From Octopus sinensis (taxonomy: Eukaryota), in assembly GCF_006345805.1 (NCBI RefSeq), contig NC_042999.1, positions 156,240,001 through 156,304,000 on the forward strand: 64,000 nucleotides of DNA, read 5' to 3'. A model generated the notes under the pieces. That model saw only the letters and a program-made list of their open reading frames with translations. It ran no database searches and was not told where the DNA came from. Positions 1-64,000 of the stretch are shown here, piece after piece (position 1 is the first letter of the stretch; every line of letters begins with the position of its first letter). The translations under genes and the position numbers were made by a program.

Positions 1-322
1 CCATTTATTTATTTATTTATTTATGTATTTATGTATGCATGCATGTATGTATGTTTGTATGTATGCGAATGTATTTGTATATGTACATATGTAGTGGTGA
101 TGATGATGATTAACACATCCATGCATGCATGAATATATATACATACATACAATGTATGCAAACATGAATGCATGAGTGTGTGTGTGGGTGGGTACTTGTA
201 TGTAAACATATGTATAAAAATAGCTTGGATAAATATTGGCAATGAGACATGATAATTAGTGCTGTCAACATACATGAGTGCGTGTGTGTGTAAATAAATG
301 TCAAGTCACAAAATTAAGCTAA

Positions 323-353
<31 letters not shown>

Positions 354-691
354 TCTGACCTAAAATGGTGATCATATGTTGAAATTCCCAGTTAACATAT
401 TTCCTTGTAACTCTGCACTTTAGAAGGCAAGTGGAATAAAGGAATTCCTTACTTGAAAAGCAAGCATTGGTTAACAATAATGGCTTAGAAATAAGTATTC
501 ATCCAACCCTTACTGACATGGAAAACCAGATGTAAAACAAACCAACAACTATAAAAAAGTAGACTAACTAGACCGTGTGTATGTGTGTATGTGTGTGTTA
601 GCTGAAATTTATAGAAAAACAAAACACGAAGATAGGTTTATGAACAACAGCCAAGTGTATCAATTTGACACTCGGGAAAAATGAATATATA

Positions 692-1088
692 TTCTTTTCT
701 TTTTATTCTTTTACTTGTTTCAGTCATTTGACTGTGGCCATGCTGGAGCACCGCCTGTAGTCGAGCAAATCGACCCCAGGACTTATTGTTTGTAAGCCTA
801 GTACTTATTCTATCGGTCTCTCTTGCCAAACCACTAAGTGACGGGGAAGTAAACACACCAGCATCGTTTGACAAGTGACGTTGGAGGGCAAGCACAAACA
901 TACACACACACACATATATATATACGAAGGGCTTCTTTCAGTTTCCCTCTACGAAATCTGCTCACAAGACTTTGGTCAGCCCGAGGCTATAGTAGAAGAC
1001 ACTTGCCCAAGGTGCCACACAGTGGAACTGAACCCAGAACCATGTGGTTGGTAAGCAAGCTACTTACCACACAGCCACTCCTGCGCCT
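692..1088 (-). mobile_element. tRNA-derived CORE-type SINE (octopus OR-like) with internal (CA)/(TA) microsatellite
   Basis: tRNA-like head AGGCGCAGGAGTGGCTGTGTGGTAAG...GGTTCAGTTCC and CORE-like CCTTGGGCAAGTG. The same family recurs at about 10505-10845, 15963-16386, 32170-32590, 35030-35410, 38181-38588, 49183-49601, 57357-57742 and 63775-64000. Confidence 0.8.
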
Positions 1089-1114
1089 ATATATATATAT
1101 ACATACATACATAA

Positions 1115-1149
<35 letters not shown>

Positions 1150-1224
1150 ACATGTATCTGGTGTAAGCTATAGACACATAAGAGGTGCAACAATATCAAA
1201 GGAAGGCTACTGGGAAGATAGTTT

Positions 1225-1720
1225 TTGTGTGTGGCTTCCATTACATACCATGGGGAAAAACTAGAAGTAGTTGATAGCGTCCGTTACCTAGGTGACCAAG
1301 TCAGTAGTGGAGGTGGGTGCTCTGAGAGTGTAGCTGCTACAATGAGAATAACCTGGGCAAAGTTCAGAGAGTTCCTATCTCTGCTGGTGACAAAGGGCCT
1401 CCCGCTCAGAGTAAAAGGTAGACTGTATGACGCATGTGTGCAAACAGCCATGCTACACAGCAGTGAATCATTGGCTGTGACTGCTGAGGACATGCATAAG
1501 CTTGCTAGAAATGAAGCTAGTATGCTCTGCTGGATGAGTAATGTCAGTGTGCATACACGAAAGAGTGTAAGCGACCCGAGAGAAAAGTTGGACATAAGAA
1601 GCATCAGATGTGGTGTGCAAGAGAGATGACTGTGCTGGTATGATTGTGTGTTGCATATGGATGAGGAGACCCAGCAAGCCAAGTGAGACCATAACCGTGG
1701 CTTATACCAGTGCAGCATAA
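1225..1720 (+). mobile_element. Decayed RTE LINE fragment (RT C-terminal region)
   Basis: Translation GEKLEVVDSVRYLGDQVSSGGG...GVQER* is a diverged copy of the 8355-9251 ORF, with a premature stop. Confidence 0.9.
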
Positions 1721-1919
1721 CTGGCCCAATCTGTAAATATGTGTGTGTATGTGTAGGCAATATGCTAGTACACATCACATATCATAAACAGGATTTGACT
1801 TCAATCCCAAACACTTTTCTACTTGAAGATGTTTGGATCATCTGCAAAGCCGGATTTCCCAGTTCATAGATCTTATCACAGGATATACTAATTCTTCTGT
1901 AAAAGAGTGGCAATCACCA

Positions 1920-2355
1920 TATATGTAAGTATGTGTGTATGTGTATGTATATATTTGTGTATGTGTGTGTGAGGATGTATGCATGTATGTGGAGTGTGTA
2001 TGTGTGTGTGTGTGAGAAGATGCATGCATGCGGAAAATGTGCATATGTGTGTGTGTGAGGATGTGTACATGTATGTGGAGAGGATGTATGCATGTGTTTG
2101 GAGAGTGTGTGTGTGTGTGTATATGTGTGTGCAGATGTAAGCATCTATGTCTATGTGGAGAGTGTGTATATGCGTGTGTGTTTCTGAGGATGCATGCATG
2201 TGTGTGTGTGAGAGAGCGGATGTATGCATTTATGTAGAGAGTGTGTGTGTGTGTGTGAGGACGTAAGCATGTATGTGGAAAGTGTGTGTGTGAGAGAGAG
2301 GAAGCATGGATGTATGTGGAGAGTGTACATTAATGTGTGTTGCGTGTGTGTGTGC
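1920..2355. repeat. Compound (TG)n/(TATG)n microsatellite directly downstream of the IFT27 stop codon
   Basis: Visible low-complexity TG/AG/TATG tract. Confidence 0.9.
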
Positions 2356-2454
2356 TTAAGTGAGACTACTGAAATGTTCTAAAGAAGCTTCATATTTCTT
2401 GGTGAAACTCAACGCCAGATGCTGGAATGGGTTGTCGATGTTAACCATGTCTTT
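2356..2454 (-). CDS. IFT27: IFT27 coding exon 7 (last), KDMVNIDNPFQHLALSFTKKYEASLEHFSSLT*
   Basis: Long polypyrimidine tract and TTCCAG acceptor, stop TAA at 2358-2356. Aligns with human KEMENFEAPFHCLAKQF. Total CDS 564 nt = 187 aa, with no C-terminal prenylation motif, as expected for IFT27. Confidence 0.92.
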   Translation of the reverse strand, partial: KDMVNIDNPFQHLALSFTKKYEASLEHFSSLT

Positions 2455-3955
2455 CTGGAAGAAGAAGGAGAAGAAATGAAGGAAACAATGGATGAATGAA
2501 AGAGTGAAGAAGAACAAGAACTTCACATAAATAAATTCATAAATTCCCAGTGACGAGTTTGGTATTAAGACTACTGGTAATTTCATGTAAAATACTGATT
2601 TGATGACCTCAGGATGCTGAACCTTTCAGATGAGATGACAAAGGACCAAGATATCTGGCCCCTTGCTGTACTCCAGAAGACACTTGTACATGGTGCCATT
2701 CAGTAGGACTGAACTTGAAACTACATGGTCGCAAAGCACGCTTCTTAACCACACAGCCATGCCTGCGCTTATCAGGGTTTTTTTCTTTTCTTTCTTCTAT
2801 ATTGTATATTTGTATTATTGGCTCAAATCCTGCAGAGGACAGCTTTGCTGTTCACCTTTTCCAAGCCAATAAAATTAACACAGAGTAATTACTGGTATTA
2901 AAGCAACCATGCCATCCCTCTAGCCAACATTTTTGACCGTTTATCAGTGTCTATCATCATCATCCTTCAAAGTCCATTTTCCATGCTGAATTAAGTTGGA
3001 CAGTTTGACTGGAGCTGACAAGCTGGAGTGCTGCACCTGGTTCCAATCTGATTTCGCTTGGTTTCTACAGCTGGATGTTCTTCCTAACACTTCATTTTAT
3101 GCTGCTCCTCTCCACTCAGCTGGCAAAAATGTGTAATCCTGCAATGGGCCAGACATACAACACTAGCATCAGCCATGGCTGCAATCTTACTTTAGTTGCT
3201 GGGTCTTCTCAATCACAGCATATACGTATAATGTATATATACATATCCCTCTCTCTTTCGGAGAGGCACAAGCACCTACACACACATATACACACACGGC
3301 AGTAACTTCCGCCTGCCGAATTCAATCACAAAGCTTTGGTCAGCTCGGGGCTATAGCAGAAGACACTTGCCCAAAGTGCCACGCAGTGGGACTGAACCCG
3401 AAACCATATAGCTAGGAAGCAAGCTCCCTAACCACACAACCATGCCCATAATTTCATTAAACTAATTTTCTGTCATTTATGACTTTATATCTTTATATAT
3501 ATATAAACACACGCACACATATATTTGTGGACTGGTTGGTGTTAGGAGGGGTGTCCAACAATGGAAACCATAATAATCTTATGTGATATTCTACATAAGT
3601 AATTCAAGTTTTAAAATAATTGTTATTGTTTAGCTTGAATGTCACTCTAGTCAAATAGATTTATAATAAAAGGCATTCCAGCCTTGCCCATCGCCCCCTT
3701 TTTGGAAGATATACACAATTAATTCTTTTATGTGTGTTCTTCGATTTTTTTTTTATTTTTACAGGAGTGATCTGATGGAAATTTAACTGCTATTTCTTGC
3801 ATTTCTATCTGGCCAAATGACCACACACAGATCTCTGCTGAACCAGCTCTGGTGTTAATTTGGCCAAGATCAGATACAAGATATACAGGCCAAGTAATTA
3901 ACAGCTGATGTAAAGGGCAGATGAAGTTGGGGAGAACAGGTTAGAAAATACTTAC

Positions 3956-4065
3956 CACAGAGCATTCACAGAATTCAGCTTCATATTTCCTGGCAAGTCC
4001 TTCACCTTCCTCTTTAGATATTTTCCGCTGCTCTTCCAGGTCAGTCTTATTGCCAACTACAAAAC
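3956..4065 (-). CDS. IFT27: IFT27 coding exon 6, (C)FVVGNKTDLEEQRKISKEEGEGLARKYEAEFCECSV
   Basis: 110 nt, acceptor CTGCAG, donor GTAAGT. G4 motif NKTD and G5-like CSV. Confidence 0.93.
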
Positions 4066-4101
4066 CTGCAGTTAAGGAACAGACAAGATAGAAATGAAAC
4101 A

Positions 4102-5042
4102 TTAAGGTGGCGAGCTGGCAGAAACGTTAACATACAAATATACAAATAGAAACATTAGCACGCCGGGCGAAATGCTTGGCGGTATTTCGTCTATCTTTAC
4201 GTTCTGAGTTCAAATTTAGCCGAGGTCGACTTTGCCTTTCATCATTTTGGGGTCGATTAAATAAGTACCAGTTATGCACTGGGGTCGATATAATCGACTT
4301 AATCTGTTTGTACTCTCTGGGTTTAGCCCCTTGTGGATAGTAAAGAAATACGTATTTCGTCTGCTTTTACGTTCTGAGTTCAAATTCCACTGAGGTCAAC
4401 TTTGCCTTTCATCCTTTTGGGGTCGATTAAATAAGTACCAGTTATGCACTGGGGTCGATATAATCGACTTAATCTGTTGTACTCTCTGGGTTTAGCCCCT
4501 TGTGGATAGTAAAGAAATAGGTATTTCGTCTGCTTTTACGTTCTGAGTTCAAATTCCACTGAGGTCAACTTTGCCTTTCATCATTTCGGGGTCGATTAAA
4601 TAAGTACCAGTTACACACTGGGGTCGATATAATCGACTTAATCTGTTTGTACTCTCTGGGTTTAGCCCCTTGTGGATAGTAAAGAAATACGTATTTCGTC
4701 TGCTTTTACGTTCTGAGTTCAAATTCCACTGAGGTCAACTTTGCCTTTCATCCTTTTGGGGTCGATTAAATAAGTACCAGTTATGCACTGGGGTCGATAT
4801 AATCGACTTAATCTGTTTGTACTCTCTGGGTTTAGCCCCTTGTGGATAGTAAAGAAATAGGTATTTCGTCTGCTTTTACGTTCTGAGTTCAAATTCCACT
4901 GAGGTCAACTTTGCCTTTCATCATTTCGGGGTCGATTAAATAAGTACCAGTTACACACTGGGGTCGATATAATTGACTTAATCCGTTTGTTTGTCATTGT
5001 TTTTCCCCTCTGTGTATAGCCCCTTGTGGGCAATAAAGAAAT
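4102..5042 (+). mobile_element. SINE carrying five tandem ~170-bp body units, flanked by a 17-bp TSD
   Basis: Units start at 4182, 4352, 4521, 4691 and 4861. TSD AAGATAGAAATGAAACA at 4085-4101 and 5043-5059. Single-unit relatives at about 6090-6255, 6447-6680, 12221-12440, 52127-52335 and 52470-52690. Confidence 0.9.
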
Positions 5043-5891
5043 AAGATAGAAATGAAACAGTTTTGCAAAGCAGTTCCAGCGTCAGTTATTTGGCTTCAGT
5101 GATTAAACGCTGACTTATTCAACATCAGACGTTTTAATCTTTCTCATCTCCTCTTCCTCTCTCTCTCTCTGCATATTTCTCTGTATGTATAAGAGGAGGG
5201 TAGAAGTAATGTTTCTTTCTCTCTCCCACTCTCTCTGTTCATGTACATGAGCATCTATGTATATATGCCTGCCTCACTTGCCTTCTCTTTGTTTATGTGT
5301 GTGAGCATATTTCCCTTTATGTATATGAGGAGAGGAAAAATGTTTATGTCAGTCATGTTCAATTAATAAATTATAATCTCCCTCTCTCCTTCCCTCCCTC
5401 TAATTCCCTCTCTTTCTCCCTCTTTCTCTCTTTCTAACTCTTCCTCTATGTGTGTGAGCATCTATATTTATATCTAATGTCTCTTTCTCTTCCCTCTTGG
5501 AGAGAGTGTGTGTGAGAGAGAGAGTGTGTGTATGTGTGCGTGTGAGAGAGAGTGTGTGTATGTGTGCGTGTGAGAGAGAGTGTGTGTGAGAGAGAAAGAG
5601 AGAGAGAGGGAGAAAGAGAGAGACAGAGAGAGATAGTGTGCGTTTGCCTCTAGTGCCAAAATGTACTGTTGCCCAAACTTTTATTCAGGATGAGGTATTA
5701 TAGTTTTTTTGTCCAGTTTATGCAAACTATCAGTTTTAGCCCTAACACACTGACAGGATTCATGCCACACATTGCTAACTGATTACTATATTGTAACAAA
5801 TTTCACAATGAGTACGATATGATGAGCCAGTGGAAAAGAAGCTACAAATAGTTACAGTTCTAACCAATATTCCAAATGTATGTTTACTTAC

Positions 5892-6009
5892 AAATAACAG
5901 ATCCTTTGGGGTTTTTCTTAAGAATTTGTTCCAGATAGTTGTTACATTCTTCAAATGATTTTGTGTCTGTAATGTCATAGAGTGCTATCACTAATGAGGC
6001 ATTTGAATA
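5892..6009 (-). CDS. IFT27: IFT27 coding exon 5, YSNASLVIALYDITDTKSFEECNNYLEQILKKNPKGSVI(C)
   Basis: 118 nt, acceptor TTCAG, donor GTAAGT. Contains the Rab-like YDIT..SF motif; frame continuous with exons 4 and 6. Confidence 0.92.
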
Positions 6010-6259
6010 CTGAAATAAATCAACACAAGAATTAATACAATTAAAATAAGATAATTACAATAATTGCTGTTATTATTATCATTATTTCTGAAGGTGGAGA
6101 GCTGGCAGAATTGTTAGCATACCAGGCAAAATGCATAACAGTATTTCATCCATCCTTACATTCTGAGTTCAAATTCTGCAAAGGTTGACTTTGCCTTTCA
6201 TCCTTTCAGGGTTGATAAAATGAACACTGGAAGTGATGTAATCGACTCATCTCCTTCCC

Positions 6260-6370
6260 CGATTCAGATGTCTTTATGAAGCTGCTGGAGATTGTGGTCA
6301 AACATTGGCTGGAGAGGATTACTGCTGGAAGGCTATATATGTGGTAGCTGGATTTGGCACCTTACCAAGA
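6260..6370 (+). mobile_element. Tc1/mariner transposase relic
   Basis: Translates as DVFMKLLEIVVKHWLERITAGRLYMW*LDLAP, resembling the region before the QQDxAP motif of DDD/E transposases. Confidence 0.5.
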
Positions 6371-6832
6371 TTCATCCGAATTCCACAAATCATTTTCTTT
6401 TTAAACTGGGTATGATGAAACTCTTCTGCAAGGGGAGACAATAATTCGTTTCTTTATTACCCACAAGGGGCTAAACATAGAGGGGACAAACAAGGACAGA
6501 CAAACGGATTAAGTCGATTACATCGACCCCAGTGCGTAACTGGTACTTAATTTATCGACCCCAAAAGGATGAAAGGCAAAGTCGACCTCAGAGGAATTTG
6601 AACTCTGAATGTGGCGGCAGACGAAATACGGTTACGCATTTCACCCGGCGTGCTAACGTTTCTGCCAGCTCGCCGCCCTCGGCAATAATCTCCCTGTCTC
6701 TCAAACAACAAACAACCCAATCATGTTTTAAGTGGAGAACTAGAAACAAAGGACTGCACGTGATCTTTCACATTGTAATACTACTGCTAATATGTGTTTC
6801 TATACTTAGTTGTTACATTCGGGCTGTTACAT

Positions 6833-9800
6833 ACCAGCCAAATTGACTACATCCTTACAAGGCAAAGGGAGAGATGGCTGCTTATAAATGCCAAAACCTT
6901 CCCAGGTGAAGAATGTACCCCACAACATAGACTGGTAGTTAGTGACTTTAGGATCAGGACTAGGAGGACAACCAGAAGACGACAAATATGGAGAAGAAGG
7001 ATCTGGAAGCTTAAAGATCCTGCAAATGGACAGAGATTTAGGGACATATTACTTGAAGCCTCTGACGAAGTAGAAGGGGATAGAGCATCACAGGGGGTAG
7101 AAGACAGCTGGACGTTTCTAAGGGACAACCTGCTGAGAGCCTCTGACCAGATCTGTGGCTGGTGCAAAGTCCCCTCTCGACCTAGAATAATGTGGTGGTG
7201 GAACAATATTGTAGACAGGGCTATTAGAGAAAAGAGACAGGCTTGGAAGGTCTGGAAAAATGGGGTAGCAGGGGATTGTATCAGACTGCCAAAAGAGAAG
7301 CTAGGAGACAGGTTTATTTAGCCAGAGGGGAAGCAGATAAGAAAAAATTTGCCAATGTTCTGCGCCGTGAGGACCAAAGACTGGAGGTGTTTCGTGTTGC
7401 AAGACAGTGTGTGAGAGAGAATCGTGATGTGGTAGGAGAGAAGTGTGTTCGCATGGAAGATGGTTCACTTGCGCTAAATGAGGATGCAAAGAGAGAGGTT
7501 TGGAGATGCCACTATGAAAGGTTGCTGAATGAAGAAAATGAATGGGATAAAGAGAGTCTGCCGAATGTTGACCCAACAGAGGGACCAGCTATCCAAGTTG
7601 ATAGTTCCGTGGTAGCTAAGGCAATTAGAAGCATGAAGACAGGGAAAGCCCCAGGCCCATCAGGAATCACTGCAGAGATGCTCAAAATGTCTGGTAGTGT
7701 CGGCTATAGCCTAGTCACCCGTATAGTTAATCAGGTGATACACAAAGGGGTCATACCCAATGACTGGTGTAGCAGTATAATAGTCAACTGCTACAAAGGT
7801 AAAGGTGATGCCCTAGATACAAATAACTACAGAGGTATCAAGCTGCTGGACCAGGTGATGAAGGTTACGGAGAGGGTCATAGCCCAACTAATTAGAGAGA
7901 GAGTTAGTTTAGATGAGATGCAGTTTGGGTTTGTGCCAGGGAAAAGTACTACTGATGCTATATTCCTGGTAAGGCAGCTGCAGGAGAAATACCTAGCCAA
8001 AGATAAGCCCCTGTACCTGGCTTTTGTTGACATGGAGAAAGCCTTCGACAGGGTCCCCCGATCCCTTATCTGGTGGGCAATGAGGAAACTAGGGATAGAT
8101 GAATGGTTAGTGAGAGCTGTGCGGGCCATGTACAGGGACGCCGCTAGTAGGGTGAGGGTTGGAAATGTGTACAGTGAAGAATTCCGGTAGAGGTAGGGGT
8201 CCACCAAGGCTCAGTACTCAGCCCCCTCCTATTTATCATAGTCCTCCAGGCAATAACGGAGGAATTCAAGACAGGATGCCCTTGGGAGCTCCTCTATGCT
8301 GATGACCTTGCTCTAATTGCTGAGTCGCTATCAGAACTGGAGGAGAAGTTTCAGGTGTGGAAACAAGGATTAGAATCGAAGGGCCTCAGAGTCAATCTAG
8401 CTAAAACCAAAGTCGTAATCAGTAGGAAGGTAGACAAATCACAAACACCTTCAGGTAGATGGCCCTGCTCGATCTGTAGAAAAGGTGTAAGTAGAAACTC
8501 TATAAGATGCACCAAGTGTAAGCTATGGACACATAAGAGATGCAGCAATGTCAAAGGAAGGCTAACTAGGAAGATGGTTTTTGTATGTGGCAGATGCTCA
8601 GGAACAATAAACACTGAAAATGCTCTGAGACCAACTTCCGTCACTTTCCAGGGAGAAAAACTAGAAATAGTTGATAGTTTCCGTTACCTAGGTGACCAAG
8701 TCAGCAGCGGGGGCGGGTGTGCTGAAAGTGTAACTGCTAGAGTAAGAATAGCTTGGGCAAAGTTCAGAGAGCTCTTACCTCTGCTGGTGACAAAAGGCCT
8801 CTCGCACAGAGTGAAAGGCAGACTGTATGATGCGTGTGTACGAACAGCCATGCTACATGGCAGTGAAACATGGGCCGTGACTGCTGAGGATATGCGTAAG
8901 CTCGCTAGAAATGAAGCCAGTATGCTCCGATGGATGTGTAATGCCGGTACTCACACTCGGCAGAGTGTAAGTACCTTGAGAGAAAAGCTGGACCTAAGAA
9001 GCATCAGTTGTGGTGTGCAAGAGAGACGTTTGCGCTGGTATGGTCATGTGGCGAGAATGGATGAAGATAGTTGTGTGAAAAAGTGCCACACCCTAGCGGT
9101 TGAGGGAACCTGTGGAAGAGGCAGACCCAGGAAAACCTGGGACGAGGTGGTGAAGCACGACCTTCGAACTTTAGGTCTCACTGAGGAAATGACTAGAGAC
9201 CGAGACCTCTGGAAGTGTGCCGTGCGCGAGAAGACCCGGCAGGACAAGTGAGTCCATAACCCGTGGCCTTCTACATGGGATGGAGCCAGCCTACGTATGC
9301 ATACCTTCCCTTCTTGGGACACAAAACTCTACTTGTGAAGACGTGATGAGGCAAGTGAGGATCAGAATCGAAATCGATCAATGGAAATTGCGGATGTGCT
9401 ACCAGTGCCGGTGGCATGTCAAAACTCTGCTTGTGAAGACCCGTTGAGGCAAGTGACGATCAGAATCGAAATCGATCAATGGAAATCGATCAATGGAAAT
9501 TGCAGATGTGTTACCAGTGCCGGTGGCATGTAAGAGAACTTTCCGTTTCGCGACCGTTGCCAGCACCGCCCCGTTTCGTGTCCGTTGCCAGCCTCGCCTG
9601 GCCCTCGTGCCGGTGGCACATAAAAAGCACCATCCGTTCGTGGCCGTTTGCCAGCTCTGTCTGGCACCAGTGCGGGTGGCACGTAAAAAGCACCCACTAC
9701 ACTCACGGAGTGGTTGGCGTTAGGAAGGGCATCCAGCCGTAGAAACACTGCCAGATTTGACTGGGCCTGATGAAGCCTTCTGGCTTCACAGACCCCAGTA

Positions 9801-9862
9801 GAACCGTCCAACCCATGCTAGCATGGAAAACGGACGCTAAACGATGATGATGATGATGATGA
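6833..9862 (+). mobile_element. 5'-truncated RTE-clade LINE (end of APE endonuclease, RT, PHD-like finger, 3' UTR, (GAT)n tail), inactivated
   Basis: ORF pieces 6794-7321, 7243-8190 and 8355-9251. QIDYIL...QHRLVV (endonuclease end), QFGF.PG.STTDAIF, FVDMEKAFD, and LYADD at about 8293-8307. Frameshifts near 7270 and 8187. The 3' UTR contains two copies of the 98-bp unit and ends in (GAT)n. Confidence 0.95.
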
Positions 9863-11394
9863 TACTTACAAGTAGAACTAGTCTGGGTGACCATGATAGA
9901 CAGCAAATCTTATGCAGTGCTACATTATCCTGGTAAACTGTGAAATTAAACTGCATCTATACAATTAAGTTGCTAAAAGCTAAGTAGCAGAAACATGCAT
10001 TGTTACACAAATGCAATAAATTTTAAAGGAAGAACTACAAAAGGGCCAATGAGTGCAGCACTGTGTTCTTTAAGTAAAATACTTGACTTTCAATGACCTG
10101 CTCTTATTTTTACCATTTTAAATAATGAAGGATATATTAGATAATTTGGTCTGACGTGCATTGCTACTGTTGTCATTATCATTTTGACATTTACTTTCCT
10201 ATCTTAGCATGAACCAGACAGAATTCATTGTAGAAGGTTTTTCTACAGCTAAATACTCTTCTTGTTGCCAGCTCTAGCTTGTTTTTAAGCAAGGTGATAT
10301 TTCCCCAGGACTGGCTTTCACGACAAGGTTGGAAATGAATAATATTGTTCGAGTTACAGTGACAGCTGTTTGCAAATCTGGTGCAATGTAAAGACACACA
10401 CACGACAGGTGTCTTTCGGTTTCCACCTACCAAATCCATTCACAAGGGTCTAGTTGACCCAGGGCAATAGCAGGAGACACAAGCCCAAGGTACCATGCAG
10501 TGGAATTATTCTTTTTTTTATTCTTTTATGTGTTTTCAGTCATTTGACTGTGGCCCTGCTGGAGCACTGCTTTGGGGGATTTTAGTTAAACAAATCAACA
10601 TCAAGAATTATTTTTTTTAATTTTTAAGCCTAGTACCTATTCTATCAGTCTCTTTTGCTGAACCACTAAGTCATGGGGACGTAAACACAGACACCAGTTA
10701 TCAAGCAGTGATGGGGGAACAAAGACACTCATATATATATATATATACGATGGACTACTTCCAGTTTCTGTCTACCAAATCCACTCATAAGGCTTTGGTC
10801 AGCCTGATGCTATAATAGAAGACACTTGCCCAAGATGTGACACAAGTCTGAACAAAAAAAAAACACAAAACAATGGGCAGTGTTCCATGACAAACTTTTT
10901 TTTACCATTTGAAGCTGAACAACAAAAACTTCCCAAATCAAAGACTAGTAATTCATATGCTTTAACCATTGCCAATACTTAGAGAATTTTCATGTAGTCA
11001 GTTCATGATTATATTTGATAGAAGCATCAAGAAGTGAAGAATATGACAGAAATAATAATCTAAGAGCTACATGGTTATTTTATCTTTCATTTTTCTTTTA
11101 CTTGTTTTGGTCACTGAATGACGGCCATGCTAGGGCACTATATTGAAGGGCTTACTCAGAAAAATTGACTCTGGCACTTTTTTTAAAGTCAGGTACTGGT
11201 ATATTACTGTTGGTCTCTTTTGCCAAACTGCTAAGTTACAGGGATGTAAACAAACCAACACCAGTTGTCAAGCAGGAGAGGAGGAACAAACTCAAATACA
11301 TGCGTGCACACACACAACAGGCTTCCTAACAGTTTCTGTTTAATGAATTTATTCTCAAGGCATTGATCAGCCACAGACTATAATAATAGTAATA

Positions 11395-11700
11395 ATAATA
11401 AAATATTGTGTACAGTGCTCAGGCGCACTACAACTCATCTAAAGTGTATGTATAATCAGGTGTAGTTTCAGCGGATTTCGGAAAGCATGAGGGCCTTAAA
11501 GGATGCAGTGTCATGGCAGTCAACAACTGATGCAGGCAGTTTGTTCTATGCTTCAGCAACTCTGAGTGTGAAAAAATGTTTCCGAAAGTCATGGGAGCTG
11601 TGTTGTTTTCTGACTTTGTAGGTATGTCCATGTGTGTTGGACACATGGAGATCAAAAAGGTGTTCAGTGTTGTTGTTGGTGAGGTGGTTGATAACTTTGT
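11395..11700 (-). mobile_element. CR1/L2-type LINE 3' fragment
   Basis: Minus-strand translation HDFRKHFFTLRVAEA*NKLP matches the CR1 C-terminal RKHFF..RV...WN.LP motif. A second copy lies at about 43480-43760. Confidence 0.7.
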
Positions 11701-11850
11701 GGGTGTTTACCAAGATACTTAATAATAGAAGATACTTGTCCAAGGTGCCACGCATTGAGACTGAGTCATTAAAAAAAAAATACAGAAAAGAAAAGTGAGA
11801 AAGTAACATGGATGAAATTTAATGGAAAAAATTAAAATAAAACAACTTAC

Positions 11851-11910
11851 AAAGTTTTGTACAAATTCTGAATAACAATCTTTTGATGGAGTATCAAACA
11901 TTATAAATTC
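11851..11910 (-). CDS. IFT27: IFT27 coding exon 4, EFIMFDTPSKDCYSEFVQNF
   Basis: 60 nt, acceptor CTTACAG, donor GTAAGT. Aligns with human [20 protein letters not shown]. Confidence 0.9.
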
Positions 11911-12517
11911 CTGTAAGATAAAGGAAAGCAAAATTCAGTGTTCAACCTTTCAATTCCAACCACATTGAAACTAGACTCATCCTTGATCCCATGCCATCGA
12001 CACTTTCAAAACAGCTGCTATTAATATATTCGCATTTAAATTGAAATTTTAAATGAAATCTTGTAAGTACATGAATGTCAGCACAAAGATGTCATCAGAT
12101 AAAAAATTCTAGCTTAGTTTTGTATAATAATCTATTAAAAATAAAAAATTATTTTCAGTTTTATTCCTAATACCAAATTAATATACCAGTCATCATCACC
12201 ATTGTCACCACCACCACCTATTTCTTTACTACCCACAAGGGGCTAAACATAGAGGGAACGAACAAGGACAGACAAATGGATTAAGTCAATTACATCGACC
12301 CCAGTGTGAAACTGGTACTTAATTTATCGACCCCGAAAGGATGAAAGGCAAAGTCAACCTCGGCGGAATTTGAACTCAGAACGTAACGGCAGACAAAATA
12401 CGGCTACGCATTTCGCCCGGCGTGCTAATGTTTCTGCCACCACCATCATCATTGACATCATTATCGTCACCATCATCATCATTATTGTCACCACCACCAC
12501 CACCATCATCATCATCA

Positions 12518-12860
12518 GTGGAGGCGCAATGGCCCAGTGGTTAGGGCAGCAGACTTGCGGTCGGAGGATCGCGGTTTCGATTCCCAGACCGGACGTTGTG
12601 TGTGTTTATTGAGCGAAAACACCTAAAGCTCCACGAGGCTCCAGCAGGGGGTGGTGGCGACCCCTGTTGTACTCTTTCGCTCCAACTTTCTCTCACTCTT
12701 TCTTTCTGTTTCTTATCCCCGACTTCCGACGCAACCGCTGAGCCTGGATGCACATTCATCCCTCCGTCGATGCTCTCGGTGTCGGGGCTTGACCTGCTTT
12801 CTCTTCTGCGGGTCTTACGAATAGCAAAGGACCATGTTTCGGAATTCTCCCACTCTGGGA
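12518..12860 (+). mobile_element. tRNA-headed SINE (third family)
   Basis: Head GGAGGCGCAATGGCCCAGTGGTTAGG...GGTTTCGATTCC carries A-box and B-box motifs. The same head occurs in the 42366-42881 dimer and at 58945-59079. Confidence 0.65.
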
Positions 12861-13291
12861 CGAAGACCGCTTTGCTCAACAAACAAACAATCATCATCAT
12901 CATCATCAACCACTGCACCATCGTCATCATTGTTTAACATCTACTCTTCTGTGCATGCATGGGTCAGATGGAATTTTTCTTGAGGCAGATTTTCTACATC
13001 CAGACAAACCATGCAATCTTGAGTTTAGTCTGAAGACCACAAGTTTCATCAGGAGGGGGCATCTGGCCAAAGAATATTCACCTCAAGCAATTCTGTCTGA
13101 CCCATGCAAACATGAAAATGTGAACATATGAATGATGATGATATCCAACTACAGTACAGACAATTCAAACTGGTGCTGAGCTTTCCATAAACAAAGCTTA
13201 AAACCATTTTCTGATTCTTGTTTCAGTTATTTCATTATGTGTTTGTCTCATTATTGTACTAGAAGAGCATTAAAAAAAGGTGGGTACTTAC

Positions 13292-13351
13292 AACACTGTA
13301 ACGGGTGCCTGGAACTCGGACAGATTTCACAACAATATCCACATTTGTCGT
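13292..13351 (-). CDS. IFT27: IFT27 coding exon 3, TTNVDIVVKSVRVPGTRYSV
   Basis: 60 nt, acceptor TGTAG, donor GTAAGT. Aligns with human [20 protein letters not shown]. Confidence 0.92.
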
Positions 13352-13499
13352 CTACAAAAAGAAAAACATAAACTAAAAATAATTGAAGTGCAATGAAAAG
13401 AAATTTTGGTGCTACTTTGGTGTGTGATCTACAAATTAAAGGGCAATTACTTCGGGTTACTTTTTAGTTTACTTTTCAATTTCTAGTGAGATCACAGTT

Positions 13500-14292
13500 G
13501 TAGCCTATGTCAGTGTTGCATAACCAACCCACTCAAAATGTACCTTTGGAGCGTAGGGCGACATGCCATGCTTGAGGAGACTTATTGAGTCAAGTACTTT
13601 AACATCAACATCAAAATTGAACCACACCACAATCAAATGGAAATTGTAGTTGTGACTGATGCCATCACTGCCTGTCTGGCTCCCCGTGCTGATGACATGT
13701 AAAAAATACTACCCAAAAGTGGTTGATTCCAGTCCCCTTGCCCCGACTGGCTCCCGTGCCAGTGGCACATAAAAGCACCCTCCAAACGTGGTCAATGCCA
13801 GTCCCCTCTGGCTCCTGTGCTGGTGGCCCATGAAAAGCACCATCCAAACGTGGTCAATGCCAGCCCCCTCTGGCCCTTGTGCGTAGGGTGACCTGCTGTG
13901 CTTGAGGAGACCTATTGAGTCAAGTACATCTACATCAAAATAAAAATCAATGGAAACTGTAGTCGTGATACCTGTACCAGCAGCACGTAAAAAGCAACAT
14001 CCGAACGTGGCTGATGCCAGTGCTGCCTTGACTGGCGTCCGTACCAGTGACACGTAAAAAGCACCATCCGATCATGGCCATTTGCCAGCCTCCTCTGGCC
14101 CCTGTGCCAGTGGCATGTAAAAAGCACCCACTACACTCATGGAGTGGTTGGCATTAGGGAGGGCATCCAGCTGTAGAAACACTGCCAGATCAGACTGGAG
14201 CCTGGCGCAGCCTCCTGGCTTCCCAGAGCCTGGTCGTACTGTCCAACCCATGCTAGCAAGGAAAACGAACGTTAAACGATGACGATGATGAT
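13500..14292 (+). mobile_element. Non-autonomous element or older copy sharing the RTE 3' UTR tail, with internal ~60-bp AAAAGCACC repeats
   Basis: Ends in ...CCCATGCTAGCA.GGAAAACG.ACGTTAAACGATGACGATGAT. Related tails at about 2945-3200(-), 14750-14980(-), 16650-17042(-), 33925-34370(+), 34400-34760(-), 35920-36125(-), 37480-37660(+), 38860-39127(+), 39140-39500(-), 39820-40260(-), 41700-41990(-) and 57040-57240(+). Confidence 0.8.
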
Positions 14293-15239
14293 GGTGTTAT
14301 TTTAGAGCTTTGTTATCACTGCTGTCCTCATCACCACCATAGCAATTCAATACCCACTTTCCCATGCTTGTATGGGTTAGACACAATTTGTCAAGGCACT
14401 TTTTCTATCAATCAGATGTCATTCCTGCAGTCGACCCTCACCTGTTTCCACTCAAGCTAGTATTTCCCCATGGCTGCACATGTTTTTCTTAGAAGATTAG
14501 AAATGAAGAACAACTGTATGATAACGATGCTTGTTTCTAACTATCAAACAATGTCAAGATAAGAAAATACAAACACACACTTAACAATATCAATTACGTA
14601 GCCAATGATGAATGTCTAGGTTTGCTGACTGTGAACATTTTGTGTCTTGTATTGTCATGGTTCTAAGTTGTTCTTCATTGAATTTCTAGTTCTCATAAGG
14701 TGAATCTTGTTTAGAGGGTTTTGGTTTATGATGGTTGTATTCATTATCATCATCAGCTGAAATCTGCTTTCCATGCTGACATGGGTGAGACAATTTAACT
14801 GGAACTGATACCCTGGGTGCTGTACAAGGTTCAAGTCTGATTTGGCAGGGTTTCTACAGCTGGATGTCCTTCCTAATTCCAACCACTCCAAGAGTGTAAC
14901 AGGAGCATTTTACATGCCACTGGCATGGGTTCAATTTACATGACACTGGTAATGGCCACAACTACAATTTCACCACAACTTCCATACACAGACACTGTAT
15001 GATTGTCTTTCACATGGACTCTAATTATGGAGTTCTGGTAAGGGTAATACTTGTTTAACCCTTTTGTTATCAACCTGGCTGAAACCAGCTCTGGCTCTGT
15101 ACTACAAATGTCATATTTTCATAAGTTTTGAATTAAAATCTTCCACCAACTGTATAACCTACCTCTAATCCCATCTAGGAGTGATGGACAGTGATGTTTC
15201 GACATTTTTGTGGCTTATCAACATCACTTACCAAACAAA

Positions 15240-15600
15240 ATCATCTCCCTTCAACAAATCATCCTAATGAGACGTCTGCATTGGTTGGGTCATGCCCTCC
15301 GTCATCAGCCAGGAGAATTCATCTACGAAGCAACTGCCCCAGCTCCCCTTCAGGGTTGGCGAAAGCAAAGTGGGGGACACCAAAAAGCTGGCTGATGACA
15401 GTCAAGGCTGATCTGGAACCCAACCTAGGCCCCCATATCTATGGCGTTCGCCGCTGGAATAAGGAGTGGTTGGAGATCACGCGGTCGTTAGCCTCAAATC
15501 GCCAGGTCTGGTTGGTGTTAGTGAGAGATGCAGCATTGAGGATGAATGAAGCCAGCTCAACCCACCCCGGGTGAATGCTGTCTCAAGACAAGACTTGCCG
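15240..15600 (+). mobile_element. 3' fragment of a second, divergent RTE-like LINE family
   Basis: RRLHWLGHALRHQP...WRKQSGG / KSWLMTVKADL...W...TRSLASNRQVW resembles an RT C-terminus; short (CAAGA)n tail. Confidence 0.65.
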
Positions 15601-15676
15601 AACAGGACTAGAGATGAATCATTTCAACAGTCCATAACTTATACGTATATAGTGAGCAAACTATATGTGAGTATGT

Positions 15677-16128
15677 CCGAGAGTGCAAAGTGAGTCAGCT
15701 CCACACTTGTACAGCGGAAGCTTACTAAGTTTGAGGAATATAAGGAAATGTAACAATAGGTGCAGGCTTGGCTGAGTGGTTAAGAAGTTTGCTTCCCAAC
15801 TACATGGCTTCAGGTTCAATCCCATTACATGGCAACTGTTTTCTACTATAACCTTAGGCCAACTAAAGCCTTGGGAAGGGATTTGGTAAATGGAAACTGA
15901 AGGAAGCCTGTTATATGTGTGTGTGCAGGTATGTGTGTATATATAAAAATACATATACATACATAGGTGCAGGAGTGGCTGCGTGGTAAGTAGCTTGTTT
16001 ACCAACCACATGGTTCTGGGTTCAGTCCCACTGCATAGCACCTTGGGCAAGAGTCTTCTACTATAGCCTCGGGCTGACTAAAGCCTTGTGAATGGATTTA
16101 CGAGACGGAAACTTAAAGAATCCTGTCG

Positions 16129-16159
<31 letters not shown>

Positions 16160-16387
16160 GTGTGTGTGTGTGTGTGTGTGTTCGTGTCACTGTTTTTGTT
16201 CCACCACCATTGCTTGACAATCGATGTTGGTGTGTCTACATCCCTGTAACTTAGCAGTTCAGCAAAAAGTGACTGACAGAATAAGTACTAAGCTTCCAAA
16301 AATAAGTTCTGGGGCCAATTTGTTCGACTAAAGGCATTGCTCCAGCATGGTTGCAGTCAAATGACTGAAACAAATAAAAGAGTAAAA

Positions 16388-16425
<38 letters not shown>

Positions 16426-16561
16426 TCATCATCATCATCGTCGTTTAGCGTCCGTTTTCCATGCTAGCATGGGTTGGACGGTTCTACTGGGGTCTGTGAA
16501 GCCAGAAGGCTTCATCAGGCCCAGTCAAATCTGGCAGTGTTTCTATGGCTGGATGCCCTTC
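15677..16561 (-). repeat. ~880-bp inverted copy of 31978-32872, inserted with a 10-bp TSD
   Basis: Reverse complement matches 31978-32872 almost base for base; the identical spurious ORF appears at 15661-16050(-) and 32504-32893(+). GTGAGTATGT direct repeat at 15667-15676 and 16562-16571. Confidence 0.92.
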
Positions 16562-17119
16562 GTGAGTATGTGCATGTGTGAGAATGAATTCAAATATGAA
16601 ATAGAAGAAGCACCAGTGTAATAAACATAGTCAAACATACACACACACATCATCATCATCATCATCTACTGTCCGTTTTCCATGCTAGCATGGGTTGGAT
16701 GGTTCAACCGGGGTCTGGGAAGCCAGGAGGCTGCACCAGTCTCCAGTTTGATCTGGCAGTGTTTCTACAGCTGGATGCCCTTCCTAATGCCAACCACTCT
16801 GAGAGTGTAGTGGGTGCTTTTTACATGCCACCGGCACAGGGGCCAGGCGAGGTTGGCAATGGCCATGATCGGTTGGTGCTTTATACATGCCACCGGCACA
16901 GAAGCCAGTCAAGGTGTCGCTGGCATCAGCCACTTTTGGATGGTGCTTTTTACATAATACCGGCACAGGTATCGCAACTACAATTTCCATTTGATTTTTT
17001 GATGTTGATGTACTTGACTCAATATGTCTCCTCAAGCACAGCAGTAATAGTAAAAATTGAAGTCAACAAGAAGGAGCAAGGTTGGACATTTATTCTTTAA
17101 TCACTACAATTGTTTCCAT

Positions 17120-17278
17120 GCGACGTAGTTCTCCAGGTGTACAGGTACTTGATTATGCAACCACTTCCATGCATCATGAGATTTATTTACATATCACTTG
17201 AGGAAACACAACTAGATCTCATAATGCAGTAGAACGGTTGCATAATCAAGTACCTGCATGCCTGGAGAATTATATTGC
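17120..17278. repeat. Imperfect inverted repeat (MITE-like hairpin)
   Basis: TTCTCCAGGTGTACAGGTACTTGATTATGCAACC pairs with GGTTGCATAATCAAGTACCTGCATGCCTGGAGAA; an inner ATGAGAT/ATCTCAT pair extends the stem. Confidence 0.75.
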
Positions 17279-17465
17279 TTGGAAACCATACTCCTTGTTG
17301 ACTCCAATTTTTTCAATTATCTATTCACACACGCCAAAAGCCCAAACACAAACATAAAAATACATATAACACTACTACTGGTTCGCACAGGGTAAATCTG
17401 AAGGTGGACAAGTTTTACACTGCACTATACTATGGTCTTAACACAATATACCATAACTATATATC

Positions 17466-20400
17466 GATCAGAATCGAAATCGATCAATGGAAATTGCAGA
17501 TGTGTTACCAGTGCCGGTGGCATGTCGAAACTCTACTTGTGAAGACTCGTTGAGGCAAGTGAGGATCAGAATCGAAATCGATCAATGGAAATTGCAGATG
17601 TGTTACCAGTGCCGGTGGCATGTCGAAACTCTACTTGTGAAGACCCGTTGAGGCAAGTGAGGATCAGAATCGAAATCGATCAATGGAATTTGTGGATGTG
17701 CTCCAGTGCCGGTGGCATGTCGAAACTCTACTTGTGAAGACCCGTTGAGGCAAGTGAGGATCAGAATCGAAATCGATCAATGGAATTTGTGGATGTGTTA
17801 CCAGTGCCGGTGGCATGTCGTAACTCTACTTGTGAAGACCCGTTGAGGCAAGTGAGGATCAGAATCGAAATCGATCAATGGAAATTGCAGATGTGTTACC
17901 AGTGCCGGTGGCATGTCGAAACTCTACTTGTGAAGACCCGTTGAGGCAAGTGAGGATCAGAATCGAAATCGATCAATGGAATTTGTGGATGTGTTACCAG
18001 TGCCGGTGGCATGTCGAAACTCTACTTGTGAAGACCCGTTGAGGCAAGTGAGGATCAGAATCGAAATCGATCAATGGAAATTGCAGATGTGTTACCAGTG
18101 CGGTGGCATGTCGAAACTCTACTTGTGAAGACCCGTTGAGGCAAGTGAGGATCAGAATCGAAATCGATCAATGGAATTTGTGGATGTGTTACCAGTGCCG
18201 GTGGCATGTCGAAACTCTACTTGTGAAGACCCGTTGAGGCAAGTGAGGATCAGAATCGAAATCGATCAATGGAATTTGTGGATGTGTTACCAGTGCCGGT
18301 GGCATGTCGAAACTCTACTTGTGAAGACCGTTGAGGCAAGTGAGGATCAGAATCGAAATCGATATGGAATTGTGATGTGTTACCAGTGCCGGGGCATGTC
18401 GAAACTCTACTTGTGAAGACCCGTTGAGGCAAGTGAGGATCAGAATCGAAATCGATCAATGGAATTTGTGGATGTGTTACCAGTGCCGGTGGCATGTCGA
18501 AACTCTACTTGTGAAGACCCGTTGAGGCAAGTGAGGATCAGAATCGAAATCGATCAATGGAAATTGCAGATGTGTTACCAGTGCCGGTGGCATGTCGAAA
18601 CTCTACTTGTGAAGACCCGTTGAGGCAAGTGAGGATCAGAATCGAAATCGATCAATGGAAATTGCAGATGTGTTACCAGTGCCGGTGGCATGTCGAAACT
18701 CTACTTGTGAAGACCCGTTGAGGCAAGTGAGGATCAGAATCGAAATCGATCAATGGAATTTGTGGATGTGTACCAGTGCCGGTGGCATGTCGAAACTCTA
18801 CTTGTGAAGACCCGTTGAGGCAAGTGAGGATCAGAATCGAAATCGATCAATGGAAATTGCAGATGTGTTACCAGTGCCGGTGGCATGTCGAAACTCTACT
18901 TGTGAAGACCCGTTGAGGCAAGTGAGGATCAGATCGAAATCGATCAATGGAATTTGTGGATGTGTTACCAGTGCCGGTGGCATGTCGAAACTCTACTTGT
19001 GAAGACCCGTTGAGGCAAGTGAGGATCAGAATCGAAATCGATCAATGGAAATTGCAGATGGTTACCAGTGCCGGTGGCATGTCGAAACTCTACTTGTGAA
19101 GACCCGTGAGGCAAGTGAGGATCAGAATCGAAATCGATCAATGGAAATTGCAGATGTGTACCAGTGCTGGTGGCATGTCGAAACTCTACTTGTGAAGACC
19201 CGTTGAGGCAAGTGAGGATCAGAATCGAAATCGATCAATGGAATTTGTGGATGTGTTACCAGTGCCGGTGGCATGTCGAAACTCTACTTGTGAAGACCCG
19301 TTGAGGCAAGTGAGGATCAGAATCGAAATCGATCAATGGAATTTGTGGATGTGTTACCAGTGCCGGTGGCATGTCGAAACTCTACTTGTGAAGACCCGTT
19401 GAGGCAAGTGAGGATCAGAATCGAAATCGATCAATGGAATTTGTGGATGTGTTACCAGTGCCGGTGGCATGTCGAAACTCTACTTGTGAAGACCCGTTGA
19501 GGCAAGTGAGGATCAGAATCGAAATCGATGAATGGAAATTGCAGATGTGTTACCAGTGCCGGTGGCATGTCGAAACTCTACTTGTGAAGACCCGTTGAGG
19601 CAAGTGAGGATCAGAATCGAAATCGATCAATGGAATTTGTGGATGTGTTACCAGTGCCGGTGGCATGTCGAAACTCTACTTGTGAAGACCCGTTGAGGCA
19701 AGTGAGGATCAGAATCGAAATCGATCAATGGAAATTGCAGATGTGTTACCAGTGCCGGTGGCATGTCGAAACTCTACTTGTGAAGACCGTTGAGGCAAGT
19801 GAGGATCAGAATCGAAATCGATCAATGGAATTTGTGGATGTGTTACCAGTGCCGGTGGCATGTCGAAACTCTACTTGTGAAGACCCGTTGAGGCAAGTGA
19901 GGATCAGAATCGAAATCGATCAATGGAAATTGCAGATGTGTTACCAGTGCCGGTGGCATGTCGAAACTCTACTTGTGAAGACCCGTTGAGGCAAGTGAGG
20001 ATCAGAATCGAAATCGATCAATGGAATTTGTGGATGTGTTACCAGTGCCGGTGGTGGCATGTCGAAACTCTACTTGTGAAGACCCGTTGAGGCAAGTGAG
20101 GATCAGAATCGAAATCGATCAATGGAAATTGCAGATGTGTTACCAGTGCCGGTGGCATGTCGAAACTCTACTTGTGAAGACCCGTTGAGGCAAGTGAGGA
20201 TCAGAATCGAAATCGATCAATGGAATTTGTGGATGTGTTACCAGTGCCGGTGGCATGTCGAAACTCTACTTGTGAAGACCCGTTGAGGCAAGTGAGGATC
20301 AGAATCGAAATCGATCAATGGAAATTGCAGATGTGTTACCAGTGCCGGTGGCATGTCGAAACTCTACTTGTGAAGACCCGTTGAGGCAAGTGAGGATCAG

Positions 20401-23400
20401 AATCGAAATCGATCAATGGAAATTGCAGATGTGTTACCAGTGCCGGTGGCATGTCGAAACTCTACTTGTGAAGACCCGTTGAGGCAAGTGAGGATCAGAA
20501 TCGAAATCGATCAATGGAATTTGTGGATGTGTTACCAGTGCCGGTGGCATGTCGAAACTCTACTTGTGAAGACCCGTTGAGGCAAGTGAGGATCAGAATC
20601 GAAATCGATCAATGGAAATTGCAGATGTGTACCAGTGCCGGTGGCATGTCGAAACTCTACTTGTGAAGACCCGTTGAGGCAAGTGAGGATCAGAATCGAA
20701 ATCGATCAATGGAATTTGTGGATGTGTTACCAGTGCCGGTGGCATGTCGAAACTCTACTTGTGAAGACCCGTTGAGGCAAGTGAGGATCAGAATCGAAAT
20801 CGATCAATGGAATTTGTGGATGTGTTACCAGTGCCGGTGGCATGTCGAAACTCTACTTGTGAAGACCCGTTGAGGCAAGTGAGGATCAGAATCGAAATCG
20901 ATCAATGGAATTTGTGGATGTGTTACCAGTGCCGGTGGCATGTCGAAACTCTACTTGTGAAGACCCGTTGAGGCAAGTGAGGATCAGAATCGAAATCGAT
21001 CAATGGAAATTGCAGATGTGTTACCAGTGCCGGTGGCATGTCGAAACTCTACTTGTGAAGACCCGTTGAGGCAAGTGAGGATCAGAATCGAAATCGATCA
21101 ATGGAATTTGTGGATGTGTTACCAGTGCCGGTGGCATGTCGAAACTCTACTTGTGAAGACCCGTTGAGGCAAGTGAGGATCAGAATCGAAATCGATCAAT
21201 GGAATTTGTGGATGTGTTACCAGTGCCGGTGGCATGTCGAAACTCTACTTGTGAAGACCCGTTGAGGCAAGTGAGGATCAGAATCGAAATCGATCAATGG
21301 AATTTGTGGATGTTTTTACCAGTGCCGGTGGCATGTCGAAACTCTACTTGTGAAGACCCGTTGAGGCAAGTGAGGATCAGAATCGAAATCGATCAATGGA
21401 ATTTGTGGATGTGTTACCAGTGCCGGTGGCATGTCGAAACTCTACTTGTGAAGACCCGTTGAGGCAAGTGAGGATCAGAATCGAAATCGATCAATGGAAA
21501 TTGCAGATGTGTTACCAGTGCCGGTGGCATGTCGAAACTCTACTTGTGAAGACCCATTGAGGCAAGTGAGGATCAGAATCGAAATCGATCAATGGAATTT
21601 GTGGATGTGTTACCAGTGCCGGTGGCATGTCGAAACTCTACTTGTGAAGACCCGTTGAGGCAAGTGAGGATCAGAATCGAAATCGATCAATGGAATTTGT
21701 GGATGTGTTACCAGTGCCGGTGGCATGTCGAAACTCTACTTGTGAAGACCCGTTGAGGCAAGTGAGGATCAGAATCGAAATCGATCAATGGAATTTGTGG
21801 ATGTGTTACCAGTGCCGGGTGCATGTCGAAACTCTACTTGTGAAGACCCGTTGAGGCAAGTGAGGATCAGAATCGAAATCGATCAATGGAATTTGTGGAT
21901 GTGTTACCAGTGCCGGTGGCATGTCGAAACTCTACTTGTGAAGACCCGTTGAGGCAAGTGAGGATCAGAATCGAAATCGATCAATGGAATTTGTGGATGT
22001 GTTACCAGTGCCGGTGGCATGTCGAAACTCTACTTGTGAAGACCCGTTGAGGCAAGTGAGGATCAGAATCGAAATCGATCAATGGAAATTGCAGATGTGT
22101 TACCAGTGCCGGTGGCATGTCGAAACTCTACTTGTGAAGACCCGTTGAGGCAAGTGAGGATCAGAATCGAAATCGATCAATGGAATTTGTGGATGTGTTA
22201 CCAGTGCCGGTGGCATGTCGAAACTCTACTTGTGAAGACCCGTTGAGGCAAGTGAGGATCAGAATCGAAATCGATCAATGGAAATTGCAGATGTGTTACC
22301 AGTGCCGGTGGCATGTCGAAACTCTACTGTGAAGACCCGTTGAGGCAAGTGAGGATCAGAATCGAAATCGATCAATGGAATTTGTGGATGTGTTACCAGT
22401 GCCGGTGGCATGTCGAAACTCTACTTGTGAAGACCCGTTGAGGCAAGTAAGTGAGGATCAGAATCGAAATCGATCAATGGAAATTGCAGATGTGTTACCA
22501 GTGCCGGTGGCATGTCGAACCTCTACTTGTGAAGACCCGTTGAGGCAAGTGAGGATCAGAATCGAAATCGATCAATGGAATTTGTGGATGTGTTACCAGT
22601 GCCGGTGGCATGTCGAAACTCTACTTGTGAAGACCCGTTGAGGCAAGTGAGGATCAGAATCGAAATCGATCAATGGAAATTGCAGATGTGTTACCAGTGC
22701 CGGTGGCATGTCGAAACTCTACTTGTGAAGACCCGTTGAGGCAAGTGAGGATCAGAATCGAAATCGATCAATGGAATTTGTGGATGTGTTACCAGTGCCG
22801 GTGGCATGTCGAAACTCTACTTGTGAAGACCCGTTGAGGCAAGTGAGGATCAGAATCGAAATCGATCAATGGAAATTGCAGATGTGTTACCAGTGCCGGT
22901 GGCATGTCGAACTCTACTTGTGAAGACCCGTTGAGGCAAGTGAGGATCAGAATCGAAATCGATCAATGGAAATTGCAGATGTGTTACCAGTGCCGGTGGC
23001 ATGTCGAAACTCTATTGTGAAGACCCGTTGAGGCAAGTGAGGATCAGAATCGAAATCGATCAATGGAATTTGTGGATGTGTTACCAGTGCCGGTGGCATG
23101 TCGAAACTCTACTTGTGAAGACCCGTTGAGGCAAGTGAGGATCAGAATCGAAATCGATCAATGGAAATTGCAGATGTGTTACCAGTGCCGGTGGCATGTC
23201 GAAACTCTACTTGTGAAGACCCGTTGAGGCAAGTGAGGATGAGAATCGAAATCGATCAATGGAATTTGTGGATGTGTTACCAGTGCCGGTGGCATGTCGA
23301 AACTCTACTTGTGAAGACCCGTTGAGGCAAGTGAGGATCAGAATCGAAATCGATCAATGGAATTTGTGGATGTGTTACCAGTGCCGGTGGCATGTCGAAA

Positions 23401-26400
23401 TTCTACTTGTGAAGACCCGTTGAGGCAAGTGAGGATCAGAATCGAAATCGATCAATGGAAATTGCAGATGTGTTACCAGTGCCGGTGGCATGTCGCGAAA
23501 CTCTACTTGTGAAGACCCGTTGAGGCAAGTGAGGATCAGAATCGAAATCGATCAATGGAATTTGTGGATGTGTTACCAGTGCCGGTGGCATGTCGAAACT
23601 CTACTTGTGAAGACCCGTTGAGGCAAGTGAGGATCAGAATCGAAATCGATCAATGGAATGTGGATGTGTTACCAGTGCCGGTGGCATGTCGAAACTCTAC
23701 TTGTGAAGACCCGTTGAGGCAAGTGAGGATCAGAATCGAAATCGATCAATGGAATTTGTGGATGTGTTACCAGTGCCGGTGGCATGTCGAAACTCTACTT
23801 GTGAAGACCCGTTGAGGCAAGTGAGGATCAGAATCGAAATCGATCAATGGAATTTGTGGATGTGTACCAGTGCCGGTGGCATGTCGAAACTCTACTTGTG
23901 AAGACCCGTTGAGGCAAGTGAGGATCAGAATCGAAATCGATCAATGGAATTTGTGGATGTGTTACCAGTGCCGGTGGCATGTCGAAACTCTACTTGTGAA
24001 GACCCGTTGAGGCAAGTGAGGATCAGAATCGAAATCGATCAATGGAAATTGCAGATGTGTTACCAGTGCCGGTGGCATGTCGAAACTCTACTTGTGAAGA
24101 CCCGTTGAGGCAAGTGAGGATCAGAATCGAAATCGATCAATGGAATTTGTGGATGTGTTACCAGTGCCGGTGGCATGTCGAAACTCTACTTGTGAAGACC
24201 CGTTGAGGCAAGTGAGGATCAGAATCGAAATCGATCAATGGAAATTGCAGATGTGTTACCAGTGCCGGTGGCATGTCGAAACTCTACTTGTGAAGACCCG
24301 TTGAGGCAAGTGAGGATCAGAATCGAAATCGATCAATGGAATTTGTGGATGTGTTACCAGTGCCGGTGGCATGTCGAAACTCTACTTGTGAAGACCCGTT
24401 GAGGCAAGTGAGGATCAGAATCGAAATCGATCAATGGAATTGTGGATGTGTTACCAGTGCCGGTGGCATGTCGAAACTCTACTTGTGAAGACCCGTTGAG
24501 GCAAGTGAGGATCAGAATCGAAATCGATCAATGGAAATTGCAGATGTGTTACCAGTGCCGGTGGCATGTCGAAACTCTACTTGTGAAGACCCGTGAGGCA
24601 AGTGAGGATCAGAATCGAAATCGATCAATGGAACTTGTGGAGTGTTACCAGTGCCGGTGGCATGTCGAAACTCTACTTGTGAAGACCCTTTGAGGCAAGT
24701 GAGGATCAGAATCGAAATCGATCAATGGAATTGTGGATATGTTACCAGTGCCGGTGGCATGTCGAAACTCTACTTGTGAAGACCCGTTGAGGCAAGTGAG
24801 GATCAGAATCGAAATCGATCAATGGAATTTGTGGATGTGTTACCAGTGCCGGTGGCATGTCGAAACTCTACTTGTGAAGACCCGTTGAGGCAAGTGAGGA
24901 TCAGAATCGAAATCGATCAATGGAATTTGTGGATGTGTTACCAGTGCCGGTGGCATGTCGAAACTCTACTTGTGAAGACCCGTTGAGGCAAGTGAGGATC
25001 AGAATCGAAATCGATCAATGGAAATTGCAGATGTGTTACCAGTGCCGGTGGCATGTCGAAACTCTACTTGTGAAGACCCGTTGAGGCAAGTGAGGATCAG
25101 AATCGAAATCGATCAATGGAATTTGTGGATGTGTTACCAGTGCCGGTGGCATGTCGAAACTCTACTTGTGAAGACCCGTTGAGGCAAGTGAGGATCAGAA
25201 TCGAAATCGATCAATGGAAATTGCAGATGTGTTACCAGTGCGGTGGCATGTCGAAACTCTACTTGTGAAGACCCGTTGAGGCAAGTGAGGATCAGAATCG
25301 AAATCGATCAATGGAATTTGTGGATGTGTTACCAGTGCCGGTGGTATGTCGAAACTCTACTTGTGAAGACCCGTTGAGGCAAGTGAGGATCAGAATCGAA
25401 ATCGATCAATGGAAATTGCAGATGTGTTACCAGTGCCGGTGGCATGTCGAAACTCTACTTGTGAAGACCCGTTGAGGCAAGTGAGGATCAGAATCGAAAT
25501 CGATCAATGGAAATTGCAGATGTGTTACCAGTGCCGGTGGCATGTCGAAACTCTACTTGTGAAGACCCGTTGAGGCAAGTGAGGATCAGAATCGAAATCG
25601 ATCAATGGAATTGTGGATGTGTTACCAGTGCCGGTGGCATGTCGAAACTCTACTTGTGAAGACCGTTGAGGCAAGTGAGGATCAGAATCGAAATCGATCA
25701 ATGGAAATTGCAGATGTGTTACCAGTGCCGGTGGCATGTCGAAACTCTACTTGTGAAGACCCGTTGAGGCAAGTGAGGATCAGAATCGAAATCGATCAAT
25801 GGAAATTGCAGATGTGTTACCAGTGCCGGTGGCATGTCGAAACTCTACTTGTGAAGACCGTTGAGGCAAGTGAGGATCAGAATCGAAATCGATCAATGGA
25901 ATTTGTGGATGTGTTACCAGTGCCGGTGGCATGTCGAAACTCTACTTGTGAAGACCCGTTGAGGCAAGTGAGGATCAGAATCGAAATCGATCAATGGAAT
26001 TTGTGGATGTGTTACCAGTGCGGTGGCATGTCGAAACTCTACTTGTGAAGACCCGTTGAGGCAAGTGAGGATCAGAATCGAAATCGATCAATGGAATTTG
26101 TGGATGTGTTACCAGTGCCGGTGGCATGTCGAAACTCTACTTGTGAAGACCCGTTGAGGCAAGTGAGGATCAGAATCGAAATCGATCAATGGAATTTGTG
26201 GATGTGTTACCAGTGCCGGTGGCATGTCGAAACTCTACTTGTGAAGACCCGTTGAGGCAAGTGAGGATCAGAATCGAAATCGATCAATGGAATTTGTGGA
26301 TGTGTTACCAGTGCCGGTGGCATGTCGAAACTCTACTTGTGAAGACCCGTTGAGGCAAGTGAGGATCAGAATCGAAATCGATCAATGGAATTTGTGGATG

Positions 26401-29400
26401 TGTTACCAGTGCCGGTGGCATGTCGAAACTCTACTTGTGAAGACCCGTTGAGGCAAGTGAGGATCAGAATCGAAATCGATCAATGGAATTTGTGGATGTG
26501 TACCAGTGCCGGTGGCATGTCGAAACTCTACTTGTGAAGACCCGTTGAGGCAAGTGAGGATCAGAATCGAAATCGATCAATGGAATTTGTGGATGTGTTA
26601 CCAGTGCCGGTGGCATGTCGAAACTCTACTTGTGAAGACCCGTTGAGGCAAGTGAGGATCAGAATCGAAATCGATCAATGGAAATTGCAGATGTGTTACC
26701 AGTGCCGGTGGCATGTCGAAACTCTACTTGTGAAGACCCGTTGAGGCAAGTGAGGATCAGAATCGAAATCGATCAATGGAATTTGTGGATGTGTTACCAG
26801 TGCCGGTGGCATGTCGAAAACTCTACTTGTGAAGACCCGTTGAGGCAAGTGAGGATCAGAATCGAAATCGATCAATGGAAATTGCAGATGTGTTACCAGT
26901 GCCGGTGGCATGTCGAAACTCTACTTGTGAAGACCCGTTGAGGCAAGTGAGGATCAGAATCGAAATCGATCAATGGAATTTGTGGATGTGTTACCAGTGC
27001 CGGTGGCATGTCGAAACTCTACTTGTGAAGACCCGTTGAGGCAAGTGAGGATCAGAATCGAAATCGATCAATGGAAATTGCAGATGTGTTACAGTGCCGG
27101 TGGCATGTCGAACCTCTACTTGTGAAGACCCGTTGAGGCAAGTGAGGATCAGAATCGAAATCGATCAATGGAATTTGTGGATGTGTTACCAGTGCCGGTG
27201 GCATGTCGAAATCTACTTGTGAAGACCCGTTGAGGCAAGTGAGGATCAGAATCGAAATCGATCAATGGAAATTGCAGATGTGTTACCAGTGCCGGTGGCA
27301 TGTCGAAACTCTACTTGTGAAGACCCGTTGAGGCAAGTGAGGATCAGAATCGAAATCGATCAATGGAATTTGTGGATGTGTTACCAGTGCCGGTGGCATG
27401 TCGAAACTCTACTTGTGAAGACCCGTTGAGGCAAGTGAGGATCAGAATCGAAATCGATCAATGGAAATTGCAGATGTGTTACCAGTGCGGGTGGCATGTC
27501 GAAACTCTACTTGTGAAGACCCGTGAGGCAAGTGAGGATCAGAATCGAAATCGATCAATGGAAATTGCAGATGTGTTACCAGTGCCGGTGGCATGTCGAA
27601 ACTCTACTTGTGAAGACCCGTTGAGGCAAGTGAGGATCAGAATCGAAATCGATCAATGGAATTTGTGGATGTGTTACCAGTGCCGGTGGCATGTCGAACT
27701 CTCTACTGTGAAAACCCGTTGAGGCAAGTGAGGATCAGAATCGAAATCGATCAATGGAAATTGCAGATGTGTTACCAGTGCCGGTGGCATGTCGAAACTC
27801 TACTTGTGAAGACCCGTTGAGGCAAGTGAGGATGAGAATCGAAATCGATCAATGGAATTGTGGATGTGTTACCAGTGCCGGTGGCATGTCGAAACTCTAC
27901 TTGTGAAGACCCGTTGAGGCAAGTGAGGATCAGAATCGAAATCGATCAATGGAATTGTGGATGTGTTACCAGTGCCGGTGGCATGTCGAAATTCTACTTG
28001 TGAAGACCCGTTGAGGCAAGTGAGGATCAGAATCGAAATCGATCAATGGAAATTGCAGATGTGTTACCAGTGCCGGTGGCATGTCGAAACTCTACTTGTG
28101 AAGACCGTTGAGGCAAGTGAGGAGTGAGGATCAGATCGAAATCGATCAATGGAATTTGTGGATGTGTTACCAGTGCCGGTGGCATGTCGAAACTCTACTT
28201 GTGAAGACCCGTTGAGGCAAGTGAGGATCAGAATCGAAATCGATCAATGGAATTGTGGATGTGTTACCAGTGCCGGTGGCATGTCGAAACTCTACTTGTG
28301 AAGACCCGTTGAGGCAAGTGAGGATCAGAATCGAAATCGATCAATGGAATTTGTGGATGTGTTACCAGTGCCGGTGGCATGTCGAAACTCTACTGTGAAG
28401 ACCGTTGAGGCAAGTGAGGATCAGAATCGAAATCGATCAATGGAATTTGTGGATGTGTTACCAGTGCCGGTGGCATGTCGAAAACTCTACTGTGAAGACC
28501 CGTTGAGGCAAGTGAGGATCAGAATCGAAATCGATCAATGGAATTGTGGATGTGTACCAGTGCCGGTGTGGCATGTCGAACTCTTAGTGAAGACCCGTTG
28601 AGGCAAGTGAGGATCAGAATCGAAATCGATCAATGGAAATTGCAGATGTGTTACCAGTGCCGGTGGCATGTCGAAACTCTACTTGTGAAGACCCGTTGAG
28701 GCAAGTGAGGATCAGAATCGAAATCGATCAATGGAATTTGTGGATGTGTACCAGTGCGGTGGCATGTCGAAACTCTACTGTGAAGACCCGTTGAGGCAAG
28801 TGAGGATCAGAATCGAAATCGATCAATGGAAATTGCAGATGTGTTACCAGTGCCGGTGGCATGTCGAAACTCTTACTTGTGAAGACCCGTTGAGGCAAGT
28901 GAGGATCAGAATCGAAATCGATCAATGGAATTTGTGGATGTGTTACCAGTGCGGTGGCATGTCGAAACTCTACTTGTGAAGACCCGTTGAGGCAAGTGAG
29001 GATCAGAATCGAAATCGATCAATGGAATTTGTGGATGTGTTACCAGTGCCGGTGGCATGTCGAAACTCTACTTGTGAAGACCGTTGAGGCAAGTGAGGAT
29101 CAGAATCGAAATCGATCAATGGAAATTGCAGATGTGTTACCAGTGCCGGTGGCATGTCGAAACTCTACTTGTGAAGACCCGTTGAGGCAAGTGAGGATCA
29201 GAATCGAAATCGATCAATGGAACTTGTGGATGTGTTACCAGTGCCGGGCGGCATGTCGAAACTCTACTTGTGAAGACCCTTTGAGGCAAGTGAGGATCAG
29301 AATCGAAATCGATCAATGGAATTTGTGGATATGTTACCAGTGCCGGTGGCATGTCGAAACTCTACTTGTGAAGACCCGTTGAGGCAAGTGAGGATCAGAA

Positions 29401-31810
29401 TCGAAATCGATCAATGGAATTTGTGGATGTGTTACCAGTGCCGGTGGCATGTCGAAACTCTACTGTGAAGACCCGTTGAGGCAAGTGAGGATCAGAATCG
29501 AAATCGATCAATGGAATTTGTGGATGTGTTACCAGTGCCGGTGGCATGTCGAAACTCTACTTGTGAAGACCCGTTGAGGCAAGTGAGGATCAGAATCGAA
29601 ATCGATCAATGGAAATGCAGATGTGTTACCAGTGCCGGTGGCATGTCGAAAACTCTACTTGTGAAGACCCGTTGAGGCAAGTGAGGATCAGAATCGAAAC
29701 GATCAATGGAAATGCAGATGTGTTACCAGTGCCGGTGGCATGTCGAAACTCTACTTGTGAGACCCGTTGAGGCAAGTGAGGATCAGAATCGAAATCGATC
29801 AATGGAATTTGTGGATGTGTTACCAGTGCCGGTGGCATGTCGAAACTCTACTTGTGAAGACCCGTTGAGGCAAGTGAGGATCAGAATCGAAATCGATCAA
29901 TGGAAATTGCAGATGTGTTACCAGTGCCGGTGGCCATGTCGAAACTCTACTTGTGAAGACCCGTTGAGGCAAGTGAGGATGAGAATCGAAATCGATCAAT
30001 GGAATTTGTGGATGTGTTACCAGTGCCGGTGGCATGTCGAAACTCTACTTGTGAAGACCCGTTGAGGCAAGTGAGGATCAGAATCGAAATCGATCAATGG
30101 AATTTGTGGATGTGTTACCAGTGCCGGTGGCATGTCGAAATTCTACTTGTGAAGACCCGTTGAGGCAAGTGAGGATCAGAATCGAAATCGATCAATGGAA
30201 ATTGCAGATGTGTTACCAGTGCCGGTGGCATGTCGAAACTCTACTTGTGAAGACCCGTTGAGGCAAGTGAGGATCAGAATCGAAATCGATCAATGGAATT
30301 TGTGGATGTGTTACCAGTGCCGGTGGCATGTCGAAACTCTACTTGTGAAGACCGTTGAGGCAAGTGAGGATCAGAATCGAAATCGATCAATGGAATTTGT
30401 GGATGTGTTACCAGTGCCGGTGGCATGTCGAAACTCTACTTGTGAAGACCCGTTGAGGCAAGTGAGGATCAGAATCGAAATCGATCAATGGAATTTGTGG
30501 ATGTGTTACCAGTGCCGGTGGCATGTCGAAACTCTACTTGTGAAGACCCGTTGAGGCAAGTGAGGATCAGAATCGAAATCGATCAATGGAATTTGTGGAT
30601 GTGTTACCAGTGCCGGTGGCATGTCGAAACTCTACTTGTGAAGACCCGTTGAGGCAAGTGAGGATCAGAATCGAAATCGATCAATGGAATTTGTGGATGT
30701 GTTACCAGTGCGGTGGCATGTCGAAACTCTACTTGTGAAGACCCGTTGAGGCAAGTGAGGATCAGAATCGAAATCGATCAATGGAAATTGCAGATGTGTT
30801 ACCAGTGCCGGTGGCATGTCGAAACTCTACTTGTGAAGACCCGTTGAGGCAAGTGAGGATCAGAATCGAAATCGATCAATGGAATTTGTGGATGTGTTAC
30901 CAGTGCCGGTGGCATGTCGAAACTCTACTTGTGAAGACCCGTTGAGGCAAGTGAGGATCAGAATCGAAATCGATCAATGGAAATTGCAAGATGTGTTACC
31001 AGTGCCGGTGGCATGTCGAAACTCTACTTGTGAAGAAGACCGTTGAGGCAAGTGAGGATCAGAATCGAAATCGATCAATGGAATTTGTGGATGTGTTACC
31101 AGTGCCGGTGGCATGTCGAAACTCTACTTGTGAAGACCCGTTGAGGCAAGTGAGGATCAGAATCGAAATCGATCAATGGAATTGTGGATGTGTTACCAGT
31201 GCCGGTGGCATGTCGAAACTCTACTTGTGAAGACCCGTTGAGGCAAGTGAGGATCAGAATCGAAATCGATCAATGGAAATTGCAGATGTGTTACCAGTGC
31301 CGGTGGCATGTCGAAACTCTACTTGTGAAGACCCGTTGAGGCAAGTGAGGATCAGAATCGAAATCGATCAATGGAACTTGTGGATGTGTTACCAGTGCCG
31401 GTGGCATGTCGAAACTCTACTTGTGAAGACCCTTTGAGGCAAGTGAGGATCAGAATCGAAATCGATCAATGAATTTGTGGATATGTTACCAGTGCCGGTG
31501 GCATGTCGAAAACTCTATTGTGAAGACCGTTGAGGCAAGTGAGGATCAGAATCGAAATCGATCAATGGAATTGTGGATGTGTACCAGTGCCGGTGGCAGT
31601 CGAAACTCTACTTGTGAAGACCCGTTGAGGCAAGTGAGGATCAGAATCGAAATCGATCAATGGAATTTGTGGATGTGTTACCAGTGCCGGTGGCATGTCG
31701 AAACTCTACTTGTGAAGACCCGTTGAGGCAAGTGAGGATCAGAATCGAAATCGATCAATGGAAATTGCAGATGTGTTACCAGTGCCGGTGTTACCAGTGC
31801 CGGTGGCATG
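17466..31810 (+). repeat. 98-bp tandem satellite, about 146 units, derived from the RTE LINE 3' UTR
   Basis: Unit GATCAGAATCGAAATCGATCAATGGAA(A/T)TTG(CA/TG)GATGTGTTACCAGTGCCGGTGGCATGTCGAAACTCTACTTGTGAAGACCCGTTGAGGCAAGTGAG, with starts at 17466, 17564 and onward. The same unit is present twice in the LINE copies at 9325-9530 and 51083-51290. Confidence 0.98.
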
Positions 31811-32115
31811 TAAGAGAACTTTCCGTTTCGCGACCGTTGCCAGCCTCGCCTGGCCCTCGTGCCGGTGGCACATAAAAAGCACCATCCGTTCGTGGCCGTT
31901 TGCCAGCTCTGTCTGGCACAAGTGCGGGTGGCACGTATAAAAAGCACCCACTACACTCACGGAGTGGTTGGCGTTAGGAAGGGCATCCAGCCGTAGAAAC
32001 ACTGCCAGATTGACTGGGCCTGATGAAGCCTTCTGGCTTCACAGACCCCAGTAGAACCGTCCAACCATGCTAGCATGGAAAACGGACGCTAAACGACGAT
32101 GATGATGATGATGAT
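31811..32115 (+). mobile_element. RTE LINE 3' terminus continuing directly from the satellite
   Basis: TAAGAGAACTTTCCGTTTCGCGACC...GGACGCTAAACGACGATGATG, near-identical to 9531-9862. Confidence 0.95.
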
Positions 32116-32116
32116 A

Positions 32117-32167
<51 letters not shown>

Positions 32168-32389
32168 GTATTATTCTTTTACTCTTTTATTTGTTTCAGT
32201 CATTTGACTGCAACCATGCTGGAGCAATGCCTTTAGTCGAACAAATTGGCCCCAGAACTTATTTTTGGAAGCTTAGTACTTATTCTGTCAGTCACTTTTG
32301 CTGAACTGCTAAGTTACAGGGATGTGAGACACACCAACATCGATTGTCAAGCAATGGTGGTGGAACAAAAACAGTGACACGAACACAAA

Positions 32390-33072
32390 CACACACACAC
32401 ACACATACATACATATATATATATACGACAGGATTCTTTAAGTTTCCGTCTCGTAAATCCATTCACAAGGCTTTAGTCAGCCCGAGGCTATAGTAGAAGA
32501 CTCTTGCCCAAGGTGCTATGCAGTGGGACTGAACCCAGAACCATGTGGTTGGTAAACAAGCTACTTACCACGCAGCCACTCCTGCACCTATGTATGTATA
32601 TGTATTTTTATATATACACACATACCTGCACACACACATATAACAGGCTTCCTTCAGTTTCCATTTACCAAATCCCTTCCCAAGGCTTTAGTTGGCCTAA
32701 GGTTATAGTAGAAAACAGTTGCCATGTAATGGGATTGAACCTGAAGCCATGTAGTTGGGAAGCAAACTTCTTAACCACTCAGCCAAGCCTGCACCTATTG
32801 TTACATTTCCTTATATTCCTCAAACTTAGTAAGCTTCCACTGTACAAGTGTGGAGCTGACTCACTTTGCACTTTAATCATATTTCTAATATAAAAATTCA
32901 ATTGTTTTACATTTCCTTTTAAAGTGTCTGGAACAACATGAAACAAAGTGTTTTGGCCCAAAAACACAATGCACTGACTGGCCTGGTAATTGAAACCAGT
33001 CTTACACTCATGAGTACAACACCCTAACCACTAGGCTAGACACCTTCACACACACACACACACACAACACAC

Positions 33073-33103
<31 letters not shown>

Positions 33104-33750
33104 CGACAGATTCTTTAAGTTTCCGTCTCGTAAATCCATTCACAAGGCTTTAGTCAGCCCGAGGCTATAGTAGAAGACTCTTGCCCAAGGTGCTATGCAG
33201 TGGGACTGAACCCAGAACCATGTGGTTGGTAAACAAGCTACTTACCACGCAGCCACTCCTGCACCTATGTATGTATATGTATTTTTATATATACACACAT
33301 ACCTGCACACACACATATAACAGGCTTCCTTCAGTTTCCATTTACCAATCCCTTCCCAAGGCTTTAGTTGGCCTAAGGTTATAGTAGAAAACAGTTGCCA
33401 TGTAATGGGATTGAACCTGAAGCCATGTAGTTGGGAAGCAAACTTCTTAACCACTCAGCCAAGCCTGCACCTATTGTTACATTTCCTTATATTCCTCAAA
33501 CTTAGTAAGCTTCCACTGTACAAGTGTGGAGCTGACTCACTTTGCACTTTAATCATATTTCTAAATATAAAAATTCAATTGTTTTACATTTCCTTTTAAA
33601 GTGTCTGGAACAACATGAAACAAAGTGTTTTGGCCCAAAAACACAATGCACTGACTGGCCTGGTAATTGAAACCAGTCTTACACTCATGAGTACAACACC
33701 CTAACCACTAGGCTAGACACCTTCACACACACACACACACACACACACAC
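32390..33750. repeat. Direct tandem duplication, period ~678 bp, with breakpoints in (CA)n tracts
   Basis: CGACA at 32426 recurs at 33104. The copies differ essentially by single-base indels in short homopolymer runs. Confidence 0.9.
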
Positions 33751-36126
33751 AAAGGCTTCCGAAGTCTCTGTCTACTAGATTCACTCACAAGGGAACTGGT
33801 CAGACTAGGGCTATTGTAGAAAGCGCTTGTTGAGTTTGCTGCATGCTGGGACTGAACTCAAAACCGCATGGTCGCAAAATGAGATTCCTAACCACACAGC
33901 CATGCCCTGCACCTATATTGTTCTAATGACATAAAAAGCACCATCCAAACGTGGTTGATGCCAGTGCCCCCTGATTGGCTCTTCTGCTGGTGGCACGTAA
34001 AAAGCACTATCCGAACATGATCAATATCAGGGACACCTGACTGGCTCCTGTGCTGGTGGCCCGTAAAAAGCACCATCTAAACGTGGTTGATGCCAATGGC
34101 CCCTGACTGGCTCCTGTGCTGGTGGCACGTAAAAAGCACTATCCAAACATGATCAATACCAGGAATAACTGACTGGCTCCCATGCCAGTGGCATATAAAA
34201 AGCGCCCACTATACTCTCCGAGTGGTTGGTGTTAGGAAGGACATTCAGCTGTAGAAACATTGCCTGATCAGATTGGAGCCTGGTACAGCCTTGTGGCTTT
34301 CCAGATCTCAATCAAACTGTTGAACCCATACCAGCATGGAAAATGTACATTAAACGATGATGATGATGACCAGCCTTTCACTTTGGCAGTGGTGCTGATC
34401 AGAGATAGGGGTGTAATGGCTTGGCAGAGTTTCTACAGCTCGATGCCCTTCCTAACGCTAACCACTCTGAGAGTGTAGTGGTTGTTTTTACATGCCACCG
34501 GCATGAGGGCCAATCAGGCGGTACTGGCAACAGCCACGAAAAAATCGTGCTTTTTTTCACATGCCACCTGCACACCGGCACAAGTGCCAGTAAGGCAATG
34601 CTAGTAACGATCACGCTCGAATGTTGCTTTTTACATGCTACCGGCACGAACGCCGGTTAACCGCTCTGGCAATGATCACGCTCGGATGGTGCTCTTAGTG
34701 CTCCACTAGCACGGATGCCAGTCATTGAATTTGATTTCGATTTCACTTGCCTCAACAGGTCTTAGCAAGCAGTGTCCAATGATGCATAAGATATGCATAA
34801 GTGGGCTGGTTACACCCTTGGTATAAGCCACAAGGTTATGGTCTCACTTGGCTTGCCGGGTCTTCTCAAGTACAGCATGTTTCCAAGTCTCGGTCACTGG
34901 TCATTGTCTCAGTGAGGCCTAAAATTCGAAGGTATATTAATATATATATAACGGGCTTCTTTCATTTCTATCTACCAAATCCACTCACAAGGCTTTATTT
35001 GGCCTGAGGCTATATAGAAGACACTTGCCCAAGGTGCCATGCAGTGGGACTGAACCCAGAACCTTGTCATTGAGAAGCAAGCTTCTCACCACACAGCTAC
35101 GTGGTCACTTATTCTTTGTAAACCTAGTACTTATTCTATCAGTCTCTTTTTTCCACACCGCTAAGTTGTCAAGCAATGATGGGGGAACAAACATATACAT
35201 ACACACACACACATATATATATATATATATTATATATATATATATACACGACGGGCTTCTTTCAGTTTCTGCTTACCAAACCCACTGACAAGGCTTTGGT
35301 CAGCCCAAGGTTATAGCAGAAGACATTTGCCCAAAGTGCCACGCAGTGGGACTGAACCTGGAACCATGTCGTTGAGAAGCAAGCTTCTTAACACACAGCC
35401 ATGCCTTCACCTAATTTATTGCACATAAAATTTACTGGTTTAAAGCAGTTTTTTTCCATTGCCCTGAAAACTTACCGTGTACCCACAAAAATTTTTATAT
35501 GCATTGCGGTTGAGAACCCCTGTCCTTAAGGGTGTCCAAAAATTACCCTTCACACCAACCGTGTTTCGTGATGGAAATGATTATTTTTTTCCCAGCTTGG
35601 TTGGGTTGCTAGTTTAGTTAAAACTGACACAATCATGCAATAAGTTATACCATATTATACTGGGTTACATGTTAATAACATGACCTTAAAATCACCTGAC
35701 GTTACATGATAACTACAGCAATTTTGACTTCTCTCACGTCTCTCTCTTACTTTCTTTCACTTTGTCTTTATCACAAATTTACATGTCTATACAGCATTTC
35801 TCTGCCCTCCAACTCCTTCAATGATTTTCAAATCTACAAGCATCTCTTTTCATTGACCATTTTCCTTCCTTCTTTCCATTAAGACTCCAGCCTGTTAATG
35901 CAATAAGCCGCAGCAATAATCATCATCATCGTTTAACGTCTGTTCTCCATGCTAGCATGGGTTGGACGGTTCGACCGGGGATCTGGGAAGCCAGAAGGCT
36001 GCACCAGGCTCCAGTCTTATCTGGCAATGTTTCTACAGCTGGATGCCCTTCCTAACGCCAATCACTCCATGAGTGTAGTGGGTGCTTTTTACATGCCACC
36101 CGCACAGGTGCCAGGCGAGGCTGGTG

Positions 36127-36460
36127 CCTCAACAGGTCTTTGTGTCCAAGGGAGGAAAGGCATGCATAAGTGGGCTGGGCTCACTTGTCCTGCCTGGTCT
36201 TCTCACATACAGCATATTTCCAAAGGTCTCGGTCGCTGGTCATTTCCTCAGTGAGGCCTAAAGTTCAAAGGTCGTGCTTCACCACCTCGTCCCAGGTTTT
36301 CCTGGGTCTACCTCTTCCATGGGTTCCCTCAACTGCTAGGGATTGGCACTTTTTCACACACCTATCTTCATCCATTCTCGCCACATGACCATACCAGCGC
36401 AATCGTCTTTCTTGCACACCACAACTGATGCTTCTTAGGTACAACATTTCTCTCAAGGTA
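36127..36460 (-). mobile_element. RTE LINE RT C-terminal fragment
   Basis: LRSISCGVQERRLRWYGHVARMDEDRCVKKC...RPRKTWDEVVKHDL. Confidence 0.9.
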
Positions 36461-37254
36461 CTAATAATAATAATAAAAATAAACTTCTGCCAAGGCAACA
36501 CCAATGCCCTCTCAACAATTAGTTGGAAATGATTTTTAAAATGGAAATATCTGAAATAAACTTGACTGCTCTCACAAATGAGAATACTAAAAATGAACCC
36601 AACCACTCTCAAAAATTAAATAAAAAAAACATGAAAAATAATCCAGAATCCTTGTCTGGTAGCAGATCGATCCCAAAATCTAATCAGTTTGTGCCAGTCA
36701 CAAGGCCAAACATCCCTGAAAGTTTTGACTGAATCCATTCAGCAGTTCTTAAGATATCTTGTCCACAGACAAACGAACACGACTGAAAATAATACCTCCA
36801 CCTTCACTAAGGCAGATACAATAATAATAATAATAATAATAAGAAGAAGAAGAAGAATAGTAGTAGTTTCAAATTTTGGCACAAGGCCAGCAATTTCGGG
36901 GGCGGGGCTAAGTTGACTACATCAATACTGGTATATAACTGGTACTTATTTTATTGACCATGAAGTTGGCACCAGCAGAATTTGAACTTAGAATGTAAAG
37001 ACAGACAAAGTGCTGCTAAATATTTTATCCAGTCTGCTAACATTTCTACCAGCTTACCATTTTACGATGAAATAAATACTGGGTTTAAATTTTGGTACAA
37101 GGCCAGCAATTTTACGAGAGGGAGTAAGTCTATTCAATTAACCGCAGTATCTAACCGGTGCTTTATCAACCCTGAAAGGATGAAAGGCAAAATCAACCTC
37201 AGTGGAATTTGAACCCAGAATGTAAAGACAGACAAAATGCCACTAAGCTAGGTG

Positions 37255-37380
37255 AAGTGGCTGAGTTCCTTTCAAGTGTTGGGCCTCACGGAGGCGAGGC
37301 GGCTGAGTTCCTTTCAAGCATTGGGCCTCATGGAGGCAAAGTGGCTGAGTTCTTTTGAGTGTTGGGCCTCACAGAGGCAA
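37255..37380. repeat. Three ~42-bp tandem repeats (GTGGCTGAGTTCCTTTCAAGTGTTGGGCCTCA.GGAGGC)
   Basis: Visible triplication inside a SINE/LINE-tail mosaic. Confidence 0.8.
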
Positions 37381-38619
37381 TGACCAAGACCCTTGGCATT
37401 ATGTCGTGCTTGAGAAGAAGACCCATCAAGCCGAGCAAAATCCTAGTCATGGCAGATACCGGTGTCACACAAATTAGTACGTAAAAGCACCCATTACACT
37501 CTTGGAGTGGTTGGCATTAGAAAGGGCATCCAGCTGTAGAAAACCATGCCAAATCAGACTAGAGCCTGGTGCAGCCTTCCAGCGTGCCAACCCAGTCAAA
37601 CCATCCAGCCTATGCCAGTATAGACAATGGACGTTAAATCATGATGATAATGATGATTTTAAACACGAGTTGATGCAGAGAAAAGTCTACTGATGAAGTA
37701 AGTGTCTACCACTAGAGATAACTATATGACTGATAGTTAGTCAAATAGCCATTTCTAGTTTATGGAAAATTAAGCTTCCTCTAGACCGTCTGTCGGCTTA
37801 CTTACTTCCTAATTTCTTTCAAAGTAATGACTTCATCAAAAAGTGTCACTTGTACTAGGTTTTAAATTGTGTCAGCAAAAATCTCTTCTATTTGGCTGCC
37901 TTCTCACTTCCCACCAAAATTTCTTGTAATAAGGGTGGGGTGAGTATGTCTAAAAAGTCTGCTGCACTTGGTTTTTGTATGGAAATAACACATACAACAT
38001 TATCATGTTATCATGTGATGTAATATCTCTCTAGCCAAATCATTAGATTTAGTGAAGTTTTAAAACAGATGGGCAAGTATCTTCTACTATAACCCTGGGC
38101 TGACCAAACCTTGAGACTGGATTTGGTAGATGGAAACTGACATCAAAATAACACTGACATCTCATTTTAACAGATATCTCTTTGTCTTTTCTCTTTTACT
38201 TGTTTCAGTCATTTGACTGTGGCCATGCTGGAGCACCGCCTTTAGTCGAGCAAATCGACCCCAGGACTTATTCTTTGTAAGCCAAGTACTTATTCTATCG
38301 GTCTCTTTTACCGAACCGCTAAGTGACGGGGACGTAAACACACCAGCATCGGTTGTCAAGCAATACTAGGGGGACAAACACAGACACACAAACATACACA
38401 CACATACATATATATATATATACATATATACGACGGGCTTCTTTCAGTTTCCGTCTACCAAATCCACTCACAAGGCATTGGTCGGCCCGGGGCTATAGCA
38501 GAAGACACTTGCCCAAGATGCCACGCAGTGGGACTGAACCCGGAACCGTGTGGTTGGTTAACAAGCTACTTACCACACAGCCACTCCTAATTTACCAAAA
38601 TTACATAAAAGTATCTTGA

Positions 38620-38860
38620 AATACTAAAGAGTAAATTTATTCAATAAAATCGCCATTGGCTTCAACCATGGCCTCCAACCAAATTCGGAATCTCATGCAA
38701 CTCTTCTAGATGGTCACCCTGTTTAAGTTGGTGAATGCTGCCATAATCCTTGCCTTCAATTCATCTTTGGTGTAACAAGGAGTTTTGTTGAACTCACTCA
38801 CTCAACTGCACCCTACACATAATAATCAAGGGGGTTGCAGTCTGGGGAGTTAGATGGCCA
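38620..38860 (-). mobile_element. Tc1/mariner transposase 3' relic
   Basis: Minus-strand WPSNSPDCNPLDYYV (the SPDLNP motif) followed by a decayed C-terminus. Confidence 0.75.
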
Positions 38861-40666
38861 GATGCAAAAAAACGTGGCACGTAATAAAAAAAAAAACCCA
38901 TCCGAGCGTGGCCGTTCACCAGCCTCGTCTGGCACCTGTGACGGTGGCACATAAAAAGCACCCACTACACTCACGGAGTGGTTGGAGTTAGGAAGGGCAT
39001 CCAGCTGTAGAAACACTGCCAGATCTGACTGGCCTGGTGCAGCCTTCGGGCTTCCCAGACCCCAGTTGAACTGTCCAACCCATACTAGCATGGAAAGTGG
39101 ACGTTAAACGATGATGATGATGATGATATATATATATAATATCATCATCATCATCATCGTTGTCATTTAGCGTCCACTTTCCATGCTAGCATGGGTTGGA
39201 CAGTTCAACTGGGGTCTGGGAAGCCAGAAGGCTGCATCAGGCCCAGTCTGATCTGGCAGAGTTTCTACGGCTGGATGCCCTTCCTAATGCCAACCACTCC
39301 GTGAGTGTAGTGGGTGCTTTTTACGTGCCACTGACACGGGGGCCAGGCGAGGCTGGCAACGGCCACGAACGGATGGTGCTTTTTGCTTGCCACCGGCACG
39401 GAGGCCAGTCGGGGCGGCGCTGGCAACGGCCACGATCAGATGGTTCACTTGCTTGTCACTGGCACTGGGATCACAGCTGCAATTTCCATTGATGTTGATC
39501 GACTTCGATTTTGGTTCTGCTTTCTGATATGATTTGATTTTGATGATTACATATAATATTTGTAAACAAACCTGTAAGTTATCAGGCTTCCAGGTTTGTT
39601 TATAAATATTATATGTAGTAATAGATAATTAAGCTTCTATACATAAAATTTTGACTGAAATTTATGGGTGAGTGTTCTGGCTCAATCGGAAGCACTAGGT
39701 GTCATGTTAGCAGTGATATGTGGGTTTGATTCTAGTTAGAGTTGGCTCGTCAGTTTTACAGCCAATTGTTTAGATAAATATCATTTTAAATCGGAGTATA
39801 TATATCATTCATCATCATCATCATCTTCATTTAATACCAGTTTTTCCATGCTAGCATGGGTTGGATGGTTTGTCCTAGGACTGGCCAGCTAGGAGGCTGC
39901 ACCAGGCTCCAATCTGATCTGGCAAGGTTTCTACAGCTAGATCCCCTTCCTAATGCCAACCACTCTCAGAGTGTAGTGGGTGCTTTTTACGTGCCACTGG
40001 CATGGAAGCTAGTCAGGCAGTACTAGCATCAAGCACACTCGAATGGTGCTTTTTACATGCCACAGGCAACATTGACATTGGTCATGCTTGAATGGTGTCA
40101 CTGGCATGGGAGTCAGTCAGGCAGCACTGGCATCAACCATTCTCGATGGTGCTTTTTACATGTCACTGGCACAGGAGCCAGTTAGGTGGCACTGGCATCA
40201 ACCACACTCGAATGGTGTATTTTACATGCCACCGGCATGAGTGCCAGTCAGGCGGCGCTGTCATCGGCCGCAACTAAGATTTCAACAGGTTTTCTGCTGA
40301 GTCAAGTGAAATTGTAGTCATGGTCAATGTCAGTGCCATGACTATTATTATTATGATATATATATATGTGTGTGTGTGTGTGCCTCTGTGTGTGTGTCTT
40401 TGTGCCCGTTTTTCCAGCCACCATCATTTGACATCCTATGTTGGTGTGTTTATGTCTCTGTACCTTAGCAGTTTGCCAAAAAAGACCAACAGAATAAATA
40501 CCAAGCTTACAAAGAAGTCCTGGAGTCAATTTCTTCAACTAAAAAAAAAAACCCCTCCAAAGTGGTGCTCCAGCATGGGCACAGTCAAATGACTGAAACA
40601 AGCAAGAGAATAAAAAGAGTATATAAATGCATAATTTGAACGATTGAAAGGAAATAAAATACAAAC

Positions 40667-40746
40667 CATATTATAATTTTTTGACAAATTTGTGCCGTCA
40701 TTATGAAACGTTTGGCAAAGTGAAGTTTTTCCAATTGCTGAACTAC
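40667..40746 (-). CDS. IFT27: IFT27 coding exon 2, (G)SSAIGKTSLCQTFHNDGTNLSKNYNM (P-loop)
   Basis: 80 nt, acceptor TTTTACAG, donor GTTTGT. GxxxxGKT P-loop; aligns with human [27 protein letters not shown]. Confidence 0.92.
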
Positions 40747-42365
40747 CTGTAAAATAGAAATGATAATAATTACTTCTGCTGTGGGCACAAGGTCTTGAAA
40801 ATTTTGTGGGGAAGTGGGGCTAGTCGATTACTTCAACCTGGAACAGATTAAATTATATTTTAATTAATTTCAATGAGGAAAATTGATTTGTAAAATGAGT
40901 AAATCATAAGACAAGTTCAGTCATGGAACAAATTAAACTTGTACTGCGACGTATCACTGTATATATATATTATCTGGTGATTTAATACCCAGTGTGAAAG
41001 CAATTGGTAAAATTGATTGAAATGAATCAATAACACTGTACTTTGATTAATATACACACCTGCTGTTTGAATGCCTGACACACGACTCCCCATTTAAGAG
41101 TGAACTGGCAGAGGGTAGGTGCACACAAAGTGAACAGAAAAAGCACTTCGAGGATACACTCAAAGCCTCACTGAAGAGTTTTGAGATCAAACCCTCCTCC
41201 ACTCTTACTGACTGAGCTGCACCAAGAGAGTTGACCTTGGCGGAATTTGAACTCGGAACATAACGGCAGACGAAATACCGCTTAGCATTTTGCCTGGCGT
41301 GCTAACATTTCTGCCAGCTCACCGCCTTCTTACCACACAGCCATGCCTGCGCCTATAAACACAAACATTTGATCACTGTAAAAAAAAATCTGTCTGATGG
41401 TTGAACAAGAAATTGTGGAACTACCATCCTTCATCTAACAACGAGAGTCCATTATGGGAGTCAACTATGAGAGTCTGTTAAATACAGTAGAACCTTGCAG
41501 TATGAGCAGAAAGCGATTGCAGGGGCACAAAGAAAACGCGAACTGTGCATGTCCAGAGCCAACTCCTTGTCATCAGTTTCAACAAACCACCAGCGCCTGA
41601 CCTGTAGCAGAGCCTTCAAAATACACATTGGACTGATTAACCAAAGCCAGACATGGCGTACCCTGCCTTTTTCTCTCATGTGATGTCATTGGTCATCTTC
41701 ATCATCATCATCATTTAACGTCCGCTTTCCATGCTAGCATGGGTTGGACAATTTGACTGAGGTCTGGAGAACCAGACTCTAATCTGATCTGGCAGAGTTT
41801 CTACAGCTGGATGCCCTTTCTAACGCTAACCACTCTGAGAGTGTAGTGGGTGCTTTTACGTGCCACCAGCACGAGGGCCAGTTTGGTGGTACTGGCAACA
41901 GCCACGCTCAAATGGTGCTTTTTATGTGCTACATGCACAGGAGCCAGTCCAGCAGCACTGGCAACGACCTCGCTCGAATGTCAACAACGACAAATGCATT
42001 TGAGGACGGCTGCTTAAAGAAGTGCTGATCTCTAATTGTAGAGAGAACCTGTAGATGGGGTGGACCCAGGAAGATGTGAGAAGTGGTGAGAAAGAATCTT
42101 CAGATACTGGGTCTCACTAAGGAGATGACAAGGGACTGGAACTCGTGGCAATTTGCTGCACTTGAGAAGACATATGTCAAGCTAAGTAAAATCATGGCCA
42201 TCCATGGCTATAAAGGGACATGACCCTACTCCCTCTCCTAGCCGAGAAGTCTTTGTCTTGCAGGTGCTAGTGCCACATAAGATGCACCTGTGCCAGTGGC
42301 ATGTAATGAGCACCCAGTGTGAAACCAATAGATATGATTGACAGAAATTAATCTATAACACTATA

Positions 42366-42881
42366 TAAATAATAAATGCGCCCTTTTAAAGCCTAGCCAG
42401 GCTCATGAGCCCAGTTTCCTGGTTTCAATGGCGTATGTGTTCCCCAGCTGGACGGGACGCCAGTCCATCGCAGCGTTACTCATTTTTGCCAGCTGAGTGG
42501 ACTGGAGCAACGTGAAATGAAATGTTTTGCTCAAGAACACAATGCGTTGCCCAGTCCAGGAATCGAAACCACAATCTTACAATCATGATGCTGATACCCT
42601 AACCACTATGCCACGCATCTCCACTCAAATAAATGCGCCCTTTTAAAGCCTAGCCAGGCTCATGGGCCCTGTTTCCCGGTTTCAATGGCATATGTGTTCC
42701 CCAGCTGGACGGGACGCCAGTCCATCGCAGCGTTACTCATTTTTGCCAGCTGAGTGGACTGGAGCAATGTGAAATGAAGTGTTTTGCTCAAGAACACAAC
42801 ACGTCGCCCGGTACAGGAATTGAAACCACAATCTTATGATCATGATGCTGACACCCTAACCACTAAGCCATGCGCCTCCAC
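42366..42881 (-). mobile_element. Head-to-tail SINE dimer (~255 bp x 2) inside one 13-bp TSD
   Basis: TSD CTATAACACTATA at 42353-42365 and 42882-42894; two near-identical units with tRNA-like heads. Confidence 0.85.
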
Positions 42882-43080
42882 CTATAACACTATACTTTGA
42901 TTAATATACGCACCTACTGTTTGAGTGCCTGACACGCCGATGACATGTAAAGAGCATCCAGCACACTCTGTAAAGTGGTTGGTGTTAGGAAGAGCATCCA
43001 GCTGTAGATATCTTGCCGAAACAGACAACTAGAGCCTGGACAACTTTCCAGCTTGCCAGCTCCTGTGAAACTATCTAACT

Positions 43081-43373
43081 CAGTGGTTCCCAAATTTTTT
43101 CGGGCTGCTGCCCCCTTGACGTCCAGGCTACATTCTTAGTTCCCCCACCCCAAGTAACCATCACAAACGTAGACCTCTTTTTGAAGCAAGTTCAAAGCAA
43201 CTGTATTTCACAAATAAATCTTAACCTAATAAACCCATTATGTTGTTTTTACATGAATCATTACCCCATTATTGCCCCACATTTTACATGAATTGCTACC
43301 CTATTATCGCCCCCTTGGAACTTTCCACTGCCCCCAGGGGGGGGGGCAATACCGCCCACTTTGAGAACCAGTG
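43081..43373. mobile_element. hAT (Buster/Charlie-type) MITE inserted into an RTE tail
   Basis: TIRs CAGTGGTTCCCAA and TTGAGAACCAGTG; 8-bp TSD ATCTAACT/GTCTAACC with central TA. Confidence 0.8.
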
Positions 43374-44364
43374 GTCTAACCCATGCCAACGTGGAAAACG
43401 GACGTTAAATGGTGATGATGATTCTAGTGACAAATGAGTGCGTATTTTTTGAAAATAATGTAATAATAAAAAAATAATAATGAAATTATTGTATACAGTG
43501 CTCAGGTGCACCACAACTTGTCAAAAGTGCGTATAAAGCATATGCAGTAATGTACAAATGTCTGGGAAGCAAACAGTGTATGAGTCAGATACATGCTTGC
43601 GTGTGATGGAGGGGAGAAAATCAGGTGTAGTGTTGGCGAATCTCAGGAAGCATGGAAGTTTTGAAGAATGCAGTGCTCCGACAACTAACACTGATGCCGG
43701 CAGTTTGTTCCATGCTTCAGCAACTCTCAGCGTGAAAAAATGTTTCCGAAAGTTTACCGCAAGTGGAAAAATAGTTGAGAAGCATTGATATAGATAGAAA
43801 AGTAGATAGACACAAACACACAGTTAATCTATTAATACGGACATCTAACGATGAGACGTGTATCTGCTAGAAATAACAGCCAAAATTTGGACCAGAACAC
43901 ACTCTACCCTTGTTGAAAAGGATACATCGGATAATGTATCTTTTAATGAATATTTGTTATTACCCGCGAATATTAACTACTATTCCAGTCCCAACCCGCC
44001 AGTGGCGGTAGATCTACAAGGAAGCTCGTCCTTTTAGAAATAATAGCTATATACCCTTTTAACTACATTCTATCACCATAGAAGTAAAGGACACGTTCGA
44101 TAATGGCATTCTAGAGAGATACTCATACTGCATTTATAAAGATAACGGGATGGTAGCGGCTGGAATGTTTTCGATCTTAGGTATGGTTTATCAGACGTGA
44201 TACAACCTAGGGCTAAACAAAAGTAATGTCAGAACACAAACACACATGCACATACAGGCGTACAAATGCACACATACATACCAGCTCGCACGTTCATGCA
44301 TCACGATGCATGTGCCTGTACTTAGATGTTTTTGACATACACAAAATATAAACAACTAACTTAC

Positions 44365-44401
44365 CAAGAAGAAAGCATTTAGCGTGGAGAACCGTCGTCA
44401 T
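44365..44401 (-). CDS. IFT27: IFT27 (RABL4) coding exon 1, MTTVLHAKCFLL(G)
   Basis: ATG at 44401-44399, 37 nt, followed by a GTAAGT donor. Resembles the vertebrate IFT27 N-terminus (MVKLAAKCILAG). Phase matches exon 2. Confidence 0.85.
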
Positions 44402-44530
44402 GGTTGCTAAGGAATAAAACGGATGTATACAACAGATTCTAATAACGCAGTTAATCAGTTTTAGCATGCATGAAATTTCTTGTTTATATCTGTGAAATAA
44501 CATCGTCTCTTCCGGGATACCCAATATTTA
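44400..44530 (-). promoter_or_regulatory. Probable 5' UTR and core promoter of IFT27
   Basis: Non-repetitive, CpG-retaining segment upstream of the ATG, with an ETS-like CCGGAAG motif on the minus strand near 44510-44516. TSS not directly observable. Confidence 0.35.
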
Positions 44531-45318
44531 TTAAAGAATCAAATAATTAAGATTATTTAAAATATTTTGTATCCACAAATGCTACATTTTCTTTTTATTT
44601 TAAACTACTTGAATTTTATACAGTGTCGATACACACGAGTGAACAATAAATAAATAAATAAATAAATTTACCCAAATTTCTTCAACCACTTGAAGTTTTT
44701 CAAATTTTCAACAGATTATATTTTTTAAAATTAGTTCTCATGTAGGTTTGTATGCTGATGATGAAAATTGTATTCACATTTTCGGGGCTAATGCAATTTC
44801 GCCCCTCTCCTTGAAAAATGTATTTTTTTTTTAAAAAAAACTTTTCGGATTCCTACGTTTTACATATCCAAGATTACAAATATGCAAAACAAAAAAATTA
44901 GTTTCACCTCCACCCCAATTTAAATTTTTGATTTTGTTTACTTTAAAGAGATCGTAGCGAATTGACAAACATATGCAAATCGAAATTAAATACAGATAAA
45001 AGCATTAAAGTGATAAGAATTATCGTTTTACTTGTGTTTGCCTTAAATAATCGTAAATAATAATTTAATGTTAATTGAATATACACCATTTTATGAGAAA
45101 CAAACATTAATGTTTAATAATTAATGTCATAACATTTAATAATGGGCTCAAATTTCACCCCTTCCTCCAACTTTAAATTTTGAACTTTTTCATCCATTTA
45201 TTTATCTATCTATCTATTTATCCTTGTCCATTTATTCATAAATTATATTTGTCAACTAAATGTGGCAGTCCTATAGAAGACGGCGTTACTGTTGTTTTTA
45301 GCCCCAGGAAGACATTCA

Positions 45319-46035
45319 GGATCTTCTCACTTTGACCGGCAGATTTTTAAAATAATTTCTTTGTAACTAAACACTTTTAAACTTCGTATACTGGTAGAAT
45401 GTGTTACATTAAACGTTTTTTCTCTTGGATTTCTTGAGAAAATTCCGCAGAAATTGTATTCACCTCAATAGACGCCATTGATTGGTTGAAATTGCCGAAA
45501 TGCAAGAAATTTAACAAGAAATAGCTTACAAACTACATTGGATCTTTTCATTTTGAAGGCCAGATTTTCCTAGTTAACTAAACAATTTGAAACTTCGTAT
45601 ACTGGTAGAATGTGTCAAAAGAAAACATTATTGTAAACAAAAGTGAAAACAAAATTGTAATTCGTAACTTAAACGTAGTTTAATTTTAAGAATTTTAACC
45701 AATGAAATCGCAGCATTCGAGCTTCGAAGATGTTGGGATTTCATTGGTTAAAATTCTTAAAATTAAACTACGTTTAAGTTATGAATTACAATTTTGTTTT
45801 CAATTTTGTTTACAATAATGTTTTCTTTTGACACATTCTACCAGTATACGAAGTTTCAAATTGTTTAGTTAACTAGGAAAATCTGGCCTTCAAAATGAAA
45901 AGATCCCATAATTTTCTCAAGAAAGCCAAGAGAAAAAAATGTTTTTGTTACACGTTCTACCAGTATACGAAGTTTAAAGGTATTTAGCTACAAAGAAATT
46001 ATTTTAAAAATCTGCTGGTCAAAGTGAAAAGATCC
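45319..46035. mobile_element. Foldback/MITE with ~125-bp TIRs beginning GGATC, containing a same-family palindrome at 45540-45906
   Basis: 45319-45445 is the inverted complement of 45910-46035. The inner 367 bp is a near-perfect palindrome centred on TTCGA-GCT-TCGAA at about 45722. Confidence 0.85.
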
Positions 46036-46137
46036 GACATTCATATCTATCTCTTTATACACATATCTATATACTTATTGAATTTAAAATTTTGAAAACG
46101 TAGTTTTTTGTGTAATCGGAATCTCCATCATCTAAAT

Positions 46138-48501
46138 CGGTGGTCCCCAACCTTTTTCAGCCCAGGGACCATTTTTTACTTGAAAAATTTTCTAGGGACC
46201 ACTTTTACTTTATGCTGTTCTATTTTCATACCAAAATATTTAATGAAGAGACAAAATAGACTATTTACACCTTAAAATGTATTTTAGCAAACAAAAGATA
46301 AAATTTAAAATTCATTTTAGTAAAAAAAGATAAACACAAAATATCAAAATCATTTTTCGTAAAGTCATTCATTTTTAGTCCATTCAGCTAGTGACTAGCT
46401 TGATATTGGTGTTTCTGACACAAGATATCATAATCAATTTTAATGAACTCATTTAGTCTTGGTCTGATAGTTCCTCTGCTGTTGACATCTAATTTATTTC
46501 TTTTTCTACTTAAAATATCTACAACAGATGAAAATGCAGATTCCACCATATATGTGGTAGGGAAAGAAATGATGCTTGCTTCTACTTGTTGAAAAATATT
46601 TGGGTGTGATTCCTTTATCGATATATAGGCAAAGACACCTTCTTTTTCAACTCTTCTTCTCAGTTTCATATTCTCAGCCAACTCAAAATTTTCATCTCTT
46701 GGCTCATAATTTTCTAGGTCTACAAACCAGTGGATAATCCATCTTTTATAAATCTTTGTATCTTCTCTCAAAGTCTACATGAAGACTTCAAGATAGGCAA
46801 TGCATTCTAATGTAGGAACAGTGGTGTTAAAATTTTGAAACGATGCCAATTTTTTTCAAACTGTTTTTTCCAAAATTTTAATTTCCCCATATACCCTTTT
46901 ATCTTCTGAGAACAGGTGACCAAATCTGATTTTCTACCTTGCAGCTCTAAGTTAAGCAGATTCACTGTTTTAAAAATATCACTCAAGTAAAATATTTTTG
47001 ATTTAAGCTCAGAAAGTTTTTCCAAAGTTTTCTTAGCTGCATCAGCTTGCTTCTTGGAGTTGTAATGAGTCATCTGACTCTTGAACATGAGAAAGTTGAT
47101 TAATGGTTCCCACGAATTCACTAGTTTTTCAAGGCTCACACCCTTTGACAATCATCTAACTTCTGTGTGAAGCAATAGGGTTTTAAAATCTTAATCTTCA
47201 CAGAATTGCATAAAAAAACTATTATTCACTGATTTTGATTTGACAAAGTTAACTGCATGTACGGCAGTGTTGAGTGCTTTTTCCATGAGTCCTTCAATTT
47301 TCATAGCAATCAGATGCTGTCTGTGGCTAATGCAACGTATATAAAAAAATGTGAGGAGCAACTGATTTCATTCTAGAAACAAAGCCTTTCACTTTTCCAG
47401 TCATGGCTGCAGCTCCATCTGATGCAATGTTGGTCAAATTAGTCAATGGAATATTTTTATCATTAAAATACTGCATTACTTCATTGAAACTATCTTCTCC
47501 ATTAGTAGTTTCAGACAAACTTTTAATGAATAACATTTCTTCCCTTGTATCATCTTCATGGATGAATCTGACATAGACCAGAAGATTAGCTTGGTTATGA
47601 ATTGTGCTGTCATCAACCTGGATAGAAAAATTTGTTTTGGAGAATTTCCACAATCTTCTCCTCAACAAAATTAGACATTTCATTCTGTCTTCTTGTAACT
47701 GTGTTATTTGAAAGTGGAATTGTACTCAGAGTAGATGTAGCATCTTTTCCCAGAACCTCATTTGCACAAGCTATCATAGTAGGCGTGACAAGTTTCTCAC
47801 CTTAAATCTGAGGTGCTGCAACCTTGGCAATAATTTCAGAGACCATATAACTTGGTTTGAGTGTCTTTGCTTTTTTCAGTATTTATCTTCTTTACAAAGT
47901 CGGGTAGTTTGGTTGGCTGTATTTTCTTTTTATTCTCAAAATATTCACTAGCTTTACCAACAGATGATGGATGCCTTAATTTCTGGTACTGCTTCAACTT
48001 AACTTTCTTCATGAAATGATTTGTCATGATGACATCACATAGGTTTTGAGTTTACAGATACAAAACCAAACATGATAAAATCTTCTTTGTAGTTCCTCTG
48101 TTTTACCATTTTAGCAGATGGTTCAGACATTATTACAACGGATCTTTAAAAAAACAAAAATAATAAATACTTTATTTCTATAAATTAAAAGTATCAAATT
48201 TATTATTAAACAATATTGTGTAGTGATCTATTAAAAATATCAAATTTATTATGAAACTGTTGTGATTGTAAAATTTAAAGTATGTAATTCTTGATTGTAA
48301 TATAATATTGATTATATATTTATACATTATTGAATTTTGTTTTCTTATTATTATTCAGTCTTCATATAAATTATTATTAACTAACAGTGTCTTTATTATT
48401 GGACAATATTGTGTAGATCTGAAATGGTTTCAATTTTTTTTATGGCTACGAATTCTCTGGGGACCACTGTTGGGCCCCAGGGACTACGTTGGGAATCACT
48501 G
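46138..48501 (-). mobile_element. Full-length but decayed hAT (Buster/SPIN-like) transposon, 2364 bp
   Basis: TIRs CGGTGGTCCCCAAC and CGTTGGGAATCACTG; TSD ATCTAAAT/ACCTAAAT. Broken transposase from the ATG at 48130 to 46388 with a BED-like N-terminus, QVDDST, DGAAAM, CISH, HTEVR*LSKG and FPTTYMVESAFS. Confidence 0.92.
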
Positions 48502-49606
48502 ACCTAAATCATAGGGAAACAAATTTCGAAAAAGTTCAAAATTTTAAGGGGGAGGGAGGGTATAGTGTTTTTTTTTTTGTTTTTTTTGTATTTTTTTTTT
48601 TTTGTATATTCGTCATCTCCGACATCTAAAACGTAAGGATCCGAACATTTCTTTTTCGAAAAAATGCATTTTTCACGGAGAGGTGCGAAACTGCCTTAGC
48701 CCACATTTTCTAGAAATTAATAATAATAATAATAATAAAAGTTACAATCCGGTAAAATTATGTGATTTTAACAAATCGTAGCCTCAATTGCAGAATATAT
48801 CGGAAATCGTGACTTGTTTGTCCCCAAGGGAACAGCACACACGAAGCTTTCACGTGCTCTTATGATCTGCTAGAAATAGCGAGCCAAATCTATCTTAAAC
48901 TACGCGTAACGTCTAAAAAAAAATGCAAGAAGTAAAAAGTTTGAAAACCAAGTGATCGAGAGAAATTTAACAAGGTCATCCTGCTGTTCTATACTTGTAC
49001 AACAACGATTTGATTATTAAATTTACAAGCTGCAATATAAAACTGAAAATAGAACGTGCTGGTGTGTATACAAATTGCTGTCAATTAAACGAAGGGAAGA
49101 AACAGGGTAATTCGATATTCCAATTACCTCCCTTGCATCAGAAAAGAAAAAAACTTCTAAACTTTAGTATAAAAGAAATACATTACTCTTTTACTTGTTT
49201 CAGTCATTTGACTGTGGCCATGCTGGAGTACTGCCTTTTTTTTTTCTTAGTCGAGGAAATCTACCCTAGGACTTATTCTTTGTAAGCCTAGTACTTATTC
49301 TATCGGGCGCTTTTACCGAACCGCTAAGTGACGGGGACGTACACACACCAGCATCGGTTGTCAAGCAATGCTAGAGGGACAAACACAGACACACAAACAT
49401 ATACATACACACACACACACATATATACATACATATATACGATGGGCTTCTTTCAGTTTCCGTCTACCAAATCCACTCACAAGGCTTTGGTCGGCCCGAG
49501 GCTATAGTAGAAGACACTTGCCCGAGGTGCCACGCAGTGAAACAACCCGGAACCATGTGGTTCGTAAGCAAGCTATTTACCATACAGCCACTCCTGCGCC
49601 TATATT

Positions 49607-49848
49607 TACATTATTTACATTTGACGGATATTTGTCCTCATATTGTGTGTTGTTAACACAACGTTCCGTTTGATGTACTCTCCATCCGTCATCAGGTGTC
49701 TTGGGGTAATTTCGAACTTGGGTTCTTATTCCAAAGGTTCGGAATTTCCCCATCACTCATGATGAAGGCTGGAGGGTATATCAGCCGAAACGGTGTGGTT
49801 AACAACAAACAAGATGAGGACAAATATCCGTCAAATGTAAATAATGTA
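49607..49848. repeat. Inverted pair of Penelope-type repeat termini, each carrying a degenerate hammerhead motif
   Basis: 49607-49700 is the inverted complement of 49754-49848 (TACATTATTTACATTTGACGGATATTTGTCCTCAT...). Confidence 0.8.
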
Positions 49849-50308
49849 CATAATTCCGTTAAGGTTTCTACTAATTTAATTTGAATGCTTTAAAAACAAC
49901 GATTTTTATAATGTTTTTCCACTCAATAAACGTCAAATTTATGAGGCCTGTCATTATTTTCGTCACCCATCCACAGACACACACACACATACACACACAC
50001 AACGCACAGATTCACATGTGTACGTGTACACAGGCGTATACATAAATGCACGCATGCATGCATATTTGATTTATGCGAATATAAGTCATTACCTGTTAAA
50101 TAAGAAATGTATCAATTCAGTTAAATATATATTTGTGTGTGTGTACTTTTATTTATAGATTTTTTTGCCGATGTAAAAATAGCCGGTTGCTAACCTAGAT
50201 CCAAGTGTCCTTCACTGGAATTTCAACATCAACAAGGTATTTGTGCATGTTAGTATGCGTGCAACAATTTGGAATCAATGCACGCAAATACACACATGGA
50301 TCTGTCTT

Positions 50309-50376
<68 letters not shown>

Positions 50377-50490
50377 CTCTAATTTAATATAATATATATA
50401 TATAATTAAGGGTAGAAATTGATATTAGTCAATTAAAACCAGTGGTCTAGCATATTAAAAAGAATCCGAAGATTAAAATATTTATATATA

Positions 50491-50703
50491 CCAATTGAGG
50501 ACTGAACACGAAAAGTGGACAGTCAACATGCTAGATATAGACGTCAAATCGCCATTCTCCACAAAGAGTGTGTTCTCACATAAAACTCAGCTTTGGTTTT
50601 GTGCTGAGTTTTATGTGAGAACACACTCTTTGTGGAGAATGGCGATTTGACGTCTATATCTAGCATGTTGACTGTCCACTTTTCGTGTTCAGTCCTCAAT
50701 TGG
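50491..50703. repeat. Perfect palindrome with 101-bp arms and an 11-nt loop
   Basis: 50491-50591 is the exact reverse complement of 50603-50703; loop TTTGGTTTTGT. Confidence 0.95.
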
Positions 50704-50704
50704 T

Positions 50705-51683
50705 CATCATCATCATCATCATCATCGTTTAGCGTCCGTTTTCCATGCTAGCATGGGTTGGACGGTTCTACTGGGGTCTGTGAAGCCAGAAGGCTTCATC
50801 AGGCCCAGTCAAATCTGGCAGTGTTTCTACGGCTGGATGCCCTTCCTAACGCCAACCACTCCGTGAGTGTAGTGGGTGCTTTTTACGTGCCACCCGCACA
50901 GGTGCCAGACAGAGCTGGCAAACGGCCATGAACGGATGGTGCTTTTTATGTGCCACCGGCACGAGGGCCAGGCGAGGCTGGCAACGGACACGAACGGATG
51001 GTGCTTTTTACGTGCCATCGGCACGAGGCCAGTTGGGGCGGTGCTGGCAACGGTCGTGAAACGGAAGGTTCTCTTACATGCCACCGGCACTGGTAACACA
51101 TCTGCAATTTCCATTGATCGATTTCCATTGATTGATTTCGATTCTGATCCTCACTTGCCTCAGCGGGTCTTCACAAGTAGAGTTTCGACATGCCACCGGC
51201 ACTGGTAACACATCTGCAATTTCCATTGATCGATTTCGATTCTGATCCTCACTTGCCTCAACAGGTCTTCACAAGTAGAGTTTTGTGTCCCAAGAAGGGA
51301 AGGTATGCATACGTAGGCTGGCTCCATCCCATGTAGAAGGCCACGGGTTATGGACTCACTTGTCGTGCCGGGTCTTCTCGCGCACAGCACACTTCCAGAG
51401 GTCTCGGTCTCTAGTCATTTCCTCAGTGAGACCTAAAGTTCGAAGGTCGTGCTTCACCACCTCGTCCCAGGTTTTCCTGGGTCTGCCTCTTCCGCAGGTT
51501 CCCTCAACAGCTAGGGTGTGGCACTTTTTCACACAACTATCTTCATCCATTCTCGCCACATGACCATACCAGTGCAAACGTCTCTCTTGCACACCACAAC
51601 TGATGCTTCTTAGGTCCAGCTTTTCTCTCAAGGTACTTACACTCTGCCGAGTATAAGTACTGACATTACACATCCATCGGAGC
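50705..51683 (-). mobile_element. Young 5'-truncated RTE LINE copy with a 6-bp TSD
   Basis: ORF 51356-51685 near-identical to the end of 8355-9251. Complete 3' UTR with two 98-bp units and a (GAT)n tail. TSD ATTGGT at 50699-50704 and 51684-51689. Confidence 0.93.
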
Positions 51684-51917
51684 ATTGGTATATATATATA
51701 TATATATATATAAAACTATAAAATTTTACTGGATAAAATTTTTTTGCCAGCTTATTTTGTCTCTGTCTACTCTCCTAGTGCTATATGAACATTTAATGTG
51801 GCTTTAGGGTCAGGTTTTGACTGCTATTTCAGCGTGGTGGTATCTCTCAGATACCCTAATTTATAATTTTAAATAATTTTTACCTTTGTAAGGCTTTTAT
51901 TCCTATGCTGGCTACCT

Positions 51918-51949
51918 GATAAGATCGATATTTAAATATCGATCTTATC
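51918..51949. repeat. Perfect 32-bp palindrome GATAAGATCGATATTTAAATATCGATCTTATC
   Basis: Self-reverse-complementary on direct reading. Confidence 0.9.
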
Positions 51950-52432
51950 CTTATTTATATATATATGCATATATATACAGACAGATAATCTGACAGATGG
52001 ACATAGACTTTGTGTCCTTGTTTGTCTACCTATCTACCTATCATTTTGCCCTCCTTTCTGGCTACAAAACCAAAACACTACTAAGGAATTTACTGTTGGT
52101 TGATTAAAGGGAATGCATATTCTTTTCTACTCTTGGCACAAGGCCCGAAATTTTGGGGGAGAGGGCCAGTCAATTAAATCGACCCTGTATGCAACTGGTA
52201 CTTAATGTATTGACTCCGAAAGGATGAAAGGCAAAGTCGACCTTGGCGGAATTAGAACTCAGAACGTAAAGGCAGACGAAATACTGCTAAGCATTTCGCC
52301 TGGCATACTAACGTTTCTACCAGCTTGCTGCCTTATATTAATTATAAAAATAATGATATTATTATCTTAGGTTAAATAAGTGTTACAGCATATATCATTA
52401 TCATTATCATCACCATCATCATCATTGTTATT

Positions 52433-52469
<37 letters not shown>

Positions 52470-53204
52470 AGGTAGAGAGCTAGCAGAATCGTTAAGTGCG
52501 CTAGATGAAATGCTTAGCAGTACTTCGCCTATCACTATGTTCTGAGTTCAAATTCCGCCAAGCTCGACTTTGCCTTTCATCATTTTGGGGTTGATAAATT
52601 AAGTACCAGTTGAATATTAGGATCAATATAATCAACCCATCCCCTAACCCAAAACTGCTGCCCTTGTGGAAAATTTTGAAATTATTATTATTGAGTGAGA
52701 GAGCAGAGCATGCCATCAAAGTGACACTGGAGTAAAATATACAAAGCCCAGTATACTAATCATGACTACCTGTCTGATAAGGGTACACTAGGCACATGCA
52801 TCACAACCATATGTGCACGACATGGTGATCTCATATCAAGATAAACAGCACATGACCTTGCAGGTGGGGCCCAGTTAGAATTTTCTTCCGGTCAATTAAC
52901 CCATCTCACTCAAAAGGTCCCTGAATAAGGGTTGTAAAAGGATGTTGAACAAAACACCCATGTTTCCAGCGATGAACTATTCAAACCCCAAAGAATCCCT
53001 CTCAACACATGGCTATGATGCTCCCCAACTACTTCTGCTTGTGGTCAGAGATGCACATATCGTCAGCCACTAAGGGACATGCTCAACTGGTTAAGGTCAA
53101 ACAACTGACAAACAAGCAAATCTGTGATATTGAGCAGAATATTTGCTGTATCCCATCTTTTATACCAAGACATGAGAGCCACTGCCTGGTATTGCACCAG
53201 GTCA

Positions 53205-53249
53205 TTCATCATCATCATCATCATCACCACCACCACCATCACTACCACC

Positions 53250-53292
<43 letters not shown>

Positions 53293-53295
53293 CTA
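53205..53295. repeat. (CAT)n/(CAC)n trinucleotide microsatellite
   Basis: Direct reading; accounts for the poly-His, poly-Met and poly-Ile ORFs. Confidence 0.95.
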
Positions 53296-54042
53296 TTGTT
53301 ATTTAAAACGGGTAAGGTTTTTGTTTTTCTCTCAATTTATTGAATTTATATATTTTAAAAAATTGGGGGCGGGGGGGGGGCAGTATTTTGGCCTGAAATG
53401 AAAATGTATTTGTTAATAATAATCTTTGAATGTATTTTCCATTTTGGAATTTTCTTTTCTTTCCTTTGTCTTGTTTTTTTGGGGGGGTTTTTTTTGGTGG
53501 TGGTGGGGGGGAGATATTTTACTTTGTAAAACAACAAAAACTTAAAAATTAACAAAAGCGACAATCTGATGCAATCACTCTACCTTGAAAATTCAGGAGT
53601 AAATTAAATGTCATTCAACAACATATAAAAAAATGTATGACAATAACAACACGTTTTTATATTTGAAACCAACACAATCGATCTCAGTCAATATTAGTGT
53701 CAATATGTGTGTGTGTGTGTGTGTTATAATACAGTTTGACTCAGATCTATGTGTCATAAAGTTTTGTGGGTGTCGTACATAATACATAACTTTAAATCAA
53801 AAATGTCATCAAATAATATATGTAACCCATACAAAATGTACAACATGCTACTATCTCTTGTTTGTCCTTTTACTTGTGTGTGTGTGTGTGGGATGAAGTT
53901 TGTTTTCTAAGCATAAGTTTCTGGGTTTAGTACCACTGTTTAGCAACTTTGGCAAGTGTCATCTACAATAGCTCTGGGACAATTAAAGCCTTGTGAGTGG
54001 ATTTAGAAGATGGAAACTGAAAGAAGCCCATTGTATATATAT

Positions 54043-54113
<71 letters not shown>

Positions 54114-54145
54114 CCAAAAAATAAGCAACAAGAATGGATCGGTAG

Positions 54146-54231
54146 TTTAGTACAATTGTTTCATACTATAAACATTTTATTAAAGCTGCAAATATTACAG
54201 CAAATATAATGTCAAGTAATCTTCAGCTAAA
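54146..54231 (-). ncRNA. Type I hammerhead ribozyme motif (Penelope-like repeat), predicted cleavage after GUA
   Basis: Minus strand reads UUUAG-CUGAAGA-U-UACU...AGUA-U-GAAA-CAAUUG-UA-CUAAA. Stem I UUUAG/CUAAA, palindromic stem III ACAAUUGU, stem II extended by ACAUU/AAUGU. Confidence 0.65.
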
Positions 54232-54390
54232 TTTCATATAGGTTTTCCAAACATCTTAGAGAGTATAAATATACTTATAAAGTTATTGATGTGAGTTCCA
54301 GGAACTTGAAGTAAGATTCCAAGCAGACCATATATGTATTCCAACAATACAAAGTTCTTAAATTAATTATTGACATCCCAGTGATGTATA

Positions 54391-54496
<106 letters not shown>

Positions 54497-54567
54497 ATGT
54501 GACCGCATGTGTATTGTTGGTGATTTTCTTTCTCCGTCTTCCTTCTTTGGATCTTTCCTTTTCCTAT

Positions 54568-54602
54568 GTTTCTGACGAAGAGCTCTGCTCGAAACGTTAA
54601 AC
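54568..54602 (+). ncRNA. Minimal type I hammerhead ribozyme motif, predicted cleavage after GUU
   Basis: GUUU-CUGACGA-A-GAGC-UCU-GCUC-GAAA-CGUU-AAAC. Stem I GUUU/AAAC, stem II GAGC/GCUC, self-complementary ACGU stem III (dimer type). Confidence 0.65.
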
Positions 54603-54719
54603 CCTCCTTCTTTCTTTCCTTTCCTGAGCATCCAATAATATAATATAATGAAATTATTGTATACTATATTTGTTCCACGTCCTCGTGTTGTCGTGTTTTC
54701 TCTTTGTTCATGTTTCGAT

Positions 54720-54761
<42 letters not shown>

Positions 54762-57741
54762 CACACACACACACATACACACACACAGTAGCAATGCATC
54801 TCGGCGTTGCCCAGGTGTTATGACCTACACCCACATCGTATTATTTGTTCTTTTCTTATGGGCAGAATCTGCACAGCTGATACATAGTGAACTGGATTAC
54901 TAGTGTAACGGAAGTTATTGTTTGTTTAAAAGTGAATGTGGGGGAGGGTACAATTTGCATGGAAGTGCTTTCTGTTCTTAAAAAGGATCACAAACTATGT
55001 ATTGTTTCATTGTATAAAAGGGGGTTAATACGATTTTGTCTAGAAATCATTCTTTCAAAATTTTAATTTCCCTGTCGTAATTTTTTAATTTGTAACTTTT
55101 TGGAATTTTTTTGTTTTCTTATCCACATAAAAAAATTCAGAGATTACAAACCTGGGACATATATAAATTTTTTAAGGATTAATTTTTTCTTAAAGAAAAA
55201 TTCAAAGCCCCTTCCCCTACCTTGCCCACCCATCACCTACCCACTTTCAAAAAAGAACCTCCCAGTGTTTTACTTTCATCTGATGTTTCATGCATGCATA
55301 GAATAGTACTGAAATAGCAGATGTAAAAAAATACCAGACCACCACCAGAAAAACCCAACATGCTAGAAACAACAGGTAAACAACATTAATACTAAAGAAA
55401 CTTCCTCACTTTCCAAAAAGCTAAAAGTGAAAAATTGGGAGTTTGTAGCTTTTTGAAAGCGGTGAGATGCTGGGTGGATGTTTGGGATGGAAATTTTAGT
55501 GTTTCTTTAAGAAAAAAGGAAGAAGAAAATTCTTAAAGATTCATACTGTTTTTTCTCCATGGATTACCAAGATAAAAATTGGGAAAGAAGTTTAAAAAAA
55601 TGGAGAAGGAGAAAATTAAAATATTGAGAACATGTTTTTTGGGCGAACTCCTAATCTGTATTGAAAACATAGGTGTCAGAAGAAATTTAGGAAAAAAATA
55701 AAGCAGTGGTGTGGCACAGATGTTACCTCGGACATGCTAGAAACAACAGGTAAAGGACAGGATTTCTGGGAAAACTTCCTTTTAAGTTTATATTGCAGAT
55801 CAGGTTTTTAAATACGCTCATCACAAACACAAATTACAGAATGGAAATAGTTATTTCAGTTGGATTTGAGCTGTAATTTTGTGAGAGCACACAAAAAAAT
55901 AACATAATTTGTACAGAAGTTTTACCTAGAGTGTGTGTGTGTTTGTGAGCGACACAGGAAGTTATTTTTTATGACATTCTTTCGTTTGAAGCAGCGAAGT
56001 TGTCAACCTGATCATACGGTCGATCATATGATTGTTCACTAATTTCTGGTAAAATTTTTTAATTTCTTTATGCTTTGAAAAGAGCAGAAACTGAAAGAGA
56101 GGAGAAAGGGAAAAGGTGACATTTGCTTTGAAGTGAAGACAGAAAGTGAAAGAGAGGAGAAAGTGTAAGATGTATGTATATGCATATGAAATGAACGCAT
56201 GTCTGTATGTCTGTGTGTGCGTGAGAAAGAGTGTATGTAAGTGGCACTCATTTACTCTTTCTCTCTCACACACACACTCTATCTTTCATATACACAAACA
56301 TAAATACACATGCATACATCATTTTTGTATGTATGTGTGCATGTACATGTGAGAGAGTGAGTGACTGTGTTTCTTCATAACATATAGAGAAATTGGATGT
56401 CTTTTAATGAAATTTTCTTTGGTTGTGGCTTATTTCAAAACAATATTTATGTGTACATTTTCATAAATGTTTGTCTGAGTTGAATTCTACACATGGGTGA
56501 AACATCGAATGAAAGTGAAACATTAGAAACAAATCGAAATATTGCCTGAAAATGACCTCAGAATTATGTGACTTGACCTTGTATCCGTGATTATTATTTT
56601 AGTTGTAAAAAAAGAGTTGCTGTGCCAAAAACATAGTGTATTTGGTAGCCTCTATATATAGATAGTTGAATAGCAGCTTTCTTTGTTATAGTACAGATGT
56701 AACTAATTCAGAGAAACATTACTTTCATTATTCATACATTGTCACTCTCATAATGCAACATTTAGTAGTTTTGATTCAAATTGAAAGAGTGAAACTGCTT
56801 TCACTTTCTAATGAAAGCTGATTGCTATAGAGCAGTGTCTTTCAAATAATTATAGCTGGTTGTTGAGATAACCTAAAAAAATATGTAAATGAAAATATAA
56901 TTTATTTGGTAGCTAAATGATTACTGAATCCTTTGATACCCCATATGTCAAAATTGGCAACTCAGTTTATGAATGCATATGGAATACACACACACAAACT
57001 CTCTCTCTCCCCCCTCTCTCTCTATGTACCGTCAGACTGGTCCTTGTGCCGGTGGCACGTAAAAGCACCCACTATACACTCGGAGTGATTGGCGTTAGGA
57101 AGGGCATCGAGCTGTAGAAACTCTGCCAGGTCAGATTGGAGCCTGGTGCAGCCATCTGGTTCGCCAGTCCTCAGTCAAATCGTCCAACCCATGCTAGCAT
57201 GGAAAGCGGACGTTAAATGATGATGATCATGATGATGATATATATATATATATATATATATATATGGGGTATCAAAGGATTCAGTAATCATTTAGCTACC
57301 AAATAAACTATATTTTCATTTACATATTTTTTTAGGTTATCTCAACAACCAGCTATAGGCGCAGGAGTGGCTGTGTGGTAAGTAGCTTGCTAACCAACCA
57401 CATAGTTCCGGGTTCAGTCCCACTGCGTGGCATCTTGGGCAAGTGTCTTCTGCTATAGCCCCGGGCCGACCAATGCCTTGTGAGTGGATTTGGTCGACGG
57501 AAACTGAAAGAAGCCTGTCATATATATGTATATATATGTGTATGTGTGTGTTTGTCCCCCTAGCATTGCTTGACAACCGATGCTGGTGTGTTTACGTCCC
57601 CGTAACTTAGCGGTTCGGCAAAAGAGACCGATAGAATAAGTACTGGGCTTACAAAGAATAAGTCCTGGGGTCGATTTGCTCGACTAAAGGCGGTGCTCCA
57701 GCATGGCCGCAGTCAAATGACTGAAACAAGTAAAAGAGTAA

Positions 57742-57772
<31 letters not shown>

Positions 57773-58439
57773 TATAGTGATGGAGGTTGAAATCAGCGTT
57801 GATATGACTCCATCTCGCTTGCCGCAGGGAGCTTGTGTCCCTTATCACTCATTAGAAAATGTGGTGTCACATGGCTAGGAGTTGTTTTGGCTCCTATTTC
57901 TAGCAATGCTGGTGCTGACTAGCACCCTCCATCACTTTAATGACGATTATATTTGTTGCCTTTCAGTTGTAAATTGCGAATAGCCACCTTAATAATACAC
58001 ACACACACACACATTAATATAAACAGTTAAGTACAATGTGATACCATAAAGGAAAAATTCAGTCGTCACTAAGTGCGACTAAGGGTGCCAATGCACCTAC
58101 ATTGCCAACCGCCCCATGCCAACTCCTCGGCATTAGACGGTTAGTTCCCCTGTCAGTATGTATCTGTTCTCTTCCGACAACATTAAGAGTATTTTAGCTC
58201 TTATTTCTAGCAATGTAGATGCGTCTGTAGACTTAGTCACACTTGATGACGATTATATATATACATGTGTTTGTCCCCCGCTACGGCTTCACAACCGGTG
58301 TTGGTGTGTTTACGTCCCCGTAACTTAGCGGTTCAGTTAAGAGTTCGATAGAATAAGTACCAGGTTTAGAAAATAAAAAGTCCTACAACGACTACCTAGC
58401 AAAGTAAATAAAACACAAAATAAATATTATTTTTACACA

Positions 58440-59170
58440 AAGTAAATAAAATACAAAAACACAATGTAAGGATCGACTAGTCACGACTAGCTAGCGCGGA
58501 TGCGCGACTACGCGAGTGCGCGCACCGGGACCACTCTTCGTAAGTAGTACTCAAATCAACGTCGCCTGAACAGGAGAGGGGCACATCAGACGTTAAAGTG
58601 ATCGCAAAACAACGTGAAATGGGCGATGCTTCGGTATAGGTACACACATGACTTTGTTTACATTTCTGAGGATAAACAGAAACCCTTTTCTCCCACCCCT
58701 AACCCTAACCCTAACCCCCCATATATATAAAAAAAAACACTTTCTTGAAATGTATCCGGTACATATATACATATATACATATATACCGGTATATATATAC
58801 ATATTCCCGATGTGAATTTTCCGAGGCCTCTGCCCCACTCCCCTTTCGCGTGCGCGCATTTTTTTTTCATATTCGTTCAGAGGAAGTTGTTTTACACCTA
58901 TTACACACAATTTTTTTTGTTTTTTTGAATGGTGTAACGCTTTAGTTTAACCCATATACCGAAGTTACGCCCGTGAAATGAAGTGTTTTACTGAAGAATT
59001 CGACGCACCGCCCGGTCCGAGAACGAAACCGCGATCTCTGGATTGCGAGTGCGACACCTCTAACCGTTAGGCCACATGCTTTCCAGTATCGACAGAGCAG
59101 ACGTATATAAAGAAACGACACCGGTAGGAAGTGACGTAAATTGTATCTCTCGAAGTAAACTTCCGCTTTC
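58440..59170. promoter_or_regulatory. CpG-island-like promoter region
   Basis: Dense CpG (GCGCGGATGCGCGACTACGCGAGTGCGCGCACCGGG). GTAAGT donor-like site at 58540-58545. ETS+CRE composite GGAAGTGACGT near 59127-59137. Confidence 0.6.
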
Positions 59171-59406
59171 ATTGTTATGTTTCCACAAATTATCGGGAGA
59201 CATTAATTCACATTGTCAAAATAAATCGAAAATATATATATATAAATACTAATAACAGTAAGATGGAAAGGTTAAAAGTTCAAAGACTTATTCAATCTCA
59301 TTTGACTGAAAAGGATTTACAGGTATAACCTTTACTGAACAGTTTTACTGAACGGAATCTTAAACGCTATTTGAAAGCTTCGTGTCTTAAAAAGTTTTGC
59401 TCATTT

Positions 59407-59512
59407 TTAGGATCATTTATTTACCAGCTGACTTTAGGATTATTTACCACCTGAATTTAGGATTAATTACTTTACCACCTGAATTTAGGATCGTTAATTT
59501 ACTACCTGAAGT
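59407..59512 (+). repeat. Four imperfect ~23-28-bp tandem repeats (TTAGGAT..TTTACCACCTGAAT)
   Basis: Direct reading, immediately 5' of the 86-aa ORF. Confidence 0.8.
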
Positions 59513-59516
59513 GAAC

Positions 59517-59777
59517 ATGGATCAGCTACTTGTGACAGAACAGATGCGAGAAGCACAGTCAAAGTTTGAAAAAGCTTGTCATCAAATTGTGTTGCTTGAT
59601 CAGAAGATACGGGACTTGGAGGTGCGTTATAAAAGAGCAGTGAAAAATAAGAAAAATTCTTTTCGGTATAATCTAAGATTACGTTTGTCTGTTGTAACGG
59701 GTGTAAAGATGATGTATCACCATTATGCCAGTACCAAAGCTGAGGAATTGGACTTACTCCGGCGCCAGATAGTCTGA
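59517..59777 (+). CDS. Uncharacterised 86-aa single-coding-exon coiled-coil protein, MDQLLVTEQMREAQSKFEKACHQIVLLDQKIRDLEVRYKRAVKNKKNSFRYNLRLRLSVVTGVKMMYHHYASTKAEELDLLRRQIV
   Basis: Non-repetitive ORF, GC-richer than its flanks, AACATGG start context, heptad-like amphipathic pattern, downstream of a CpG island. No family name can be assigned without a search. Confidence 0.7.
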   Translation: MDQLLVTEQMREAQSKFEKACHQIVLLDQKIRDLEVRYKRAVKNKKNSFRYNLRLRLSVVTGVKMMYHHYASTKAEELDLLRRQIV

Positions 59778-60753
59778 GAGACTCGACGACAAAACAAACA
59801 AACAACCACGGGAAAATCAAGTTGAATAAATGATTTATCTATCTATCTATCTATCTATCTATCCATAATGACGAACTTCTAAAAAAAATTTGTGAGGAAG
59901 TGAAAAAAAAAAAAAGCTAAGAAGAAATGTTTTAAAATGACAAAAAAAAAAAAAGATAAATATTAAAAAAATTTTTTAAATGAAAAGAGAAAAAATTAAA
60001 TTATAAATATTTCATAGGAATTATATAATTTTTTTTCCGCTTGTTTTAATACCAAATGCTGCTATGATGAAAAAGGGAGGAAAAAACCCCTCACACAGAA
60101 AAAAAAATCCCACCACACCTTACACTCTGCTCATCTGGCAGCTGTTCTTTGTTCTTCCAACTAAACAGTGACCATGGTGATAATTCATAATAAAATGCCT
60201 TTCTGTTCTACTCCATTCAAGAATATATATCCATATATATATATATATATATATATATGGATATATTCTGGAACATCTATCTATGCATGAACACCAATCC
60301 TCACCCGACTGATAAGTTTGTAGTTTACAAATACACAACTGTCTTGTGTCTAAGAGGAAGCCATACTCGCAACATGTTTTTCAACTCAAAATGTATGTGT
60401 GTATATATATATGTATATATATACAAAAGCTCTATTAAAAAAAAAATTAATGCTCCCCTATCATATTTTTACCAAAAACCCCAACTGGATCCTTCAACAC
60501 AAATCATACTGATTCTCTTAGAACCCATGAATACATGCAGTTTCGTTGTCATGACATTGTGTACTAAATCACTCTCCCCTCTGACGAAGAACGATGTGCT
60601 TCGGACACGAATACATATGTCACCGTGTCATCTGTTCGATCTCAGAGACATTATCTTACCTGGTCACCTATTCGTTCTTTCGATTGTCCTTATTACATTG
60701 AATGTTTTTCGATAAGTAATGACTGCCAACTAAGATCATTATGTTTTTGTTTC

Positions 60754-60785
<32 letters not shown>

Positions 60786-63280
60786 AATAGTAGTGCTATT
60801 GTCAATTTCCATTTTTTTTTCGTTTTTCTGCATTCATAATACACGAGTCCCTCATATTTTATTTTGGCCGCGACGGTCTGTTTCTCCCCTGAGTTTCGCC
60901 TGTGGGAATACAGGGAAGACCCTGTGCATCCACAGAAAAAAACTCCGAGTAGCAAGGGACTGACTCGACCAAAATAAAATATGGCATTCCTAAGATATTT
61001 TATTAATTTCTATGATATTCCGACAGTCAACACAAAATGTGGGTGACACACAGTGATATGTATGTAAAATTGTTCACATGAAATTGAAATTTCGGGAATA
61101 TTCTGTGGGGAGGCAAGAAGTTTATGAATCTATAGCAGATCCTAATTTTTAATTCGATTAGAATTTATTGTCTCATGTTGAATAAAAATTTTACAGTTTA
61201 GTTTCACCTCTGTACATCTGATTTCAAATCCCACTAGAGATGGACTTTGTATTTAAGCCCTGCGTGGGGTTTATAAGCAGTAACAGTTATGAACTGAAAT
61301 CTAGTTGCTTAAAGCTGTCCCTCAGATATTAAGCCTTGTATCTGATTGAAATAATTTGATCGCATCGATCTCAGTACTTAGTTTATGCTTTCTCTTCCTC
61401 CTCTATGTAACAGCTTATCGAACAACCAACCCCTAAACCTCCTATGCTTGTCTTAAACAGATATATAGCAATATTTTATAGAAAGTAATGCTGTATGATA
61501 ATCAATCATTTTCATTTTAATGTGTAGAATCATACATAAATATGCTCCAAACTTTTTTTTTTCTCTTTTTACTTTGCATCAAAATTACAAATATTGGGTT
61601 CTAACTCCAATGAGGGTAGATTGTAGACCCAACCGTTTGTCATTTTGTTACAAGGATAAATATTTGGAGCATATTTTATATCATCAACATCAAATATCGA
61701 CTCATTCAGGACTGAAATATCTGGAGTGTTGGATCAAAGCTGAAAGACATCATTTAGTTATCATTTTAGCTGTATCAAATGTCCATGTATTTCTTGTTTA
61801 TACTCTTTTCAGCTCTATTCAAACATTTCAGCTATCACCATTCTATCTTTTTTTCTCTTCCTCCTCCAGACATGCTGTATCAAGGAATACGTCCTTTTCA
61901 CTTTTTTCTTTTTTTAATGAGTGGTTTGATTTGACATAGATTTGGTTTCTGTTCTGCACAAGTTAACCCATTATTATAGGTAGAGCTCACTGTGTTCCTA
62001 TTATGGGCTTGCTGTGATAAATAAGATTTTGTCCCTATTCTAAAACTAAATTGTTTGATGAGGTGCATAAGTCTGGCTGCAGAATAGAACAGGTTGTGTA
62101 ACAGGTTCTCTTGGTGGCTCATATTTCTTACATAGTTATTTTAAATTTTAACACTGTCTCTGAGGCCATCAAATTACCAATGTCATCAGTGTGGGCTTTG
62201 GGGTTTGCTTGTTTCACATTCTTGATTCTAACTTCTGCTAATCCCTACTCTAGAACCTCTTTAGTTGTATTTAGGTGTGAGATTAAAACACATGTATCAG
62301 ACAATGAAGACATTCCATGCAAGAGAAATGTCATTTTTATTTTCACATTTTTTGGGTTTTTTTTACACCCTTTGGATGGTTTCAGAAGCATAGCAGTTTC
62401 TCTTTGAGGAGGGGTTACTTGCCCCTTGCTCAATCCATCTGCATTTCTGGAGAGAGGAAAGCTGAGACAACTGGATGCTGATGATTTGGTATAGCTAATT
62501 GGGTGTTCAACCTGTTTTGGTGCTGGAGGCAAACACTCACATTTCTATATGTGCAGAAATATATAAATAGAAAGAGTGAGCAGAGAGTGTTGATTCAGTG
62601 ACACCAAAATGGATGTGTTGTAATATCTCATACCCAGCTGAAGTGTCTTGCACAATCCTTCTTTTGGTGCAACCTAGCCAATTCATGAACAAGAATAGAC
62701 TGAAATAAGTACTTGGTTGGTTATTTATTTATTGACTCCAGTGGGACAAAAAAATAACAAAGTTGGCATCATTGGGATTTGAACACAGAGCATAGAGATC
62801 TGGAATGAATACCTCAATAAAACTATAAATTAGAAATTTACAGGAATAATTGTTCAGAGATGTTGATGTTCATGTCTTTGAAATGTGTTTCATGTTAACC
62901 CATTAATGCCCATGGTCCTTTCTTTAAGACCAGAAAGGTAACCCAACATTTTTCTGTAACACCTGTATTTTTCTAAGATACCTTTAGTTAGTCATCAAGA
63001 CTGGAGTGTCTTTCAAATATTGTAATAAAAATTTTTAATAAATTTAGTATCAGATAAATTTGTATGAAAATAGATTTTTGGTAATAAATTAAATTAAAAA
63101 AATTGGGGCTTGTAGAATGAAATTTTAATATTTTAAGAAATTCTAATATTCCAGTTATTATTTCTTGTGGAAAGGCACAAATACTCCAATGTCTTATTCC
63201 CCTCCTTCCCTGTAAATAAGTGATCAAATGTGTTCCACCTACAGCAACTCTGACATTGTCCAATATTTTATTTTCCATTT

Positions 63281-63540
63281 GGGCCTGGTGCCTAGAGTAG
63301 AAAAGAATAAATTAAGTACCAGTTGCATGCTGCTGGGGTCAATCTAATTGACTGCCCCCTTCCCCAAAAACTTTGGGCCTTGTGCCTAGAGTAGAAAAGA
63401 ATTAAGTACCTGTTGCATGCTGGGGGCGATCTAATCGACTGCACCTCTCCCCCAAAATTCATACCTTGTGCCTAGAGTAGAAAAGAATAAATTAAGTACC
63501 AGTCAAGTACTAGAATCAATGTAATCAACTAGCCCCTACT
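63281..63540 (+). repeat. Three ~90-bp tandem copies of a SINE 3' segment
   Basis: GTGCCTAGAGTAGAAAAGAAT...AAGTACC recurs three times. Confidence 0.8.
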
Positions 63541-64000
63541 CCTCAAATTTCAGGCCTTGTTACTATAGTAAAGATAATTATTATTATTCAAGGATAGATT
63601 GATTGAATATTGGAGTGTTTAGCAAAATGCCTTGTGGTATTTCATTATGGCCCTTTAAGTTTCTGAGTGCAGGCCCTACCAAGCTTAACTTTGCATTTCA
63701 CTCTTCTGAGTACTAATCAAGTATTGGAGTCTCAACCTAAATTTCTGTCTTGCTTATTTAAGAAATTATTATGCACAGGAGTGACTGTGTGGTAAGTAGG
63801 TTGCTTACCAACCACATGGTTCCAGGTTCAGTTCCACTGCGTGGCCACTTGGGCAAGTGTCTTCTACTATAGCCTCGGGCTGACTAAAGCCTTGTGAGTG
63901 GATTTGGTAGACGGAAACTGAAAGAAGCCCATCGTATATATATATTTATATATGTTTGTGTCTGTGTTTGTCCCCACAACATTGCTTGACAACCGATGCT

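What the first reader, a model, noticed from the sequence alone, without database searches (positions are those of the whole stretch)
17466..32115. Birth of a satellite from a LINE 3' UTR: a two-unit repeat expanded to about 146 units inside IFT27 intron 2
Seen: both ordinary RTE copies in the window (6833-9862 and 50705-51683) carry the 98-bp unit twice in the 3' UTR. Here the unit is repeated for 14.3 kb and then runs without a break into the normal LINE 3' end and (GAT)n tail, so the array is a single 5'-truncated LINE whose UTR repeat expanded. The units are very homogeneous, so the expansion is recent. It accounts for about one third of the IFT27 gene span and would be transcribed antisense within the pre-mRNA. 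Established: satellites can arise from transposon parts. Inference: this RTE family may seed such arrays genome-wide, either after insertion or by reiterative template jumping during reverse transcription.
Basis: partly seen in the sequence, partly recalled or inferred. Interest (0 to 1): 0.75.

Follow-up and report, generated by a model that had tools for sequence, protein, structure and literature searches.

The report
LINE-tail repeat expanded in octopus intron
A 476-bp LINE fragment in an intron of the octopus IFT27 gene has about 1.5 copies of a 98-bp repeat in Octopus vulgaris but about 147 copies (14.3 kb) in the Octopus sinensis assembly, which makes it a well-dated example of the already known way tandem arrays grow out of transposon parts.

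Summary
Window 17466-31790 is a 98-bp tandem array of 146.6 units. It runs directly into the normal 3' UTR and (GAT)6 tail of an RTE-like LINE (to 32115). It lies antisense in intron 2 of IFT27, and the window is Octopus sinensis assembly GCA_006345805.1.

Orthologous loci settle the history. O. bimaculoides has an empty site. O. vulgaris has the same insertion, with identical junctions and private indels, but only 1.55 units. So a 476-bp 5'-truncated LINE inserted between about 34 and 2.5 Mya, and the array grew about 95-fold afterwards in the O. sinensis lineage. Template jumping at insertion is rejected.

The array has two unit types. A matches the ancestral second unit. B is the ancestral first unit plus a CpG>TpG change that O. 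vulgaris lacks. Multi-kb internal block duplications point to unequal exchange.

Older LINE subfamilies carry the unit once, so it is native UTR and not a captured satellite.

Caveats: there is only one long-read assembly, it has homopolymer indel noise, and the unit count is soft. Genome-wide seeding could not be tested.

This is a clean new instance of a known kind of event (satellites from Ogre, L1, CR1 and HeT-A 3' UTRs).

The parts
17466..31790 (+). 98-bp tandem array of 146.6 units. There are 53 type A units, 92 type B units and 2 unclassifiable units. The first unit starts exactly at the 5' truncation point of the LINE fragment.
   Evidence: TRF; unit chopping and typing; probe counts.
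21571..25094 (+). Block of units 42-77. It is the source or copy of an internal block duplication with units 89-124 (26168-29685).
   Evidence: The A/B string is identical over 36 units at an offset of 47 units, while the longest run in 500 shuffles was 22. There are 7 mismatches in 3.5 kb against 60-80 at control offsets.
26168..29685 (+). Block of units 89-124, the duplicate of units 42-77. Its sub-block 101-121 recurs as units 123-143 (29490-31543).
   Evidence: Pairs of private variants recur at units 59/60, 106/107 and 128/129, and at units 73/74, 120/121 and 142/143.
31773..31805 (+). 15-bp duplication (GTGTTACCAGTGCCG, 2.2 copies) at the boundary between array and UTR. It is a private mark of this insertion and is shared with the O. 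vulgaris orthologue.
   Evidence: TRF; sequence.
31806..32097 (+). Non-array part of the LINE 3' UTR. It contains 63-bp repeats with a hairpin-like GTGCC-GGT-GGCAC motif and lacks 29 bp relative to the copy at 9300-9862.
   Evidence: It differs by 0.6% in substitutions from the O. vulgaris orthologue.
32098..32115 (+). (GAT)6 tail, the 3' end of the LINE.
   Evidence: The same tail type occurs in both other copies, in O. vulgaris and in the relative L005.
32116..32164 (.). (AT)n target microsatellite on the 3' side. The 5' flank ends in ...ACTATATAT(C) at 17465. Any target-site duplication is ambiguous inside the microsatellite.
   Evidence: The O. bimaculoides empty site joins the two flanks through (AT)5-6.
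40667..40746 (-). IFT27 exon 2 (P-loop), upstream of intron 2.
   Evidence: Pfam Ras family E=1.7e-33.
13292..13351 (-). IFT27 exon 3, downstream of intron 2.
44365..44401 (-). IFT27 exon 1 (encodes MTTVLHAKCFLL followed by the first base of a Gly codon).
6813..9862 (+). Ordinary copy of the same LINE subfamily, with 2.0 units in the 3' UTR and a 5-bp target-site duplication (ACTTA). It is specific to O. sinensis.
   Evidence: The empty site in O. vulgaris is shown.
50705..51690 (-). Second ordinary, 5'-truncated copy with 2.0 units. It is shared with O. vulgaris (L002 1779-2757).

Best explanation
What it is. A roughly 476-bp 5'-truncated copy of an RTE-like LINE inserted, antisense, into an (AT)n tract in intron 2 of IFT27. 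The insertion happened in the common ancestor of O. vulgaris and O. sinensis, after the split from O. bimaculoides. It carried one full and one partial copy of a 98-bp repeat that this LINE subfamily normally has twice in its 3' UTR.

What happened next. In the O. sinensis lineage, unit 1 first acquired a CpG>TpG change. The two units then amplified at the DNA level to about 147 copies (14.3 kb). The most likely process is repeated unequal sister-chromatid or homologue exchange and replication slippage. The latest steps duplicated blocks of about 22 and 47 units.

What is shown and what is inferred. The insertion history and the order of events are shown by sequence comparison. The recombinational mechanism is inferred from the internal pattern of the array.

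Function. Nothing indicates a function. The array is most likely a neutral intronic expansion that IFT27 splicing tolerates.
For: (1) Empty site in O. bimaculoides. The two flanks are contiguous through (AT)5-6, there is no assembly gap at that point, and no unit occurs anywhere in the 41-kb locus.

(2) Same insertion in O. vulgaris. It has the same 5' junction 'ACCATAACTATATAT|CGATCAGAATCG', the same 15-bp duplication before GGTGGCATGTAAGAG, the same 29-bp UTR deletion and the same (GAT)n-(AT)n end. It has only 1.55 units, in a gap-free assembly.

(3) Divergence between the two species is 0.6% in the element tail and 0.5-1.4% in the flanks. The published split is about 2.5 Mya, and about 34 Mya for O. 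bimaculoides (PMC10700109).

(4) Unit 1 in O. vulgaris reads GGAATTTGCGG and unit 2 reads GGAAATTGCAG. In O. sinensis, B is GGAATTTGTGG (the same site with CpG>TpG) and A equals unit 2. No GCGG unit remains and no A/B recombinants occur. So both ancestral units were amplified, and the B units only after a mutation that O. vulgaris lacks.

(5) Block duplications share their substitutions, with 3-7 mismatches per 2-3.5 kb against 60-80 at control offsets over 3.5 kb. They do not share their indels.

(6) Unit-number series of 1, then 2.0, then 1.55/146.6 across subfamilies and species.

(7) No (GAT)n tail or target-site duplication lies between units.

(8) The strand read in the IFT27 pre-mRNA has no AATAAA, no GTRAG donor and no polypyrimidine-AG acceptor.
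Against: - Only one O. sinensis assembly exists here. L003 is the same assembly as the window, so neither array length nor the block duplications are independently confirmed.
- Indel noise is high and uneven, at 14-18 per kb in units 100-119. The duplicated blocks lie in that part, so some of the length could be a layout error.
- Unequal exchange is inferred from pattern only. The first unit in O. sinensis is type A, whereas in O. vulgaris it is B-like, which requires extra exchange or conversion steps.
- Contraction of an ancestral long array in O. vulgaris is unparsimonious but not strictly excluded.
Confidence: 0.82

Rival explanations
1. The array was made during retrotransposition. The reverse transcriptase repeatedly jumped back on the two-unit template, or the source RNA already carried a long array, so the element was long from the moment it inserted.
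For: The array starts exactly at the 5' end of the insertion and continues unbroken into the UTR. The 3' UTR of this LINE group is generally prone to repeats: the 63-bp repeats vary from 1.9 to 2.5 copies among copies, and L005 has a 52-bp repeat of 2.8 copies.
Against: The same insertion event in O. vulgaris has only 1.55 units. All 92 B units carry a TpG that is CpG in O. vulgaris and in the ordinary copy. Multi-unit blocks with shared private variants are duplicated, which unit-by-unit template jumps would not produce.
Confidence: 0.03
2. Assembly artefact. The O. sinensis locus really has few units, or far fewer than 147, and the long-read assembler inflated or mis-joined the array.
For: There is a single assembly. 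Homopolymer indel noise is up to 18 per kb inside the array. The block duplications at offsets of 47 and 22 units lie in the noisiest part. The published statistics for this assembly are comparatively poor, with 13,516 scaffolds (PMC10700109).
Against: Assemblers usually collapse tandem arrays and do not create them. The flank runs into A-A-B-B-A..., which a two-unit locus cannot give. 92 units carry a variant (GTGG) found in no other LINE copy sampled, so many such units must exist in the reads. The homology available for a false join with a foreign array is at most about 150 bp. Substitution variants are structured and are not random noise.
Confidence: 0.1
3. The long array is ancestral to O. 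vulgaris and O. sinensis, and O. vulgaris collapsed it back to about 1.5 units by unequal exchange or deletion.
For: Unequal exchange contracts arrays as readily as it expands them. Copy numbers of other TE-derived arrays in this gene differ in both directions between the species.
Against: The O. vulgaris state equals the canonical structure of ordinary copies, minus the 5' truncation, and includes the ancestral CpG in unit 1. The O. sinensis units are 99.8% identical, which argues for amplification well within the 0.5-1.4% species divergence.
Confidence: 0.04
4. Rolling-circle amplification of an excised circle of units, followed by reintegration at the same site.
For: Very high homogeneity and a large, fast increase in copy number.
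Against: The array has no global periodicity. Identity at the 47-unit offset holds only for units 42-77 against 89-124 and not for units 0-41 against 47-88. The array is a patchwork of several different segmental duplications, at offsets of 22, 26, 47, 69 and 73 units.
Confidence: 0.03

Closest known systems
Satellites that arise from short tandem repeats in the 3' UTR of Ogre/Tat LTR retrotransposons (Macas et al. 2009; Vondrak et al. 2020, PMC7004042)
   Same: A short tandem repeat that is a normal part of a retroelement's 3' UTR expands at the DNA level into a long homogeneous array. Related species carry the element with its short precursor but lack the expanded array.
   Different: The parent here is a non-LTR (LINE) element in an animal. 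Only one expanded locus is known, it is intronic, and it has an exactly orthologous unexpanded allele in a sister species. In Lathyrus many arrays and several satellite families are involved.
LINE-derived satellites: the common cetacean satellite (L1 3' UTR), chicken HinfI/SCR1 (CR1 3' UTR plus part of ORF2) and Drosophila 18HT (HeT-A/TART 3' UTR), as listed in review PMC9659126, Table 1
   Same: The monomer derives from the 3' non-coding end of a LINE.
   Different: Those are old, abundant, multi-locus and often heterochromatic satellites whose birth can no longer be seen. This one is a single young array still attached to its parent fragment.
Double-insertion (tandem TE dimer) model of satellite origin (McGurk and Barbash 2018, PMC5932611)
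   Same: A TE sequence becomes the substrate for unequal exchange and array growth.
   Different: In that model the repeat unit is a whole or truncated element created by nested or tandem insertion. Here the unit is an internal 98-bp UTR repeat, and no tail or target-site duplication lies between units.
Octopus RTE-2_OV, a brain-expressed RTE LINE (Petrosino et al. 2022, PMC9115989)
   Same: An RTE-type LINE of Octopus with recent activity and a repeat-rich 3' UTR.
   Different: [quoted passage not shown] The element here has a PHD finger inside the RT region and a roughly 600-bp UTR with 98-bp and 63-bp repeats. I could not show that the two are the same element.

Membership tests
TE-derived tandem array formed by expansion of an internal TE repeat | The monomer is homologous to an internal region of a transposable element. 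| tested here: met
   The unit matches the 3' UTR of two ordinary LINE copies in the window and of copies in O. vulgaris.
TE-derived tandem array formed by expansion of an internal TE repeat | A short precursor array is present in ordinary copies of the element. | tested here: met
   Ordinary copies have 2.0 units and older subfamily copies have 1 unit.
TE-derived tandem array formed by expansion of an internal TE repeat | The expanded array is still contiguous with the rest of the element, and expansion came after insertion. | tested here: met
   The array runs into the UTR and tail. The orthologous insertion has 1.55 units in O. vulgaris, and O. bimaculoides has the empty site.
Satellite DNA in the strict sense | Many long arrays or high genomic abundance, typically heterochromatic. 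| not testable with these tools
   No octopus genome could be searched by DNA. Only one array was seen in about 210 kb sampled. There were no protein-level hits for array frames and no metagenome hits.
RTE-clade LINE (the parent element) | Reverse transcriptase domain of non-LTR type. | tested here: met
   Pfam RVT_1 at E=9.4e-13 in the window copy and 5e-33 in the homologue P0013. The best PDB matches are the R2 and L1 ORF2p reverse transcriptases.
RTE-clade LINE (the parent element) | N-terminal apurinic/apyrimidinic-type endonuclease and a single ORF. | tested here: inconclusive
   The copies at hand are 5'-truncated or frameshifted. The N-terminal ORFs gave no Pfam hit.
RTE-clade LINE (the parent element) | 3' end made of a short simple repeat instead of poly(A), with short target-site duplications. 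| tested here: met
   A (GAT)n tail occurs in all copies and in L005. The target-site duplication ACTTA is shown against the O. vulgaris empty site.
RTE-clade LINE (the parent element) | Placement of the RT within the RTE clade by phylogeny. | not tested
   The only support is a recalled resemblance of the C-terminal motif RLRWYGHVARM...GRGRPRKTW to BovB/RTE. The PHD finger between the RT palm and thumb is atypical.
Arrays made by reiterative template jumping at insertion | The array is present from the time of insertion, so it is shared by all descendants of that insertion. | tested here: not met
   The O. vulgaris orthologue has 1.55 units.
Tandem TE insertion (double-insertion) arrays | Units are bounded by element ends, tails or target-site duplications. 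| tested here: not met
   Units abut directly, with GTGAG followed by GATCAG. No (GAT)n lies inside the array.
IFT27/RABL4 (the host gene) | Rab-like small GTPase domain, no C-terminal prenylation cysteines, and orthology to annotated IFT27. | tested here: met
   Pfam Ras at E=1.7e-33. The C-terminus reads ...EHFSSLT. The protein is 98% identical to O. bimaculoides IFT27 and matches the core of O. sinensis XP_029633081 exactly. The PDB search alone cannot separate it from Rab8.

The most novel reading that the evidence does not exclude
The IFT27 array may not be a one-off. The repeat-prone 3' UTR of this young and still mobile RTE-like subfamily may seed 98-bp arrays at many loci in O. sinensis and its relatives, giving a satellite family in statu nascendi. 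Because the precursor state is preserved in a sister species, expansion rates could then be measured locus by locus. Each unit also carries the GTGCC-GGT-GGCA hairpin-like motif that is conserved in the tails of this LINE group and its SINE-like passengers. Sense transcripts of such arrays could therefore interact with the LINE's reverse transcriptase.
Probability: 0.15. Interest if true: 0.55.

Novelty: new member of a known kind. Interest (0 to 1): 0.36.

Why it matters
Origin of tandem arrays from transposon parts is well documented, but usually only the end product is visible. Here all three states are preserved in assembled genomes: the empty site, the 476-bp insertion with 1.55 units, and the 14.3-kb array. 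Together they bound a roughly 95-fold expansion to within about 2.5 million years.

The array keeps a readable internal record. It contains two ancestral unit types, a diagnostic CpG>TpG change and nested block duplications. That makes it a tidy test case for models of array growth and a natural locus for sizing across O. sinensis populations.

It also more than doubles an intron of a cilium gene, with no obvious splice or poly(A) signals. In practical terms, it shows that gene-span differences between the two octopus assemblies can come from such arrays.

Tried and rejected
- Higher-order repeat. The TRF period of 293 is just 3x98-1. The A/B string has no strict periodicity.
- Structure-driven slippage. 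A dimer folded as DNA is no more stable than shuffles, z=0.14.
- Finding other arrays through predicted proteins. The 147-aa array ORF has no word-sharing homologue among 5.8 billion proteins. This is a weak negative, because annotated eukaryotic proteomes mask repeats.
- Sampling many LINE copies through annotated ORFs. Only one octopus hit with genomic context, P0020, was available. It gave one older-subfamily copy with a single unit.
- Metagenome scan for the unit junction gave 0 hits.
I used cluster members instead.
- Linking the element to the published RTE-2_OV. The descriptions differ and no sequence was at hand.
- Assigning the LINE clade from solved structures. Only the generic RT core aligns, to R2 and L1.
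- R2/R4/Dong-type identity, suggested by the zinc finger after the RT. I did not pursue it. The finger is a PHD inserted between the RT palm and thumb, and the C-terminus looks RTE-like.

Full report
OBSERVATION

Tandem Repeats Finder reports a single array at window 17466-31790 with period 98, 146.6 copies, 96% matches and score 26555. A 44-nt probe across the unit junction matches 127 times, against 0 expected from shuffles. Outside the array it matches only in two ordinary LINE copies, at two junctions each.

I cut the array into 147 units. Three linked positions define two unit types. Type A is GGAAATTGCAGATG (53 units) and type B is GGAATTTGTGGATG (92 units); 2 units could not be classified. 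Apart from those sites there are only 33 private substitutions in 14.3 kb. There are also 87 deleted and 19 inserted bases.

The last unit, of type A, continues without a break into the normal 3' UTR (GGTGGCATGTAAGAGAAC...) and a (GAT)6 tail ending at 32115, followed by (AT)n. The two ordinary copies, at about 6813-9862(+) and about 50705-51690(-), carry 37+98+60 nt of the unit. That is 2.0 units.

HOST GENE

Rab-like exons lie on the minus strand. The exons are 44401-44365, 40746-40667, 13351-13292, 11910-11851, 6009-5892, 4065-3956 and 2454-2356. Spliced together they give a 564-nt CDS with GT-AG introns throughout.

The protein has a Ras-family domain (E=1.7e-33) and no prenylation cysteines. 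It is 98% identical to the annotated IFT27 of O. bimaculoides. It is identical to the core of O. sinensis XP_029633081.

The array lies in intron 2, which is 27,315 bp long, and is antisense to the gene. The element is 35% of the 42-kb CDS span. Locus L003, from O. sinensis GCA_006345805.1, has the identical array with the same TRF score. The window is therefore that assembly, and L003 is not an independent confirmation.

ORTHOLOGOUS LOCI

In O. bimaculoides (L001) the gene spans 20.9 kb. The two flanks of the element are contiguous there, through (AT)5-6, with no assembly gap at that point and no 98-bp unit anywhere in the locus. This is an empty site.

In O. vulgaris (L002) the assembly is gap-free and 97-99% identical to the window in the flanks. 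The same insertion is present, shown by four shared features:
- the same 5' junction, ACCATAACTATATAT|CGATCAGAATCG;
- the same 15-bp duplication GTGTTACCAGTGCCG just before the UTR;
- the same 29-bp UTR deletion;
- the same (GAT)n-(AT)n end.

It holds only one full unit and one 56-nt partial unit, so the whole element is 476 bp. Intron 2 is 11,084 bp in O. vulgaris and 8,306 bp in O. bimaculoides.

Between the two sister species the element tail differs by 0.6% and the flanks by 0.5-1.4%. The published divergence times are about 2.5 My for O. sinensis and O. vulgaris, and about 34 My for O. bimaculoides (PMC10700109). The insertion therefore dates to between those two splits. The expansion from 1.55 to about 147 units came after insertion, in the O. 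sinensis lineage.

ORDER OF EVENTS INSIDE THE ARRAY

In O. vulgaris, unit 1 reads GGAATTTGCGG and unit 2 reads GGAAATTGCAG. In O. sinensis, type A equals unit 2. Type B equals unit 1 with its CpG changed to TpG. No GCGG unit remains. Both ancestral units were therefore amplified, and the B units only after a substitution that O. vulgaris lacks.

The A/B string has no strict higher-order period. It does contain a 36-unit run that repeats at an offset of 47 units (units 42-77 and 89-124). The longest such run in 500 shuffles was 22. There are further repeats at offsets of 22 and 69 units.

At nucleotide level these blocks differ by 3-7 substitutions per 2-3.5 kb, against 60-80 at control offsets over 3.5 kb. 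Their indel differences are as frequent as in the controls. Pairs of private variants recur at units 59/60, 106/107 and 128/129, and at units 73/74, 120/121 and 142/143.

I read this as repeated unequal exchange that duplicated multi-kb blocks, overlaid by consensus noise. Deletions are about 10-fold enriched in homopolymers. Indel density varies from 1-6 per kb in units 20-99 to 14-18 per kb in units 100-119.

There is no global periodicity, which argues against a single rolling-circle template. No tails or target-site duplications lie between units, which argues against tandem insertion. The unit has no unusual fold (z=0.14).

ORIGIN OF THE UNIT

A related O. vulgaris copy that is 88% identical (L004) and an old O. 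bimaculoides copy carry the corresponding sequence once, as plain UTR. The series is therefore 1 unit, then 2 units in the young subfamily, then 147 at this locus. The unit is native LINE sequence and not a captured older satellite.

The terminal 280 bp or so of the UTR is shared with many short dispersed elements in all three species. A more distant relative, L005, also ends in a tandem-repeated GGTGGCACGTAAAA motif and a (GAT)7 tail. Repeat-prone 3' UTRs are therefore typical of this LINE group.

The subfamily was mobile recently. The copy at 6813-9862 is absent from O. vulgaris and has the target-site duplication ACTTA.

The RTE label is plausible but not proven. In its favour are the RT domain, the simple-repeat tail, the short target-site duplication and a C-terminal motif that I recall from BovB/RTE. 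No endonuclease domain was seen in the truncated copies, and a PHD finger sits inside the RT region.

EFFECT ON THE GENE

The strand of the array that is read in the IFT27 pre-mRNA has no AATAAA, no GTRAG donor and no polypyrimidine-AG acceptor. I infer a neutral intronic expansion. Expression was not testable.

ARTEFACT QUESTION

A wholly spurious array is unlikely, for three reasons:
- The flank leads into A-A-B-B-A..., which a two-unit locus cannot give.
- 92 units carry a variant seen in no other copy sampled.
- Assemblers tend to collapse arrays, and they rarely create them.

The exact unit number and the late block duplications rest on one noisy long-read assembly and need to be checked against reads.

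COMPARISON AND NOVELTY

Expansion of short tandem repeats in a retroelement's 3' UTR into satellites is established for plant Ogre elements (PMC7004042). LINE 3' UTR-derived satellites are listed for cetaceans, chicken and Drosophila (PMC9659126).

This is a new member of that known kind. Its value is that it preserves all three states (empty site, precursor and expanded array) with a date bound and an internal record of how it grew.

The genome-wide seeding idea remains untested. The array ORF has no database homologue, a metagenome scan found nothing, and no octopus genome could be searched by DNA.

Noticed in passing
window 6813-9862 (+); L002 about 28350-28356: The ordinary LINE copy is specific to O. 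sinensis. O. vulgaris has a clean empty site (TCTATACTTA|CAAGTAG), and the copy is flanked by a 5-bp target-site duplication, ACTTA. This subfamily therefore retrotransposed after the species split, about 2.5 My ago. Its ORF is split into three frames, possibly by homopolymer errors in the assembly.
   Followed up: partly
L002 28551-30540 versus window about 6605 (minus strand); window 4181-4990 versus L002 31981-32450: In the same gene, O. vulgaris has 10.9 tandem copies of a 184-bp SINE-like unit where O. sinensis has one. A 170-bp SINE-like array has 4.8 copies in O. sinensis and 2.8 in O. vulgaris. TE-derived tandem arrays change copy number quickly in both lineages.
   Followed up: partly
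window 9575-9694, 13740-13882, 31796-31948, 33929-34203, 40096-40265 and 50875-51032; many sites in L001, L002 and L004: 62-66-bp repeats containing a hairpin-like GTGCC-GGT-GGCAC...AAAAAGCACC motif occur in the LINE tail and in many short dispersed elements that share the last 280 bp or so of the LINE. These look like SINE-type passengers that use the same 3' end. The 98-bp unit contains a degenerate copy of the motif.
   Followed up: partly
window 8355-9251 (+); proteins P0013 and P0033: This LINE group has a PHD-type zinc finger inserted between the RT palm and the thumb-like region. Relatives with the same layout occur in cnidarians (Hydractinia, Montipora, Nematostella) and amphioxus. One member is mislabelled as a Salmonella protein, which is probably contamination.
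   Followed up: partly
window 17466-32115 generally: The O. sinensis assembly shows homopolymer deletions. There are 25 deletions in the 12 unit positions that lie in runs of 3, against 12 deletions in the 56 positions that lie in runs of 1. In the element tail, two single-base homopolymer deletions and one 2-bp (TA) insertion separate it from O. vulgaris. The two deletions are also absent from the other copies. Frameshifts in this assembly should be treated with caution.
   Followed up: yes
window 15688-16569 and 35924-36461; window about 13600-17390 versus L001: Intron 2 holds further lineage-specific DNA. Segments of 882 bp and 538 bp are present in O. sinensis but not in O. vulgaris. About 3.8 kb next to the array is present in both of these species but absent from O. 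bimaculoides. These were not characterised.
   Followed up: no
window 42371-42881; L002 11571-12081: A 257-bp direct repeat of 2.0 copies (92% matches) lies in IFT27 intron 1 and is shared by both species. Part of the unit looks tRNA/SINE-like.
   Followed up: no
window 11860-11910 (exon 4, minus strand): The octopus IFT27 G3 motif reads DTPSKD, where Rabs have DTAGQE. The Argonauta orthologue has the same motif. The glycine and the catalytic glutamine are both missing, which suggests an atypical or very slow GTPase.
   Followed up: no
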